DNA of 64,000 bases from Spartobacteria bacterium (GCA_003169975.1 PNAA01000056.1:3123-67122), one strand, 5' to 3'. Positions 1 to 64,000 are shown, counted from the stretch's first letter. A program made the numbers and translations. Notes: generated from the sequence alone by a model not told the origin.

Positions 1-75
1 ATCGCTCCGCACCCGCTTCTCCAGATTAATCGCGTAACTGAACAGTTCCCGCTCGCTCTTCTGCTCTCCCATCAT
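1..75 (-). mobile_element. 5' end (first 25 codons) of an IS5/IS1182-type transposase gene running off the left edge
   Basis: The reverse complement of 1-75 reads MMGEQKSERELFSYAINLEKRVRSD. From memory, the ELFSY..LE.RV motif is the usual N-terminus of IS5/IS1182-family DDE transposases. It is truncated by the window edge, so it is not in the ORF track. Confidence 0.45.
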
Positions 76-283
76 GCCAGGAGTGCTTTAACAGATCGCT
101 TCAGCTTTGGGTACTCTTATTTTTAGCGCCACGCCTTTGGGCAACACGCCCCATAGATGCGACCCCGTCTTCCGGCTGGCCAGCTCCATTCGGTCCGTTG
201 ATATGATGCGGACCGGTTCCGCCCGGCGGCCCGATTAATGCTTTATAACCGGATAAATTCAAACTTAGCAACGGCAACATACC

Positions 284-1789
284 ATGAATAATCGAACAAA
301 GTCACTTTGTCCCGGGCTCGCCTTTGGGCTTTCCCTCGCTTTCGCCACGCTCGCGACTCTTGTTACACAAGGTCACGCCCAATCCCTCGGTTCCGCCGAG
401 ACTTTCACCGTCTTGGGCGCTTCGACCGTCACAAATACCGGCACCAGCCAGATTATCGGAGACGTCGGGGTCAGCCCCGGCTCTGCCATCACCGGATTCC
501 CGCCCGGCGTCATTACTAATGGCGCACTGCACGCGAATGACGCCGCGGCGAAACAGGCGCATGCTGACTTTGCCACCGCCTACACCGCCTTTGCGGCCCT
601 TGTCTCGCCACCCGCCAATAACCTAACCGGGACTGATCTCGGCGGCCTGACCCTTGCACCCGGTGTTTATCGTTTTGACACGTCGGCCGCCTCAGCCGGC
701 ATTCTGACACTGGATGCACAGAATGATCCCAACGCACGCTTCGTCATTCAAATTGGCACGACCCTCGTCACGGCGAGCAATTCCTCGGTCCACCTCATCA
801 ACCAAGCGGACGCGCGGAATGTCTATTTTCAAGCAGGCACGTCCGTAACACTCGGCAGCGGCAGTACTTTTATCGGTAACCTTCTCGCTGGCGCCTCCGT
901 CACTGCGGTGAGTGGCACCAATCTGACTGGACGACTCCTGGCCCTGACAGGCGCGGTGACCCTTGATACAAACAACGTGACCAGTCCAGGATTGTCTTCG
1001 CCAACCCCGACTCCGAGTCCGGCCCAGCTTCTAAACATTTCCACGCGTCTGAATGTCCAGACCGGGGACAACGTCGCGATCGCTGGGTTCATCATCACTG
1101 GCAATGCGTCCAAAAAAGTAATCGTCCGCGGAATCGGCCCATCGATCGTCGGCCTAACGCCACTTTTAGCTGACCCGGTGCTTGAACTGCACGGAGCGAG
1201 TGGCGCACTCATTACAGGCAATGATAATTGGAAAGATACCCAGGAAGCCGAAATCATCGCGTCCACCATTTCCCCAACCAATGCTTTGGAATCGGCCATC
1301 GTCGCCACGCTCCCGCCCGATGCTTACACTGCCATCTTGAGCGGCAAGAACGGAACTACGGGCATCGGCCTCGTCGAAATGTATGACCTGGACGCTGCCT
1401 CCGATTCCAAGCTGGCCAACCTCAGCACTCGCGGCTTTGTCCAAACCGGTAACGATGTCATGATTGGCGGCTTTATCTTCGGTGACGGCACGGCCAGCGA
1501 AAATGTGCTTATCCGAGGCATCGGCCCTTCGCTCCCCGGAATTGCGAACGTTCTGGCCGATCCAACGCTTAAGCTTTACGATGGCAATGGCACACTCCTC
1601 ATGTTCGACGACAATTGGCAGGACGACGCGCTCCAGGCAGCAGCAATCGCGGCGACTGGGATTCCACCGCAGAACGCCTTGGAGTCAGCCATTGTCGCGA
1701 CCCTGCCCCCGGGTGTCTATACCGCAATTGTCTCAGGCAATAATGGCGGCACCGGGGTCGCACTGGTCGAAGTCTATCACCTCCCATAA
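284..1789 (+). CDS. secreted ice-binding-like (DUF3494) protein with two C-terminal tandem repeat domains
   Basis: Signal peptide (MNNRTKSLCPGLAFGLSLAFATLATLVTQGHA). AETFTVLGASTVTNTG...IGDVGVSPG..ITGFPPG is the typical DUF3494 opening. The C-terminal half is duplicated. Confidence 0.8.
   Translation: MNNRTKSLCPGLAFGLSLAFATLATLVTQGHAQSLGSAETFTVLGASTVTNTGTSQIIGDVGVSPGSAITGFPPGVITNGALHANDAAAKQAHADFATAYTAFAALVSPPANNLTGTDLGGLTLAPGVYRFDTSAASAGILTLDAQNDPNARFVIQIGTTLVTASNSSVHLINQADARNVYFQAGTSVTLGSGSTFIGNLLAGASVTAVSGTNLTGRLLALTGAVTLDTNNVTSPGLSSPTPTPSPAQLLNISTRLNVQTGDNVAIAGFIITGNASKKVIVRGIGPSIVGLTPLLADPVLELHGASGALITGNDNWKDTQEAEIIASTISPTNALESAIVATLPPDAYTAILSGKNGTTGIGLVEMYDLDAASDSKLANLSTRGFVQTGNDVMIGGFIFGDGTASENVLIRGIGPSLPGIANVLADPTLKLYDGNGTLLMFDDNWQDDALQAAAIAATGIPPQNALESAIVATLPPGVYTAIVSGNNGGTGVALVEVYHLP
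1027..1786 (+). repeat. two tandem ~120-aa intragenic repeats (about 1027-1392 and 1405-1786)
   Basis: Both copies share N(I/L)STR..VQTG..V.I.GFI..G....V..RGIGPS...LADP.L.L......NDNW......NALESAIVATLPP..YTAI.SG.NG.TG..LVE.Y. Confidence 0.8.
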
Positions 1790-1923
1790 TGGGGCCTGTG
1801 GGACCAAACCTCCGCGGGCGCGGAAGACAATCGCTCGTGAAGCGGTGGCGTACTTTTTGAATCACTCGCAAAATAGCGCCGTTAAGCGCGCTTGCGTTAC
1901 ACTCGCGGGAGATTGGTTAACGA

Positions 1924-2910
1924 TCATGGAATGAGCAGCACTTTCCCGATACTCTGGCGGCTCTCGAGATAAGCATGCGCCTTCGCTCCCTCGCGCAGGG
2001 GAAACGCTTTCGAGATTCGCACGTTCAATTTTCCCGAGCGCACCCACTCAAACAATTCCGCGGCGCGACCGATCCGTTCTTCGCGGCTCGTCAGAACATT
2101 CCAGAGATCGCCGCCGGTCAAAGTCTTCGACTCGTCCATCAGCCGGCGCGGATCGACCAAAGCGGGGTCGCCGCCCGCCATGCCATAGAAGACGACCTGC
2201 CCGCCTTTGCGCGTCACCCTCAGACTGGCATCGAGCGTCGCGCCGACGGAGTCATAGACAACATCCGCGCCCCTGCGATCTTTGGTTAAATTCAAGACTG
2301 CGTCCGGCCAGTCGTCGCCATAGAGGACGACCGCATCCGCGCCCGCTTCCAGCGCGGCGGCGCGCTTCGCCTCGCTGGAAGTGAGTGCGATGACCTTTCC
2401 GCCGAGCAACTTGATGATCTGCACGAGGAGCAGACCGACGCCGCCGGCCGCGGCATGCACGACTGCCTTTTCGTTAGGCGCGATCCGGTGGCTGTCCCGC
2501 GTCAGGTAGTGAGCAGTGAGACCTTGGAGGAGGAGCGCCGCCGCGGTTTCAAACGAAATGTCTTCCGGCAAGGGAATCAACTTTTCCAAAGGAACCATCG
2601 CCAGCTCTGCATTGGCGTGCGGACTATCGGCGAAGGCGAAGCGCTGACCCACTTTGACAACCGGAAGATCGTCAGGCGTGGCGCCCTCCGCATGGCAGAC
2701 CTCGACAACACCCGCGCCTTCGTAGCCAAGAATGTAGGGTGGCGCGCCGGCCAGGTGGTAGTTGCCACGCCGGCGGTAAATGTCGGCGAAGTTGAGTCCG
2801 ATCGCGCTTAGCCTAACGAGCGCGTGGCCCGGCGCGAGAATGGGATCGGGCAGGTCGCGATACTCCAGCACCTCGGGTCCGCCGAACTCTTCGAAACAGA
2901 GAGCTTTCAT
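1924..2910 (-). CDS. NADPH:quinone oxidoreductase / zinc-type alcohol dehydrogenase-like protein (MDR superfamily)
   Basis: 328 aa. MKALCFEEFGGPEVLEYRDLPDP...GLNFADIYRRRGNY and the AAAGGVG nucleotide-binding motif are typical of Qor-like enzymes. Confidence 0.85.
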   Translation of the reverse strand: MKALCFEEFGGPEVLEYRDLPDPILAPGHALVRLSAIGLNFADIYRRRGNYHLAGAPPYILGYEGAGVVEVCHAEGATPDDLPVVKVGQRFAFADSPHANAELAMVPLEKLIPLPEDISFETAAALLLQGLTAHYLTRDSHRIAPNEKAVVHAAAGGVGLLLVQIIKLLGGKVIALTSSEAKRAAALEAGADAVVLYGDDWPDAVLNLTKDRRGADVVYDSVGATLDASLRVTRKGGQVVFYGMAGGDPALVDPRRLMDESKTLTGGDLWNVLTSREERIGRAAELFEWVRSGKLNVRISKAFPLREGAKAHAYLESRQSIGKVLLIP

Positions 2911-3239
2911 TCGTTCGATCTCGCGGCCGGTATCCGTGATACGTATAGCACGGCGAAGGGATTTTTGGGGGAGCGCACGCGATCGGCGCCTCGCTGATCG
3001 CTTCTGCGGGCGCGGCGCTGGGCTCGAAAGAACATTTCGGCGAGGGCGCCGAAATGGGCACGCGGGGCGCGTGCGCTCCCCAGAGTCTGCCGCGCGAGCA
3101 CCGGGCGAGCTGATTCCATCGCTCGAGCCAACCGCAGAGCACGTTGCCGGACGAGCGGAAGCTCGTCCCTCCGGAGAGACTCGTCCTTCCTCGGCCCGCG
3201 CAGGATGACAGAATACGGTTTTGCTGCGAGAAAATCAAG

Positions 3240-5039
3240 ATGGACGAAACGAAAATCCCGACACGCGACGACATTCCCGAGGCTGACAAGTGGGATCTGT
3301 CGCAGCTTTTTACCAGCGCCGATAAATGGAGCGAGGACTTTGCGTGGATTCAATCGACCTATCCACGCCTAACGAACTGGAAGGGGCGGGTCGGCGAATC
3401 GGCCGCGACGCTCGCCGAGTTGCTCGAATTCGATAAGACGCTCGATCTGAAAATCGAACGCGTTTATCACTACGCCTCGCTCGAGTTGGCCGAGGACAGC
3501 TCGAATCCCGATTACCTCGCGCGGATGGGGGAGCTGCAGAATTTGCTCACGAAAATCGGCGAGACCGCGTCCTTCATCACGCCGGAAATCCAGGCGATCG
3601 AGGACGGGAAGTTTGCCCAGTACCTCGACGATCCGGCGCTGAAAGAATGGCGGATCTCCCTGCACAAGATCCGGCGGATGAAGCCACACGTCCTTTCCGA
3701 GAAGGAAGAACGGCTGCTCGCGCTCGGCAGCGCGGCGCTCGACGGCTACGACGATGCGTTTTCACAGCTCACGGACGTCGACATGAAATTCGGCGTGCTT
3801 ATCGATGACAAAGGCGAGGAACGCCCGCTCTCGCAAAGTTCCTTGAGTTCGTTTCTCGTGAAACGCGATCACGAGCTGCGAAAGCGCGCCTTTCACCAAT
3901 TCTACGCGGAGTTTCAGGATCATCAGTTCACCCTCGCGGCAGCTCTTTCCTATTCGGTCAAAGCGGATGTTTTCCGGGCCCGGGCGCGGAACTATTTGTC
4001 GGCGCTGGAGGCTTCGCTTTTCAAGGACGATATCCCGAGCGCGGTCTACGACGGGTTGATCGCAGCCGTCACGCAAAATCTTGCGCCGCTTTTTCGCTAC
4101 TACGATCTGCGCCGGCGCGTCCTTGGATTGAGCGAACTGCACCACTACGACACCTATGTGCCACTGGTCGCCGAGATCGAGACGAACGTCTCTTTTGACG
4201 AAGCGATCACCGATGTGCTGGATTCGCTGACGCCGTTAGGCAAGGAATATGTTGAAACGTTAGGCGCGGGTCTGCGCGGACGCTGGTGCGATCGCTACGA
4301 ATCGAAAGGGAAACGAAGTGGCGCTTTTTCGAGCGGCAGCTACGGCGCGCCGCCCTACATCCTGATGAATTACAAGCGCGACGTCTTCTCGGATATTTTC
4401 ACGCTCGCCCATGAGGCGGGTCATTCGATGCACACCTGGTTCGCGCAACGGGCGCAGCGTTATCAGGATGCGGACTATCCGATCTTTCTCGCGGAGGTAG
4501 CGTCGACGTTTAACGAAGAGCTGCTTACCCATTACCTCCTCGAGCGCACAACCGATCCGAAGATGCGCGCCTACATCATCAATCGCCAGATCGATGACAT
4601 TCGCGGCACGCTCTTCCGGCAAACGATGTTTGCCGAGTTCGAGAAAATCATCCACGCCATCGAGGAAAGCGGCGCGGCGCTGACGCTCGATGTTTTCAAA
4701 AGCGAATATCGCAGGTTGCTCGAGGCCTATTTCGGACCGGGCGTGGTGCTCGATCCCGAGCTTGACCTCGAGGGCCTGCGCATTCCGCATTTTTATCATG
4801 CGTTTTACGTTTACAAATATGCGACCGGCGTCTCGGCGGCGATCGCGCTGGCGGAACGCGTGTTGACGGGAGTGCCGGGAGCGGTCGAGGCCTATCTCGA
4901 TTTTTTGAAATCGGGCGGTTCGAAGTTTCCGCTCGAGACGTTGCAGACCGCGGGCGTCGATATGAGGACTTCCGCGCCGGTGGAGAGCACTCTGCGGCTC
5001 TTCGATCGTCGGGTGACCGAGCTCGAAGGCCTCTTGTAG
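3240..5039 (+). CDS. pepF: oligoendopeptidase F (M3B metallopeptidase)
   Basis: HEAGH zinc motif (TLAHEAGHSMH) and PepF-like length. I prefer the ATG at 3240 (MDETKIPTRDD...) over the track start at 3144. Confidence 0.9.
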   Translation: MDETKIPTRDDIPEADKWDLSQLFTSADKWSEDFAWIQSTYPRLTNWKGRVGESAATLAELLEFDKTLDLKIERVYHYASLELAEDSSNPDYLARMGELQNLLTKIGETASFITPEIQAIEDGKFAQYLDDPALKEWRISLHKIRRMKPHVLSEKEERLLALGSAALDGYDDAFSQLTDVDMKFGVLIDDKGEERPLSQSSLSSFLVKRDHELRKRAFHQFYAEFQDHQFTLAAALSYSVKADVFRARARNYLSALEASLFKDDIPSAVYDGLIAAVTQNLAPLFRYYDLRRRVLGLSELHHYDTYVPLVAEIETNVSFDEAITDVLDSLTPLGKEYVETLGAGLRGRWCDRYESKGKRSGAFSSGSYGAPPYILMNYKRDVFSDIFTLAHEAGHSMHTWFAQRAQRYQDADYPIFLAEVASTFNEELLTHYLLERTTDPKMRAYIINRQIDDIRGTLFRQTMFAEFEKIIHAIEESGAALTLDVFKSEYRRLLEAYFGPGVVLDPELDLEGLRIPHFYHAFYVYKYATGVSAAIALAERVLTGVPGAVEAYLDFLKSGGSKFPLETLQTAGVDMRTSAPVESTLRLFDRRVTELEGLL

Positions 5040-5121
5040 ACGCCGCCCTGCGGGCGGCGCGGGGAAAAACTGTCTTTTCCCAGCAGCGCCTACCCTCGCT
5101 TCGCGCAGCGAAGCGGCTACA
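5035..5121. repeat. REP/MITE-like intergenic element, copy A (second copy at 52435-52540)
   Basis: Terminal inverted repeat TGTAGACGC...GCGGCTACA. Two internal GC hairpins: CGCCGCCC-TGCG-GGCGGCG (5041-5059) and CGCTTCGC-GCAG-CGAAGCG (5097-5115). The left end overlaps the pepF stop codon. Confidence 0.6.
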
Positions 5122-5172
5122 GCCCGCCTCAAAATCCGGCTGAGGCCCGCGATTTGCTATTTCCACAAGCCG

Positions 5173-5640
5173 ATGAGGCTCGAATGGCAATTGCGCAGCG
5201 CCTGCGGCTACGCAGAACTCGGCATGGACCGCGAATCCATGGCCGAGCTGAACGCCATCCCAAAAGCCATGCAGGATCGCCCCGAAGTCCTTCAGCTGCG
5301 GCTGCATCATTTGATGATGCGTAAATCGTGGCAGCGTGCGCTCACCCTGAGCCGAAAGCTCTGCCGCCTTGTGCCCAGGAGCGGTGCCGGATTCCTGCAC
5401 GCTGGGTTTTGTTTGAACCAGCTCGGGCGAACGGAAGAAGCGCGCGCCATGCTGCTGAAGGGTCCGCCCTCCCTGCGCCGGGAGCCGATCTATTATTATA
5501 ATCTCGGCTGCTACGAGGCCCTCCTCGGCCATCCGCAGGATGCGCGGCGGCACCTCGAAACCAGTTTTCGGATGGACGCGAGCTTCCGCGAGATCGCGAA
5601 TGAGGATCCCGACCTGAAGGCGGTTCAGCCGTTGTTGTAG
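5173..5640 (+). CDS. small TPR-like repeat protein
   Basis: 155-aa ORF with helical-repeat character (LNQLGRTEEARAML..., YYYNLGCYEALLGHPQDARRHLE). No closer assignment is possible. Confidence 0.5.
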   Translation: MRLEWQLRSACGYAELGMDRESMAELNAIPKAMQDRPEVLQLRLHHLMMRKSWQRALTLSRKLCRLVPRSGAGFLHAGFCLNQLGRTEEARAMLLKGPPSLRREPIYYYNLGCYEALLGHPQDARRHLETSFRMDASFREIANEDPDLKAVQPLL

Positions 5641-5676
5641 CTGGGTCGGTGATCCCGGCTCCGCTACTTTTTACCC

Positions 5677-6840
5677 ATGCTGGAAAGACCGCCGCGGCAG
5701 CATCGAACTCCTCCAGCACGGCCATTGCCTCTCGCTCGAGTCACCGACCCCGGCTACAACTGTCTCGTGGAGCGAGAAGTGGAATTGCTGATCGAAGACA
5801 TCGCCTTCGGCGGAAAGGGCGTCGGGCGAGCGGAAGGCAAAGCCGTCTTTGTTCCCTTCACGATCGAGGGCGAGCGGGTCGCGGCGCGCGTCGTGCGAGA
5901 GAAAAAATCGTTCGCGGAAGCGGATCTGGTGACGGTGCTGGAATCCTCGCCGCAGCGCACCACGCCGCAGTGCCCCTATTTCGAGCGATGCGGCGGCTGC
6001 AGTTACCAGCACATGAGTTACGAGCATCAACTGCACTGGAAAGCGCGCCAGGTCCGACAGGCGCTTCAGCGCATCGGAAAATTTCGCGAGCCGCCGGTGC
6101 GCCCGATCGTCCCCTCGCCGCACGACTATGAATATCGCAACCGGATCACGGTGCATGTCGAGAACGGCATCGTCGGATTTTTCCGGCGCGACGGCCATCG
6201 GTTGATCGACATCGAACGCTGCCCGATCGCCGCGCCAGCGGTGAATGACGAACTCACCGCGCTCCGGGCGCGGCGCCCACGCGACGGCCATTACACCTTG
6301 CGCGCGCAGAGCGGCCCGCGCGTCTTCTCCCAGACGAATGACGCGGTCGCCACCCACCTCGCTGACGCGATCGCGGCCCTGGTTCCGCCTAACGAATCGC
6401 TCCTGATCGACGCTTACTGCGGCGCCGGATTTTTCGCGAAACGGCTGAAAGCGAAATTTTCGCGGATCGTCGGGATTGACTGGGACATCCACGCGATCGC
6501 CGCCGCGGAGGCGAACGCGACCGCGGCGGAAACCTATTGCGCCGGGGAGATCGCGACGCATCTCGGAGAGCGACTCGCGGGCGCCAATCTCAAGAGCACG
6601 ACCGTGATCGTTGATCCGCCGGCGACCGGCTTGGGTGCCGATGTGCGCGAGATCCTCCGTCGCTATCCGGCTGCGACGCTTCTTTACGTCTCGTGCAATC
6701 CGCCGACGCTGGCGCGCGACCTGGCCGATCTGGGGGCGGCTTTCACCCTCCAAAGCGTGACGCCCTTCGACATGTTTCCGCAGACCGCCGAGATCGAAGT
6801 TCTCGCCCATCTCACGGGCAGCGAGATCGCAGCTCGTTAA
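5677..6840 (+). CDS. RumA/RlmD-type RNA (uracil-5)-methyltransferase with TRAM domain and Fe-S cluster
   Basis: TRAM-like N-terminus (LIEDIAFGGKGVGR), Cys cluster CPYFERCGGCSYQHM, SAM-MTase motifs (DAYCGAGFF, VDPPATG, YVSCNP). The exact start is uncertain. Confidence 0.85.
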   Translation: MLERPPRQHRTPPARPLPLARVTDPGYNCLVEREVELLIEDIAFGGKGVGRAEGKAVFVPFTIEGERVAARVVREKKSFAEADLVTVLESSPQRTTPQCPYFERCGGCSYQHMSYEHQLHWKARQVRQALQRIGKFREPPVRPIVPSPHDYEYRNRITVHVENGIVGFFRRDGHRLIDIERCPIAAPAVNDELTALRARRPRDGHYTLRAQSGPRVFSQTNDAVATHLADAIAALVPPNESLLIDAYCGAGFFAKRLKAKFSRIVGIDWDIHAIAAAEANATAAETYCAGEIATHLGERLAGANLKSTTVIVDPPATGLGADVREILRRYPAATLLYVSCNPPTLARDLADLGAAFTLQSVTPFDMFPQTAEIEVLAHLTGSEIAAR

Positions 6841-6930
6841 CGAATTCTTAACGTCTGCGGCCATTCCTTTGATTGGCGCGGATGCGAAGTCGAGTTCCCA
6901 AGCGGGAGCGACAAGGGTAAGGTTCGACGG

Positions 6931-8253
6931 ATGCACATCTTGATCGTTGACGACGAAAAGAACATTCGCCGCGCCTTGACAATGGCGCTGGAATCGATGG
7001 AGCATGCCGTGACTTGTGCTTCGAATAGCGCTACGGCGATGGCGGAATTGCGCACCGCTTCGTTCGATGTCGTCCTCCTGGATCTAAAGTTAAGCCAGGA
7101 AAACGGACTCGATGTGCTGGAGGAAATCCTGCGTATCTCGCCGCAGACGGCGGTCGTGATGGTGACGGCCTATGCGTCGATCGAGACGGCGGTGGAGGCG
7201 ATGCGACGCGGCGCATTTGATTACCTGCCGAAACCCTGCACACCGGATCAGGTGCGACAGGTAATCGGGAGGATCGAGAAGACCCGGAAGCTGGAACGAC
7301 GGGTCGTCGAGTTGGAGTCGCGTCTGGGAGCGGACGGACCGGAGAGCGATCTCACGTCACAATCGCCCGCCATGCAGAAGGTGCTCGAGATCGCGTTCAA
7401 AGTGGCAGAGAGCGAAGCGATCGTTCTCCTTCTCGGCGAGAGCGGCACGGGCAAGAGCGTCCTGGCGCGAGCGATGCATCAACGAAGTCCGCGCCGCGGC
7501 GGAGCCTTTGTGACGGTGAGTTGTCCAAGCCTTTCGCGAGAGCTGTTGCAAAGCGATTTGTTCGGCCACGTCAAGGGCGCGTTCACCGGCGCGTATGCCG
7601 ACACCCTGGGCAAGGTCGCGGCGGCGGATGGCGGCACGTTGTTTCTTGACGAAATCGGTGAGTTGCCGCTGGAGATTCAGGCAAAACTGCTGCGGCTCTT
7701 GCAGGAGCGAGAATATGAACGGGTCGGCGAATCGAAGCCGCGCCGAGCCAACGTGCGGGTGATCTCGGCGACGAACCGCGATCTCGCACAGGCAGTCGCG
7801 GATGGCAAGTTTCGCGAAGATCTTTTCTACCGGCTGAATGTCATCTCGCTCCGCCTGCCGCCGCTGCGCGATCGCATGGACGATCTGGAGAAGATTGCGC
7901 GTAGCCATCTGACCTTTCTCGCCGGACACGCGGGCAAGAATGTGCGCGGTTTCTCGCCCGACGCGCTGACCGCGATGCGGCAATACGCGTGGCCGGGCAA
8001 TCTCCGCGAGCTTCATAACGTGATCGAGCGGGCGGTGATTTTGTGCAGCAGCGAAATGATTGAGGCGGACGATCTGTCCGACACGATTCAAACCAGCTCC
8101 GAGTTGCGCCTCGGCGGAAAACTCACCGTGCACGAAATCGAAACGGAGCACATTCGGCGGGTGGTAGCGAGCACGCGCAACCTGGATGAAGCAGCGACGA
8201 TTCTCGGCATTGATCCGGCAACGCTCTACCGCAAACGCAAGAAGCTCTTCTAA
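6931..8253 (+). CDS. sigma-54-dependent response regulator (REC + AAA+ + Fis-type HTH; NtrC family)
   Basis: MHILIVDDE...DVVLLDLKL receiver, GESGTGKS Walker A, GAFTGA loop, and a C-terminal HTH ([19 protein letters not shown]). Confidence 0.9.
7841..8253 (+). repeat. direct repeat copy A (3' end of the sigma-54 activator gene); partner at 10503-10912
   Basis: Aligned by eye to 10503-10912: about 96% identity, with a perfectly identical core at 7930-8075 = 10592-10737. Confidence 0.9.
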
Positions 8254-8261
8254 GCCGCAGA

Positions 8262-8480
8262 TTACAGAGTTCGCCACCACCGATGCGTGGCGACTGCGGC
8301 CCAAACCACCTCAATAATCCCGAATGGCCAGGCGCCTTGCAAAAATCCGTACGTCGAACCCAAAACGCATGCGAGAGCGAAGCCTAGAATAAACCAACGG
8401 CTTCGCTCTTCTAACGCGTAGCAGATCATCATGCTCGTGACGGCCGCGAGTCCAAATAGTGTTAGCGCGTCAACTTTCAT
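8262..8480 (-). CDS. small two-TM membrane protein (hypothetical)
   Basis: 72-aa ORF with two hydrophobic helices (LFGLAAVTSMMICYAL, WFILGFALACVLGSTYGFL) and a WPFGIIEVVW tail. Confidence 0.5.
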   Translation of the reverse strand: MKVDALTLFGLAAVTSMMICYALEERSRWFILGFALACVLGSTYGFLQGAWPFGIIEVVWAAVATHRWWRTL

Positions 8481-8603
8481 CGGCTACGGGATGATTAGAA
8501 GATTGCTCCTCTCTTCCAAAATTCCAAACTCTGTCACGACCGGCGCGATGATCAGCTTGATTTATGACTCAGGATCTCTGACCGTCTCGCAAGAGTTTCC
8601 AGC

Positions 8604-10295
8604 ATGAGTGTCGACGCTTTTCAGGCTGGCATTTTTCTGCTGGTCGTCGCTGCGCTGGTCAAGCCGGTCGGCGCGTATCTGGAACGGGTTTTCCAGCGGC
8701 AAAAAACATGGCTCGACCCGCTGCTTGTGCCAGTGGAGCGCCTCATTCACCGGATTCTGGGCATCGACGCGCGAGGTGAAATGGATTGGAAACGTTACTC
8801 GCTGGCCTTTGTGATTTTCAGTGTTGTCAATGTTGTCGCGCTCTATTTCCTGCTGCGCTGGCAGGCATGGTTGCCTTGGTATTTTCCGAAGGTAATGACC
8901 ACGCCAATGGCTCCGGATCTGGCGGCGAACACGGCTGTCAGTTTCGTGACCACAACCACGTGGCAGGCCTACGCCGGCGAGAACACGTTGAGCTACTTCA
9001 GTCAGATATTGCTCGCCGGGCAGAACTTTGTCGCCGGCGCGGCAGGACTTGCCGTGGGCATTGCTTTTATTCGCGGTTACGTGCACGAGAAGACGGAGAA
9101 CCTGGGTAACTTCTGGGTTGATCTCATTCGCGCGCTCTTATGGGTGCTCGTGCCGCTCTCGGTCGTTGGGAGCATCTTCCTGGTCTGGCAAGGTGTGCCG
9201 ATGAATTTCCTGCCATACGCTGTCGCGCACACCATCGAGGGCGGGACTCAGACCATCGCTCGCGGGCCTGTCGCCGCGCTGGAGTTTATCAAGAATCTCG
9301 GCACCAACGGCGGCGGCTTTTTCAATGTCAATGGCGCGCATCCTTTCGAAAATCCGACGCCGCTGACGAACTTTGTCGAACTGCTCGCCATTGTGGTGCT
9401 GCCCGCCGCTTTTACGCACACCTTCGGCCGAATGGTGGGCAAACCGCGTGACGGCTGGGTGATCTTTTGGACGATGACCGCGCTCTTTATCGCGGGCTTA
9501 GTTGTGTGCGAATGGGCGGAAGGAAGCATGCACCCTGCGCTGGCACACGAGATCGCCGGCGGCAACATGGAAGGCAAAGAGGTGCGCTTTGGCGTCGGCG
9601 GTTCGGCCCTCGCGGCGGTCGTGACTTCCAATGGCGCGACTGGCTCCTACAACTCAATGCACGACAGCTTCGAGCCGCTCGGGGTCGCCGTGCCGCTGGT
9701 TAATATGTTGCTCGGCGAGATTGTCTACGGTGGCTTGGGCACGGGGCTTTACAGCATGATCTTCGTTGCCTTGCTGGCGCTGTTCGTCGGCGGATTAATG
9801 GTCGGCCGCAGCCCCGAACATCTTGGCCGGCGGCTCGGACCGCCCGAGATGAAAATCATCGCACTTTATACGCTTCTCGGACCGGTCACTGTGCTCGTGA
9901 TGACGGCTGTTGCTGTCGTGACGGACGCCGGTCGCGTGGGACTGACGACCAACGTCGGGTCGCATGGATTCACCGAAATTCTTTTCGCCTACGCGAGCGC
10001 TTTCGCAAACAATGGCCAGAGCATGGCGGGCCTCAGCGCCAACAATATTTTTTACAACACAACGACGATCATCGCCATGCTGGCCGGCCGCTTTGGTCTG
10101 GCGGTGTTGGCTCTGGCCCTGGCGGGCCGCTTCGCCGCTGCGCGCCGACGACCTGCCGGCGCTGGCACGATGCGTTCGGACGGAGTGCTATTCGGCATGC
10201 TGCTTGCGGGAACAGCGATCTTTGTGGGTGCGCTGAATTTCCTGCCTGCGCTCGCGCTCGGACCGATCCTCGAGCATTTTTCAATGCGTCCATAA
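8604..10295 (+). CDS. kdpA: potassium-transporting ATPase subunit KdpA, orphan copy (no kdpB/kdpC follows)
   Basis: 563 aa, full-length KdpA-like (NTAVSFVTTTTWQAYAGE, LGTNGGGFFNVNGAHPFENPTP, TSNGATGSYNSMHDSF). By eye it is substantially diverged from the second kdpA at 15924. Confidence 0.9.
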   Translation: MSVDAFQAGIFLLVVAALVKPVGAYLERVFQRQKTWLDPLLVPVERLIHRILGIDARGEMDWKRYSLAFVIFSVVNVVALYFLLRWQAWLPWYFPKVMTTPMAPDLAANTAVSFVTTTTWQAYAGENTLSYFSQILLAGQNFVAGAAGLAVGIAFIRGYVHEKTENLGNFWVDLIRALLWVLVPLSVVGSIFLVWQGVPMNFLPYAVAHTIEGGTQTIARGPVAALEFIKNLGTNGGGFFNVNGAHPFENPTPLTNFVELLAIVVLPAAFTHTFGRMVGKPRDGWVIFWTMTALFIAGLVVCEWAEGSMHPALAHEIAGGNMEGKEVRFGVGGSALAAVVTSNGATGSYNSMHDSFEPLGVAVPLVNMLLGEIVYGGLGTGLYSMIFVALLALFVGGLMVGRSPEHLGRRLGPPEMKIIALYTLLGPVTVLVMTAVAVVTDAGRVGLTTNVGSHGFTEILFAYASAFANNGQSMAGLSANNIFYNTTTIIAMLAGRFGLAVLALALAGRFAAARRRPAGAGTMRSDGVLFGMLLAGTAIFVGALNFLPALALGPILEHFSMRP

Positions 10296-10391
10296 CCTGG
10301 TTCCCGCGTTGAAACGCACTATCGCAATGGTCAGAGGAGTAGGTATCGCCGTGTCATTATCCCGGGATAGTGACTGGAACAGCCGGAAGCG

Positions 10392-10912
10392 AAAAAACTC
10401 CCTTGGACCGCGGCGCCGGCGGACACACGACAGGCACGATCAACCCCGGCGTGATCTGGGCGGGCCACCTCTTTCAGTTTGTAGTGGAGGCGGTCGTTCC
10501 GATCATCTCGCTCCGCTTGCCGCCGCTGCGCGAGCGCAGGGACGATCTGGAGAAGATTGCGCTCAGCCATCTGACCTTTCTCGCAGGACATGCGGGCAAG
10601 AATGTGCGCGGTTTCTCGCCCGACGCGCTGACCGCGATGCGGCAATACGCGTGGCCGGGCAATCTCCGCGAGCTTCATAACGTGATCGAGCGGGCGGTGA
10701 TTTTGTGCAGCAGCGAAATGATTGAGGCGGACGATCTATCCGACACGATTCAAACCAGCTCCGAGTTGCGCCTCGGTGGAAAACTCACCGTGCACGAAAT
10801 CGAGCCGGAGCACATTCGGCGGGTGATAGCGAGCACGCACACCCTGGATGAAGCAGCGACGATTCTCGGCATTGACCCAGCAACGCTCTACCGCAAACGC
10901 AAGAAACTCTAG
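10392..10912 (+). pseudogene. mosaic pseudogene: internal fragment of an OM-channel paralog (like 43932-44894) fused to the 5'-truncated 3' end of the sigma-54 activator
   Basis: The track ORF 10370-10912 reads ...TPLDRGAGGHTTGTINPGVIWAGHLFQFVVEAVVPI | [19 protein letters not shown].... The first part matches PLDRGAAGQTTGTINPGVIWAGHYCQFGVEAIVPI of the 43932-44894 protein. The second part matches the C-terminus of the 6931-8253 protein. The junction lies at TCA (10503-10505). Confidence 0.75.
10503..10912 (+). repeat. direct repeat copy B (5'-truncated duplicate of the sigma-54 activator 3' end)
   Basis: See copy A. Homology ends at the stop codon (aagaagctcttctaa versus aagaaactctag). Confidence 0.9.
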
Positions 10913-10968
10913 GCCGGGGTGGCCCGCGTTTTCGCGTCGGGCAAAATGCAATCCGCAGGATGTTCTAA

Positions 10969-10985
10969 TCGTGCATGATGCACGA
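10969..10985. promoter_or_regulatory. 17-bp perfect palindrome TCGTGCAT-G-ATGCACGA, candidate activator (UAS) site
   Basis: 8-bp arms around a single central base, centred about 85 bp upstream of the TGGCAC element at 11062. That is the typical distance for an enhancer-binding-protein site. Confidence 0.35.
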
Positions 10986-11061
10986 CGCACATTGGGCCAA
11001 TGAAGTGACAGAAAACTGTAAATAGCTCTTTTGCAGAATGTAACGCGTTTAGAGAAAGGCA

Positions 11062-11077
11062 TGGCACGCCATCCGCT
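11062..11077 (+). promoter_or_regulatory. candidate sigma-54 (-24/-12) promoter TGGCAC-GCCAT-CCGCT
   Basis: Perfect -24 TGGCAC and correct GG-N10-GC spacing. The -12 element is CCGCT rather than TTGCW. It lies about 165 nt upstream of the kinase start at 11243 and downstream of a sigma-54 activator gene. Confidence 0.4.
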
Positions 11078-11242
11078 AGGGAGGCGAGCATGAAGATGCT
11101 TCGCCAGTTGCCGCAACGGGCCTTCGGTGCCGACGCGAGTCGGAGGCGCGCCGGTTATGGAACCTCAAGTCTGCCGAAAGGCACGGTCGCCATCTAATCT
11201 GGTGGCTCGCCACGCAAAGGCGCATCGGGCACGCTGGGTAGC

Positions 11243-13051
11243 ATGAAACGACGCATCTTTTTCGGTCTCGCACCGCTCTTCATTCTGCTCATCGCAATGG
11301 GTCTTTACGCCGTCACGCTTTTCACGAATCTGGGCAACCGCGTCGATGTCATCCTCCGCGAAAACTTCCGCAGCGTTCTGGCCGGCCAGCAAATGAAAGA
11401 AACCGCTGAACGTATGGATTCGGCCCTCTTCTTCTCGCTCGTGGGCGAGGAAGAGCGAGGGCACAAATTGTATGCGCAAAACCTGCCCGCATTTCGCGAT
11501 AGCGTGCGCATCGAACTCGGCAACATCACTCTGCCGGGTGAAGCAGAACTCGCCGCGAAGGTGAAACAGTTGCACGAGAAATACGCCGCTCGGGCGGAGG
11601 CCTTCTGGGCGACGCCCGACATCGGGCAGCGACGGAAGATGTATTTCGGCGAGATGCTGCCGGCCTTCACGGAAATCAAAGACACCGCGCAGGAAATCAT
11701 CCGCATCAATCAGGACAACATGGTGCAAGCGGACCGAGAGGCCCGCCAACTCGCGGCGGAATCGACGCGCTACATGATCTTCGCGATCGTCGCCGGGATC
11801 GGGGGCGCCATCTTTTTTGCCGTGCGGCTTCAGCGTTCGATCTTGCGTCCGATCCGTCGCCTCACGACCGTCTCAAAGGAACTTGGCGAGGGTAAGCTTG
11901 ACCAGGTCGTACCGGTCACGTCCCAGGACGAACTCGGCCAACTCGCCGACACCTTTAACAAGATGGCGACGAAGTTGCGCGCTTATCGCCAGGTGATGGG
12001 CGACCAGATTCTGCAGGCGCGACAGATGACCGAGATCACTTTTTCGGCGTTCCCCGATCCAATCATCGCGCTTACTTCCGATGGGCGGATCGATTTTACC
12101 AATCCGGCGGCGACCAAGTTTCTCTATCATTGCGGGCAGGCGGATTCCCTCCCCGCCAGCGTGCAGGCGGAGGTCGATCGTGTCTTCAAAGGCGCGCCCG
12201 ATTTTCTGCCGACGAGTTTTGAGAGAGTGATCGTTTTTCGCGTGGATGGGCACGAGGTCTTCATGCTCCCGCGCGTGATCGGGATGCGCGATGAATCGGG
12301 CAACATCTTCGGCGCCGCCGTGATACTCCAGGATGTGACCCGTCTGCGCCTGCTCGATGAGGTGAAGACGAATCTCGTCTCGACAGTCAGTCACGAGTTG
12401 AAGACGCCGCTGACCAGTGTGCGCATGGGCTTGCACCTTCTTCTCGAAGAACGCATCGGCCCTCTCAACGACAAGCAAACGGAATTGCTCCTCGCGGCTC
12501 GCGAAGATTCCGAGCGCCTGCTGCGCATGATCAATGACTTGCTCGATCTGGCGAAGCTCGAGTCAGGCAAGGCCGTGCTGCCGAGCGAGGTAATCGAGCC
12601 ACGGGAGTTAGTCGAAAGCGCGGGCGAAGATTTACGCGGGCTCGTCGAGTCACGCGGCTCGCGGCTCGTGACGAAAACCGAGCCGGGATTGGCGAGTGTC
12701 TTCGTCGATGCGCAACAGATTTCGCACGTTTTTTCGAATTTTGTCTCCAATGCGGTCAAGCACACGAAAGCCGGCGAAGAGATTGTGCTCGGGGCAAGGA
12801 AGCATAACGACACTATCCGCTTTTCCGTGATCGATCACGGCTCCGGGATTGTCCCAAAATATCGCGCGCGCATCTTCGACCGCTTCTTCCGCGTGCCTGG
12901 CTCGGAAGTGACAGGCGCGGGTCTCGGCCTGGCAATTGCCAGGGAAATAGTCCTGGCGCAGGGCGGGACCATCGGCGTCAACAGCAACCCCGGGCAAGGC
13001 AGCGAATTCTATTTCGATCTGCCGCCCGCTCGCAACGGCGCAACCTCATGA
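11243..13051 (+). CDS. sensor histidine kinase (2 TM, periplasmic sensor, HAMP, PAS, HisKA, HATPase_c)
   Basis: HAMP (DELGQLADTFNKMA), PAS (FPDPIIALTSDGRIDFTNPAA), H-box SHELKTPLTSV, G-boxes (DHGSGI, GAGLGLAI). Confidence 0.85.
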   Translation: MKRRIFFGLAPLFILLIAMGLYAVTLFTNLGNRVDVILRENFRSVLAGQQMKETAERMDSALFFSLVGEEERGHKLYAQNLPAFRDSVRIELGNITLPGEAELAAKVKQLHEKYAARAEAFWATPDIGQRRKMYFGEMLPAFTEIKDTAQEIIRINQDNMVQADREARQLAAESTRYMIFAIVAGIGGAIFFAVRLQRSILRPIRRLTTVSKELGEGKLDQVVPVTSQDELGQLADTFNKMATKLRAYRQVMGDQILQARQMTEITFSAFPDPIIALTSDGRIDFTNPAATKFLYHCGQADSLPASVQAEVDRVFKGAPDFLPTSFERVIVFRVDGHEVFMLPRVIGMRDESGNIFGAAVILQDVTRLRLLDEVKTNLVSTVSHELKTPLTSVRMGLHLLLEERIGPLNDKQTELLLAAREDSERLLRMINDLLDLAKLESGKAVLPSEVIEPRELVESAGEDLRGLVESRGSRLVTKTEPGLASVFVDAQQISHVFSNFVSNAVKHTKAGEEIVLGARKHNDTIRFSVIDHGSGIVPKYRARIFDRFFRVPGSEVTGAGLGLAIAREIVLAQGGTIGVNSNPGQGSEFYFDLPPARNGATS

Positions 13052-13740
13052 AAGCAAAAATACTAATCGTAGACGACGAACCGAACGTCCGTCTCAGCTA
13101 TCGCATGGCCCTGGAAGCCGAAGGATACGTCATCAAGGAAGCGCATTGCGGCGCGAGGGCGCTCGATGAGCTGGCCACCGGCGGGTTCGATCTCGCGATC
13201 CTCGATATGCGCATGCCGGAGATGGATGGACTCGACCTTCTCGCGGAAATGCGCAACCGCGGTTTCACCACGCCATCCGTCATCATCACGGCCTTTGGCG
13301 ATGTGCCACACGCCGTCCGCGCGATGAAGCTCGGTGCGATCGATTTTCTCAAGAAACCGATCACGCCGGAGGCGCTACGCAACATCGTGACGGATGTGGT
13401 TTCACGTCACCAAACCGGGGCCACTCCGGCAAGCCCGCCGCGCGATGACTTCCACGATCACATCGTGACCGCACAGCGGCTGCTCAACTTGCAAGATTTC
13501 CCGCGAGCGAAGAAGCACCTCATCCGCGCGCTCGAGCTAAACGACAAATCGCCCGAAGCCTTCAATCTCACGGGCGTGCTCTTCGAGATGCAGGAGGATT
13601 ACGAGCGCGCGAAAAAATACTACGGGCAGGCGATCAAGCTGAACAAGCATTACGAGCCGGCGCAGCAGAACATGCGGCGCATTTTCGAGTTGTTCCATTT
13701 CGGTGCCAGCAAAGAGCCAGTGGCCTTGGGGGATGCCTAG
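13048..13740 (+). CDS. response regulator, REC domain fused to a TPR-like C-terminal domain (copy 1)
   Basis: ILIVDDEPNVR...DLAILDMRMPEMDG receiver. The C-terminus is helical-repeat (AFNLTGVLFEMQEDYERAKKYYGQAIKLN). The ATGA overlap with the kinase stop suggests translational coupling. Confidence 0.85.
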   Translation: MKAKILIVDDEPNVRLSYRMALEAEGYVIKEAHCGARALDELATGGFDLAILDMRMPEMDGLDLLAEMRNRGFTTPSVIITAFGDVPHAVRAMKLGAIDFLKKPITPEALRNIVTDVVSRHQTGATPASPPRDDFHDHIVTAQRLLNLQDFPRAKKHLIRALELNDKSPEAFNLTGVLFEMQEDYERAKKYYGQAIKLNKHYEPAQQNMRRIFELFHFGASKEPVALGDA

Positions 13741-13741
13741 A

Positions 13742-14518
13742 ATGAACAAGCGCCTCCTGATCGTTGATGACGAGCCGAACGTCCGGCTCAGCTATCGCGC
13801 CGCTTTGGAATTAGAAAGTGATTACGCCATTGACGAGGCGAACTCCGCGTTCACCGCCCTGGAGAAGTTGGTCGAGGGCCGCTTCGACCTCGCCATCCTC
13901 GACATGAGGATGCCGGAAATGGATGGGCTCGAGTTGCTCGCCAGGATGCGCGAGCGCGGCCTGTCCACGCCGACAGTCATAATCACCGCTTATGCTGATC
14001 TGCCGCATGCCGTCAAAGCCATAAAGCTGGGTGCGATCGATTTTCTGCAAAAACCACTCACGCCCGATCAACTTCGACAGGTTGTCGCTGAAATCCTTGT
14101 TCGGCACGAGGACAACCAAGGCTTAAACGAGGTCGAAGCGAAGGATTACGCCTACCATTTGCGAGCCGCGAAACGAGCCATCAATCAGCGCGACTTTGAA
14201 GCGGCGAAGCGAAGTTTAAGAAGAGCGCTCCACCTCGACGACCGTTCTGCGGAAGGTTTCAACCTGGCGGGTCTGGTAGCGGAGTTGTCTGGCGACTTCA
14301 AAATCGCAACGCGCTACTACGAACAAGCCTTGCGGATCGACAAGGACTTCGCCCCCGCGCAGCAAAACGCGAAAAGGATCGACGAGCTCGCTCGGCGCGG
14401 AACGAGCAAGGAACCTCTCGCGCTCGGTAACGACCAACTTTCAGATTCTCCAACCACCACATTTCCTAATCAACCACCACACTATGCTCAGAATCCTCAC
14501 TCCATTACTCGCAGTTAG
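13742..14518 (+). CDS. response regulator, REC + TPR-like domain (copy 2, tandem paralog)
   Basis: MNKRLLIVDDEPNVRLSYR...DLAILDMRMPEMDG. By eye it is clearly a close paralog of copy 1 over the REC domain. I prefer the ATG at 13742 over the track start at 13703. Confidence 0.85.
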   Translation: MNKRLLIVDDEPNVRLSYRAALELESDYAIDEANSAFTALEKLVEGRFDLAILDMRMPEMDGLELLARMRERGLSTPTVIITAYADLPHAVKAIKLGAIDFLQKPLTPDQLRQVVAEILVRHEDNQGLNEVEAKDYAYHLRAAKRAINQRDFEAAKRSLRRALHLDDRSAEGFNLAGLVAELSGDFKIATRYYEQALRIDKDFAPAQQNAKRIDELARRGTSKEPLALGNDQLSDSPTTTFPNQPPHYAQNPHSITRS

Positions 14519-15719
14519 TCTCGCTCTACTCGGAAGCATTGTCGCATTCTTGCCCGCACGCGCTGGCCAGGAGGAAACAAAGGCGACGGCTTCTCCCACG
14601 CCCGAGCCACGCTTCAAGATCTCTGGTTGGATCGAAAGCGGCATCACCTTCAATCCAGATAGCCCAGCTGATAATCAAAACTTCGGGCGTTTTTTTGACG
14701 ATCGCGCGAACGAACCGTTGCTAAACCAAGCCGTGCTCAATCTCGAGCGCGCACTGGCACCGCAGCCCGGACAATTCGATTGGGGCTTCAAATTGCAATT
14801 CATGTACGGGAGCGATGCGCGCTTCATTCATTCCCTTGGTCTATTCAGCGATACGGCGGGCACCTCAATCGTCCAGCCGGACTTGCCCGAAGCCTATCTC
14901 AACCTTCACTTTCCCATTATCAGCGAGGGCGGCCTCGACTTGAAGCTTGGCAAATTCGTCACCCTGGAGGGAGTGGAAACGATCGATCCGCGCACAAATT
15001 TCTTCTACTCGCACACCTACATTTTTAATTTTGGCATTCCATTTAACCACACCGGCGCACTGGCGACCCTGCACGCGACCAAGTGGCTCGATCTTTACGC
15101 CGGCGTTACGCGGGGTGTGAATACGAGCATCGACGATAACAACGATAGTGCCTCTTTTCACGGCGGCGTCGGACTCAATCTTCTCGATGGCAAACTGACG
15201 GTTCTCGCGACCACGTCCATTGGTCCTGAAACACCGAATAACAATCACGATCAGCGTTATCTCAATGACATCGCAGTCACGGCAAAGATAACTGATAAAT
15301 TCACTTCGCTGACCGATCTCAATTATGCTCTGGACGAGGTCGCTGGCGCTCAAGCTTATGGCATCGCGCAATATTTTACCTATGCGTTCAACAGTTGGTT
15401 GACTGCTGGAATCCGCGGCGAACTCTTTCGGGATGCCGACGGCTTTTACGTCGTCTCGTTTGCCAACACCCATGACCCGATGCGCGCCTTGGAAGGTCTG
15501 TCGACCATTGATCCGCGCACCGTCGGTGGCGGGAAGACAACCTATGGGGCGATCACAGCCGGCGTAAACATCAAGCCGCCCATGCCAAAGCCCCTGGCGG
15601 GCATGGCGATCCGGCCCGAGGTCCGATACGACCGCTCTTTGAACAACACACGACCTTTCAACGACTCAAGCGACCGCGATCAATTTACTGCCGGGATCGA
15701 CTTCATTCTAACCTTCTGA
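14484..15719 (+). CDS. outer-membrane beta-barrel porin (OmpL/bbp2-like) inside the kdp gene string
   Basis: Signal peptide (LLAVSLALLGSIVAFLPARA), alternating beta-strand pattern, and a C-terminal ...GIDFILTF ending in Phe. It overlaps the upstream regulator by 35 nt. Confidence 0.7.
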   Translation: MLRILTPLLAVSLALLGSIVAFLPARAGQEETKATASPTPEPRFKISGWIESGITFNPDSPADNQNFGRFFDDRANEPLLNQAVLNLERALAPQPGQFDWGFKLQFMYGSDARFIHSLGLFSDTAGTSIVQPDLPEAYLNLHFPIISEGGLDLKLGKFVTLEGVETIDPRTNFFYSHTYIFNFGIPFNHTGALATLHATKWLDLYAGVTRGVNTSIDDNNDSASFHGGVGLNLLDGKLTVLATTSIGPETPNNNHDQRYLNDIAVTAKITDKFTSLTDLNYALDEVAGAQAYGIAQYFTYAFNSWLTAGIRGELFRDADGFYVVSFANTHDPMRALEGLSTIDPRTVGGGKTTYGAITAGVNIKPPMPKPLAGMAIRPEVRYDRSLNNTRPFNDSSDRDQFTAGIDFILTF

Positions 15720-15730
15720 CCTAACGACTT

Positions 15731-15814
15731 ATGATTGACCTGTTTTTTATCGCACTCACCATCGGCTTCTTCGCTTTGATGCTGGTCTTCATCTGGGCCT
15801 GCGAAAAGGTCTAA
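15731..15814 (+). CDS. 27-aa hydrophobic peptide (MIDLFFIALTIGFFALMLVFIWACEKV), possible KdpF-like paralog
   Basis: Not in the ORF track (too short). Single TM helix, same length and same ..EK(V/F) ending as the adjacent KdpF. It fills the porin-kdpF gap exactly. Confidence 0.4.
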   Translation: MIDLFFIALTIGFFALMLVFIWACEKV

Positions 15815-15827
15815 CCACTACAATCCA

Positions 15828-15911
15828 ATGGAAAACACTATCGTCGGAATCATTGCTTTTGCATTGATCGTCTATCTCATCTTCACGATCGTCCGCCCGG
15901 AGAAATTCTAA
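15828..15911 (+). CDS. kdpF: K+-transporting ATPase subunit F
   Basis: MENTIVGIIAFALIVYLIFTIVRPEKF: a single TM helix and the ...Y(L/A)...RPEKF ending characteristic of KdpF, 12 nt upstream of kdpA. Confidence 0.7.
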   Translation: MENTIVGIIAFALIVYLIFTIVRPEKF

Positions 15912-15923
15912 CTACCACTACTC

Positions 15924-17747
15924 ATGAATACTTCAGGTTGGATTCAACTCATTCTCTTCGCTGCCGCCTTGTTGGTGACGGCCAAACCACTCGGCCTTTA
16001 TCTTTGCAAGGTGCTCGATGCGAACGGCAAGACGTTTCTCGATCCGGTCATCAAGCCGATCGAAAGGCTGACTTACAAGCTAACCGGCGTCGATCCGAAG
16101 CAGGAACATGACTGGAAACGCTACGCCACCGCGATGCTGCTTTTCAGCCTGGTCTCGATGCTCTTTACTTACGCGATCCTGCGTTTGCAGGCGGTGCTCC
16201 CGCTTAATCCGCAGAAGCTTGTCGCGGTCGGCGAACATCTCGCCTTCAACACGGCAGCGAGCTTCACCACGAACACCAACTGGCAGAGCTACGGCGGCGA
16301 AAGCACCATGTCGTACCTCTCGCAGATGGTCGCGTTGACCATCCACAACTTCGTCTCGGCGGCTGTCGGTATAAGCATTGCCGCCGCCCTCGTTCGCGGC
16401 ATCGCGCGACACACGTCTCAGACCATCGGCAATTTCTGGGTCGATCTTACCCGTGTCACCTACTATCTGTTGGTGCCAATCTGCGTCGTGTTTGCGGTTG
16501 TTCTTGTGTCGCAAGGGATGATCCAAAACTTTAAGCCCTATGACTCTGCCAGCTTAAGCGATCCGTTCACTACGCAGGTGCCAAAGGTCGATGACAAGGG
16601 TGCAGCGGTCAATGGTCCCGACGGCAAGCCGGTCATGGTCGACCAAAAAATCGATGCGCAAACCATCGTGCAAGGTCCGATGGCTTCGCAGATCGCAATC
16701 AAGATGCTGGGCACCAACGGCGGCGGTTACACCAACGCCAACGCCGCGCAACCTTTCGAGAACCCGACTCCGCTCTCCAATTTCCTGCAAATGTTCGCGA
16801 TCTTCGCGATCCCGAGCGCGCTGACTTATTTCCTCGGCCGCTCGGTTAGGAACCAGGGCCACGGCTGGGCCGTATGGGCAGCGATGTTTGTCCTCTTCTT
16901 TGCCGGCGTGATGGTGGCGGCTCATTATGAAGCGGCTGGCAATCCAAACTTCACGGCTCTTGGTGTCGACCCAGCCGATGGCAACATGGAAGGCAAGGAG
17001 GTCCGCTTCGGCATCTTCAATTCCGCGCTCTTCGCCACCATTACGACCGATGCTTCCTGCGGCGCGGTTAACTCGATGCATGATTCCTTCACGCCGATGG
17101 GAGGTTTGGTGCCGTTGCTCAATATACAACTTGGCGAGGTCGTCTTCGGCGGCGTGGGCGCGGGGCTTTATGGAATGCTGATATATGTCATCATCGCGGT
17201 CTTTATCGCGGGCCTGATGGTAGGTCGCACGCCTGAATACCTCGGGAAAAAGATCGAACCGAAGGACGTCAAGATGGCTTCATTTGTCATCCTGATTCTC
17301 GCTTTCTCGATTCTCGGTTTCTCTGCCTGGGCCAGTGTCAGCAAGATGGGCGCGCCGGACGCAACCGGCGCACTGACGGACGGAACAAACAACAGCGGAC
17401 CGCATGGCTTCAGCGAAATTCTTTACGCTTACAGCTCATGCACCGGCAACAATGGCAGCGCCTTCGCGGGTCTCACGGCGAACGCGCCCTGGTATGACAC
17501 GACGCTTGGCTTCGCGACGCTCTTCGGACGTTTTGCGATGATCGTGCCGATCCTCGCGCTCGCCGGCTCACTCGCGCGCAAGAAATTGATCGCGGAAAGC
17601 GCCGGCACGTTCCCGGTCTCCGGCCCGCTCTTCACCAGTCTGCTCGTCGGCACGGTGCTCCTGATCGGGGCGCTCACCTTCGTCCCTGCGCTCGTCCTCG
17701 GCCCAGTCGTCGAACACTTCCTGATGCACGCCGGCAAGTTGTTTTAA
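15924..17747 (+). CDS. kdpA: potassium-transporting ATPase subunit KdpA
   Basis: 607 aa, KdpA signatures (NTAASFTTNTNWQSYGGE, LGTNGGGYTNANAAQPFENPTP), followed directly by kdpB and kdpC. Confidence 0.95.
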   Translation: MNTSGWIQLILFAAALLVTAKPLGLYLCKVLDANGKTFLDPVIKPIERLTYKLTGVDPKQEHDWKRYATAMLLFSLVSMLFTYAILRLQAVLPLNPQKLVAVGEHLAFNTAASFTTNTNWQSYGGESTMSYLSQMVALTIHNFVSAAVGISIAAALVRGIARHTSQTIGNFWVDLTRVTYYLLVPICVVFAVVLVSQGMIQNFKPYDSASLSDPFTTQVPKVDDKGAAVNGPDGKPVMVDQKIDAQTIVQGPMASQIAIKMLGTNGGGYTNANAAQPFENPTPLSNFLQMFAIFAIPSALTYFLGRSVRNQGHGWAVWAAMFVLFFAGVMVAAHYEAAGNPNFTALGVDPADGNMEGKEVRFGIFNSALFATITTDASCGAVNSMHDSFTPMGGLVPLLNIQLGEVVFGGVGAGLYGMLIYVIIAVFIAGLMVGRTPEYLGKKIEPKDVKMASFVILILAFSILGFSAWASVSKMGAPDATGALTDGTNNSGPHGFSEILYAYSSCTGNNGSAFAGLTANAPWYDTTLGFATLFGRFAMIVPILALAGSLARKKLIAESAGTFPVSGPLFTSLLVGTVLLIGALTFVPALVLGPVVEHFLMHAGKLF

Positions 17748-17786
17748 CTCTCAATCCTCAACTAACAATCTCTCAACTTTTCTAAT

Positions 17787-19811
17787 ATGGCTGCTAAAAC
17801 TCATTCCATTTTCGATCCGGCGATCATCATCCCGGCGATCGGTGCATCGTTCCAGAAGCTCAACCCTGCCCACATGCTCGGGAATCCGGTCATGTTCGTC
17901 ACGGAAGTCGGCGCTCTGATTACGACCGCGCTTCTCTTCAGCGGCGGACAGGGCGCGTCCTTTGGTTTCCTGCTCCAGATTACCCTCTGGCTCTGGTTCA
18001 CGGTGATCTTCGCGAACTTCGCGGAAGCGATGGCGGAAGGTCGCGGCAAAGCCCAAGCCGAGACATTGCGCAAATCGAGAACCGAAACGAAGGCCAATCG
18101 TTTCCGGGGCGATGGCGCGCTCGAGGAAGTTCCCTCAAACAAGCTCAGGAAAGGCGATGTCGTCATCGTGAAAGCCGGCGAATTCATCCCCGGCGACGGC
18201 GAGATTATCGAAGGCGCCGCGACCGTGGACGAGTCAGCCATCACCGGCGAATCAGCCCCCGTTGTGCGCGAAGCTGGCGGCGACCGCAGCGCTGTCACCG
18301 GCGGCACCCGCGTGCTTTCAGACGTGATCAAAGTCCGCATTACCGCGAATCCCGGCGAGACCTTCCTCGATCGCATGATCGGGCTTGTCGAAGGCGCGAA
18401 ACGTCAGAAGACCCCCAATGAAATCGCGCTCACCATCCTGCTCTCCGCGCTCACGATCATCTTCCTCATCGTGCTCATTTCGATGAAAGCGTTCGGCATT
18501 TACAACGGGGTCGATTTCTCGATCACGGTGCTCGTCGCATTGCTCGTCTGCCTCATTCCCACGACGATCGGCGGATTGCTCAGCGCCATCGGAATCGCGG
18601 GGATCGATCGTCTCGTGCAGAAAAATGTGCTCGCCATGAGTGGGCGCGCGGTTGAAGCCGCCGGCGACGTGGATGTGTTGTTGCTGGACAAGACCGGCAC
18701 GATCACGCTTGGCAATCGGCAGGCTGCGGAATTCCTGCCCGCCCCTGGTGTGACGAAAGAGGCCATGGCGGAAGCTGCGCAACTTGCTTCCCTGGCCGAC
18801 GAAACTCCGGAAGGCCGGAGTATTGTGGTTTTGGCCAAGGAAAAATACGGATTGCGCGGACGCGAGCTCAACGAGCTGCCGCACGCCACCTTCGTCCCGT
18901 TCACTGCCCAAACCCGAATGAGCGGCGTGGACATTAACGGGACCAAGTATCGCAAAGGCGCGGCCGACCAGGTGAAAGCTTTCGTCGGCGGCAACCTGCC
19001 CGGAGCTGTTCAGTCCGATGTCGATAGGATCGCTGGACTCGGTGGAACACCGCTGGTCGTGGCCTCAAACGAGAAAGTGCTCGGCACGATCTACCTCAAG
19101 GACATCGTGAAGGGCGGACTGGCGGATCGTTTCGAGCGCTTCCGCGCCATGGGCATCCGCACCATCATGATTACCGGCGACAATCCGCGCACCGCTGCGG
19201 CCATCGCGAAAGAAGCAGGCGTCGACGACTTCCTCGCCGAAGCAACACCGGAGCAGAAGCTCGCGCTGATTCGCAAAGAGCAGGAGGGCGGTCACCTCGT
19301 CGCCATGACCGGTGACGGCACGAACGACGCGCCCGCGCTGGCCCAGGCCGATGTTGGCGTAGCGATGAACACCGGCACGCAAGCCGCCAAGGAAGCGGGC
19401 AACATGGTCGATCTCGACTCGAACCCGACCAAGCTCATCGAGGTCGTCGAGATCGGGAAACAACTCCTCATCACTCGCGGTGCGCTGACCACGTTCAGTA
19501 TCGCCAACGATGTCGCGAAGTATTTCGCCATCATCCCAGCGATGTTGCTCGTCAGCTTCCCGTCAATCGCGCCGCTCAATGTGATGAAGCTCGCGTCGCC
19601 CCAGAGCGCCATTCTGAGCGCGGTGATCTTCAATGCGATCATCATCATCCTGCTCATCCCGCTCGCCCTGCGCGGTGTGAAATTCCGCCCGCTTGGCGCG
19701 GCCAAAATTCTGCAACGCAATCTTCTCATCTACGGTGTCGGCGGCGTCATCATTCCATTCATTGGCATCAAAGCGATCGACATGATGGTCGCCGCACTTC
19801 ACCTCGCCTAG
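17787..19811 (+). CDS. kdpB: potassium-transporting ATPase subunit KdpB (P-type ATPase)
   Basis: DKTGTIT phosphorylation motif, [22 protein letters not shown]. 674 aa. Confidence 0.95.
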
Positions 19812-19832
19812 TTCCGCAAACCGATTTATCCC

Positions 19833-20426
19833 ATGAATACTATTATTAAAGAAACCACTACCGCGGTGCTCGCGACGCTTCTCTTCGCCCTCGTTCTGTG
19901 CGGCATCTACCCAGTCATCATCTGGGGAGCCGGCCAGTTGCTCTTCCCGCACCAGGCCAATGGCAGCCTGATCGAAGGCAGCGATCGTAAGACTGTCGGT
20001 TCCGAACTGCTCGGCCAGAACTTTACCAGCGCGAAATACTTTCATCCGCGTCCTTCTTCGGCTGGCACTGGTTATGATGCGGCTAACTCCAGCGGCTCCA
20101 ACCTTGGGCCGACTTCGCAGAAACTGATCGACGCGGTGAAACAACGCGTCGCCGATTACCGCGCTGAGAACGGCCTGGCCGCTGATGCACTTGTCCCCGG
20201 CGATGCTGTCACCGCGAGTGGCAGCGGTCTCGATCCGCACATCAGCCCGAAGAACGCGCTCCTGCAAGCCTCCCGAGTTGCGAGAGAGCGCGGCCTCGGC
20301 GTGGACGTTGTGAAAACCGAAATCGACAAAGCCACGACCGCGGCACAGTTCGGCATTCTTGGGGAAGCCGGCGTGAACGTACTTAAACTTAATCTCGCGC
20401 TCGACGCGATGTCTCCCAAAAAATAA
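19833..20426 (+). CDS. kdpC: potassium-transporting ATPase subunit KdpC
   Basis: 197 aa, an N-terminal TM helix, then LFPHQANGSLI and SGSGLDPHISP motifs typical of KdpC. Confidence 0.95.
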   Translation: MNTIIKETTTAVLATLLFALVLCGIYPVIIWGAGQLLFPHQANGSLIEGSDRKTVGSELLGQNFTSAKYFHPRPSSAGTGYDAANSSGSNLGPTSQKLIDAVKQRVADYRAENGLAADALVPGDAVTASGSGLDPHISPKNALLQASRVARERGLGVDVVKTEIDKATTAAQFGILGEAGVNVLKLNLALDAMSPKK

Positions 20427-20435
20427 TCTCTTCAC

Positions 20436-21566
20436 ATGCCCGAGGCCGACTCCGCCCTACGTCCGAGCGCGGATGATTTCCTTGCGATCATCCGCCAGCA
20501 GCAGGTCGGAAAGTTGAAGATCTATCTCGGTCCCTGCCCCGGCGTCGGCAAAACCTATTCGATGTTGAACGAGGGGCGCCGCTTGAAACAGCGCGGCGTC
20601 GACGTCGTCATCGGCTACGTCGAGCCGCACGATCGCCCCGAAACCACCGCGCAAATCGGCGACCTCGAGATCGTGCCGCCGCGGCTCACGACTTATCACG
20701 GGATCACGCTCAACGAGATGGATGTGGACGCCGTTATCAAGCGCAAGCCGACCGTCGCGCTAGTCGATGAACTCGCGCACACGAACGCGCCCGAAAGCAA
20801 AAACCGGAAGCGCTACGAAGACGTGGAAGATTTGCTTCGCGCGGGCATCAACGTCATCAGCACGGTCAACATTCAGCACCTCGAATCGCTCTATAATTTC
20901 GTCGAAGAGTCAACCGGGGTGCGCGTGAAAGAACGAGTGCCCGACGAAGTCCTAACCAAAGCCGACCAGATCGTGAACATCGACTTGCCCGCTGAAGATT
21001 TGCAGGAGCGACTGCAGTCCGGAAAAATTTATCCAAAAGAACGGATCGTAGCCGCGCTCGCGAATTTCTTCACCCAGAAAAACCTCACGCGCCTGCGCGA
21101 GATGACGCTGACCGAAACGGCGAACTTTCTCGACCGCAAACAACGCGACACCGCAGAGAGCGAGCAGAATGTCAGCGCGCTCGGTCAGGTGATGGTCGCG
21201 ATCAGCAGTCAAGGTCCAGATCCCGGACGACTGCTCCGCAAGACCGCGCGCCTGGCTTCACAACTCAACGCGCAATGGTATGCGGTCTATGTGCGCACGC
21301 CTGAGGAATCGGTCGTAAAGATCGACGCCGCCGCTCAGCGCCGTGTCACCGACACGCTCGAAACCGCCCAGAAAATGGGCGGTCTGGTCTTTTCGATGAA
21401 GGGCGAAAATGTCGCGCAGGCTCTGATCTCGTTCGCTCGCGAATACGGTATCACGCACATCGTCGTCGGCCGCCCCGGCGGCAACAAACTAAAGCGGCTT
21501 TTCAGAAAGACGCTGCACGAAAAACTATTGCAGGCGCTGCCAGATGTCGATCTCGTCGTGGTCTGA
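20436..21566 (+). CDS. kdpD: KdpD N-terminal sensor domain + USP domain protein (no TM, HisKA or ATPase domains)
   Basis: GKLKIYLGPCPGVGKTYSML Walker-like motif, VDELAHTNAP and NVISTVNIQHLES (KdpD N-terminal domain), then a USP-like half. The ORF ends at 376 aa. Confidence 0.85.
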   Translation: MPEADSALRPSADDFLAIIRQQQVGKLKIYLGPCPGVGKTYSMLNEGRRLKQRGVDVVIGYVEPHDRPETTAQIGDLEIVPPRLTTYHGITLNEMDVDAVIKRKPTVALVDELAHTNAPESKNRKRYEDVEDLLRAGINVISTVNIQHLESLYNFVEESTGVRVKERVPDEVLTKADQIVNIDLPAEDLQERLQSGKIYPKERIVAALANFFTQKNLTRLREMTLTETANFLDRKQRDTAESEQNVSALGQVMVAISSQGPDPGRLLRKTARLASQLNAQWYAVYVRTPEESVVKIDAAAQRRVTDTLETAQKMGGLVFSMKGENVAQALISFAREYGITHIVVGRPGGNKLKRLFRKTLHEKLLQALPDVDLVVV

Positions 21567-22039
21567 GCGGCGTCGGTGTGTCCTTGCCTTCTTCTGTCCA
21601 CGCGGTTTTCGCGGAAAAGAAGACGACCGCCAGCTCTATCCAGGACCCAAAAGACCCCGCTCATCCGATAAGCGTAACGCTCGATTAATGTGAACTCAAT
21701 TTGTTACGATCGCTAGAGCTCCACGACGCCTGCTCCGCGCACCCGGCCCACTTGGTTAGGCCACGCCCTCCACCGGCCAAAATGCTGCCTAAGGCGTAGA
21801 TAGGACGATCCCGAGACGACCAAGCCGTCACTGATCAATACCGAATAGGGCATCGGTTACCGTCTCACCCTGCCAGAAGAGCCATTGCGCAACCACGCGG
21901 CGTTGGGTAGTGTCATAATTTCAATTTAGATGCCCAAGTCTGGTTGTTCCACTCGCGGACGTCTTATCTGCGAGCTTGTCCACCAACTTGTTTCCATCCA
22001 ACTCAAGCAAGCCTAGACGCTTCGGGCTTTTCTTGCCGT

Positions 22040-22221
22040 CGTCGAGCGTCCAAAATTCGCCAACGCCTGAGCGCCCGGTCCAAGGCCGCTGCCGCCTTGC
22101 ACTACGGCTACTACAATTTGTCAAAACGACCGCTGCGGTGCGCTGCACGCCCGCAAGGGCCGCTGGTGTGACGCAAACGTTCTGGACAGTCCGGGATCTC
22201 GTAGAGATGATTGAAGCGTGA
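22040..22221 (+). pseudogene. frameshifted C-terminal remnant of an IS1/IS1595-type transposase
   Basis: Two adjacent frames read ...ASKIRQRLSARSKAAAALHYGYYNLSK and FVKTTAAVRCTPARAAGVTQTFWTVRDLVEMIEA*. From memory this matches the ...AFSKK.EN....ALH..YYNF.R.H.TL..TPAMAAGVTDH.W...EL tail of these transposases. Confidence 0.45.
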
Positions 22222-22505
22222 GCGAACGCACCAACAAACTCCAAGGAGCCGTCGAAACGATGCACCGCTGCAAGGCAACTTACGTCGGCCCAGAGCTTGT
22301 GATCGAATTGTTTTGCGGTCAAATCGCGTGGGACGGAGTCGTCCAGATTTTCGATCTCGCCGGGCATCCGAAAGCGAAACGCTGCCATGCATGGTCGTAT
22401 CTTGAAAACCACAAACCGCAATGCACGACCGTCTTAGAGATTCCACCGGTGGATTCAGCGGAGACAACCGTCAAAGAGGCGGTTGCAGCCAAAGCGAGGT
22501 CGTAA
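22218..22505 (+). CDS. conserved hypothetical protein (95 aa)
   Basis: Resembles a small protein family I recall from many bacteria (...HRCKA.YV........G...W.G.V..FDL.GHPKAKRCYAWS...VLE.PPV.SA..AV). No function is known. Confidence 0.55.
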   Translation: MSERTNKLQGAVETMHRCKATYVGPELVIELFCGQIAWDGVVQIFDLAGHPKAKRCHAWSYLENHKPQCTTVLEIPPVDSAETTVKEAVAAKARS

Positions 22506-22509
22506 GAGC

Positions 22510-22860
22510 ATGAACATTTTGCGGCATATACCCGTTTGGGCCTTTCTCTTGATTGCTACCACGTTGGAAGTCAGCGGGGATGCGGTTGTCAGAATAGCGA
22601 TTTACAATCAAGCCGGGATTGCGCGAATCGGCCTCACGCTCGCCGGTGCAACACTCCTCTTAGGCTACGGATTCGCTCTCAACCTGGCCCCCGTTGAGTT
22701 TGGACGAGTAGTTGGTCTTTACATCGCCACGCTATTTGTTGTCTGGCAGATCATCAATTTTATCGCCTTCCGAGCATTACCGAATGTTCCAATCCTGATT
22801 GGAGGCAGTCTTATCGTCGCGGGCGGCCTGATCATCACGTTCTGGAAAGCAGCGAACTGA
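22510..22860 (+). CDS. small 4-TM membrane protein (YnfA/SMR-like)
   Basis: MNILRHIPVWAFLLIATTLEVSGDAVV..., about 116 aa with four hydrophobic helices. I prefer the ATG at 22510 over the track start at 22483. Local GC is lower than the surroundings. Confidence 0.55.
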   Translation: MNILRHIPVWAFLLIATTLEVSGDAVVRIAIYNQAGIARIGLTLAGATLLLGYGFALNLAPVEFGRVVGLYIATLFVVWQIINFIAFRALPNVPILIGGSLIVAGGLIITFWKAAN

Positions 22861-22861
22861 C

Positions 22862-23252
22862 ATGATGAATAAGTTCTTCGCGGCATTCTTTGCCTTCGGC
22901 GCAACGATGTGCACTCTCACCATAATCTTACTTCTTTTTCCGGGAACCGCGCTAGACTTGCTTTGGCGTCTCAATCCCGACGCTCATTCAGCCTTTTCAA
23001 TCTCTCGGAAAAGTGTCGGTATTGCTCATGTTTGTCGTCGGAGCAGGGTGCGCACTAGCTGCGACAGGCATGTGGCGAGGCTCTCGCTGGGGCATGCGCC
23101 TCGCTTTGGCAATCTTATCGGTCAATATCCTGGGTGACCTTTTTAATGCTTTGATGCGTCACGATTTGCGCACGTTGATCGGGCTACCGATTGGCGGCGC
23201 GATGATCGCTTATCTAATCTGCAGCAGAAAAAAGCCTGCTATTTCAAATTAG
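22862..23252 (+). pseudogene. membrane protein gene split by a +1 frameshift in a T4 run (22994-22997)
   Basis: Track ORFs 22862-23137 and 23013-23252 are two halves of one gene. Deleting one T gives ...NPDAHSAF-QSLGKVSVLLMFVVGAGCALAATGMW... as one continuous hydrophobic protein. Confidence 0.65.
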
Positions 23253-23319
23253 GACACTACCCGCCATTGTGCTCGCTTGACTTCCCGTTTCGCCAATCAG
23301 AGCATGACTCTGGTTCTTT

Positions 23320-23460
23320 ATTCAGCTTAATGGTCCCGCGAGTGCCGGACCAACGGGGGATCCAACTTCCTTCCGCGCAAGCGGGCGGATCGGGGCGAAC
23401 GATGTGCGACATCGAGGGCATTTAATGGCTCCAGCCCGACAGCTAACCTCGCCAGCTTCA
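23320..23460 (+). promoter_or_regulatory. probable cyclic-di-AMP riboswitch (ydaO/kimA class) in the leader of the permease gene
   Basis: From memory of the ydaO-yuaA consensus: ACGGGGGATCCA (23353-23364), GGATCGGGGCGAAC (about 23387-23400), GAGGGCA (23414-23420), and the near-invariant 3' block CCCGACAGCTAACCTCG (23435-23451). It ends 6 nt before the ATG at 23466. Confidence 0.7.
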
Positions 23461-23465
23461 TTAAA

Positions 23466-25337
23466 ATGCAGGAAAGGTTTCGTCGCGCGGGACCGCTTGG
23501 TTTCTTTCGAAGTTTTTTGATACCGACCAACGTTAAGCGACCGCGCAATGTGGATGTGCCACGCGCAGCCGCCATCCTCTACGGCGACTGGGGCACGAGC
23601 AAAGCGTACGTTATCGGCCTCGCTTTTGCCGTCGGCGGCTATGCCTCATTCTGGCTTATCGCTGCGATGTGCGTTCTCACCGCGCTCGTCGGGATCAACT
23701 ATATCATCATCTGCCGGCTCTATCCGGATGGCGGCGGCGTTTATGCCAGCGTCCGGCATCGCTCCGAGGTCATTTCCATCGTCGGCGCGTTTCTCCTCAT
23801 CGCCGATTACCTCGTCACGGCAGCGATCAGCGCACTGTCCGCGTTTCAATACCTGGGCGTCCCGCACCCGGAAAAGTTCGCGGCGGCGGCCATCCTCGTC
23901 ATCGGCCTGCTTAACTTGCTCGGACCGAAACACACCGGCGGTCTCGCCTTCCTCATCTCGGTTCCAACCGCGCTCGTCGTCATTACCCTTGGCCTGTTCA
24001 GCCTCCCCCATCTCGGCGTCGCCCTTGGACATCTGCAACCATTGCACGGGAGCTTTTGGCAAAACTGGAGCGGCTTCGTTGGAATCGTCCTCGCACTCTC
24101 GGGCGTCGAGGCAATCGCCAACGCCACCGGCGTCATGCGACTCAATCCCGGCAGCACTGAGGCCAATCCCTCGGTGACCAGGACATCCACGCCCGCTCTC
24201 CTCTGGGTGATGGTCGAGGTCTGTATCTTCACCGCGTTGCTCGGGCTCGCGATGAACGCACTCGGTGGTTTGCAGGTCGTGCACGGCGACGTGAACGCGC
24301 CGGGCGCGCAAGGCGTCCGCGACTACATGCTGCGCTACATGGGAGAAACATTTGTCGGCGGCGCACTCGGACCCGCCATCGGGCACGCCTTCGGTTTTGC
24401 GGTCAGCATCACCTTCGGCTTTCTTCTGCTTTCCGCCGTCAACACCGCGATCGTCGATCTCATCACGATCCAATTCCTGATGGCGCGCGACCGTGAGATG
24501 CCGTCGATCTTTCAACGGCTCAACCGCTGGGGCGTGCCCAGCTTCGGCCTGTTTCTCGCCACCGTCGTCCCGATCGCGCTCGTCCTTCTCGTCAAAGACA
24601 TGGTCGGTCTCGCCGATTTATATGCGGTGGGCGTGGTGGGCGCAATCGCGACCAATCTCGGCGCCACCGCCACGGACCGCCATTTACGGATCAAGACTTG
24701 GGAACGGACCTTGATGTTCGGAACGTTCGTCGTCATGGCCGCGATTGAAATGTCGCTCCTCATCGATAAGCCGAACGCCCGCTATTTTGCGGTCACGGTC
24801 CTGGCGGCAGGACTCATTTTGCGCGGGCTCGTGCAGGAGCGCCGGATAAAAAAAGAAGCCGCCGTCGCTCCGGAGGCTTTGCCGGTACCGCGGGCCGCGC
24901 CGGAAGCTTCCGCGGCGGCGACGGAGATGCTCGGAGGCGAAGCGATGCTTTGCGCCATCCGCGGCACTGGACGCACGCTCGATTTCGCCCTGCGCGAAGC
25001 GCGCGAGACCGGCCGCCGGCTTTACCTCCTCTTCGTCCGCGAACAGCGTTTCATGACGGAGCAGGACGCGAAACGCAAATGGCAGGCAGATCCCGAAGCG
25101 CGGGAAATATTCGAGAATGCCCGGGCGCGCTCGCCGGATCAACCGCCGCTATTCTGCTACGCGGTGAGCGACTCGGCCTCCCAGACGATCGTCGATATCG
25201 CAGCGACGATCGGCGCGTCACGCCTCATCCTCGGCGCCCCGCGCCGTCACGCGATGGTCAACATCCTCCGTGGCAACCTCGTCCGTGAAGTATCCGATAT
25301 GCTGCCGGACGAAATCGACCTGCTGGTTTACGCCTAA
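23466..25337 (+). CDS. APC-superfamily permease with C-terminal USP-like domain; candidate K+ transporter (KimA/Kup-like motifs)
   Basis: 623 aa, about 12 TM helices. Motifs YGDWGTSKAYV (compare Kup GDIGTSPLY), YPDGGGVY and LSGVEAIANATGV (compare KimA, from memory). The cytoplasmic tail is USP-like (LYLLFVRE..., GASRLILGAPRR). Confidence 0.8.
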   Translation: MQERFRRAGPLGFFRSFLIPTNVKRPRNVDVPRAAAILYGDWGTSKAYVIGLAFAVGGYASFWLIAAMCVLTALVGINYIIICRLYPDGGGVYASVRHRSEVISIVGAFLLIADYLVTAAISALSAFQYLGVPHPEKFAAAAILVIGLLNLLGPKHTGGLAFLISVPTALVVITLGLFSLPHLGVALGHLQPLHGSFWQNWSGFVGIVLALSGVEAIANATGVMRLNPGSTEANPSVTRTSTPALLWVMVEVCIFTALLGLAMNALGGLQVVHGDVNAPGAQGVRDYMLRYMGETFVGGALGPAIGHAFGFAVSITFGFLLLSAVNTAIVDLITIQFLMARDREMPSIFQRLNRWGVPSFGLFLATVVPIALVLLVKDMVGLADLYAVGVVGAIATNLGATATDRHLRIKTWERTLMFGTFVVMAAIEMSLLIDKPNARYFAVTVLAAGLILRGLVQERRIKKEAAVAPEALPVPRAAPEASAAATEMLGGEAMLCAIRGTGRTLDFALREARETGRRLYLLFVREQRFMTEQDAKRKWQADPEAREIFENARARSPDQPPLFCYAVSDSASQTIVDIAATIGASRLILGAPRRHAMVNILRGNLVREVSDMLPDEIDLLVYA

Positions 25338-25465
25338 GTGCACCCCATCGGGCCTGTGAAAAAGATCGATGACTGCACCGCAGAGGTCTTGCGGTGCGCA
25401 CCGGGATGGATCGAAAAATATTCTTCAGGCTTGGCGAACGCGCTCCGGGTTGACAAGTTCGCGCC

Positions 25466-26140
25466 ATGAAAAAGCGGATCGCTCTCCTGGCGGTGTTGAT
25501 GCTCTGGCGCTCGACGGCATATCCCACCACCAAAGGCTTGAGCCAGATCGTGACGCCGGACTTGCAAGCACCAGGCGATCTTTCGCTCAGTTTCCAGGCG
25601 CAGAGCGAACGCATCGCCAACCCCTACGAGCTGCAAGCGGAAATGGGCCTGACGAACTGGGCCGAGTTTGCCGTCTTTCAAGGATTCAAGCCTAACGAAC
25701 AAATCTTCGGCACGGAGTTTGGTTTGCTGACGAAGGAGCCCTACCTGCTTTCCATCGGATTCATCAACTGGTCTCCGCACAGTCACGTCGACCCGCAACC
25801 CTACCTCGAGGCCGGTTATTACACCGAGCATCAAAAGTTCATCGTCGGCGCCATTCACGCCGGCTACAAAAACGAAGCGATCCTCGGCTATGCTTACGAT
25901 TTCAACAAAACCTGGCGCGCGCAGGTTGACTTCCAAAGCGGCGCCGAAAATTCAACGACTTTCGGTTTCACCTGGAATATCACGGACGATTTTCAAATGA
26001 ACCCGGCCGTTTACATCAACAATGGTCCCGGACATGACATCTTCGGCTATGTCGTGTTCACCTATACCTTTCATCTCTGGGGCAAGCGCGAAAGTGACTC
26101 GGGCGCGCCGGCCGGAGCCATCAGCCCGGCTGGAAAGTAG
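25466..26140 (+). CDS. small outer-membrane beta-barrel protein (hypothetical)
   Basis: Signal peptide MKKRIALLAVLMLW, alternating aromatic/polar beta-strand pattern (YVVFTYTFHLW). Confidence 0.55.
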   Translation: MKKRIALLAVLMLWRSTAYPTTKGLSQIVTPDLQAPGDLSLSFQAQSERIANPYELQAEMGLTNWAEFAVFQGFKPNEQIFGTEFGLLTKEPYLLSIGFINWSPHSHVDPQPYLEAGYYTEHQKFIVGAIHAGYKNEAILGYAYDFNKTWRAQVDFQSGAENSTTFGFTWNITDDFQMNPAVYINNGPGHDIFGYVVFTYTFHLWGKRESDSGAPAGAISPAGK

Positions 26141-26145
26141 CCAAA

Positions 26146-26250
26146 GGCTTTACGGTCACCGAATCGGCCTCGCAGACGATCCTCGACTTCGCCGCTTTAG
26201 GCGCGATAACGAACCTTTTCGATGCCAATCTCGTCCAAGAAGTCTCCGCG
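26146..26250 (+). pseudogene. remnant of a USP-like tail related to the C-terminus of the 23466/47954 permeases
   Basis: A Met-less open frame reads GFTVTESASQTILDFAALGA...NLVQEVSA. Compare YAVSDSASQTIVDIAATIGAS...NLVREVSD at the end of 23466-25337. There is an internal deletion and no upstream gene body. Confidence 0.3.
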
Positions 26251-26487
26251 ACCCCTAGTTCGTCAAACCGCCGCGATAAGACGATCGCCGAATTTTGCCT
26301 CTTTGACGAACTCACGAGGATTACCTTACACCGCAGTTTGGTTCAAGAAGGTGTGCAGAGATCTCGGCAAGAATGCGATTTCCGCCAAATCATAGCCAAG
26401 GCCCGCGCGGAAAAGATTCCTTGTTCAGCTACGTCGGCGAAGGTATCTATACCCGAGATCTGCGCGTGCTTCTCTCACGGCACCCAC

Positions 26488-26765
26488 AATTAGCCTCCAC
26501 GAGAGCGAAGCCGGTGGTGCCATTTGCGTCGCGCGCAATGACCGTGTAAGCGCCCTCGCCTACCGGGAGCGGTTACCCCAGGGTCGCGGACTCGAGGGCG
26601 TTCATGGGGGGCGATGGTGGTCGCATTGATGGCTGCTTTCTGTTCAGCGGCGATGATGCCACCCACCCGCGCAGTCATCCAGTTGTCATTGGAAGCGATC
26701 AAGCCGCCGGTGGAGTCGTGTAACTTGAGGATCGGATCCGACGCAACCGGCCGGTTTTCAAGTCC
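26488..26765 (-). pseudogene. degraded copy of the C-terminal repeat domain seen in 284-1789
   Basis: Reads ...DPILKLHDSTGGLIASNDNW...AAINATTIAP, then shifts frame at a G6/C6 run (26606-26611) to NALESATLG*PLPVGEGAYTVIARDANGTTGFALVEAN, with an in-frame TAA (26573-26575 complement). No N-terminal domain is present. Confidence 0.55.
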
Positions 26766-26827
26766 GCAGGCGAAGGTCAAGGATAGAATGACGTGTGTCG
26801 CGCGCCTGTGCACGGCAGTTGACGCCG

Positions 26828-27178
26828 ATGCGGAAGAAACATACTATCCCGTTCGTGCAAGAGTTTCGTGAGCACAAGGTGTGGCAGCGTCCTTTGATTC
26901 TGGCGCTCGCTCTCCATTTCCTTCTCGGCCTCGCGATGACCGCTTCGCCCTGGCTGCACGAGCGCCTCCATCACGAGGCCAACGACGGGCATCACGAATG
27001 TCTGGTGGCGGTAATGCATTCCGGCGGCACTGACGGAACGGTGATCGCCCCGGTCCTCGCGCCTGACTTCCATCCGGCACCGGAGTTTGTCGCTGTCGCT
27101 CAGCGTCAATCCAGTGAAATCCCGTCGATTTTTCTTCGTGCCCGCGTCTTCGAGCACGCTCCGCCCTCACTCGGCTAG
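26828..27178 (+). CDS. 116-aa membrane-anchored His/Cys mini-protein (paralog of 42183-42533)
   Basis: ASPWLHERLHHEANDGHHECLVAVMHSGG ... RARVFEHAPPSLG aligns with ASPQLHARFHADAGSPDHECAVTLIATGK ... GARIFEHAPPALS. The ATG at 26828 gives the same 116-aa length as the paralog. Confidence 0.6.
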   Translation: MRKKHTIPFVQEFREHKVWQRPLILALALHFLLGLAMTASPWLHERLHHEANDGHHECLVAVMHSGGTDGTVIAPVLAPDFHPAPEFVAVAQRQSSEIPSIFLRARVFEHAPPSLG

Positions 27179-27289
27179 TTCAGCGTTAACTGGCGGGCTC
27201 GCCCGACTCTTCGTCCGGTAACTCGCCGGAGAACTTCGTCCGCGCGACCGCTTTCAGGTCGGCCAGTCTTCTGAATCCGCGAGTAATTA

Positions 27290-28324
27290 GTGAGTTGGTT
27301 CCATTTCAATCTCCAAGATTTTTCGATCTCATTCCTGAGCATCCTGTTTGAAGGCGTTCCCTTCATGTTTATCGGGACGCTGCTCTCGGGAGTGATTGAC
27401 GCGTTCGTGCCGGCGGAACGAATCGAGACGATTCTGCCCGAGAATCGCACGGCCGCGATCGCGCTGAGCGGATTGCTCGGAGTGGTTTTTCCAATGTGCG
27501 AATGCGGAGTCATTCCGGTGATCCGGCGGCTCCTGCGAAAAGGCCTGCCTGTTTCCTGCGGGCTTACTTACCTGCTCGCCGCGCCGATTGTGAATCCGAT
27601 CGTCGCGCTCAGCACCTTTGCCGCATTTCGCGGTCAACATCCCTGGGCGATAACTTCGTTTAGATTGACGCTCGGATTTGCCGTCGCGGTTGCCTTTGGC
27701 CTGGTCGTACAACGCATTCCGTTACCGGAAATGTTGAACCGGCGCATGCTCGCGTCGTTGCCGAACTCTGGGTCGCGCCGCGTTGCGCCGCTATCAGCCG
27801 AGATTCCCGCGCTCGCCGCCGCCGGCGGCCTAACGATCGAAGCAGCCGTCGCCTTCCCCGTTATCTCCCCGGAAACGATTGTGGAACTGCACGATGAGGC
27901 ACATGAGGAGAAAAGTTTCGGCGGCAAAATCGTCGGCGCCATTCGATGCGCAGCGTTCGATTTTCTCGACGTCGGCTTTTACCTCATTATCGGCGCGGCG
28001 ATCGCGAGCCTCTTCAACACCGCCATTGATCGCCATGTGCTCCTGCCACTGGCCAGTCACCAACTCTTCGCCCCGCTCAGCCTGATGGTGTTGGCGTTGT
28101 TGCTCTCGCTTTGCAGCACCTCAGACGCATTTATCGCCGCAAATTTCCTCACCTTCCCGGCAAGCGCGAAGCTCGCCTTCATGGTCTTCGGCCCGATGAT
28201 GGATCTGAAGCTGCTCTTCATGTACGGCCTTGTCTTCACTAAGCGCCTGACATTTTCGCTCGCGCTTGCCCTGTTCGTTGTAATCGCGGCGTTGGCGCTC
28301 TCCCTCGCTCCTTTTCTCCGGTGA
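27290..28324 (+). CDS. ArsP/YraQ-type predicted permease (PF03773-like)
   Basis: 344 aa, multi-TM, with the conserved FPMCECGVIPV motif. GTG start. Confidence 0.85.
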   Translation: MSWFHFNLQDFSISFLSILFEGVPFMFIGTLLSGVIDAFVPAERIETILPENRTAAIALSGLLGVVFPMCECGVIPVIRRLLRKGLPVSCGLTYLLAAPIVNPIVALSTFAAFRGQHPWAITSFRLTLGFAVAVAFGLVVQRIPLPEMLNRRMLASLPNSGSRRVAPLSAEIPALAAAGGLTIEAAVAFPVISPETIVELHDEAHEEKSFGGKIVGAIRCAAFDFLDVGFYLIIGAAIASLFNTAIDRHVLLPLASHQLFAPLSLMVLALLLSLCSTSDAFIAANFLTFPASAKLAFMVFGPMMDLKLLFMYGLVFTKRLTFSLALALFVVIAALALSLAPFLR

Positions 28325-29367
28325 AAATCCTTACCCGTACTCTTCCGCCGCTTACGCTTTTCGTATGGGGAGCCATCCTCACTTATTTCTACTTCAGCGG
28401 CAGGATCGCGTCGTTTCTGCATCCAATGTTTCGGCCGTGGGTGCTGGTGACCGGAGTTTTGCTGGTGATTACGGCACTCTGTGTAGCTCTCTTTCCCGAA
28501 GGAAGTTGTGGGCATGATCACGAGCATGAGAAGGGGCAGCTTAATGGACAACTGACCGCGGGCAATGTCATGGCTTTTCTTCTCCTCCTTCTTCCGCTCG
28601 CCCTCGCCGCCAAGATTTCGCCGGATAGTTATGGCGCCGATCTGATTCGTCGGCGTGGATTGGTGGAAGACATTCGCGGTCTGCCAGGGGTGAACAGCCG
28701 CGTTAGTCGGGTCCCATCGCCGGCTAACCCTACGCCTCCAGCTTCGTTGTCCGCGCAGGCCGCCGTTCTGCATCAATCCATCGCCCGCGCCGCGGCCACA
28801 CGGCGCAAACAACCACAGCAGTCCATCTCGAAGAGCCTGGAGATCGCCGCGCAGGAGCACGGCGACGAGCCCGCCCTCCCAACTCAGGATGGCGGCGGCG
28901 ACGCGCCGCCTCCGCCTGGCGACGGCGCCTACCAAAATGAATTTCTCAGGCCCAACTCTGCCGGCAATATCAAGGTACAGGTGACCGATCTGTTGTATGC
29001 CGCGCAGGAGTCGTTCACACGCAAAGATTTCGAGGGCAAACGAGTCGAGATCATCGGCCAATATCTGGCGCCGAAGAAGAAGGGTGCGAAAGAAAAAATT
29101 GAGCCCGACTCTTTCATGCTCCTGCGGCTCGTGATGGTCTGTTGCGCGGCGGACATGATGCCGGCCGCGGTGAAGATCGAAGCGCCGAAAAAGCCAGCCC
29201 ACCCGCGCGACACGAGTTGGGTCAAAGTGGTCGGCCGGGTGCACTACCGGCCGCGCCCCAAAGGAGTGAGCGAGGACGGCATCGATTACGGAAATATGCC
29301 TGAGCCGGTCATAGTGGCGGAGAGCATCACGAAGGCCCCTACGCCGGAGGAAAAATACATCTATTAG
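28321..29367 (+). CDS. DUF1980 / TIGR03943-family partner of the permease
   Basis: Two N-terminal TM helices, a His-rich loop (CGHDHEHEKG), and a C-terminal LRLVMVCCAADMMPAAVKI...WVKVVGRV signature. It overlaps the permease gene by 4 nt. Confidence 0.8.
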   Translation: MKILTRTLPPLTLFVWGAILTYFYFSGRIASFLHPMFRPWVLVTGVLLVITALCVALFPEGSCGHDHEHEKGQLNGQLTAGNVMAFLLLLLPLALAAKISPDSYGADLIRRRGLVEDIRGLPGVNSRVSRVPSPANPTPPASLSAQAAVLHQSIARAAATRRKQPQQSISKSLEIAAQEHGDEPALPTQDGGGDAPPPPGDGAYQNEFLRPNSAGNIKVQVTDLLYAAQESFTRKDFEGKRVEIIGQYLAPKKKGAKEKIEPDSFMLLRLVMVCCAADMMPAAVKIEAPKKPAHPRDTSWVKVVGRVHYRPRPKGVSEDGIDYGNMPEPVIVAESITKAPTPEEKYIY

Positions 29368-29378
29368 CCCGCTTCCCG

Positions 29379-30071
29379 ATGAAACTCCTCGCACCTAACG
29401 TTCTCCGGCTGCTGATTAGCGCAGCCGCTCTTCTGCTCGCCTCGACGAGCCTGGCAACGAGTTCGTTTTCTACGGTCGTGATCGATCCCGGCCATGGTGG
29501 CTTTGATCGCGGCGGGATTCCGGGACAACTCGTGCCGGAAAAAAACGTGGCGCTCGATACGGCCCTCCGCCTGCAGAGGCTGCTGCAACAGGCCGGCCTG
29601 CACACGGTCCTGACCCGCTCGACCGACGTTTTCATTCCGCTCCCGCAGCGGGCCGCAATCGCCAACGCGCAGCCGCAGTCGATTTTCGTGAGTATTCATT
29701 ACAACGCTGCTCGCCGGCAGGGAGCGCACGGCATCGAGACCTATTTTGAAGACTCCCGGGGGGCGGCTTTGGCGGCGCGGATTCAGCGGCAAATCATCAG
29801 CCGCGTAAGCACCGACAATCGTGGGATTCGGCATGCCACCTATTACGTCCTGCGGAAATGTCAGAAACCCGCCGTTCTTGTGGAATGCGGGTTCCTGACC
29901 AATCCCGGCGAAGCGCAGCTCGCGCTCACCGCCCGCTATCGCCAAATGGTAGCGGAGCAAATCGCGGCCGGCATTCTCGAACAGAGGCATTTCGCCTTTC
30001 CGGCGCCGATCGATCGCACGCCCCGCAAGAAGCACCATAAATCCTACCGCCTGGCGCGAAAATCGGACTAA
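29379..30071 (+). CDS. N-acetylmuramoyl-L-alanine amidase (Amidase_3)
   Basis: Signal peptide, then VVIDPGHGGFDRGG...SIHYNA...ECGFLTNPGE. Confidence 0.9.
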   Translation: MKLLAPNVLRLLISAAALLLASTSLATSSFSTVVIDPGHGGFDRGGIPGQLVPEKNVALDTALRLQRLLQQAGLHTVLTRSTDVFIPLPQRAAIANAQPQSIFVSIHYNAARRQGAHGIETYFEDSRGAALAARIQRQIISRVSTDNRGIRHATYYVLRKCQKPAVLVECGFLTNPGEAQLALTARYRQMVAEQIAAGILEQRHFAFPAPIDRTPRKKHHKSYRLARKSD

Positions 30072-30076
30072 CGAAC

Positions 30077-31900
30077 ATGGAACCTTTAATGGACATTTTA
30101 GCTCCCGTGCCGTCCGACCTGACGACAGCTGACCTGGCCCGGCTGCGGCGAGCCGCACTCTGGTTGGCGATCCCATTTGTCTTCGGCGCGGGAGCGAGTC
30201 TGGCTGTCGCGGCGGCAGTCGCAACGCCGCTTTTTGCGGGAATGGAAGCGTACCTCTGTTGGTGCACTCTCGTTTCCATCATCCAAAACATTTTCCTCCA
30301 ACTGCAAAGCTCGGATCTGACGAACGCGGAGGACAACAAGGCGCTGCACAAACGGCAACACGAACCGGGCCGGGTGGGCCGGAACGATCCGCCGGTTAAC
30401 TCGCCGCCGGGTCTGACCAGCTTCGCGATCGGCTGGCAGTGGGTGATCTTTTTCGCGGGGACAATTGCGATCGCGGTGGCCGTGCGCACGTCCCTTGCCA
30501 CCACGCCGCTCTCTCGCGATGCGCTGGTCTCTCTTCGCGTCGCTACCGTAATCTTTCTTTCGTTAGGCTGCGTTTACTATTTCTTCGGAAACTTCGCCCG
30601 GGCTGTCGCGGCCCGCGTCGCTTCCGAATTGCTCGCGCCGCTGCTGGCCCTCACCCGCATCGCTTCCTTTGCTTCCTTCATCAGCGCGGCACTGGTCTTT
30701 CTCTTCATCTCGACTACGCGCGATTATAGCGCCTGGTTCGGTTGGGCCGTGCTCGCTTTCAGCGGCTTCCTTATCCTCGAGGCGCTCCTTCGTTTCGGAC
30801 TGCGCTTTTACCAACCGAAGAGTATCCGCACGGTCCCGGGCCCGGCCGGAACGAGCCCGATTCTGGAAGCTCTCTTTGGCCGGGGTCAGGGCCTCGGCTC
30901 GGCCGTTCAAGGTTTCGAAGATTTGTTAGGCGTAAAGCTACGCGAGGTTTGGATCGTTCGTTACCTGCGCCAAGCGATCGAGCCCATCATCTTGGGAACG
31001 GTCGTTCTCGGCTGGTTGTCCACCTGTTTCACGGCCGTGCCCGCGGGCAGCCGCGCGGTGCGGATCGTTTTTGGTCGCTACCAGCCGGTCGCGCTCCAAC
31101 CGGGATTGCATCTCACCTGGCCGTGGCCAGTCGAGCGGCTCGAAATTGTCGAGACCGAATCCGTCAGGCAAATTTCCCTCGGCTTCGACAAGGATCTCTC
31201 CGGCCCGATTCTCTGGAGCGAGCCGCACTTTGAAGGCGAAAAGAATCTTCTTGTCGGCGACGGCGAATCGCTTCTCACGATCGATGTGCCGATTCTCTAT
31301 CGGATCTCCGACCCGGTGCGCTTCCTCGAGACTACGACCGATGCGGAGAAGGCGCTGCTTGTTCTCGCGGAACGCAAACTGATTCAGATCGCCGGCTCGC
31401 GCAGCAGTTTCCAGATCATGACTGAAGAGCGCGCGGAAATTGCGCACAAGTTGCACGACGCTTTGCAAAGCGAGGTGCACGGCCTCGGCCTCGAGGTGAT
31501 CTTTGTTGGGCTGAAGGACGTGCACCCACCGGTGGATGTCGCACCCGCTTTCCAGGAAGTGATCAGCGCCCAGGAAGAAAAGGAAAAGACGATCGACCTG
31601 GCACGCGCGTCGCGGGCGCAAGTCCTGCCGGAGGCGAAGGCGCAAGCCCACCGAATGCAGGTCGCGGAGGACGCCAGTTACAAGGAACGTGTTGCCGCCG
31701 CCCAGGGAGCGGCTGCCCGTTTCACGGCGATTATCGATGCGGATCGGGAGAACAGCGCCGTCTTTCGCCTGCGGCTGAAGCTCGATGTCCTGGAGCAGGT
31801 TCTCGGCAAGGCGACGAAAACGATTCTGGCCGTGCCGGAACGCTCGAAACAGGAGCTCTACCTCGATCTGCGAAACACCCAGGAGATGCCGCCGCCGTGA
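30077..31900 (+). CDS. polytopic membrane protein with C-terminal SPFH (HflK-like) domain
   Basis: About 300 aa of TM helices, then RAVRIVFGRYQPVALQPGLHLTWPWPVERLEIV... and an HflK-like coiled tail. Confidence 0.75.
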   Translation: MEPLMDILAPVPSDLTTADLARLRRAALWLAIPFVFGAGASLAVAAAVATPLFAGMEAYLCWCTLVSIIQNIFLQLQSSDLTNAEDNKALHKRQHEPGRVGRNDPPVNSPPGLTSFAIGWQWVIFFAGTIAIAVAVRTSLATTPLSRDALVSLRVATVIFLSLGCVYYFFGNFARAVAARVASELLAPLLALTRIASFASFISAALVFLFISTTRDYSAWFGWAVLAFSGFLILEALLRFGLRFYQPKSIRTVPGPAGTSPILEALFGRGQGLGSAVQGFEDLLGVKLREVWIVRYLRQAIEPIILGTVVLGWLSTCFTAVPAGSRAVRIVFGRYQPVALQPGLHLTWPWPVERLEIVETESVRQISLGFDKDLSGPILWSEPHFEGEKNLLVGDGESLLTIDVPILYRISDPVRFLETTTDAEKALLVLAERKLIQIAGSRSSFQIMTEERAEIAHKLHDALQSEVHGLGLEVIFVGLKDVHPPVDVAPAFQEVISAQEEKEKTIDLARASRAQVLPEAKAQAHRMQVAEDASYKERVAAAQGAAARFTAIIDADRENSAVFRLRLKLDVLEQVLGKATKTILAVPERSKQELYLDLRNTQEMPPP

Positions 31901-31916
31901 TCAGCCTAACGATTCT

Positions 31917-32825
31917 ATGAAACCTCAAATGCTCATCCGTAGCGCCGTTTCCATACTCATCCTCGTCGTTCTTTTTTCGTTCATGCTCGGATTCCAAGTC
32001 CGCCAGAACGAGCAAGTGGTTCTAACCCGCTTCGGCAATCCGGTGCGCGTCATTCATCACCCTGGTCTGTATCTGAAATGGCCGTGGCCGATCGAGAAAG
32101 TGAATCGATTCGATGCGCGTTTGAATTTCTACGAGATCCGATTGTCCGAAGCCCTAACGAAGGATAAACGTAATGTTATCGTCCCGGCGTTTGTCGCCTG
32201 GCGAATCGCCAGTCCGCAAAAATTCCTCGAGGCCATCGGCAGCGTCGAGAACGCGCAAGGCAAACTCGACAGCCTCGTGAGCAGCGCGAAAAATACCGTG
32301 CTCGGCAGCTTCGATTTCAACCAGTTGGTTTCGGTCAAACCGGAAGACGTCAAGTTGGCAGAGATCGAGACGAAAATCACCCAGCTAACTTCCGGGCAGG
32401 CGCTGCATTCGTTCGGTATTCAAATCGAACAGGTCGGAATCGAGCGCGTCACTCTGCCGGAAGTCAACACGAGTTTCGTCTTCGAGCGGATGCGGGCGGA
32501 GCGTGCGCAATTCGCGGCGCGCTACCGGGCGGAAGGCCAGCAGGAAGCCGACGCAATCAATGCTCAGACCGATGCCGAGAAAACCGTCCTCCTCGCCGAA
32601 GCGCGAAAATCCGCAGAAGAAACGCGTGGCAAGGCGGAGGCGGAAGTGGCTCATATTTATTCCGCGGCGCATCAGGAGCAGCCGGATCTCTATCGATTCT
32701 TGCGTGAACTGGAAGCACTCAAGAAAGTCGTTAACCAGAACACGACGCTCGTACTCGACGCCAATTCGCCGCCGTTCGATCTCTTGAAAACCGGTCCGTT
32801 GCCCGCGACCACTCCGGCGCCATGA
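31917..32825 (+). CDS. SPFH-domain protein, HflC-like
   Basis: MKPQMLIRSAVSILILVVLF... VVLTRFGNPVRVIHHPGLYLKWPWPIEKV. I prefer the ATG at 31917 over the track start at 31785. Confidence 0.85.
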   Translation: MKPQMLIRSAVSILILVVLFSFMLGFQVRQNEQVVLTRFGNPVRVIHHPGLYLKWPWPIEKVNRFDARLNFYEIRLSEALTKDKRNVIVPAFVAWRIASPQKFLEAIGSVENAQGKLDSLVSSAKNTVLGSFDFNQLVSVKPEDVKLAEIETKITQLTSGQALHSFGIQIEQVGIERVTLPEVNTSFVFERMRAERAQFAARYRAEGQQEADAINAQTDAEKTVLLAEARKSAEETRGKAEAEVAHIYSAAHQEQPDLYRFLRELEALKKVVNQNTTLVLDANSPPFDLLKTGPLPATTPAP

Positions 32826-33907
32826 AGCAGAAACGCGAAGACGCTCTTTTTCCGGCGCACGCGATTTTGGCCGCGCTCCGTTCCAGCATCCGCATCCTGC
32901 GTTGGGGAATGCTCATCCTCGTCCTCATTTACCTCTGTTCGGGCATTACCGTGATTGGGCCAAACGAACGCGGACTTGTGCTTCGTTTTGGCCGTGCCCT
33001 CCCGAAGACCGCGCCGCCTGGGCTGCTCCTGGCCTGGCCGGCGCCGATTGACGAAATCGTTAGGCTACCAGCAAAAAGCGTGCAGGATGTGGCGCTCGAG
33101 ACCTGGGCGGAAGGGACTGATGGCTCATGGCACGATTCGTTGCATCCCCTCCGCGATCCCTACACGATCAGTGGCGATGTGAACATCATCCGCGCGCGCT
33201 TTTCCGTGCGTTTCCAGATCGCAGATCCGATCGCTTACGAATTTGGGGCGTCCGAGCGCGACGCTCTGCGCGACGCCATTCTCTACCAGTCCGTCAGTCG
33301 GACGCTCGCCTCGATGAATGTGGATGATATTCTCACTACGCGTCGCGATCACATCGGCCAGGAAGCAATGCGGTTGGCGCAGGCGGAAATGGATCGACTC
33401 GGCCTCGGCATTCAATTGTTGGCGTTTGAAACGCGAGAGATCAATCCGCCGGCGCAAGTGTTGCCGGCGTTTCAGGATGTAGTGAGCGCGAAGGTCCAGG
33501 CCAAGACGATGGTGGAACCGGCGCGAAGTCGCGCCGCCACGATCATTCCAGAAGCGAAGGCCGAGGCCTACCGGATTGAGCAACAGGCGCAGGCCTATGC
33601 TGAGGGGCTTACCGCCAAAGCGCGCGGCGAAGTTTCCGCCTTTTTGGCGTTGCTAAAAGAATATCGCGCCAATCCCGGAACGGTGAGGACCCGGCTGTAT
33701 GCCGAAATGATCGAACAGGTGCTGCCGAAACTTCGCGTCGCGACGGTCCTTCCAGGCCAGGGAGCGCCACTGCGCCTGTTGATTGAGCCACAAAAAGGCG
33801 ACGTGGTGGCACCGGCTTCCGAAGATCAGTTTGGCAACGTCCAGGCCTTGCCCGATTCCACTCCTTATCCCAGCAGTCCGTCGACGGAAGACCACGAAAA
33901 TCCTTGA
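32822..33907 (+). CDS. SPFH-domain protein, HflK-like
   Basis: One TM helix, then GPNERGLVLRFGR...PGLLLAWPAPIDEIV and an Ala/Glu-rich coiled tail. 4-nt overlap with the upstream gene. Confidence 0.85.
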   Translation: MKQKREDALFPAHAILAALRSSIRILRWGMLILVLIYLCSGITVIGPNERGLVLRFGRALPKTAPPGLLLAWPAPIDEIVRLPAKSVQDVALETWAEGTDGSWHDSLHPLRDPYTISGDVNIIRARFSVRFQIADPIAYEFGASERDALRDAILYQSVSRTLASMNVDDILTTRRDHIGQEAMRLAQAEMDRLGLGIQLLAFETREINPPAQVLPAFQDVVSAKVQAKTMVEPARSRAATIIPEAKAEAYRIEQQAQAYAEGLTAKARGEVSAFLALLKEYRANPGTVRTRLYAEMIEQVLPKLRVATVLPGQGAPLRLLIEPQKGDVVAPASEDQFGNVQALPDSTPYPSSPSTEDHENP

Positions 33908-33920
33908 TCTGTTTTAACGT

Positions 33921-35906
33921 ATGAGCGCCAACTCTCACGCCCTTGAAACGCAACTTGGTGGTAGCCATCACGATCATGATCATGACGGCGAACATCTGCG
34001 GAAGCTCGGCGAATGTTGCGGCGGTGCGCACGACTATTCCGATAACGGGCTGAAATGGCGCCTGACGCTCGTCTTCATCGGCGGCGTTTGTCTCTTGCTC
34101 AGCGGAATCGTGCGCTGGCTTCGACCGACCCAGGCCGATCTCGCTTCTACGTGGGCCATGGGGGGAGCGATCATCACCGCGCTCCCGATTTTCCGCGACG
34201 CGCTCCTGGGTTTCCGCTCGAAGGCACTGGCGAACACCGAATTTTACATGAACCAGTTCATCACCCTCGCGGTGATCGCTTGTTTCGTGACGCAGCAATA
34301 TGTCACCGGCGGCCTCGTTGCCATCATTCTGCTTCTCGGCCACATCCTCGAGGATCGCAGCATGCTCGGCACGAACGAGGCGATCAACAGCCTGCTTCAT
34401 CTCTCGCGCGTCAGCGCACGGCGCGTGCGTGGCGAGATCGAAGAAGAGGTCGATGCCGAATCGTTAGGCGAAGGTGATATCGTGCGGATGCGGCCGGGCG
34501 ATACCGTGCCGGCGGATGGAAACGTGGTCAAGGGCTACTCGACAATCAACCAGGCGACCATCACCGGTGAATCGCTCCCGGTCGAAGTCGCGCCCGGCGC
34601 GAAAGTATTCGCCGGCACCTCGAACCTGACTGGTCTGCTTGAAATGCAGGTCACCAGCACCGGCCAGCAAACCGTCCTCGGACGCGTCAAGGACATCGTC
34701 GAGGAAGCGCAGCAGACGCGCGCTCCGATCGTTAGGCTAACGGAAGAATACGCGCGCTATTACATGCCGCTCATTCTCCTCATCGCGGGCTTCGTCCTGT
34801 TTTTCACCCAGAACGTACAGCGCGCCATCTCGGTGATCGTGGTCAGCATTCCCTGCACGTTCGTCTTGGCGGGGCCCTCGGCCATGGTGGCGGCGTTGGC
34901 CGCGGCCTCGCGTATGGGCATTCTGGTGAAGAGCGTGCGTTTCTTCGAGGCGGCCAACGATATCGACACCATCGTCTTCGATAAAACAGGCACGTTAACG
35001 ACCGGCGAACTGAAAGTCGCTTCGATCGAGCCCCACGACGGCATGAAAGAGAATGATCTCCTCGCCGTCGCCGCCGCCGTCGAACAGCATTCCACTCATC
35101 CGATCGCCCGCGCCATTGTCAACGCCGCGCGGGATCGCGAGCTGCATATTTCCGACGCCGTCGACGTCCAGGAAAAGCATGGGCATGGCCTGCTCGCGCG
35201 GGTCGGAGGCCGGGAGATCGTGGTGGGACGGGCCGCGTGGCTGCAGCAGCAGGAAATCGCGCTCCCAAAGGATGGCGCCAATCAACACGATCTGAGCGCA
35301 CTTCACATCGGCGTGAACCGAAAACTCGCCGGCATCATTTACCTGAGCGACACGATCCGCGCCGAGGCTTCCGGCGTGATCACAATTCTGCGCGAAGAAG
35401 GCATCGATCAACTCACCATGCTAACCGGCGACCGTCTGCCGGTCGCGGCGCGCCTCGCGCAAGAAATCGGCCTAACAGATTTTCGGGCCGATTGTTTGCC
35501 CGAACAAAAACAGGAAGCGGTTACGAAACTGAAGGCCGACGGCCGCAAGGTGATGGTCGTCGGCGATGGCGTGAACGACGCGCCCGCGCTCGCGGCCGGC
35601 GACCTGAGCGTCGCGATGGGCGCCCTCGGCAGCGATGTCGCAATTCAAACTGCCGACATCGCTTTGATGGCGAGCGATCTCAGCCGCGTGCCGCATTTCC
35701 TCGGGCTCGCTGATAAGACGCTGCGTATCATCAATCAAAACATGCTCTGCGGTTTCGTCTTTATCGGCGCGGCGATCGTGCTCTCCGGCGTCGGCCTTAT
35801 TCCGCCGATCGCCGCCGCATTCATCCACGAGTTCGGCGCGTTCTTCGTCATCTTCAACAGCGCGCGCCTTCTGCGCTTCGAGGGAAATCCAATCAACCAG
35901 GCGTGA
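33921..35906 (+). CDS. heavy-metal P1B-type ATPase with His-rich N-terminus
   Basis: HHDHDHDGEH tail, TGES, DKTGTLT, STHPIARAI, GDGVNDAPALAAGD. The TM metal motif reads SIPCTF rather than the classic CPC. Confidence 0.9.
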   Translation: MSANSHALETQLGGSHHDHDHDGEHLRKLGECCGGAHDYSDNGLKWRLTLVFIGGVCLLLSGIVRWLRPTQADLASTWAMGGAIITALPIFRDALLGFRSKALANTEFYMNQFITLAVIACFVTQQYVTGGLVAIILLLGHILEDRSMLGTNEAINSLLHLSRVSARRVRGEIEEEVDAESLGEGDIVRMRPGDTVPADGNVVKGYSTINQATITGESLPVEVAPGAKVFAGTSNLTGLLEMQVTSTGQQTVLGRVKDIVEEAQQTRAPIVRLTEEYARYYMPLILLIAGFVLFFTQNVQRAISVIVVSIPCTFVLAGPSAMVAALAAASRMGILVKSVRFFEAANDIDTIVFDKTGTLTTGELKVASIEPHDGMKENDLLAVAAAVEQHSTHPIARAIVNAARDRELHISDAVDVQEKHGHGLLARVGGREIVVGRAAWLQQQEIALPKDGANQHDLSALHIGVNRKLAGIIYLSDTIRAEASGVITILREEGIDQLTMLTGDRLPVAARLAQEIGLTDFRADCLPEQKQEAVTKLKADGRKVMVVGDGVNDAPALAAGDLSVAMGALGSDVAIQTADIALMASDLSRVPHFLGLADKTLRIINQNMLCGFVFIGAAIVLSGVGLIPPIAAAFIHEFGAFFVIFNSARLLRFEGNPINQA

Positions 35907-35914
35907 TTCCGAGC

Positions 35915-36796
35915 ATGAAAAAATTACTGCTCCCTTCCGCCTGGCTGCTCGCCTCGCTTTGCCCGGCACCGGCCGCAACCAGGATAAATATCGCCTCGTT
36001 CTCGACCATCCTGACGGAGATTGCCGAGAAGGTCGGCGGCGATCACGTCACCGTCTTCGCTCTCGTCAAACCGGGAGTCGACCCGCACGAATACGAGCCG
36101 ACGCCATCCGACCTGAAGAGGGTGAGCGATGCGCAGCTCATCCTGACGAGCGGGAAACATCTCGAGAATTATCTGAACAAGCTGCAGGAAGCCAGCGGCG
36201 GGAAAGCGGAACTGCTCAAGGTGGGCGACCTTTTACCCAGCCTAACGATGAAAGCGGAGGAAGGTAGCTCTGGAATGACGCTGGATCCGCATTGGTGGAA
36301 CAGCGTGACAAATGTCGAGCAGGCCACCAGGGTCGTGCGCGACGAGTTAAGCAGGCTCGATCCGGCCGACAAAGCGGACTTCGCAAAGAATGCGGAAGCT
36401 TATCTCGCCCAGCTCGATGACTTGAATCGGTGGGTAAAACGAAAAGTGGCCGAGCTGCCGCGGGACAAACGCAAACTGGTCACATCACACGACGCCTTTC
36501 AATATTTCGCGCGCGAATACGGTTTCTCCATTTCCGCCATCGAAGGCGTGAGCACGGAAACTGAGCCGTCGAACCGGCACGTCGCCGAATTGATCGATCG
36601 GATCAGGAAGGAAGGCGTCAAAGCCATCTTCACCGAGAGCACGCTCAACCCGAAGGTAACCAAGGAAATCACTCGCGAGACCGGCGCGAAGGTTGGCGGA
36701 GTTCTCGACGTCGATGGGCTCGGCACGGTCGAGGCGAGCACCTACGAGGGAATGGTCAGGCATAATGTTTCGACCATCGTCGATGCCTTGAAGTAA
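35915..36796 (+). CDS. metal ABC transporter substrate-binding protein (ZnuA/MntC/TroA cluster A-I)
   Basis: Signal peptide MKKLLLPSAWLLASLCPA, DPHEYEPTPSD and DPHWWNS metal-ligand motifs. There is no long His loop, so the metal is unassigned. Confidence 0.85.
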   Translation: MKKLLLPSAWLLASLCPAPAATRINIASFSTILTEIAEKVGGDHVTVFALVKPGVDPHEYEPTPSDLKRVSDAQLILTSGKHLENYLNKLQEASGGKAELLKVGDLLPSLTMKAEEGSSGMTLDPHWWNSVTNVEQATRVVRDELSRLDPADKADFAKNAEAYLAQLDDLNRWVKRKVAELPRDKRKLVTSHDAFQYFAREYGFSISAIEGVSTETEPSNRHVAELIDRIRKEGVKAIFTESTLNPKVTKEITRETGAKVGGVLDVDGLGTVEASTYEGMVRHNVSTIVDALK

Positions 36797-36813
36797 CAGG
36801 AGGAGCGCGAAGG

Positions 36814-37236
36814 ATGAGAGGATCGCCAATTTTGCGTGCAGGTCTCATCCTGTTTGCGTTCTTGCTCCTTCTTCTGCCCTTGCGCAAACTAACGAGCAGC
36901 CGAGCAAATTCGGCGTCGGTGGTCGCGCCTCCGGCCGCGCCCGCCGCAAGCTTCCATCTTACAATCACCTCCACGAGCGTTCCGTTCCGCTTTGAGATTT
37001 CTCATCTGGGGAAAACAGTCTGGAAAGGCGCGAGCGATGAGAGCAGCAGCTCGAAGAGCCTAACGATGTCTTTTCCGCCGGAGGGCATCGACCTGGGTGT
37101 GCAGGCCTCCTGGCCGGAGGCGAAGGAAGCCGCGATCCGAATCGAAGTCACGCGTGGCGACAATGCTCCGATCATTAAAACGCTGTGGGGCAACCATCGC
37201 GTTGATGACGTGGTGACGTTCGCACCATCCCAGTGA
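36814..37236 (+). CDS. membrane-anchored hypothetical protein embedded in the ABC importer operon
   Basis: 140 aa, an N-terminal TM/signal helix (ILRAGLILFAFLLLLLPL), then a beta-rich soluble part. I recognise no family. Confidence 0.5.
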   Translation: MRGSPILRAGLILFAFLLLLLPLRKLTSSRANSASVVAPPAAPAASFHLTITSTSVPFRFEISHLGKTVWKGASDESSSSKSLTMSFPPEGIDLGVQASWPEAKEAAIRIEVTRGDNAPIIKTLWGNHRVDDVVTFAPSQ

Positions 37237-37246
37237 CTCCTGAGCC

Positions 37247-37990
37247 ATGCTGCATCAACTCGTCATCAAGGATCTGACTGTGGCGTATCGGCGTGTCCCT
37301 GCGGTTCATCATCTCAATCTCGTCTTATCGTGTGGACATCGTGTCGGTCTGCTTGGGCCTAATGGCGCGGGCAAGACGTCGCTCTTCAAAGCGCTCGTCG
37401 GTCTCGTCCCATTGGCGACCGGTTCAGTTAATTTCGGCGGGCACGGGAAGACGCCGGCCGCGGCGGAAATCGCCTATCTTCCCCAGCGGAGCGCAGTCGA
37501 TTGGGATTTTCCCGTGACCGTCCGCGGGCTCGTCGAAATGGGACGCTATCAGCGGTTGAGTTGGTGGCGGCCTTTTGCACAAGAGGACGCTCGGGCGGTC
37601 GAAGACGCGCTGTCGACCATCGGTCTGAACGACCTGGCCGATCGGCAAATCAGCGCTCTCTCTGGCGGTCAGCAGCAGCGGGCCTTTATCGCCCGATCGC
37701 TCGCGCAGAACGCGCATGTGTTCCTGCTGGATGAGCCATTCGCTGGTCTGGACCGGCCTGCCCAGGACTTGCTGGGCGACACGATTCGGCGGCTGGCCGA
37801 GAAGGGCAATCTCGTCATCGCCGCGCATCACGATTTGAAAACGGTTCCCGAGTTGTTCGATCAAGTAATTTTTCTCAACCGCAAGTTGATCGGTTTCGGA
37901 GACACGACGGAAACTTTTACGGAGGAAAATATCGCGGGCACTTTCGACACCCCGGTTTTGTCCGGCGCGACCGATTCGTTAGGCAGATGA
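37247..37990 (+). CDS. metal ABC transporter ATP-binding protein (ZnuC/MntB-like)
   Basis: Walker A GPNGAGKT, signature LSGGQQQR, Walker B VFLLDEP. Confidence 0.9.
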   Translation: MLHQLVIKDLTVAYRRVPAVHHLNLVLSCGHRVGLLGPNGAGKTSLFKALVGLVPLATGSVNFGGHGKTPAAAEIAYLPQRSAVDWDFPVTVRGLVEMGRYQRLSWWRPFAQEDARAVEDALSTIGLNDLADRQISALSGGQQQRAFIARSLAQNAHVFLLDEPFAGLDRPAQDLLGDTIRRLAEKGNLVIAAHHDLKTVPELFDQVIFLNRKLIGFGDTTETFTEENIAGTFDTPVLSGATDSLGR

Positions 37991-38865
37991 ACTGGCTCTT
38001 GGAACCATTCCGCCATGAGTTCATGCAGCGCGCCTTATTCGGCTGCGCGCTCATCGGCTTCACCAATGGAGCGTTGAGCGCATTCATCGTCCTGCGGCGG
38101 CTGGCGTTGATGGCGGACGCGATGGCGCACTCGCTTCTACCGGGCGTGGCTGTCGCCCTGCTCCTTTTCGGGCTCGCGCCTTCGGGTCTTTTTTTTGGCG
38201 CACTCGTTGCTGCACTCCTCGTCGCGCTGGGCGTGCAAATTATTTCCGGCAGCTCCCGCATCAAGGAGGACACTTCGCTCGGGCTCCTTTTCGCCTGCTC
38301 GTTTTCGTTAGGCCTGGTCCTCCTCAGCTTTTCGCCCGCGCAGGTAAATGTGACGCACTACCTCTTTGGCAACATTCTCGGTCTCGCGGATTCTGACCTC
38401 TGGATCATTTACCTGATCAGCCTGATGGTCCTGCCGCTCCTGGCTCTATTTCAGCGTCCTTTGGTCCTGATCATGTTCGAACCATCGATCGCGGCGATCC
38501 AGGGCATCTGGGTAAAATTGCTCACTTATCTGCTGATGGGTCTGCTCGTCCTCTCGATGATTGCTTCGCTCCAGGCCGTGGGAGTTATCCTGGCCCTCGG
38601 CATGCTGATCGCTCCCGCGGCCACGATCTATCTCTGTTCCGACTCCTTTCCGGCGATGTTTTGGGGCGGCGGATTAATCGGGATGTTCGGCTCCTGTGCC
38701 GGCTTGTTCGTCTCCTACTGGCTCAATCTGCCATCCGGCGCCTGCATTGTTCTCACGCTCGGTCTGATTTTCTTCGTGGCCTATTTGTTTAGCCCCAAAT
38801 ATGGTGCGCTTCCGAAGTTGCTCCGACGCCGTCAGCATTTTCATGGGACATCTGGGCCCCACTGA
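37987..38865 (+). CDS. metal ABC transporter permease (ZnuB/MntC-like)
   Basis: 292 aa, multi-TM, ABC-3 family look (MADAMAHSLLPGVA). 4-nt overlap with the ATPase gene. Confidence 0.9.
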   Translation: MNWLLEPFRHEFMQRALFGCALIGFTNGALSAFIVLRRLALMADAMAHSLLPGVAVALLLFGLAPSGLFFGALVAALLVALGVQIISGSSRIKEDTSLGLLFACSFSLGLVLLSFSPAQVNVTHYLFGNILGLADSDLWIIYLISLMVLPLLALFQRPLVLIMFEPSIAAIQGIWVKLLTYLLMGLLVLSMIASLQAVGVILALGMLIAPAATIYLCSDSFPAMFWGGGLIGMFGSCAGLFVSYWLNLPSGACIVLTLGLIFFVAYLFSPKYGALPKLLRRRQHFHGTSGPH

Positions 38866-39304
38866 CCAAGCCGCAAGACAACCCATGCATTGCGAGGTCC
38901 CGATGCTCGCGAGAATGATCGCTAACGCCTTTCTCGGCGATATTGAGTCGGCGACGGAGATGGACTGCCGCCCCTCGTCTATGCGCGACAGCGAAGCCTA
39001 AACGGTCCCATTGCAACCCCGCTTCCTGCGACTTGCAAACCCCCCGCAACGCCGATGCAAGCGGCGCGAATTCCCCCTTCAGTTTTGCCACAGAGCCGCC
39101 GTGGAATGCAACCGCTCGCCGTGAAAACCTAGAGCGACAGACCGCGATTCCCAGGTTCGTCGAAAACCCGCGTGTAGCGCGGGCGTTTCCATTTAGAGCG
39201 GCGATGTGGAAGTCTGGAACACCTCAGGCGGGACAAAACAACTGCGGGCGAAGCGCTTCGCCGTAAACGAGCAGAATGCGCTTCAGCACGCCATGCTCGC
39301 GACA

Positions 39305-39448
39305 TCAGGCCTTCGGGCGGAGAAACCCGTTTCCCGTTTTCCTTCGGCTTTCGCGAGCAAGTCGCCCCCCACCAACAAGTTTGGTGGCAATGACGATGCC
39401 GCCTGCTTTGATAAACTTCCTGCGGCTGGATTGGTCAGGCAGTTCCAT
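39305..39448 (-). pseudogene. orphan twin-arginine signal peptide (remnant of a Tat-exported protein gene)
   Basis: MELPDQSSRRKFIKAGGIVIATKLVGG is a textbook Tat leader (SRRxFIK + h-region). The frame stops after 47 aa and I found no mature domain in any frame. Confidence 0.3.
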
Positions 39449-39479
39449 GTTCGTTAGAGCCCTCCAATCATTCCGTCGC

Positions 39480-39875
39480 TCAAAAATCACGCCTAACATG
39501 ACGCGTGATTGCGCTCACGTGCTTTGCGATTTTCAAGCCATAGACACCGATTTTGTAATTGCCGGTTGCATCCTTAGCAATCGAACCGCTTCCACAGGCA
39601 AGCTCATATAGCCTGTTTAGCTTATTACCGGCCTTAAGTGCGGCATCTACCTCCGTCCAGTTAGCGTTCGCAAATGCTATTGTGTTAAGCTGTAGCTGTC
39701 GTTCAGGACGGTCCAGTCCATAGTTGACGATACTTTTCCAAAGTCGCCGGTTGAATCTTAGAACAGTCCAGGTCTGTTTCGCTCCTCTTATACTACCCGA
39801 CGCACGAAGTCTGGCGATAAGTTCCCGGTGAAGGCGAGCTTTTGGATGATTCGCAATTTCCTCCGGCCTTTTCAT
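39480..39875 (-). CDS. hypothetical protein (131 aa) in a low-GC patch
   Basis: Clean ORF in a stretch visibly more AT-rich than its neighbours. I recognise no family. Confidence 0.4.
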   Translation of the reverse strand: MKRPEEIANHPKARLHRELIARLRASGSIRGAKQTWTVLRFNRRLWKSIVNYGLDRPERQLQLNTIAFANANWTEVDAALKAGNKLNRLYELACGSGSIAKDATGNYKIGVYGLKIAKHVSAITRHVRRDF

Positions 39876-39897
39876 GGCTAGGTCTAATCACCACATG

Positions 39898-42021
39898 TCA
39901 AAAACTATAGGAGGCCGTGCCGTAGAATCCACGGCGTTGCCCGAATTGCGGCGCACCCACACCAATGCCGCTGCCGTCGCGCAGCTCATAGATCTTATCA
40001 AGCAGGTTGACGACATCAAAGCGCACTCTAATTGCCTGCGCGCCTTTGAGCGGAATGCTCCGCTCCACTCCGAGGTTAAACGTTTCGTAGGGATGAAGCT
40101 TCTGCGTATTGGCGAAACCGCGGCGCAGTCCGTTCCCGTAAAGCGCGTCGGCTGAAAACGTCCACTTTTGCCAGTTGTAGGCCACTCCGCCCGAGCCGGT
40201 GACACGTTGATCGTGGTCGAGAAACACTGAGTGGGTCTTAATGTAGGCGAACTCATCCGGATCGAAGAGGAACTGCGCGGAACTGACGTGTTCGCCTGTC
40301 GCATGTTCGACGCCGATGTTTAAGTAACTGGAGAAGCCGGCGTGCTGATAGCTGGCGGTCAACTCCCCACCGTAGATTTCCCCTTCGGCGTAATTGAACG
40401 ACGAGAGAATGAGCGCCTGACCAAATTGCCCCTCATCCAGAATGTTGCGCGCATGTTTGTAAAACCCATCCAGGCCGATCTGGAAATCGGCGCCGATCTT
40501 TTGCGTGACGCCGGCGTCGAAGTAATGCGCTCGCTCCGATTTCACCGGTGAATCGAGTGTGATCGCCGACTCGTTAGTCGTGCCGGCAAATTTCGCGATT
40601 GTGCTTTGGCTCACGTTTTCCAGCGGAGGCGGCGTGAAGTAGCGCGCGTAACCGGCGTGGAAGGTGGTCGATTTCCACGGGGTATAAACGATGTTGATGC
40701 GCGGGCTGAATTGGCTTTCCGTCACGACCTCATCGGCCAGATCGAAGCGGCCGCCGAAATTAATCGTTAGTTTTTCGAAGGGCTTCCATTCATCCTGCAG
40801 GTAGGAGCCGTAAAAGTAACCATCCTGACTCGAGTTATCGGCGATGCGCGACGGGATATCGCTCGTTTGATTCCCCTCGCCGTCGACCGGAAACACCGAG
40901 GTTGCCGTGCCAGAGGTCGCGTGTGAGCCGGTGAAGAATAAGCCGCCGCGCAGCGTATTTTGTCCGTTTAGGTTGTAACTTGTGTCCAGCTCCGCGCCAT
41001 TGGTGTAAATCTGGCGATCGACACGCGAAGCCACTCCGTTAAAGAAGAGGTCTCCCACGTTATCTGGGCGGAACAAAACGTCGCTGTAACGCGTGAAAAC
41101 CGACGCCTGCATGTTAAAGACGTCGGATTTCTTTTGATAGGCCAGGATGGCGTAGGAGGAGTTTTCCGCCTGGTTTTCATCCAGTTTCGCCGATTCGAAA
41201 TCCGCGCTCCCGTTGACCGCGAAAGCTGTCGGCTGCCCCGGATTATTCGGAATCTGGAAGTTGCTTTCGTTCCCGCTCAGCAAAAGCGTGAACCGACTCG
41301 AGTCATCGATGATGTAGGAGAGGTAGCCGAACTCCTTGAACTGGTCGGTGTCGTCGTGGATCGGAGAACTGCTCCGCGTCGGATTCTCAATCCCGATGCC
41401 GCTATGCAGATAACTTCCTGTAAAGTAATAAGTGAGCTTTCCTATCACTCCGCCGTATTCAAAGCTCGGCATAATCGTGTCGAAACTACCGACCTGGAGC
41501 GAGGCTTCGCCCCCGGTGAACGAAGCACCGTTTTTCGTGTGGACGTCAATGACACCGGTTGTGCGGAAACCAAATTGCGCCGGCAAGGCGCCGGTCATCA
41601 ATGAGATGTTGTCCACGAAGCGGGTTGACAACTCCTGACCGAACCCGGTAATCCCTTCCGGCAGCAAAACATCATCGATCCGGTATTGCAGATTGGCGTG
41701 TTCCCCGCGGACATGCAGCTGGCCGAAGGAATCCTGCGCGACGCCGGGAAAACGCAGAATGGTTTGGTTAAATCCCGCGTCTTCGCCTTGCGCCTGCTGG
41801 CTCAGACGATCGGGACCGACGGTGTAACGCGTCGCACCGAGACTCGGGACGATTTGCTCGCGCGAGGTGTCGAGTTCCTGGCTGGTGACGACGATACTGC
41901 TGGCGGTCGCCGTTGCGGGCGACGCGCTGGGTGATGGGCTTGGCGAAACGGCCGCGACTTGCGCGGCCGCAAAGGTGGCGCTGCTTTGCAGCGCGCAAAT
42001 AAAAGATGCTAGTTTCTTCAA
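39898..42021 (-). CDS. TonB-dependent outer-membrane receptor
   Basis: Signal peptide, plug domain (QTILRFPGVAQDSFGQLHVRGEH..YRIDDV), long beta-barrel, C-terminal ...GTASYSF. Confidence 0.9.
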   Translation of the reverse strand: MKKLASFICALQSSATFAAAQVAAVSPSPSPSASPATATASSIVVTSQELDTSREQIVPSLGATRYTVGPDRLSQQAQGEDAGFNQTILRFPGVAQDSFGQLHVRGEHANLQYRIDDVLLPEGITGFGQELSTRFVDNISLMTGALPAQFGFRTTGVIDVHTKNGASFTGGEASLQVGSFDTIMPSFEYGGVIGKLTYYFTGSYLHSGIGIENPTRSSSPIHDDTDQFKEFGYLSYIIDDSSRFTLLLSGNESNFQIPNNPGQPTAFAVNGSADFESAKLDENQAENSSYAILAYQKKSDVFNMQASVFTRYSDVLFRPDNVGDLFFNGVASRVDRQIYTNGAELDTSYNLNGQNTLRGGLFFTGSHATSGTATSVFPVDGEGNQTSDIPSRIADNSSQDGYFYGSYLQDEWKPFEKLTINFGGRFDLADEVVTESQFSPRINIVYTPWKSTTFHAGYARYFTPPPLENVSQSTIAKFAGTTNESAITLDSPVKSERAHYFDAGVTQKIGADFQIGLDGFYKHARNILDEGQFGQALILSSFNYAEGEIYGGELTASYQHAGFSSYLNIGVEHATGEHVSSAQFLFDPDEFAYIKTHSVFLDHDQRVTGSGGVAYNWQKWTFSADALYGNGLRRGFANTQKLHPYETFNLGVERSIPLKGAQAIRVRFDVVNLLDKIYELRDGSGIGVGAPQFGQRRGFYGTASYSF

Positions 42022-42182
42022 AATATTTTTCTCCTGCTGGTAATTGGATTATCGACTGGGACAGGCGCGCCACGACAGGTGGCGGCCTAACGAACCAAGG
42101 CGTGCGCCGGTCGCGCCGTTTGCTCAGGACACGGAGTCGGAACGATGCCCGCTTCGTGTGAAACAGGCGGCGGGACGTAGCG

Positions 42183-42533
42183 CTAGGAGAGCGCGGGCGG
42201 CGCGTGCTCGAAGATGCGAGCGCCGAAGAAGGGCGCCGGCACCCAGACGGGAGCGAGCGCCGGAATTTTCTCAAAAACAAGCGCCGGCTGCGGCGCGACC
42301 ACGACGGGCGGTGCATCCGCCTGCTCGTATTTGCCGGTGGCGATCAGCGTCACCGCGCACTCGTGATCCGGCGAACCAGCATCCGCATGAAAGCGCGCGT
42401 GCAGTTGCGGCGAGGCGGCGAGCGCGAGCGCGAAGAAAAAGGCCGAGAACAAGCCGCTCGCGACAAAGACCTGGAGTTTTTCGCGGCGGCTCACGGTGAA
42501 AGTTATGTTGTGGTCGAACCGAACAGCACGCAA
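42183..42533 (-). CDS. 116-aa His/Cys mini-protein (paralog of 26828-27178), immediately upstream of the TonB receptor
   Basis: See 26828-27178. Shared ASP.LH.R.H..A....HEC.V and RIFEHAPP motifs and identical length. Confidence 0.6.
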   Translation of the reverse strand: MRAVRFDHNITFTVSRREKLQVFVASGLFSAFFFALALAASPQLHARFHADAGSPDHECAVTLIATGKYEQADAPPVVVAPQPALVFEKIPALAPVWVPAPFFGARIFEHAPPALS

Positions 42534-42579
42534 GAATATTCTGCGGCGATGACGCGCCTATTTTTCAAGAGTCCGCTTT

Positions 42580-43569
42580 TTACACTGAAGAAGGAATCGT
42601 CAACGTCCTGTTTTCGGAGGAGGTCCCGGAACGCGCCGGCGGCGTGGTGCCCAGCCATCCCACAATCGCCACCACCGCCAGGCCAAGGCAGGCCTCGTAG
42701 AACACGTCGCGGCGGAGTTGCGCCAGCAAATCCGGGCTAGTCGCAGTAGGGTTTAGCCCTGTCCGAATGATGCCTCGGTTTCGAGCGCCGAAGCCGAGGA
42801 GGACGGCGAAAAGCGTCAGCTTGCACAGGAGAAGCGCGCCGTAGCGCGTCGTGAAAAGCGCAGCGACAGAGCCGACCAGGAGCCAGCTATTGGAAAGGCC
42901 GCTGACCACGAGGACGCCGACACAGCAAAAGCTGAGCGCGGAAAAGCGGCGCAAGACATGGAGCGCGGGTTCGCCTAACGAGACTGAGACCCCGGTGTGC
43001 GCCAGGAAAATCGCGAGCGGCAACAATCCCCCAATCCACCCGCCGGCGGCGCAAAGATGCAGCGCATCACCGAGAAGGCCGAGCGGTTGGGATCGGACGG
43101 CGGCCGCGTGACTGATCCAGGCGAGTGAGACGAGCAAAACCAGCGCCAGGAGCCAGAGCACGAGGGTCAGTGCGTGGCGTGATTTCTTCCTGAGCAAGCC
43201 GACCGCGACGAGCGCGAGTGCCAACCCGATCACTCCCAGGCGCAGCTGCCAGACGCGGCCGAACTCCGTTTGCAACAGCACCATCCGCCATGCGTTTCCC
43301 GAAAGTGCATCGCCAAGCGACGACCCGCTCATGCTCGCGACCACGAGCCAAAACCAGAGGAGCGCGGAGAAAAGCGCCGCGACCAGACTCCACAGGGCGA
43401 GGCAAAAGAATTGCCGATCGAGCTCATGCCCGGCATCACCGGCGGACTGGCCCACGCGCCCGAGCGCGACGACCTCAAAGGTAAAAACTCCCGCGAACAG
43501 GAGCGACGCCGCGATCTGCACGCTGCGCGCAATGATGAGCAACGCGTCAGACATCACCTTTTCCGGCAC
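42580..43569 (-). CDS. copD: CopD-family copper resistance/transport membrane protein
   Basis: 329 aa, about 8 TM helices, located directly after copC as in copCD pairs. Confidence 0.8.
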   Translation of the reverse strand: MPEKVMSDALLIIARSVQIAASLLFAGVFTFEVVALGRVGQSAGDAGHELDRQFFCLALWSLVAALFSALLWFWLVVASMSGSSLGDALSGNAWRMVLLQTEFGRVWQLRLGVIGLALALVAVGLLRKKSRHALTLVLWLLALVLLVSLAWISHAAAVRSQPLGLLGDALHLCAAGGWIGGLLPLAIFLAHTGVSVSLGEPALHVLRRFSALSFCCVGVLVVSGLSNSWLLVGSVAALFTTRYGALLLCKLTLFAVLLGFGARNRGIIRTGLNPTATSPDLLAQLRRDVFYEACLGLAVVAIVGWLGTTPPARSGTSSENRTLTIPSSV

Positions 43570-43578
43570 ATTTTTCGC

Positions 43579-43935
43579 CTAACGAACATGGAAGCTAAAG
43601 CTTCCCTCCGTGACGTGAGTGTCAACCGAGACGACCCGCCAGACCACCTTGTAGGTTCCGGCCGCAAGCTGCGGCAGCGAAACCTGCAAAAGTGCCGGAT
43701 CGGCCCGATCGACGTGCACATCGCGTTTGTCCACTTCCTGCCCCGACGCCGCAAAGACCTGAATCTTGCTGAAGGCGGGCTCGACCTTTTCCGTAAACCA
43801 GATCTTAATTTCGTTAGGCGAAGCTTGCAGCGTGCTGCCGACACCCGGCTCCGCCTGCTGGAGAAAGGCGTGCGCCTCAAGCCGGGCCGCGCCGGCCAGC
43901 ACGAGGAAAAAAAGGAAAGCGAGAGAGCGCCTCAT
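43579..43935 (-). CDS. copC: CopC-family periplasmic copper-binding protein
   Basis: Signal peptide, then a mature N-terminus HAFLQQAEPG (His1 ligand) and ...GTYKVVWRVVSVDTHVTEGSFSF. Confidence 0.85.
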   Translation of the reverse strand: MRRSLAFLFFLVLAGAARLEAHAFLQQAEPGVGSTLQASPNEIKIWFTEKVEPAFSKIQVFAASGQEVDKRDVHVDRADPALLQVSLPQLAAGTYKVVWRVVSVDTHVTEGSFSFHVR

Positions 43936-44894
43936 TTGTTTCCCCCAAATAACTGCCGGCCCAGGCTGTGCGGGAAAATATCGTCGAGGTAAAAATGCAT
44001 TTGCGCAATCACGCCGACATTATTTCCCGTGCGTTCGTTGATCGGAACGATCGCCTCCACTCCAAACTGACAGTAATGGCCCGCCCAGATCACCCCGGGG
44101 TTGATGGTGCCGGTCGTTTGCCCGGCGGCGCCGCGGTCCAGCGGCGTTTCGAGCGCGAACTCGACGAGCGGGATCATTCGATCGAAGGGGGTGTGCCAGT
44201 GCATGTCCTGCACCTGCGATTGGAGGTATGGGATGCTGTATTCGAGGGCAAACCCCCACTCCAGGCTGTCAGGATGCCGCTCGATATCGATCGTGCGCGC
44301 GCCGGTCGCGTCGTCGATCGTCACGCTGCGCGTGCTGGCACTGGTCGGGACTTCGATCCCAACCAGCCCAGTGAGCGCGAAGGGCTTCAGGAATCGCACT
44401 GCATCGGGCAAATCGCCGAAGCCTTTGCCGAAAAAGATCCCCGGTGTCCAGGTGCTGAATGAATCGACGCCGACCGAGCGCAAGCCGGTGCCCCCGATTT
44501 CCGCATCCAGCCCGAGCGAGACAATCGCTTCGTGCGTGTCACTCTCCAGAATCCGATACTTCGCGCCCAGCTCGAGATTATCGAAACCATTCACGGCCTC
44601 TCCGTGATGCGGATTTAAGGCAGAGAAGGTCTCGCCGATTTCGATCCCGAAGTCGGCCGTGATGCGCTTGGCGATGTCGATCGAGACGTCGGTCGCGCGC
44701 GTTCCGCCGTCGTCCGGCGTCCTCATCGTGCTAATCGTCGGCAGTGAAAGTTCGTCGGCGATAAATGGATCATCGGTGGAAATGGTCGCCGGGAAAAAGC
44801 GCGGTCCGGCAAAGCCGTGGCCAAAGGCGCGGCTGGTTAGGCCGAGCTCGCAAAGGGCGCAAGCCAGCCAAAAAACTGAGATAAATTCTTTCAT
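43932..44894 (-). CDS. outer-membrane channel of the MetA-pathway/'transporter' beta-barrel family
   Basis: Signal peptide, then GHGFAGPRFFPATISTDDPF and ...TGTINPGVIWAG...VEAIVPI motifs typical of PF13557-like OM proteins. A fragment of a paralog lies at 10392-10505. Confidence 0.7.
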   Translation of the reverse strand: MKEFISVFWLACALCELGLTSRAFGHGFAGPRFFPATISTDDPFIADELSLPTISTMRTPDDGGTRATDVSIDIAKRITADFGIEIGETFSALNPHHGEAVNGFDNLELGAKYRILESDTHEAIVSLGLDAEIGGTGLRSVGVDSFSTWTPGIFFGKGFGDLPDAVRFLKPFALTGLVGIEVPTSASTRSVTIDDATGARTIDIERHPDSLEWGFALEYSIPYLQSQVQDMHWHTPFDRMIPLVEFALETPLDRGAAGQTTGTINPGVIWAGHYCQFGVEAIVPINERTGNNVGVIAQMHFYLDDIFPHSLGRQLFGGNK

Positions 44895-45013
44895 AAATTG
44901 TTCCTCAAGTGATGGGAGGGCGTCCGCGCCAGAGCGCGACGTTTCCCGGGTTGCGTAAGGGAAAGCTGCAGCCCGTACACCCGTACGGCGCAGCCGAGCC
45001 TAACGAGTGTGAG

Positions 45014-45394
45014 TTAACCCGGCAGCGCGCGAGGAGGAGGCACCGGCGGCGCTTGCGAGCGCTCCGGGATCGCGGAGTGCGTCCGCGGATAGTCGTAGGG
45101 CGTCCACAGCGGGAGCCAACTCAAGGTGCGCGTGATGCAAATGAGGTCCAGTTTTCCGGTCGTCTCCAGGATCTCGGATTTTTTCTCCGACTTCTGGCCG
45201 CTGGCGACCACGTGGCAAAGATCGCAGGGATGATTGCCGTCGAAAGTCCTGGCCACTGCTTCACTCAGTGGCACGTGGCACGCATTCTCCACCAGCATCG
45301 TCGTCCAGGCGACCGACTGCAAAGCGAGCCAATGCAGGCCTAACGAAAGGCAAAGGGCCAAAATCGTCGCAGCGCGTCCGATTTTCGAGATCAC
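45014..45394 (-). CDS. small membrane-anchored Cys/His protein (FDGNHPCDLCH motif), first gene of the copper cluster
   Basis: 126 aa, an N-terminal TM helix, then TFDGNHPCDLCHVV. I recall similar unnamed proteins in PVC genomes. Confidence 0.55.
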   Translation of the reverse strand: MISKIGRAATILALCLSLGLHWLALQSVAWTTMLVENACHVPLSEAVARTFDGNHPCDLCHVVASGQKSEKKSEILETTGKLDLICITRTLSWLPLWTPYDYPRTHSAIPERSQAPPVPPPRALPG

Positions 45395-45495
45395 GACCGA
45401 GCGTACGGCTCGGGCGCAAGAGCGTCAAACACCGGAAGGTAATTCGCTACGATTGGTCCGCGCGGCATTGACGCCCGCAGTTCCTCGGTCGCGGG

Positions 45496-47124
45496 TCAGG
45501 CCGAGGCGTGCGCAGGCGCGCCTGTCGGCAGAAAGACTGTGAAGGTGGCGCCTTCACCAGGGTCGCTGGCGACATCGATATACCCGTCGTGCAATAGCAC
45601 CATTTGCCGCACGATCGCCAGCCCGAGGCCGGTCCCGGCTTCTCCCGCGGTCGCTTTTGTGCTCCCCTGGAAATACTTGTCGAAGACGTGGGGCAAATCG
45701 TTTTCCGAAATGCCGGGGCCGGAATCCTTGACCCGGACGCGAACTCCCGCGTGGGCCGGTTCGATCGTCACCACAATGCTCCCGCCGGTCTGGGTGAACT
45801 TGACGGCGTTGGAGAGCAGATTGTTGAAGATCTGGGTGACCCGGAGGGCGTCGGCCCGGATGACCGGTTCGTCCGGCGCGACGTCGAGCTGGAAGTGAAT
45901 CTGCTTGGCATTGGCGTTGATCGCGAGGGGCTCCATCGATTGCCGCACCCGTTCGCTGATCCGAAAGTCGCTGTATTCAAGGCGCACTTCGTCGGCTGGC
46001 TGCAGCTTCGCGACGTCGAGCAGGCCGCGCACCATCGAAACCATCCGCCGCACCGAGTGGTCCATCATTTCGAGCAGGTCTTCTGCGGGCCGGCTGTTCT
46101 CTTCGCGCAGCGAGTCGACGACCAGGCGGAGGCCGGTGAGCGGGGAGGAGAGGTCGTGTGAAACGAAAGCGATCATCTCATCCTTGCGCCGGTTCACGTC
46201 GTCGAGACGGGCCTGAGTCGCAGCCCGTTCACGTTCGAGGTTGCTGACCGTCCCGACCGTCCAGCGGACCAGCGCGACGAACATCAAACTGAGGACGATG
46301 GCGAAGAGGGCCATGCCAAGGGCGTCTTCATAGTAGCCGTGGCGTTCGCCCCAGAGACAGAGCCAACCCAGAAAGAGGGTGAGCAAGACGGACGACGGGA
46401 GGAGGCGCCGGGCAATCACCCCGGCGGGGTCGTCGGAGGCGAAGATCTGCGCGAGCGGCGCTTCGGGGATGGCGAAAAAAAGACCAAAGGCCAGGACAAG
46501 GAAAGTGCCCGCGGTATGCATGGCCATCGGGATAAAGGAAGCGATGCCGGTGAAGAGGTGGACGCCGTAAGCGTATCCCGTGACGGGCAGAAGCGCGCCG
46601 AAGCCGACGAAAATCGCGCAAGCCTGGACGAGCCCGAGCCGGAGCATCGGGAACCCAAGGCCAAGCAGGGCCAGACCCGTAACGATAAAATTCACCGCGG
46701 TGTTGGGGGCCATACGGTTGGGCAATTGGTCGTGCAGGTCTTTCAGCTTGGAGGCGAACAACCATGTATCGACGTAGGGTGGCGCGATTTCGCGTAACCC
46801 GGCCAGTTTCGTTAGGCCAAACCAGACAACCAGCAGGGCCAGGATCCTTGTCACCCAGACGGCATGGCGAGAGTTCGGGAAGCCCAGAAAAATCGCGAGC
46901 GCCAGACCCGAGAAGATGAACAAGACCGCGGTGAGCGGGTTCATTGCGACGTAGCCCGCGATCGTTCGCTTGAGCGGTTCGATATCGAAGTGCCAGCCGA
47001 CCAGGACAAGCAGACCTACGCAGACTGCCACGCCGCCGGCCACCGCAGGCAACGCCCGCAACCCGGCGGGGAGCCGGGTGATTTCATTGACCGGGGGAGC
47101 CGACATCGGCCGTTTACCTATCAA
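45496..47124 (-). CDS. sensor histidine kinase with a polytopic (about 8 TM) N-terminal sensor domain
   Basis: H-box FVSHDLSSPLTGL, N-box NLLSNAVKF, G-boxes DSGPGI and GTGLGLAI. No cognate response regulator is adjacent. Confidence 0.85.
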   Translation of the reverse strand: MIGKRPMSAPPVNEITRLPAGLRALPAVAGGVAVCVGLLVLVGWHFDIEPLKRTIAGYVAMNPLTAVLFIFSGLALAIFLGFPNSRHAVWVTRILALLVVWFGLTKLAGLREIAPPYVDTWLFASKLKDLHDQLPNRMAPNTAVNFIVTGLALLGLGFPMLRLGLVQACAIFVGFGALLPVTGYAYGVHLFTGIASFIPMAMHTAGTFLVLAFGLFFAIPEAPLAQIFASDDPAGVIARRLLPSSVLLTLFLGWLCLWGERHGYYEDALGMALFAIVLSLMFVALVRWTVGTVSNLERERAATQARLDDVNRRKDEMIAFVSHDLSSPLTGLRLVVDSLREENSRPAEDLLEMMDHSVRRMVSMVRGLLDVAKLQPADEVRLEYSDFRISERVRQSMEPLAINANAKQIHFQLDVAPDEPVIRADALRVTQIFNNLLSNAVKFTQTGGSIVVTIEPAHAGVRVRVKDSGPGISENDLPHVFDKYFQGSTKATAGEAGTGLGLAIVRQMVLLHDGYIDVASDPGEGATFTVFLPTGAPAHASA

Positions 47125-47139
47125 GGCCTCCCAATTCTG

Positions 47140-47388
47140 TCAAACTGACGTACGGGTGACGGCGTCAACCCTTCCGGCGGGCACAGCTGACTTCGTTAGG
47201 CGCGCTGGAGATGAGCAAAGCCCGTCGCTTGGATCTCCCGAGGACTCGGCTTGCGATCCCTGGTGCAGCGCATTTCGACGGGGGAAACTCGACACGCCCT
47301 CGCACCAGTGTCGTTTCGTCTTAGCAAGCGACTTGCGCGCGCCGCAGACGTCGCAAATAAACATGAACGTCGACGCTTTGTGGGCCAT
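47140..47388 (-). CDS. possible small Cys-containing protein (82 aa); weak call
   Basis: Sits between 47399-47734 and the kinase with 10- and 15-nt gaps. The first ~40 codons have high GC3 (MAHKASTFMFICDVCGARKSL...HWCEG) and the rest looks non-coding. Confidence 0.25.
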   Translation of the reverse strand: MAHKASTFMFICDVCGARKSLAKTKRHWCEGVSSFPRRNALHQGSQAESSGDPSDGLCSSPARLTKSAVPAGRVDAVTRTSV

Positions 47389-47398
47389 GGCCGGGAGA

Positions 47399-47734
47399 CT
47401 AACGAGCTTCCCTCATCTGCATCGCGACGAATTTGTCCCGCCATTTGCTGACCGCTGCCGCGCAGGAAGCGCTGCGCGGCTCCGTCGGCGTGCGCTCTTC
47501 TTTCGCGAGGGGAAGCGGCGCGGCAAAAGCCCGCAAAAAAGTGCGACCGAAATCCGTTAATCGCTCGATCGAAACGGCCGGTTCGGTACGGTTGCCCTGG
47601 ATCGAGATCTCCACCAGACCGGCGGCGGCCATGCGTTGCACTTCCTCGCAGCCGCTGCTGCCGATGACTTGAAAACTTCGATCGCGTTGCTGGCCAGCGG
47701 CGACCAAGAGTTGATGTGCATAGACTAAGTTCAT
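47399..47734 (-). CDS. hypothetical protein (111 aa)
   Basis: ORF preceded by the only AT-rich stretch of the region (47810-47870). I recognise no family. Confidence 0.4.
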   Translation of the reverse strand: MNLVYAHQLLVAAGQQRDRSFQVIGSSGCEEVQRMAAAGLVEISIQGNRTEPAVSIERLTDFGRTFLRAFAAPLPLAKEERTPTEPRSASCAAAVSKWRDKFVAMQMREAR

Positions 47735-47820
47735 ACTGCCTCCTCCTCGATCCCGCCTGCGGCGTCGCGGGCGGATCGTTTGGCGAATCGGGAGATCGAT
47801 CGCCGGGCAAGATAACCCTG

Positions 47821-47950
47821 TTCAGCTTTTTACCTAATCACAAATAATTGAGTCGAGCGGGGATGCAATGGGCTTGCTTTCGCTGAAATGCGCAAGGGAA
47901 GAAATTGCTTGCCGGCCGCTGCGATGCGTCGGTAACTCCCACTCGCACTT
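47821..47950 (+). promoter_or_regulatory. diverged homolog of the 23320-23460 leader (possible degenerate c-di-AMP riboswitch)
   Basis: Starts with the same TTCAGCTT. It contains GAGCGGGGATGCAA and GCGTCGGTAACTCCCACTCGC where the first leader has AACGGGGGATCCAA and CCCGACAGCTAACCTCGCCAGC. It ends just before the paralogous permease ATG. Confidence 0.35.
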
Positions 47951-47953
47951 TTC

Positions 47954-49849
47954 ATGGCTGAACCGTTCATCGCAACTCCGGGCGTGCATCGCCCCCGTAA
48001 CGTTGACTGGAAACGCGCCGCCGCTTTGCTTTACGGCGATTGGGGCACGAGCAAGGCTTACGTCATCGGCCTCGCTTTTCTCGCCGCGGGGTTTTCTTCA
48101 TTGCCGATCATTCTCGCGGTGTGCGTTGTAACGGCACTGGTGGGTGTCAATTACATCGTCATCTGCCGCCATTTTCCCGACGGCGGCGGCGTTTATTCGG
48201 CCGCCCGATCACAGGGCCGACTGCTCGCAGTGGTAGGTGCCCTGCTTTTGCTGGCGGATCTGACGGTGACGGCGGCGCTTAGCGGCTGGGCCGGCTTGAG
48301 TTACATCACTTCCGGCGCGGAACAGGTCGTCTGGATCAAGATGGTGCGCGATCACATCGGGCTGACCACGATCGCAGTGTTGATTATTATGGGCTGGCTC
48401 AATTATTTCGGGCCAAGGCACAGCGGAAGCCTGGCCGTCGTGCTGTCCGTTCCGACGGCGGTCGTTGTTTTGGTGCTGATTGGCGTCAGCGCACCGCATT
48501 TGACAACGCAATTTCTCGAGCCGCGACACCAACATTTCTCCGCGCTTTGGGTGCAGTTTGTCGGCGTGATTCTGGCGCTCTCCGGCGCGGAATCGATCGC
48601 CAATCTGACAGGGGTCATGAAGCTCGATCGCGGTTCTACGATGGACAAGCCAAGCGTCGCGCGCACCTCGTTGCAGGCGATCCTGCCGGTGGCAATTGAA
48701 GTCGTCGCCGGCACGGCCTTGCTCGGATGGGCGATGCTTTCGTTGCCGAGTGTTCTCCCCCAGACGCTGCACCTCACAGACAAACTCCAGATTCGGGCGG
48801 CAATGGGAGCGCGCAACGAAGACATGCTCCGCTTTATCGGTGAGCAGTTCGGCACGGCGACCGTGTCTCCATGGTTCGGCGTCATGTTCGGCTGGGTCGT
48901 CGGCATTGTTTTCTTCTTCCTCCTGGTGAGTGCGGCGAATACCGCCATCGTCGCGATGATCGGCCTGCTTTTCATGATGGCGCGCGACGGCGAAATGCCG
49001 CGGCAATTCACGAGGCTGAATAAGCATGGCGTCCCGATCTATCCCCTCCTCATCGCAGTCGGCATTCCCTCACTGGTATTGCTGACGGCAACCGGTTTTA
49101 CCTCGCTCGCTGGGCTCTACGCGATTGGGGTGGTGGGAGCGATCGCGGTCAATGTCGGCTCTTGCGCTCTCAATCGAACAGCCGGGTTTACTTGGTACGA
49201 CCGCGTGCTTTTCGGGATCACGTTCGTCATTCTTTTTCTGGTTGAGCTGACGTTGGCGCACAGCAAACCGGATGCACTTTTCTTCGTCATGTGCGTCCTC
49301 CTCGGCGGCTTGGCCTTGCGCGCCTACACGCTCAAGCGGCAGGGCCTAACGACACTGACTGTGACCAGGGAGGTCGCCGATATGGTGTCGCCGGAAACAC
49401 TTGCGGCGTTTGAACCGCGGCTCGAGGAAGGCACCAAAATCATGGTCGCGGCACGCGGCGTCACGCCCGTCCTGAACTTTGCCCTCGAAGAGGCGGAGCT
49501 GCGCAAGGCGGTGCTCTGCGTTCTTTACGTGCGAGAAATCGCCGTATATTTCTCCGGAGGGCCGGCGACTCTCGGGCGGGTGAGATGGCAGGACGACCCG
49601 GTTGCGCAGGCGATCATGTCGTCGATGCTGAAACAGGGGCAGGACCGCGGCGTTTGTGTATTGCCGGTCTACGCGGTCAGCGAGGATGCCGCCGCGACCA
49701 TCCTCGATCTGTCGGCGACGATGGGTGTCGATTACCTGATCATCGGCACGTCGCAACGCAGCACGCTGGCACAGCTGTTGGGCGGGAGCCTGGTCACAAG
49801 GGTCGCGGCGGAATTACCCGACACAATACGACTCGTGATATTTGGTTAG
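47954..49849 (+). CDS. APC-superfamily permease with C-terminal USP-like domain (paralog of 23466-25337)
   Basis: 631 aa with the same motifs (LLYGDWGTSKAYVIGLAF, FPDGGGVYSAA, LSGAESIANLTGVM) and a USP-like tail. Confidence 0.8.
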   Translation: MAEPFIATPGVHRPRNVDWKRAAALLYGDWGTSKAYVIGLAFLAAGFSSLPIILAVCVVTALVGVNYIVICRHFPDGGGVYSAARSQGRLLAVVGALLLLADLTVTAALSGWAGLSYITSGAEQVVWIKMVRDHIGLTTIAVLIIMGWLNYFGPRHSGSLAVVLSVPTAVVVLVLIGVSAPHLTTQFLEPRHQHFSALWVQFVGVILALSGAESIANLTGVMKLDRGSTMDKPSVARTSLQAILPVAIEVVAGTALLGWAMLSLPSVLPQTLHLTDKLQIRAAMGARNEDMLRFIGEQFGTATVSPWFGVMFGWVVGIVFFFLLVSAANTAIVAMIGLLFMMARDGEMPRQFTRLNKHGVPIYPLLIAVGIPSLVLLTATGFTSLAGLYAIGVVGAIAVNVGSCALNRTAGFTWYDRVLFGITFVILFLVELTLAHSKPDALFFVMCVLLGGLALRAYTLKRQGLTTLTVTREVADMVSPETLAAFEPRLEEGTKIMVAARGVTPVLNFALEEAELRKAVLCVLYVREIAVYFSGGPATLGRVRWQDDPVAQAIMSSMLKQGQDRGVCVLPVYAVSEDAAATILDLSATMGVDYLIIGTSQRSTLAQLLGGSLVTRVAAELPDTIRLVIFG

Positions 49850-49868
49850 ATCGCCTCCACCTTTACGT

Positions 49869-51461
49869 GTGAGCGCGCCCAAGGTCTTAATCGCTGATTC
49901 GATTTCCCAGAGAGGAATCGATGAGCTCGCGGCCGGCGCGGCGCTGGACGTCACCGTGCACACCGGCTTGAGCGAAGCGGAATTGGTGAAGTTGATTCCC
50001 GAGTTCAGCGCACTCGTGGTGCGCAGCCAGACAAAGGTGACGGCCCCGATTTTGCAGGCGGGTAAGCGCTTGCGCGTCGTCGGCCGCGCCGGCGTCGGGG
50101 TCGACAACGTCGATGTCGAGACCGCGACGCGGCGCGGGGTGATCGTGATGAACACGCCGGGCGGCAACACGATCTCGACCACGGAGCACGCTTTCTCGCT
50201 TCTCCTCTCCGTCGCGCGCAGGATTCCGCAGGCGCATTCGAATCTGCAATCCGGCAAATGGGACCGGAAGCAATTCGAAGGCACGGAGCTTTACAACAAA
50301 ACGCTGGGCATCATCGGCATGGGCCGGATCGGCTCGGAGCTGAGCCGCCGCGCCATCGCCTTCGGGATGCGCGTGCTGGCCTACGATCCATATCTTTCCT
50401 CGAGCCGGGCGCGCTCGCTCCAGGTGGAGCTGGTCGAGGAACTCGATGAGCTTTTGCCGTTGGCGGATTTTCTTACCCTCCACACGCCGCTCACCCCGGA
50501 AACGCATCATCTGCTGAACGCCGTGCGCCTAACGAAAACGAAACGTGGCGTGCGCCTGATCAATTGCGCGCGCGGCGGCTTGATCGACGAAGCGGCGCTC
50601 GTTGAATCGTTAGGCACCGGCCAGGTGGCGGGCGCGGCGCTCGATGTTTTCGAGAAGGAACCGCTGCCGGCCGACTCGCCCCTGCGCGGCATTCCAAACC
50701 TGATTCTCACTCCGCATCTCGGCGCCTCGACGGTCGAGGCGCAGGAAAGCGTCGGGATCGAAATCGCCCAGGCGATTCGCGCGGCGCTCCTCGAAGGGAC
50801 GATCCGGAACGCGATCAACATGCCGAACCTCGACGCGAAAACGCTCGCGATTGTCGGGCCCCATTTGCGTTTCGGTGAAAAGCTCGGGCGGTTCTTGTCG
50901 CAAGTTTCACCTAAGCGGGTCGAAAATTTGCACATCAACTACAGCGGCAAGGTGAACGAAGTCGACACGACCGCGATCACGCGCTCGATCCTGAAAGGCT
51001 TTCTCCGCCTCGCCGGCGGCGACGACGTCAACGAAGTCAACGCGCCCGCGTTTGCCGAGACGTTAGGCATCAAGGTGAGCGAATCCCGTCTCAGCGCGCC
51101 GGGCGATTACACCGATCTGCTCGAGTTGACGGCGGAGGCGGAAGGAAAAACTCTCTCCGTGGCGGGCGCATTCTTTGGCGCGACACCGCGCATTGTGAGC
51201 ATCAACAGCCGGCCGGTGGAAGCGCGACCGCATGGCGTCCTGCTGGTGCTCGAAAACACCGACCGCCCGGGCATGGTCGGACGCATAGGCACCCTCCTCG
51301 GCTCGCACGGCGTCAACATCGCGACCATGTCGCTCAGTCGAAACCAGGAGGGTGGCCGGGCACTGACCGTCTTGAATCTCGACACCGCACCGCCGCCCGA
51401 GTTGCTCGCCGAGATCGCCGCGAGCGACGACATTCAGAGCGCGCAGGTGGTGGAGTTGTAG
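49869..51461 (+). CDS. serA: D-3-phosphoglycerate dehydrogenase with ACT domain
   Basis: KVLIADSIS..., NAD-binding motif GIIGMGRIGS, and a C-terminal ACT domain. I prefer the GTG at 49869 over the track start at 49842, which overlaps the upstream gene. Confidence 0.9.
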   Translation: MSAPKVLIADSISQRGIDELAAGAALDVTVHTGLSEAELVKLIPEFSALVVRSQTKVTAPILQAGKRLRVVGRAGVGVDNVDVETATRRGVIVMNTPGGNTISTTEHAFSLLLSVARRIPQAHSNLQSGKWDRKQFEGTELYNKTLGIIGMGRIGSELSRRAIAFGMRVLAYDPYLSSSRARSLQVELVEELDELLPLADFLTLHTPLTPETHHLLNAVRLTKTKRGVRLINCARGGLIDEAALVESLGTGQVAGAALDVFEKEPLPADSPLRGIPNLILTPHLGASTVEAQESVGIEIAQAIRAALLEGTIRNAINMPNLDAKTLAIVGPHLRFGEKLGRFLSQVSPKRVENLHINYSGKVNEVDTTAITRSILKGFLRLAGGDDVNEVNAPAFAETLGIKVSESRLSAPGDYTDLLELTAEAEGKTLSVAGAFFGATPRIVSINSRPVEARPHGVLLVLENTDRPGMVGRIGTLLGSHGVNIATMSLSRNQEGGRALTVLNLDTAPPPELLAEIAASDDIQSAQVVEL

Positions 51462-51509
51462 GCGCATAAAACCGTTGCCCTCTCGGCACGCGATTCCTAG
51501 GATCAAAAG

Positions 51510-51764
51510 ATGGGCGCATTTCTCTGGACACTCATTATTGGTCTCGTCGTCGGGGCGATCGCGAAACTGCTCATGCCGGGGAAAGATCCCGGCGGTTGCA
51601 TCATCACGATTCTGCTCGGAATCGCGGGGGCCTTTGTCGCGGGCTACCTCGGCCGCGTACTCGGCTGGTATCAGCCTGGGCAGCCGGCCGGGTTCATCGC
51701 CTCGGTCATTGGCGCGATGCTGCTCCTGCTGATTTATCGGATCATTGCCGGCAAGCGCAGTTGA
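51510..51764 (+). CDS. GlsB/YeaQ/YmgE-family stress membrane protein
   Basis: 84 aa. LIIGLVVGAIAKLLMPGKDPGG...ILLGIAGAFVAGYLG is the family signature. Confidence 0.85.
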   Translation: MGAFLWTLIIGLVVGAIAKLLMPGKDPGGCIITILLGIAGAFVAGYLGRVLGWYQPGQPAGFIASVIGAMLLLLIYRIIAGKRS

Positions 51765-51918
51765 GCGCCTAACGAATTAGCTGGAGGGACGGCGCCTTGT
51801 CCCGCCCCCGGTTCCAAATTGGCAACGAAGGATTCCTCGTCCATGTTATACCATCGTCGCTTTGGCGTTTCGCCTGCCGAGCGGCCCCGCAAACAAATCT
51901 TAACTGGAGAACATACCC

Positions 51919-52422
51919 ATGCTCACGAGCAAAAAAGTGGTCAACGCGATCAACAAGCAGATTGGCAACGAGTTTGGCGCGTCCCTGCAGTATGTCGCGA
52001 TCGCGGCCTACTTCTCGGGGGACGCGCTCCCGCAGCTGGCCGAACATTTTTATCGTCAGGCCGCCGAAGAGAACGATCACGCGATGCGTTTCATCAAATA
52101 CGTGGTCGACGCCGGCGGTCGGGTGGTTATTCCCGCAATCGCCGCGCCGCAACCGACCTTTAAGAATGCCCAAGAAGCGATCAAGCTTTCGCTCGACCAG
52201 GAAGTCGAAGTGACGCACCAGATCAACGCGCTGGTGGAATTGGCGCGCTCGGAGAACGATTTTATCACGAACAATTTTCTCCAATGGTTCCTGACCGAGC
52301 AGCTCGAGGAAGTCTCCTCGATGGACACGCTCCTCAAGATCGTGCAGCGGGGCGCCAATAATCTCCTGAGCGTGGAGGAATATCTGGCGCGGGTCGGCGT
52401 CAAGGGCGCAGGGCCGTCTTAA
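51919..52422 (+). CDS. ferritin (non-haem, Ftn-type)
   Basis: 167 aa. NKQIGNEFGASLQYVAIAAYF...EENDHAMRFIKY...QEVEVT ferroxidase-centre residues. Confidence 0.9.
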   Translation: MLTSKKVVNAINKQIGNEFGASLQYVAIAAYFSGDALPQLAEHFYRQAAEENDHAMRFIKYVVDAGGRVVIPAIAAPQPTFKNAQEAIKLSLDQEVEVTHQINALVELARSENDFITNNFLQWFLTEQLEEVSSMDTLLKIVQRGANNLLSVEEYLARVGVKGAGPS

Positions 52423-52434
52423 ACTGTCCCCTGC

Positions 52435-52540
52435 TGTAGCCGCCGCCCTGTGGGCGGCGTGGGTATGGGTTTAGCAGCGGGGAGAGACTCTCGCAGGAAC
52501 GGCGTCGATACCCGCGCTTCGCACAGCGAAGCGGCTACGG
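52435..52540. repeat. REP/MITE-like intergenic element, copy B (partner of 5035-5121)
   Basis: TGTAGCCGC...GCGGCTACG termini. Hairpins CGCCGCCC-TGTG-GGCGGCG (52441-52459) and CGCTTCGC-ACAG-CGAAGCG (52514-52532). Confidence 0.6.
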
Positions 52541-52547
52541 CCTGCCG

Positions 52548-54419
52548 TTACTCGACCGTCACGCTTTTCGCGAGATTCCTCGGCTTGTCCACGTCGCGCC
52601 CAAGCGCAACGGCAAGATGGTAGGCGAATAATTGTAGCGGGATGACGGTCAGCACCGGCATCACGATATCGTCCGCGTCGGGCACGGTGATGATGTCGTC
52701 GGCGATGCCTTTCAGTTTCGCGGCGCCGCTGGCGGTCGTGACCGCGATGATCGGGCCTTTGCGCGCGCGCACCTGCTCGATGTTATTCATGTTCTTGGAA
52801 AAGACCGCATCGTCCGGCGCGATGAAAACCGACGGCAGTTCCGGTTTCACGAGCGCGATCACGCCGTGCTTCAATTCCGCGCTCGGATGTCCCTCGGCAT
52901 AAAGATAGGTGATCTCTTTCAACTTGAGCGCCGCTTCCAGCGCGATCGGGAAATTGAATTGTCGGCCAAAAAAAAGCATGCCCGTCGCTTTGACATATTT
53001 CTTGGCGACCTCTTTGATCTGGTCGCTCATTTTCAAGATTTGCTCGATCTTTTCCGGCAGCGATTCCAGGGCTGCGATGATGGAGCTGCCTTCCGCGGTC
53101 GAGAGATGGCGCATCCGGCCTAACAATAAGCCGATCAAGGTGAGAATCACGACCTGCGAGGTGAAGGATTTGGTCGCCGCCACGCCAATCTCCGGCCCGG
53201 CGTGCATGTAAACGCCGCCGTCGCTTTCCCGCGCGATCGTGCTCGCGACGTTGTTGCAAATGCCGAGCGTGCGATGGCCTTTGCGCTTGCTCTCACGGAG
53301 TGCGCCTAACGTGTCGGCGGTCTCGCCGCTCTGGCTGATGGCGAAGACCAGGGTGTCGGTCGTCATCGGCGTGTTGCGATGGCGGAACTCACTCGCGTAT
53401 TCCACTTCCACCGGGATGTGCGCGAGTTGCTCGATCAAGTATTCGCCGACCATGCCGGCGTGCAGCGCGGTTCCGCATCCAGTCAAAACCACCCGGCCGA
53501 CGTCGCGCAATTGCGCCGGGGTCATGTTCAAGCCGCCGAGTTTCGCGGTGCATTCCTCGACACTCAGCCGGCCGCGCATCGCGTCGCGCACCGAGCCGGG
53601 CTGCTCAAAGATTTCCTTGAGCATGTAGTGCGGGTAATCGCCTTTCTTGATGTCCTCGGCCGTGAACTCGACCTTGCTGATCGCGTGGCTCCCGCGCTCG
53701 CCGGCGAGCGAACTGATCTCGAATTTGTCGCGCTCGACCGCGACGAGATCGAAGTCGTTCAGGTAAACCGCGTCGCGCGTGTGGGCGACGATCGCGCTCA
53801 CATCGCTCGCTAGAAAATTCTCGTCCTTCCCCACCCCGAGAACGAGCGGGCTGCCGCGGCGCGCGCCAACGATGAAATCGGGAATGTCCGCGTGGACCAA
53901 GGCGATGCCGTAGGTGCCGATGACCTGTTGCAAGGCCGTGCGCAGCGCTTCCACGAGCAACGCCTTGTGCCGGCGCGGATCGACCACGCCAACGGCGGAG
54001 TCGTCGTAAATTTTCCCGACCAAATGCGCCAGCACTTCGGTGTCAGTCTCGGAAGTAAAGTGATGCGGGCCTTCCTGCAGCAGCGCATCCTTGATCTGCT
54101 GGTAATTTTCGATCACGCCGTTGTGGACGAGGGCGAGTTTGCCGCTCTCGTCGAAATGCGGATGGGCATTTTGATCGGTCGGTTTGCCGTGCGTCGCCCA
54201 GCGGGTGTGGCTGATGCCGTAAGTGCCGGGCGCGGGATGTTCGGCCATCAATTTCGAAAGCCCGGCGATGCGGCCGGCGCATTTGCGCGTCTCGACGTGA
54301 TCGCCATCGACGATCGCGACCCCCGCGGAATCGTAGCCGCGGTACTCGAGCCGGCGCAATCCATCGAGCAGGATGGGCGCGGCTTCCGCTCTTCCGACGT
54401 ATCCGACGATGCCACACAT
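52548..54419 (-). CDS. glmS: glutamine--fructose-6-phosphate aminotransferase
   Basis: MCGIVGYVG N-terminal nucleophile, two SIS domains, C-terminal ...KPRNLAKSVTVE. Confidence 0.95.
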   Translation of the reverse strand: MCGIVGYVGRAEAAPILLDGLRRLEYRGYDSAGVAIVDGDHVETRKCAGRIAGLSKLMAEHPAPGTYGISHTRWATHGKPTDQNAHPHFDESGKLALVHNGVIENYQQIKDALLQEGPHHFTSETDTEVLAHLVGKIYDDSAVGVVDPRRHKALLVEALRTALQQVIGTYGIALVHADIPDFIVGARRGSPLVLGVGKDENFLASDVSAIVAHTRDAVYLNDFDLVAVERDKFEISSLAGERGSHAISKVEFTAEDIKKGDYPHYMLKEIFEQPGSVRDAMRGRLSVEECTAKLGGLNMTPAQLRDVGRVVLTGCGTALHAGMVGEYLIEQLAHIPVEVEYASEFRHRNTPMTTDTLVFAISQSGETADTLGALRESKRKGHRTLGICNNVASTIARESDGGVYMHAGPEIGVAATKSFTSQVVILTLIGLLLGRMRHLSTAEGSSIIAALESLPEKIEQILKMSDQIKEVAKKYVKATGMLFFGRQFNFPIALEAALKLKEITYLYAEGHPSAELKHGVIALVKPELPSVFIAPDDAVFSKNMNNIEQVRARKGPIIAVTTASGAAKLKGIADDIITVPDADDIVMPVLTVIPLQLFAYHLAVALGRDVDKPRNLAKSVTVE

Positions 54420-54491
54420 GATGGATTAAGGCGTTATGGGTTGAAGCGGTGAAGCGTGACATTACCCGGCGCAGGAAGCAAGGAGAGGAGA

Positions 54492-54603
54492 GCAATGACG
54501 AATCACCGAATACCGAATGTCGAAGGAATGACCAAAGTCCGAATGAGGAACGATTGAAGGCTGCACCTTCGTCATTCTTCATTCCTTCGACCTTCGTCAT
54601 CGC
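54492..54603. repeat. imperfect palindromic element built from (G)AATGACGAA / TTCGTCATT(C) units, copy 1
   Basis: The ends GCAATGACGAA ... TTCGTCATCGC are inverted. Internal GTCGAAGGAATGA units recur on both arms. It lies in the divergent glmS-glgC spacer. Confidence 0.5.
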
Positions 54604-54665
54604 TTTTCCGATTACGACTCGCGTAACTGGAAAATCCGATCTACTCCTTGAGGGTCTCTCTTCCT

Positions 54666-55967
54666 ATGCCGCAATCTCCTGCTCTGCCGCCCGGCACCAC
54701 CCAGCGCACCCTCTCCATCATCATGGGCGGCGGCGCGGGGACACGCTTGTTTCCGCTGACCAAGGATCGTTCCAAACCGGCGGTTCCGTTAGGCGGAAAA
54801 TACCGGCTGGTCGACATCCCGATCAGCAACTGCCTCAACTCCGGGCTGCGCTCGATCTACGTGCTCACCCAGTTCAACAGCATGTCGCTCCATCGCCATA
54901 TCCAGGCGAGCTACAAGTTCGATAATTTTTCACGCAGCTTTGTCGACATTCTCGCCGCGCAACAAACCCCCGAGGGCGCCCAGTGGTACCAGGGCACCGC
55001 CGACGCCGTCCGGCAAAACCTCCGTTATTTCCTCGAGCAGCCCTACGACTATTTCCTCATCCTGAGCGGCGACCAGCTCTATCGGATGGATTTTCGAACG
55101 CTCCTCCACCAGCACATCCGCTCCGGTGCCGAGATCACGCTGGCCACCACGCCCGTGCAGCGCACCGCCGCCACCGATTTCGGGATCATGTTGAGCGGAC
55201 CGGACCGGAGGATCACGCGGTTCGAGGAAAAGCCGAAGGAAACAGCGGTGCTCGACGAGCTGAAAATGGATCGCGAGCTGCTCACTTCGATCGAGAGCAA
55301 CCCCGATGAAGAACTGTTTCAAGCGTCGATGGGCATTTACGTTTTCAATCGCCAGGTGCTGGTCGATTGCCTGAACAGCGATCTCGACGATTTCGGCAAG
55401 CACGTCATCCCGCGGGCGATCGGCGAACGGCACGTCAATGCGTTTATTTTCAAGGGCTACTGGGAAGACATCGGAACGATCCGCGCTTTCTACGAGGCGA
55501 ATCTCGACCTGACCAATCTCGTGCCTAACTATAGCTTCTTCGATGCGCAGGCACCGATCTATACCCACCCGCGCTTCCTGCCCGGGAGCAAAATCAACGG
55601 CGCGACGCTCCGCCAGGCGATCATCTCGGACGGCTGCATCATTTCCGACGCCCACATCGAACGCAGCGTGATCGGGGTGCGCAGCATCATCCGGAGCGGG
55701 GCGACGATCCGCAACAGCGTGCTCATGGGCGGCGACCATTTTGAAGGAGCCGCGCCCGCCAAATCGCCCGACCTGCCGCCGATCGGCATTGGACGAAACT
55801 GCGTGATCGATCGCGCGATCATCGACAAGAACGCGCGCATCGGCGACGGCGTGGTGATCACGCCGGAAGGCAAGGAAGCGAATCTCGACGCGCCCAATTA
55901 CTACATTCGCGACGGGATCGTGGTCGTGCCGAAAGATGCGGTCATTCCCGCCGGCTTTTGGATATAG
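54666..55967 (+). CDS. glgC: glucose-1-phosphate adenylyltransferase
   Basis: IIMGGGAGTRLFPLTKDRSKPAVPLGGKYRLVDIPISN signature. I prefer the ATG at 54666 over the TTG at 54648. Confidence 0.9.
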   Translation: MPQSPALPPGTTQRTLSIIMGGGAGTRLFPLTKDRSKPAVPLGGKYRLVDIPISNCLNSGLRSIYVLTQFNSMSLHRHIQASYKFDNFSRSFVDILAAQQTPEGAQWYQGTADAVRQNLRYFLEQPYDYFLILSGDQLYRMDFRTLLHQHIRSGAEITLATTPVQRTAATDFGIMLSGPDRRITRFEEKPKETAVLDELKMDRELLTSIESNPDEELFQASMGIYVFNRQVLVDCLNSDLDDFGKHVIPRAIGERHVNAFIFKGYWEDIGTIRAFYEANLDLTNLVPNYSFFDAQAPIYTHPRFLPGSKINGATLRQAIISDGCIISDAHIERSVIGVRSIIRSGATIRNSVLMGGDHFEGAAPAKSPDLPPIGIGRNCVIDRAIIDKNARIGDGVVITPEGKEANLDAPNYYIRDGIVVVPKDAVIPAGFWI

Positions 55968-55993
55968 CTGATCGAAACCTTCAGCCCCGACGG

Positions 55994-56242
55994 TCAGTAG
56001 CCGGCAGGATTGTTGGGATTGACGCCACCGTTGGCGCCGTTGAGTCCCGCGGGCAAGCCGGCCGTGCTTTCCCAGCCCTGCGGCTTGTTCCACGGAATAC
56101 TCGACTCGCGCTGCGCATCGGGGTCGCCCAGCAAAGCGGTATGTTTCGGTTCATCGGTGGCACACGAACTCAAGGCGGCCGCCGCAAGCAAGATCGTTAG
56201 GCCGCAGCGAACCCTAAGATGACGAATTGTTACTTCCAGCAT
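55994..56242 (-). CDS. small lipoprotein (hypothetical)
   Basis: Lipobox LLAAAALSS-C, then a Pro/Gly/Asn-rich 50-aa tail. It overlaps the upstream gene end by 29 nt, so the start is uncertain. Confidence 0.45.
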   Translation of the reverse strand: MLEVTIRHLRVRCGLTILLAAAALSSCATDEPKHTALLGDPDAQRESSIPWNKPQGWESTAGLPAGLNGANGGVNPNNPAGY

Positions 56243-57047
56243 AAATGACGGTATCTCCAGGCTGCACTTGGACGCCGCGCGCCAAGCTATTGGTGATGAT
56301 ATCGCCTATCGAAGTGGTCGGTTCAACTGAGGAGATCCGGATTTTGCCGATCAGCGCCCCGCGGCGCATGACCAGCATCTCCGAGTTGGGCACCACACCC
56401 TGTCGATCGCCCATGCTGAGGACGACGAAATTGTAGGCCTGGTTGACCGCGAGAATCGTGCCGTGCACGCCGGGCGCGTTCACCCCCGATTCGCGCCGCT
56501 TTTTCTCCTCCTCGATCGCCGCGACCCGGTCCTGCGCGGCTCTCACCTTGTCCGCCAGCATCGACTTCTCCCGTTCCGCCGCCTCCAGTTGGTGCTTGGT
56601 GTCATCGAGCAACGCTTTCGATTCGTTAGGCGAAACGCCCTCCGGCGCGCCGGGCACCCCGCCGACGGTCGCTTCCGCCACCCGCTTCTTCAGATCCGCG
56701 ATCTGGCCCTCGCGCGCCTGCACCTTGGACTCCAGTTCGGCTTTCTCGTTTTGCGCCTTCGTCAGATCGGCTTCCGCGCTCGTCGCCTTCGCTTCCGCCG
56801 CCGTCGCTTTGTTCGCCGCCGCCGCGAACTCGACCTCGCGCGCCTTCAACTTCTTCTCGCTCGCCATCCGGGCCCGATCGGCTATCTCGCGCGCCGAGGA
56901 GGTGGTGACGATTTCGTTCCGCAAGCCCTTTAACTTGCTCGAATTCAAGAACCCGAAAAGCAGGGAGAGCGTCATCAGGAGGGCGGAAACCCCGATCAAT
57001 ATCTTGGGCATGTTGGCGAGTGGCTGAGGTAACGTCGTGATGGACAC
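56214..57047 (-). CDS. membrane-anchored coiled-coil protein with C-terminal beta-rich domain
   Basis: One TM helix (ILIGVSALLMTLSLLFGFL), about 150 aa of Ala/Glu/Lys heptad-like sequence, and a C-terminus GTILAVNQAYNFVVLSMGDRQGV... Confidence 0.6.
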   Translation of the reverse strand: MSITTLPQPLANMPKILIGVSALLMTLSLLFGFLNSSKLKGLRNEIVTTSSAREIADRARMASEKKLKAREVEFAAAANKATAAEAKATSAEADLTKAQNEKAELESKVQAREGQIADLKKRVAEATVGGVPGAPEGVSPNESKALLDDTKHQLEAAEREKSMLADKVRAAQDRVAAIEEEKKRRESGVNAPGVHGTILAVNQAYNFVVLSMGDRQGVVPNSEMLVMRRGALIGKIRISSVEPTTSIGDIITNSLARGVQVQPGDTVIYAGSNNSSS

Positions 57048-57175
57048 AAAGGTGAGGCAGCGTTTTTAGACGGGAACCGCCTGACATGGCAACATTGAAT
57101 TCAGAATTTTGTCCGCGGCACCGACGCGCGGTTCCGATTGCGCCGCTGGCGCTTCCGGCCTATAGCAACTGCCTC

Positions 57176-57313
57176 ATGGGTCAACAACACCGAGTCACCG
57201 TCAAGCGGAAGCGCCGGAAAGCTTATGTCGAACGCAAGCGGGCGGCAGCGAAAGCGCCGCGCCGGACCGGAGCAAAGCCTCGCGCCAAGAAGCCGGCCGC
57301 CGCCGCCTCTTAG
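57176..57313 (+). CDS. possible 45-aa highly basic peptide
   Basis: MGQQHRVTVKRKRRKAYVERKRAAAKAPRRTGAKPRAKKPAAAAS. About 40% Lys/Arg. Weak call. Confidence 0.3.
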   Translation: MGQQHRVTVKRKRRKAYVERKRAAAKAPRRTGAKPRAKKPAAAAS

Positions 57314-57371
57314 AAACGCCGCCCGGCGGACGCGGGTTGATTCCAGCGCCTCCGCCATTCTATCGTGACCG

Positions 57372-57776
57372 GTGCGGCCGCAATATCTCTTGGTCGACGG
57401 TCATAGCATTATTTTTGCCTGGCCAGAACTGCGGCTGCTCCATGCGCGCCGCACCTCCCTCGCGCGCGAGGCCCTCATCCGGCAGCTGCGCGACTACCAG
57501 GATTGGAGCGGGGTGCGTGTGGTTGTCGTCTTCGATGGCCGCGGCACGGCCATCTCCCACGAAGCCGATCCGGGCGAGATTCAAATCTTCTATTCGCGCG
57601 ACGGGCAAACGGCGGACTCGATCATCGAGCGTTTGGCGAGCAAATATGCGGAGCGCTTCGATCTCGTCGTCGCGACCGGCGATTACCTCGAGCAGGAAAC
57701 AGCGAGCGCGAGCGGTGCCGAGACCGTTTCCCCGGAAGGATTACGCGAACGCTTGCAGGAAGCCCGCCCTCGTTAG
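57372..57776 (+). CDS. NYN/YacP-like (DUF901) predicted ribonuclease
   Basis: LLVDGHSIIFAWPEL...VVVFDG...IFYSRDGQTADSIIERL is the YacP/Rae1-type NYN signature. GTG start. Confidence 0.75.
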   Translation: MRPQYLLVDGHSIIFAWPELRLLHARRTSLAREALIRQLRDYQDWSGVRVVVVFDGRGTAISHEADPGEIQIFYSRDGQTADSIIERLASKYAERFDLVVATGDYLEQETASASGAETVSPEGLRERLQEARPR

Positions 57777-58219
57777 GCTGCGCCGAGGAGCGCGGGACGC
57801 GCCCGAGCGAGCGCCTCACGACGCGCGCGCTGCCGGCACGTCGCAAGGACTCGCGAAAGGACACAATAAAGTTGTTCAATCGGGAGATTCTTGCTCACGT
57901 AGCCGTTCGCTCCCGCCCGCAGGGCCGCGTGCATTTTTTCTTCATCGTAGCCGACGCCGGTAAAGACGATGATGGGCAGGCTCGGCTGGATCTCGCGCAC
58001 GTAAGTAATGAGCGAGATGCCGTCCACTTTCGGCATGTTCAAATCGACCACCACCACTTCGCAGTCGTGCAGCTCGAGCCAGGAAGCGGTCTGGAAGCCC
58101 TCCGTCAATGTTGCGCAGGTGTGCCCCTTCTGTTTCAGGTAGCCGGCGAGGAATCTTGTGATCGCCGGATCGTCATCAATCACGAGGAAATCGGCTCGGT
58201 CCCGGTTGAGGATTTTCAT
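57773..58219 (-). CDS. single-domain CheY-like response regulator
   Basis: MKILNRDRADFLVIDDDP...VVVVDLNMPKVDG...FTGVG...GANGYVSK. I prefer the ATG at 58219 over the longer track ORF. Confidence 0.85.
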   Translation of the reverse strand: MKILNRDRADFLVIDDDPAITRFLAGYLKQKGHTCATLTEGFQTASWLELHDCEVVVVDLNMPKVDGISLITYVREIQPSLPIIVFTGVGYDEEKMHAALRAGANGYVSKNLPIEQLYCVLSRVLATCRQRARREALARARPALLGAA

Positions 58220-58252
58220 AGAGAGAAAGCTGATGCGGCAGGTGGTGCCATA

Positions 58253-58269
58253 ATTACTATAATTGTAAT
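58253..58269. promoter_or_regulatory. AT-rich patch ATTAC-TATAATT-GTAAT (possible -10 box / operator) upstream of the response regulator
   Basis: It is the only AT-rich stretch in the 58220-58484 divergent spacer. It has 5-bp inverted arms around TATAAT (reads TATAGT/TACAAT on the minus strand), about 35-45 nt from the ATG at 58219. Confidence 0.25.
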
Positions 58270-58484
58270 AAGCAGTAACCTTGCCACTTGGCCCCGGCCC
58301 CTGTTTTTTTCTCAAAACGCGGCCCCGGTTTCCCGGAGGGGTCTTGTTCCCGGCCCCGTCGTTCGGCCGCAGAGGGCCGGCACGCTCGACCCACGACGAA
58401 TTTTCCGTTAGGAGAGCGCGCGCTACGCCGGAGGCGAAACTTTTCGTTGAAGAGCCGTGACCCAGACTCCAGCGTAACCCCCCG

Positions 58485-60554
58485 ATGTCCCGCGAATACA
58501 CACTCCAGCGCGCTCCCTCCGCGGCGACGATCAACATCGATTACAGGAGCGAGCTGAACGAGCAGCAGTACGCGGCCGTGACCGCGCCGCCCGGACCGCT
58601 GCTCGTCATCGCCGGCGCGGGCTCCGGCAAGACGCGCACCCTGACCTATCGTGTCGCCTACCTGCTCGAAAATGGCGTCGACCCGCGCAACATCCTTCTC
58701 CTCACCTTCACGAACAAAGCCGCGCGCCAGATGCTCGACCGGGTTGCGAATCTCCTCCCCGTCGATGCGAGCGGACTCTGGGGCGGGACGTTCCACTCCA
58801 TCGGTAACCGGATGCTGCGACGACACGGGAGCGCGCTCGGATATTCGAGCGGATTCACAATCATGGACCGCGAGGACCAGAAAGACCTGCTCAACGCGGT
58901 CGTCGCGGGTTCCGGCATTGATCCGAAGGAAATCCGGTTCCCGAAGGGTGAGGTGCTCGCGGATATTTTCAGTTTCGTCGTTAACACCGAGCGGCCGATC
59001 GAGGAATTGCTCGCGGAGAAGTTTCCGTATTTCCTTCCGCTCCTCGAGCAAATCAAGGACGTGCATCTGCGCTACGAGCGGCGGAAAAAATCGACGAACT
59101 CGCTCGATTTCGACGATCTGCTGGAGAAGACACTCCGGATGTTGAAGGAGCACGAGGAAATCGCGGCCTTCTATCGGCGGCAATTCCAGTTCATCCTGGT
59201 GGACGAATATCAGGACACGAACAAGATCCAGGCCGACCTCATCGACCTGCTCGCCGCGGAACACCAGAACGTGATGGTCGTGGGCGACGACGCGCAATCG
59301 ATCTATTCCTGGCGCGGGGCCAACTTCCAAAACATCCTCGCCTTCCCCCGGCGTTATCCCAGCGCGCAGGTCTTCAAGATCGAGCTTAACTATCGCAGCG
59401 TGCCGGAGATCCTGCAGGTGGCGAACGCGGCCATCGCGGCCAATGTGCAGCAGTTCCGTAAACAGCTCAGCGCTACGCGCCTAACGAACTCGTTGAAACC
59501 CGCGATCGTGGCCCTGAACGATGGCGGCGAGCAATCGCAGTTCATCGCCCAGCGCATTCTCGAGCTGCGCGATGAAGGGATCGAGTTGAACGAGATCGCA
59601 GTCCTTTACCGGGCGCACTATCACGCGGTGGAGCTGCAATTGGAGCTTTCGCGCCGCGGCATTCCCTATCAGATCACCAGCGGCATTCGTTTCTTCGAGC
59701 AGGCGCACATCAAAGACGTCGCGGCCTTCATTCGCTTCGTCGCCAATCCGCGCGATGAAGTCGCTTTCAAACGAATGGTTCGGCTGCTGCCGGGCATCGG
59801 CGGCAAGAGCGCGGAGAATCTTTGGCGTTCCTGGGAAGAGTCGTTAGGCGAAACGACTCCCGTTGTCGCCGGGGGCGCTGACCCCGGCTCGGTAAATATG
59901 GCCGGATCGCCGGCCGGGGTCACCGCGCCCGGCTACAATTTTGGCGATCGGCTGCGCGCGCTGCCAGTCGGCGCGCGGTCAAAGAAATCCTGGGAGCAAC
60001 TGGCTTATACCCTCGACGAAATCGCGCCTCACGGGCAGCCGAACCAGCCGACCGAGATGATCATGTCGATCGTCGAGGCGATTTACGATGACTACGCGAA
60101 GGCCAATTTCGCCAATTACGAGCTGCGCAAGGAAGACCTTACGCAACTCGCCGCTTTCGCGCGCCAGTTCAAAGACATTCACGAATTTCTCTCGCAACTC
60201 GCGCTCATCAGCAATGTCGATGCGGAGCCGGCGGCCAACCAGACCGGCGACACCGAGGCGGTGAATCTGTCCACCGTGCACCAGGCGAAAGGACTCGAGT
60301 TCCACTCCGTCTTTGTCATTTGGCTGACCGACGGAATGTTCCCCAGCACCCGCTCGCTCGAGACCCGCAACGCGATCGAAGAAGAGCGCCGTCTTTTTTA
60401 CGTCGCGATCACCCGCGCCAAAGACGAACTCTATCTCACCTATCCGCACATGCGCCTCAACGCCGGCTACGGCGACATGTTTCAGCGCCCGTCGCGTTTC
60501 CTGAAAGAGATTCCGACCACGCTCGTCGAGGACTGGAATGTGAGGAGGGGTTAA
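58485..60554 (+). CDS. ATP-dependent DNA helicase, UvrD/PcrA/Rep family
   Basis: AGAGSGKTRTLTYR (motif I), LVDEYQDTN (II), VVGDDAQSIYSWRGA (III), VHQAKGLEF, YVAITRAK. Confidence 0.9.
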   Translation: MSREYTLQRAPSAATINIDYRSELNEQQYAAVTAPPGPLLVIAGAGSGKTRTLTYRVAYLLENGVDPRNILLLTFTNKAARQMLDRVANLLPVDASGLWGGTFHSIGNRMLRRHGSALGYSSGFTIMDREDQKDLLNAVVAGSGIDPKEIRFPKGEVLADIFSFVVNTERPIEELLAEKFPYFLPLLEQIKDVHLRYERRKKSTNSLDFDDLLEKTLRMLKEHEEIAAFYRRQFQFILVDEYQDTNKIQADLIDLLAAEHQNVMVVGDDAQSIYSWRGANFQNILAFPRRYPSAQVFKIELNYRSVPEILQVANAAIAANVQQFRKQLSATRLTNSLKPAIVALNDGGEQSQFIAQRILELRDEGIELNEIAVLYRAHYHAVELQLELSRRGIPYQITSGIRFFEQAHIKDVAAFIRFVANPRDEVAFKRMVRLLPGIGGKSAENLWRSWEESLGETTPVVAGGADPGSVNMAGSPAGVTAPGYNFGDRLRALPVGARSKKSWEQLAYTLDEIAPHGQPNQPTEMIMSIVEAIYDDYAKANFANYELRKEDLTQLAAFARQFKDIHEFLSQLALISNVDAEPAANQTGDTEAVNLSTVHQAKGLEFHSVFVIWLTDGMFPSTRSLETRNAIEEERRLFYVAITRAKDELYLTYPHMRLNAGYGDMFQRPSRFLKEIPTTLVEDWNVRRG

Positions 60555-60681
60555 AATGACGAAGCACGAATGACGAAGCCAGAAGGAATGACGAAATCCG
60601 AATGACAAAAACAGAAGATGCTCTTTCGTCATTCGACCTTCGACATTGATTCGGATTTCGTCATTCGTGCTTCGTCATTTT
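60553..60681. repeat. 129-bp palindromic element with perfect 25-bp terminal inverted repeats (AAAATGACGAAGCACGAATGACGAA), copy 2 of the ATGACGAA family
   Basis: 60553-60577 is the exact reverse complement of 60657-60681. The inner arms also pair apart from a 17-nt bulge. It spans from the helicase stop codon to 4 nt before the malQ ATG. Confidence 0.75.
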
Positions 60682-60685
60682 CCTG

Positions 60686-62431
60686 ATGAATCTCTCGCCT
60701 AACGATCGCATCGCCGGCGTCCTCTCCCCGCTCTTCGCCCTTCGGACCGAGGACGACCTCGGCATCGGCGACGTCGCCGGCTTGCGGCAATTCATCGCCT
60801 GGGTCCGCACCATCGGTTTCAAACTGGTGCAACTCCTGCCGATCAACGAAACCGGAGGCGACCACAGCCCCTACAATGCGATCAGCTCGCGCGCGATCGA
60901 CCCGACCACGCTTCAGCTCACGCCGGGCGTGCCGGAAGATCTCTCGGCGCAGGCCTTCGCCGAGGTGACCGCGGGGATCGACCTCCCGGCCTTGCGTCGC
61001 GGCCGCGTGAAATACGGGATCGTCAAGCCGCTGAAGAAAAAACTGCTCGAGCGCGCCTTCGAGGCTTTTCGCGCAGGCGAGCGAACCGATGCGCCGGCGA
61101 AAGAGGCGTTTGCTTCCTTCTGCGAAGCGGAAAAATCCTGGCTCGCCGATTACACCCTCTTCCGGGTCCTGATGGAAATAAACGGCGACCGAGAAACCTG
61201 GGATGAGTGGCAGGCGGGACATTCCGAGATCGACGCCGCCCACCGCTGGCTCGACTCGTTAGGCGAAGAGGAGCGTGCGCTCTTTGCCCGGCGCCGGGAT
61301 TTTCACAACTACGTGCAATGGATCGCCCATCGACAGTGGCGCGAGGTGAAAAAATACGCGGAAGAGCAAGGGGTCGCGCTGATGGGCGACATTCCTTTTG
61401 GCATCAGCTACTACAGCGCCGACGTTTTCGCGCATCCCGATCGGTTCGCGCTCGATTGGTCCGGCGGCGCGCCGCCCGAACCTTATTTCAAGGACGATGC
61501 CTTCACCCAAAAGTGGGGCCAGAACTGGGGCATCCCGCTCTATCGCTGGGAGGTGATGCGAAGCCGTAATTTCGACTGGTGGCGGCAACGGGTGCACGGG
61601 GTGCGGGAAATTTTCCACCTCTTTCGCATCGATCACGTGCTCGGATTTTACCGCATCTATGCTTTCCCCTGGCGGCCTCGCTACAACCCGGAGTTTCTGC
61701 CTCTGGCTTGGGAGGAAATGCGCGCGCGCACCGGCGGGCGGGAACCGCATTTTGCGCCGCGCGATGATCGCAGCTGGGAAAATTGCGAAGCGAACAAGCG
61801 CGAGGGAGAAGATTACCTCCGCATCGTTCTCGAGGAATCAGGAGCGACCCGCGTCGTGGGGGAGGATCTCGGAACGGTGCCCGACTACGTGCGCCCGAGT
61901 TTACGTTCGTTAGGCATCGCCGGCTTTAAGATTCCGCAATGGGAAAATTATCCCGACCATCGCTCGATCCCGGGAAGCGCCTACGAACGCATTTCGGTCG
62001 CGACCTTTGCGACCCACGATCACAAGCCGCTGCGCGCACTCTGGGAGGAGGCTTTCGAGACACCCTCCGGCTCGGCCGAACAAGCGCGCCACGATCTCGC
62101 GAAGATCGCGGAGTTTGCCGGGCTCGCTTCCCCTCACGAAGGGATGGTTTACCCGCAGGATTTTTACCCGGCGATTTTCGAGGCGCTCTTTCGCAGCGAA
62201 TCCTGGATCGCGCTGGTCATGATCACGGATCTCCTTGGGCGGAAGGAGCGGTTCAATGTTCCCGGAACTGCGGCGAATACGAATTGGACGCGACGCCTCT
62301 ACACCACGGTTGGCAGATTAGGTGGCAGTCGCGCCCTCAAGCGGCAAATGCGTCTCGTGCGCGAGTTGCTGGAGAAGTCTGGACGCATCGTCATCCCGAG
62401 CGAAGCCGAGGGATCCCGTGAAGTCACCTGA
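60686..62431 (+). CDS. malQ: 4-alpha-glucanotransferase (amylomaltase, GH77)
   Basis: GVLSPLFALRTEDDLGIGD, SPYNAISS, LMGDIPFGI, FRIDHVLGF, VGEDLGTVP catalytic-region motifs. Confidence 0.9.
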   Translation: MNLSPNDRIAGVLSPLFALRTEDDLGIGDVAGLRQFIAWVRTIGFKLVQLLPINETGGDHSPYNAISSRAIDPTTLQLTPGVPEDLSAQAFAEVTAGIDLPALRRGRVKYGIVKPLKKKLLERAFEAFRAGERTDAPAKEAFASFCEAEKSWLADYTLFRVLMEINGDRETWDEWQAGHSEIDAAHRWLDSLGEEERALFARRRDFHNYVQWIAHRQWREVKKYAEEQGVALMGDIPFGISYYSADVFAHPDRFALDWSGGAPPEPYFKDDAFTQKWGQNWGIPLYRWEVMRSRNFDWWRQRVHGVREIFHLFRIDHVLGFYRIYAFPWRPRYNPEFLPLAWEEMRARTGGREPHFAPRDDRSWENCEANKREGEDYLRIVLEESGATRVVGEDLGTVPDYVRPSLRSLGIAGFKIPQWENYPDHRSIPGSAYERISVATFATHDHKPLRALWEEAFETPSGSAEQARHDLAKIAEFAGLASPHEGMVYPQDFYPAIFEALFRSESWIALVMITDLLGRKERFNVPGTAANTNWTRRLYTTVGRLGGSRALKRQMRLVRELLEKSGRIVIPSEAEGSREVT

Positions 62432-62497
62432 GATTTCCGCCGCGCGATCCCTCGGCTGCGCTCGGGATGACAGCGAGCCTATCCGCGCTTATCAAAT

Positions 62498-63484
62498 ATG
62501 ATGAATTCACCTATCAAAGTCGCCGTCACCGGCGCGGCTGGCCAAATCGGATACTCGCTTCTTTTTCGCATCGCTTCGGGTTCGATGTTCGGCCCGGACC
62601 AGCCGGTCTACCTCTCGCTGATTGAAATTCCGCCGGCGCTCGGCGCGCTCGAAGGCGTGGTGATGGAATTGCACGATTGCGCTTTCCCGCTTCTCAAAGG
62701 CATCACGAAGACTGCCGATCTCGAAGAAGGTTTTCGCGGCGTGAATTGGGCACTGCTCGTCGGCAGCATCCCGCGCAAAGCCGGGATGGAGCGCGGCGAT
62801 TTGCTCGGGATCAACGGCAAGATTTTCATCGGGCAGGGCAAAGCGATTGAGAAAAACGCGGCCGCCGATGCGCGCGTCCTGGTCGTCGGCAATCCCTGCA
62901 ATACGAATTGCCTGATCGCGATGAACAACGCGAAATCCATCCCGCGCGATCGCTGGTTCGCCATGACGCGGCTGGATGAAAATCGTGCCAAGGCACAGCT
63001 CGCGCAAAAGGCGGGAGTCGATGTCACCGTGGTCACGAACATGACCATCTGGGGCAACCATTCGGCGACGCAGTATCCCGATTTCTACAACGCGAAAATC
63101 AACGGCCAACCGGCAAACGAAGTGATCGCTGACGAAAGCTGGTTGAAGGAAACGTTTATCCCGGCCGTCCAGCAGCGCGGCGCGGCGATCATCAAAGCGC
63201 GCGGGCTCTCCTCCGCCGCCTCCGCGGCCAACGCGGTCGCCGACACGGTTCGCTCCCTAACGAGCGAAACTCGGGACGACGACTGGAACAGCGTGGCGGT
63301 CTGCTCCGATGGAAGCTACGGTGTGGAGGAAGGTCTGATCAGTTCTTTCCCGATTCGATCGCAGAGTGGCAAATGGCAGATCGTGCAAGACGTTCCATGG
63401 AACGATTTTAGCCGCGCGAAAATTGACGCTTCCGTCGCCGAGCTGAAGGAAGAGAAATCGCTCGTCAATGAACTGATCTCCTAG
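62498..63484 (+). CDS. mdh: malate dehydrogenase
   Basis: [42 protein letters not shown]: LDH-like MDH signatures. Confidence 0.95.
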
Positions 63485-63508
63485 GCTCGGAGGGAGTCGA
63501 TATCCGCG

Positions 63509-64000
63509 ATGCCGATGCGCTGGGCGATAATAACTGGCATGTACAATGTGGCCGATTTGGCCGCAGAATTCTGCAGTTATCATCTCGACCTCGGCGTGGA
63601 CAAAATAATTGTCGCTGAATACGGATCGGATGACGGGACGCTCGATCTCCTTCGTCCTTTCGTGCGGGAGGGCGTCGTCCAACTGGTGCCGATACCGACG
63701 CATCGTTTTGTCGATTATGATCCGTCGAATGCCCTCTTGGGGATGGTCCGGGCGGACGACGCCGCGGACTGGGTTTCATTCCTGGACACGGACGAGTTTT
63801 TGACCGGTCCGGCGGATCTTAAAGCGTCTCTCGCTCAAGAGTGGTCCCGAGGTGTCAAAGCGATCGCAGTGCCTCGCGCCAACCTGACCGGCATTGAAAC
63901 GATTCCGGACCAAGCGCATTACTTGAAGCACCTGACGCTAAAGATCGTCGCCACTGACGCACGAGTATCGAGCGCGTCAGCCCCACTTTCCTCACCTTGG
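63509..64000 (+). CDS. glycosyltransferase-like protein, N-terminal part (runs off the right edge)
   Basis: I translated it by hand: MPMRWAIITGMYNVADLAAEFCSYHLDLGVDKIIVAEYGSDDGTLDLL...WVSFLDTDEFL, open to position 64000. DGT and DxDEF motifs suggest a GT-A fold (GT2/GT92-like). Confidence 0.55.
   Translation, partial: MPMRWAIITGMYNVADLAAEFCSYHLDLGVDKIIVAEYGSDDGTLDLLRPFVREGVVQLVPIPTHRFVDYDPSNALLGMVRADDAADWVSFLDTDEFLTGPADLKASLAQEWSRGVKAIAVPRANLTGIETIPDQAHYLKHLTLKIVATDARVSSASAPLSSPW

Follow-up and report, generated by a model that had tools for sequence, protein, structure and literature searches.

Predicted c-di-AMP control of a KimA-like potassium importer in a Spartobacteria genome

The 64,000-nucleotide stretch of Spartobacteria DNA analyzed here (the window) contains, close to a set of kdp genes, an open reading frame for a membrane protein fused to a cytoplasmic tail resembling the universal stress proteins (USPs), and it is preceded by a leader that was originally predicted to be a c-di-AMP riboswitch. 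Does the RNA truly belong to that class, and does the protein import K+ or, as the source annotations of its family ("amino acid transporter/USP") would have it, something else? We conclude that positions 23314-25337 probably form a single unit, in which a c-di-AMP riboswitch precedes a gene whose product would import K+ coupled to protons, as KimA does. Given a real riboswitch together with the fold and the functional residues of KimA, this soil bacterium very probably uses a c-di-AMP/potassium control circuit. The features on which we base this reading are listed in Table 1.

Table 1. Features of the riboswitch–transporter unit and its neighbors, in positions counted from the first nucleotide of the window.
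Feature	Position	Strand	Basis or remark
BBP2 outer-membrane porin	14484-15719	+	Pfam, NCBIfam
kdpA	15924-17747	+	Pfam, NCBIfam
kdpB	17787-19811	+	Pfam, NCBIfam
kdpC	19833-20426	+	Pfam, NCBIfam
KdpD-N/USP non-kinase sensor	20436-21566	+	Pfam, NCBIfam
c-di-AMP riboswitch aptamer (RF00379)	23314-23473	+	Rfam cmscan; structural core ~23325-23458
In-frame ATG, originally predicted start, probably unused	23466-23468	+	Homolog N-termini
Expression-platform hairpin GGTTTCGTCGCGCGGGACC	23476-23494	+	Terminator-like scan match; leader alignment; RNAalifold
T-rich spacer GCTTGGTTTCTTTCGAAGTTTT, platform hairpin to start codon	23495-23516	+	Read from sequence
KimA-like K+/H+ symporter gene, predicted	23517-25337	+	606 aa, TTG start, stop included
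TM1 motif LYGDWGTSKAY	23577-23609	+	hhalign alignment to KimA
TM6 motif SGVEAIAN	24099-24122	+	Profile and hhalign alignments to KimA
Cytoplasmic USP-fold domain, residues ~474-606	24936-25334	+	Pfam, profile, AF2, Foldseek
Second KimA-like permease–USP paralog	47954-49849	+	631 aa, 43% identical, without riboswitch

When all 64,000 nt were searched with cmscan, RF00379 was the sole Rfam match. It scored 54.0 bits (gathering score 38; E = 9.9e-10), far more than chance would give, in an alignment that spans the full model (1-134). The covariance search thus bears out the original assignment, and the blocks that had been named as typical of the ydaO/kimA class are all in place: CCCGACAGCTAACCTCG at 23435-23451, ACGGGGGATCCA at 23353-23364, and GGGGCGAAC/GAGGGCA between them. 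With a clade model, R1, the score at 23312-23465 is 165 bits. In the cmscan alignment, the pocket blocks ACGGGGGA, GGGG.GAA, and CCCG.CAGCUAACC.CG match the RF00379 consensus, and the ligand-pocket blocks are invariant across 37 aligned leaders. Unconstrained folding of the whole leader was uninformative (z-score -1.2). RNAalifold recovered the helices of the aptamer, with 18 of its 43 pairs compensatory, and in a covariation test, 97.6% of the cells expected to pair did so, versus 92.7±0.4% in shuffles. Double changes were seen at 12 pairs and in 61 cells, counts that 0-1 of 500 shuffles reached (0/500 for the 61 cells), and sliding the register left only 26-45% of cells paired. Both purifying and compensatory selection act on the aptamer. 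By model match and covariation, the RNA at 23314-23473 is a c-di-AMP riboswitch, with ligand binding predicted.

Riboswitches of this class had already been predicted on K+ transporter genes of Verrucomicrobia (PMC6488665). In our survey of 80 ortholog loci from GTDB representatives, 74 of which were evaluable for the aptamer, 52 carried a single aptamer on the transporter strand: it lies directly before the transporter in 41 loci, and eight have the order riboswitch–porin–transporter. No aptamer was found in the other 22 (30% of orthologs), and in 14 ortholog loci without a clade-model match, no divergent aptamer reached the Rfam gathering score. The pairing recurs in other lineages before relatives that are only ~45% identical: RF00379 lies directly upstream of two divergent members, one from Latescibacteria (L083, 64.9 bits) and another (L087, 82 bits), whose proteins are 40-49% identical to that of the window, and it also lies upstream of a closer one (L088, 54.9 bits, 70% identical). 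Three distant family contexts had no riboswitch: L081/L082 (Planctomycetes), L084/L085, and L086.

The original prediction started the protein at ATG 23466, which gave a 623-aa product, a leader of ~140 nt, and an aptamer ending close to the start codon. An ORF at 23466-25337 does encode 623 aa if read from that ATG, and the distance from aptamer to ATG is indeed 6-8 nt, but translation probably does not start there. The N-termini of homologs begin M/L/V-I-A/P-T-N-V-K-R-P-R-N; the longer N-terminal extensions in a few homolog gene calls are mutually unrelated; and in the leader alignment of 37 loci, the column at 23517 holds TTG, ATG, GTG, or CTG. On these grounds we rejected ATG 23466 and place the start at TTG 23517, which gives a protein of 606 residues and a leader of ~205 nt. 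The proposal of translational control was built on the wrong start: between the 3′ end of the aptamer and TTG 23517 lies an expression platform of ~60 nt that contains a conserved hairpin. In the 37-leader alignment, the apical core of this hairpin, CGTCGCGCG, does not vary among the orthologous leaders, and RNAalifold places the hairpin at columns 238-263, where compensatory changes occur.

We considered three ways in which this platform could act. The first, an intrinsic terminator, found no support for the window's platform: terminator-like scan matches numbered five, versus 2.9±1.6 in shuffles, which is not clearly above expectation, and the U-tract shows no conservation in related leaders of the 37-leader alignment, which makes a canonical intrinsic terminator at 23495-23516 doubtful. 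The Latescibacteria relative L083 has a textbook terminator. Sequestration of the ribosome binding site or start gave no signal in two-state folding, in which the start site was unpaired at 0.43 with the aptamer forced and at 0.42 with it forbidden. The third candidate was strand exchange between the aptamer's 3′ strand CCTCGTC and a copy of it in the platform; we did not keep this idea, as the copy is not conserved in the window's short variant (GGTTTCG). In leaders of the long variant, the CCTCGTC exchange looked attractive.

One could ask whether the aptamer is real but decaying or re-purposed in this clade, with c-di-AMP no longer controlling the downstream gene. Such a reading would fit a platform with no recognizable terminator or Shine-Dalgarno sequestration, the 30% of orthologs without an aptamer, and the absence of a cyclase from the window, where a scan of ~50 ORFs found no diadenylate cyclase or c-di-AMP phosphodiesterase domains. 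However, aptamer and platform hairpin alike are strongly selected across 52 genomes, by purifying as well as compensatory changes, the ligand-contact blocks fit the Rfam consensus, and the pairing of aptamer and gene is found again in other lineages. We consider decay or re-purposing highly improbable.

For the membrane domain of the transporter, searches with the single sequence were empty. Against the PDB, phmmer left KimA undetected and gave no informative membrane-domain match, and neither Pfam (E ≤ 0.01) nor NCBIfam matched this part of the protein, although the original prediction had expected it to be annotated as an amino acid permease; profiles were thus needed. The top match of the family profile in the PDB was KimA (6S3K, E = 5.8e-17), followed by LysP (6e-6) and ApcT (1e-5), and hhalign against a KimA alignment gave 99% probability (E = 2.6e-18) over 474 columns. 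AF2 predicts 12 TM helices and a five-stranded alpha/beta tail (pLDDT 81.8), and the top three Foldseek matches of this model in the PDB were all KimA (8B70, 8B71, and 6S3K; E from 8e-19 to 4e-16), in alignments that cover the whole protein (~630 columns). Sequence identity to KimA is 17-23% in the Foldseek and hhalign alignments. Cation-chloride cotransporters were the next-best structural matches, and LAT, AdiC, and ApcT superpose on the TM domain with TMt of 0.70-0.78. Sequence profile and predicted fold both put B. subtilis KimA first among the relatives of known structure. The resemblance to KimA that had been proposed is thereby upheld, and the three motifs named in its support (YGDWGTSKAYV, YPDGGGVY, and SGVEAIAN) are all present in the ORF.

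Could the protein nonetheless be an APC-superfamily permease for amino acids, polyamines, or osmolytes, with a riboswitch that serves osmolyte balance and not K+ uptake? Riboswitches of this class are also present before genes for osmolyte and cell-wall functions. The family's source annotations point the same way, as do the superpositions of LAT, AdiC, and ApcT, and 11 of 26 family members match AA_permease_2 or AA_permease in Pfam (PF13520/PF00324). However, PF13520 also matches KimA, which for a long time carried the label of an amino acid permease, so these matches are not evidence of an amino acid substrate. In the profile search, the E-value of KimA is 11 orders of magnitude better than that of any amino acid transporter, and KimA also comes first by fold. 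The residues that would bind K+, the proton-coupling Glu, and the KUP-type YGD are invariant or nearly so in the family, and the genomic context (kdp, a KdpDE-like system, and a porin) is not one of amino acid metabolism. We regard a permease of this kind as unlikely; the permease–USP fusion is best explained as a predicted K+ importer of the KimA/KUP type.

The functional residues were compared using the roles (K+ ligands, gates, and proton coupling) described for KimA (PMC6994465 and PMC10284832). In TM1, D24 corresponds to the K+ ligand D36 of KimA (kept in 25/26 family members) and Y31 to Y43 of the external gate (26/26). LYGD fits the KUP motif [VI][FY]GD, in which L21 and G23 are invariant in the family and Y22 and D24 nearly so; this motif, VFGD/IYGD in KUP proteins, is missing from KimA (PMC6994465). 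In the TM6 motif, whose G is kept in 26/26 members, S195 replaces KimA T230 conservatively (S in 26/26), E198 is the counterpart of the proton-coupling E233 (26/26), and N202 that of N237 (N in 25/26). Further matches are D97 to D117, which functions in trans-inhibition (22/26), T101 to T121 (25/26), and Y369 to Y377 (26/26). The eleven KimA pathway residues are each kept by 22-26 of the 26 diverse members, and by all 28 of a second set. The alignments thus indicate that the K+ ligands and gates (D24, Y31, T101, S195, and Y369), the coupling E198, and the trans-inhibition residue D97 are retained. KimA R337, which contacts c-di-AMP, is replaced by S330, at a position that varies across the family.

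A KimA-fold transporter could also carry another cation (NH4+, Na+, or Cs+/Rb+ uptake) or work in the other direction, as a K+ efflux system. An identity to KimA of 17-23% is a large divergence, Y98 (KimA Y118) varies in the paralog, and the ranking of cation-chloride cotransporters as next-best structural matches is compatible with such a role. However, all residues with an established part in how KimA binds K+ and couples its transport to protons are kept, a c-di-AMP OFF-switch suits an importer and not an exporter, and the gene links to kdp and a KdpDE-like system point to K+ limitation. This makes a different substrate or direction quite unlikely, and K+ import the preferred function.

A disordered linker (residues 451-473) leads to the C-terminal tail, for which the USP-like character first proposed holds up well. 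Pfam USP (PF00582) matches residues 503-606 with 26 bits against a cut-off of 24, and a USP match is found in 23/26 family members; the corresponding region of the family profile matches MJ0577 and TeaD. Modeled alone (pLDDT 87), the tail has USPs as its top Foldseek matches (TeaD, E = 3e-6), and the USP domain of KdpD with c-di-AMP (7JI4) ranks sixth (TMq 0.69). These profile and model comparisons agree that the predicted tail is a true USP fold. When the tail was compared by fold, the KimA C-domain did not appear in the best 50 matches, and tail-only hhalign against it was weak (probability 6%).

Whether the tail would bind a nucleotide is less easily read from its sequence. USPs of the MJ0577 type bind ATP through the motif G-x2-G-x9-G-[ST]. 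This motif is degenerate in the tail, reading G573-AP-R-x9-G586-N in the window and G-x2-[variable]-x9-G-[N/D/S] in the family. The c-di-AMP motif of the KdpD type, (A/G/C)-x-S-x-S-x2-N-(Y/F) (PMC8214093), was found in neither the transporter tail, the paralog tail, nor the KdpD-N of the window, and in 0/54 family sequences, so that the sequences do not bear out the proposed parallel to the S. aureus KdpD USP and its binding of c-di-AMP. The contacts of KimA with c-di-AMP (R337, P479, V506, Q581, and S582) are mostly made through the backbone, which makes sequence comparison a poor guide. By analogy to the C-terminal domain of KimA and c-di-AMP, the USP tail may, more speculatively, add post-translational nucleotide control.

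The original prediction also joined the transporter and the kdp genes into one K+ module centered on c-di-AMP. The kdp string that ends in a KdpD-N/USP protein is indeed found at 15924-21566, 1.9 kb upstream, and this adjacency stands. However, no riboswitch was found upstream of kdp, porin, or paralog in the window with either Rfam or R1, and only 8/80 loci have kdpABC close to the ortholog; a shared module is thus loosely supported. Before the L083 homolog lie genes for a KdpD-C-like kinase, a KdpE-like regulator, and a CPA2/RCK protein. The link to porins takes two forms: BBP2 porins are found within kdp operons at two loci (L010 and L048), and in the eight riboswitch–porin–transporter loci, a BBP2 porin is separated from the transporter by a gap of 3 nt.

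A mechanism can be proposed from the characterized riboswitches of B. subtilis kimA and B. thuringiensis kdp (PMC6488665). When K+ is plentiful, c-di-AMP would be high, the aptamer would be locked, and the downstream hairpin would form, turning expression off; when K+ is scarce, c-di-AMP would fall and the importer would be made. The platform would act either by stopping transcription or by blocking initiation at TTG, a weak start codon. Relatives would also place a BBP2 porin, translationally coupled to the transporter, under the control of this riboswitch, and this coupling suggests, more speculatively, a K+ uptake route across two membranes. We can also tentatively imagine that these proteins, which are spread over Verrucomicrobiota, Planctomycetota, Latescibacteria, and other groups and make up no fewer than 7,500 clusters at 90% identity (~1,300 at 50%), form a third, unnamed branch of the KUP superfamily. 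It would bridge canonical KUP, through the YGD motif, and KimA, through architecture and K+ site, and would have a true USP tail as nucleotide sensor, maybe with a c-di-AMP-gated two-membrane K+ route in diderm soil bacteria that includes a dedicated BBP2 porin. This broader proposal seems to us possible but somewhat doubtful.

The pairing of riboswitch and KimA-like gene is the archetypal ydaO/kimA arrangement and no new kind of mechanism. Both B. subtilis kimA and the window gene have an RF00379 aptamer in the 5′ leader and encode proteins of nearly the same length (607 versus 606 aa), with a 12-TM LeuT fold (predicted here), a C-terminal cytoplasmic alpha/beta domain, and a conserved K+ site, gates, and proton-coupling Glu. 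They differ in several respects: the window protein has the KUP LYGD motif that is missing in KimA (PMC6994465), its tail is recognizable by Pfam as a USP, whereas the KimA C-domain aligns to it weakly, and KimA R337 is unconserved in its family. The window gene has a TTG start, lacks a canonical terminator, and resides in a diderm host, whose relatives transcribe a porin together with the transporter. The KUP/HAK/KT proteins share the LeuT fold and the TM1 motif [VI][FY]GD, present here as LYGD24; the acidic residues D23, E116, and E229 of Kup from E. coli are equivalent to D24, D97, and E198 here (PMC6994465). In contrast to KUP/HAK/KT, no family member matches PF02705 (K_trans; 0/26, even at E ≤ 1), and the tail is a USP rather than a KUP C-terminal domain. 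The kdpFABC genes of B. thuringiensis have a c-di-AMP riboswitch and a truncated KdpD (PMC6488665). The predicted logic of c-di-AMP control over K+ uptake is the same, and the window likewise has a truncated, N-terminal-only KdpD beside kdpABC, but its riboswitch is on the KimA-like gene and not on kdp. USP domains are known as parts or regulators of transporters and K+ sensors; in two of them, TeaD (of TeaABC) and the c-di-AMP-binding KdpD USP (7JI4), the fold resembles that of the tail, which has a Pfam USP match but differs in its degenerate ATP motif and in lacking the KdpD c-di-AMP motif.

If our assignment is correct, thousands of "amino acid transporter/universal stress protein" entries from soil Verrucomicrobiota, in the very abundant Chthoniobacterales/Udaeobacter, could be re-annotated as likely K+/H+ importers, and a c-di-AMP/K+ circuit studied mostly in Gram-positive bacteria would be extended to diderm phyla. 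The family also offers structure–function work a divergent relative of KimA that keeps the functional residues at ~20% identity. As a by-product, BBP2 porins become candidate K+-associated outer-membrane channels; under the broader and somewhat doubtful proposal above, the presence of this family inside kdp operons would make them K+-uptake porins. Finally, the window holds a paralog of the transporter that keeps the K+-site motifs (BLASTP E = 2e-144) and matches both AA_permease_2 (1.6e-16) and USP (1.3e-8) in Pfam.

A scan of 4,227 Rfam families returned a single match at the gathering threshold in the whole 64-kb window, the c-di-AMP riboswitch (RF00379, ydaO/yuaA leader) in front of the transporter gene. 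The original prediction had recognized this riboswitch from several conserved blocks, all of which lie where it had placed them, and the Rfam score bears out its assignment. Applied blind to the aligned leaders, RNAalifold recovered the RF00379 helices, with compensatory changes in 18 of 43 pairs. In the aptamer-only alignment the paired cells came to 97.6%, vs. 92.7±0.4% in shuffles; changes on both sides affected 12 pairs (61 cells), as many being found in only 0–1 of 500 shuffles, and sliding the register brought pairing down to 26–45%. We conclude that this is a true riboswitch, and one under selection.

Features of the riboswitch–transporter region and related genes
Feature	Coordinates	Strand	Remarks
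BBP2 porin (OmpL-like)	14484-15719		in front of kdpA
kdpA, kdpB, kdpC and KdpD-N/USP "non-kinase" protein	15924-21566		5′ neighbor is the BBP2 outer-membrane porin
c-di-AMP riboswitch RF00379	23314-23473	+	54.0 bits (gathering score 38), E 9.9e-10, full model
Platform hairpin	23476-23494	+	within ~60 nt 3′ of aptamer
KimA-like permease-USP paralog	47954-49849	+	631 aa, 43% identical to riboswitch-controlled transporter

The predicted ORF (23466-25337), its three peptide motifs and its C-terminal Pfam USP domain were all found, but its start codon was not upheld. Close homologs are 603–609 aa long and begin M/L/V-I-A/P-T-N-V-K-R-P-R-N, and the N-terminal extensions of the few longer gene calls among homologs are mutually unrelated. 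Across 37 aligned orthologous leaders, the column of window position 23517 is mostly TTG, with ATG in one related locus (L029), GTG in two (L040, L063) and CTG in three (L004, L017, L022), all of which are possible start codons. Because of these N-termini and this column, we place the real start at TTG 23517, giving a 606-aa protein, and reject the ATG at 23466, which lies within the leader.

Between aptamer and start codon, the platform hairpin has an apical core, CGTCGCGCG, that is invariant across the clade and a stem with compensatory changes; most relatives carry an extra platform insertion of ~38 nt that the window lacks. No U-tract is conserved in the platform of the window's clade in the 37-leader alignment, terminator-like scan matches were not above shuffled expectation, and start-site accessibility did not differ between the two states of a two-state folding test. 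A canonical terminator (CCGCAGA...TCTGCGG then T7) closes the Latescibacteria leader, which also has a strong SD.

The source annotation of this transporter subfamily is amino acid transporter/USP. In single-sequence searches the membrane domain matched no Pfam family, nothing meaningful in NCBIfam and, by phmmer, no PDB entry. Among 1.84 billion 50%-identity representatives, searched exhaustively, no more than 1,300 relatives reached E<=1e-3, implying a compact family that stays separate from the large families of amino-acid permeases. When 26 diverse members (36–95% identity) were combined into a profile, its best match was B. subtilis KimA (6S3K/8B70/8B71) (E 5.8e-17, residues 25–441), with the next matches, LysP (6e-6) and ApcT (1e-5), eleven orders of magnitude weaker; profile–profile comparison with a KimA-family alignment gave 99.0% probability (E 2.6e-18, 474 columns). 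The AlphaFold2 model (pLDDT 81.8) consists of 12 TM helices and a five-stranded alpha/beta tail, joined by a disordered linker. Its best three Foldseek matches in the PDB were the three KimA entries (E 8e-19 to 4e-16, ~630 columns aligned), followed by cation-chloride cotransporters and then LAT, AdiC and ApcT.

The residues on which KimA depends are also retained: hhalign pairs AILYGD24WGTSKAY31 of the window protein with KimA AMLSSD36ALSSVAY43, and in a second alignment every tested KimA-equivalent residue was conserved in 28/28 sequences.

KimA-equivalent residues and their conservation in the 26-member family alignment (roles in KimA from PMC6994465 and PMC10284832)
Window residue	KimA residue	Role in KimA	Conserved
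D24	D36	K+ site and gates	25/26
Y31	Y43	K+ site and gates	26/26
D97	D117	trans-inhibition site	22/26
Y98	Y118	tunnel lining	24/26
T101	T121	K+ site and gates	25/26
S105	S125		26/26
S195	T230	K+ site and gates	26/26
E198	E233	proton coupling	26/26
N202	N237	tunnel lining	25/26
T310	T317	tunnel lining	26/26
Y369	Y377	K+ site and gates	26/26

The family's LYGD corresponds to the KUP "VFGD/IYGD" TM1 motif, which KimA lacks (PMC6994465), yet no family member matched Pfam K_trans. Based on the profile, fold and residue evidence, we regard the window protein as a predicted KimA-like proton-coupled K+ importer of a distinct subfamily.

The tail proves to be a true USP domain: Pfam matches it in the window protein and in 23/26 family members, its profile matches include MJ0577 and TeaD, and a tail-only AF2 model (pLDDT 87) finds USPs as its best fold matches, among them TeaD, cAMP-binding MSMEG_3811 and, at rank 6, the S. 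aureus KdpD USP with c-di-AMP. The analogy to c-di-AMP binding by KdpD that had been drawn for these proteins does not hold at the motif level, as the KdpD motif (A/G/C)xSxSxxN(Y/F) (PMC8214093) is missing from the transporter tail, the paralog tail and the window KdpD-N, and from all 54 family sequences searched. The tail's ATP motif, G-x2-G-x9-G-[ST], is degenerate, the tail alone aligns only weakly with the c-di-AMP-binding C-domain of KimA (probability 6%), and the KimA contact R337 is not conserved. In view of these results and the missing KdpD motif, no particular ligand should be assumed. Nucleotide control via the tail is plausible.

We sampled 80 ortholog loci from GTDB representative genomes (all Chthoniobacterales/Udaeobacter/"Spartobacteria"-type MAGs, protein identity 75–87%) and searched them with a covariance model built from the aptamer alignment. 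Exactly one aptamer, invariably on the transporter strand, was present in 52/80. Six loci were too short upstream to judge; the 74 evaluable ones comprised 41 riboswitch–transporter, 8 riboswitch–BBP2 porin–transporter and 3 other arrangements, plus 22 with no riboswitch, 14 of which were also negative with the general Rfam model. The pairing extends beyond the window's clade, with RF00379 directly 5′ of more distant members (Latescibacteria L083, 64.9 bits; L087, 82 bits; L088, 54.9 bits); it is missing in Planctomycetes and three other distant family contexts. L088 has a second c-di-AMP riboswitch (2812-2964, 64.4 bits) 3′ of the transporter gene and directly 5′ of a Band_7/SPFH gene; the window's own three SPFH genes, in tandem at 30077-33907, have none. 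In three independent contigs (L084, L085, L086; distant, without riboswitch), a small DUF2905 gene (66–70 aa) immediately precedes the transporter.

In the founding example of the c-di-AMP riboswitch class, too, the regulated gene encodes a KimA-type importer. By analogy with kimA and B. thuringiensis kdp (PMC6488665), high c-di-AMP in K+-replete cells would turn transporter expression off, and lower c-di-AMP under K+ limitation would de-repress the putative importer. No c-di-AMP cyclase or phosphodiesterase domains were found among the ~50 window ORFs scanned. Riboswitches on K+ transporter genes have been predicted before in Verrucomicrobia (PMC6488665). Our literature searches found no paper on this transporter subfamily, and as far as they show, its intermediate KUP/KimA character, USP tail and porin coupling are unrecorded.

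A c-di-AMP-centered K+ module with kdp had also been proposed. The adjacency does recur, but only 8/80 loci have kdpABC within 8 kb of the ortholog, and thus the module is not a fixed one. The window KdpD (20436-21566) is of the truncated N-terminal/USP "non-kinase" type (NCBIfam NF038185, 350 bits, under the 550 cut-off). In Bacillus, such a KdpD co-occurs with riboswitch-controlled kdp (PMC6488665), whereas the window kdp has no riboswitch and its KdpD USP no c-di-AMP motif. The BBP2 link is more telling: in the 8 riboswitch–porin–transporter loci a gap of 3–7 nt separates the last aligned residue of the porin from the transporter start, and BBP2 genes also occur within kdp operons (kdpA-B-C-BBP2-kdpD-N in L010 and L048), which suggests that these are a K+-uptake-associated porin family. 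Besides these two loci and the window, BBP2 porins were noted in L031, L032, L037, L038, L041, L057, L066 and L069. In Latescibacteria, riboswitch and transporter come after a DUF4118-GAF histidine kinase (KdpD C-half-like), an OmpR-type regulator (KdpE-like) and a CPA2/RCK gene. Each of these contexts points to K+ homeostasis.

The segments 8604-10295 and 10370-14518, directly 5′ of the porin–kdpABC string, hold a second kdpA paralog that stands alone (563 aa; 687 bits to Pfam KdpA; no adjoining kdpB/kdpC). Behind it come a sigma54-activator-like ORF truncated to its AAA lid and HTH_8, a HAMP-PAS histidine kinase and a pair of response-regulator-TPR proteins. The ~900 nt after kdpD-N (21567-22482) hold no convincing ORF (a 166-aa minus-strand ORF has no Pfam match) and no Rfam match. 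Next come a 4-TM protein (22483-22860, TM1 motif EVSGD) and a small membrane-protein gene; homologs of both repeatedly keep synteny with the transporter, and L065 has the two of them between riboswitch–porin and transporter. The small membrane-protein gene is split in the window into two short overlapping ORFs (22862-23137, 23013-23252), and at least 11 related loci have it as a single in-frame gene, so the window copy is frameshifted near 23000-23030, through either pseudogenization or assembly error.

The permease-USP paralog retains the LYGDWGTSKAY, SGAESIAN and LYAIGVVGA motifs, with L replacing Y98, and has no riboswitch 5′ of it. A divergent paralog occurs in 43/80 ortholog loci, and one of the window type divergently adjoins the ortholog in 27/80. 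Unrelated to the riboswitch–transporter finding, the window also encodes a 501-aa protein (284-1789, plus strand) with an ice-binding-like domain (Pfam PF11999, 193 bits).
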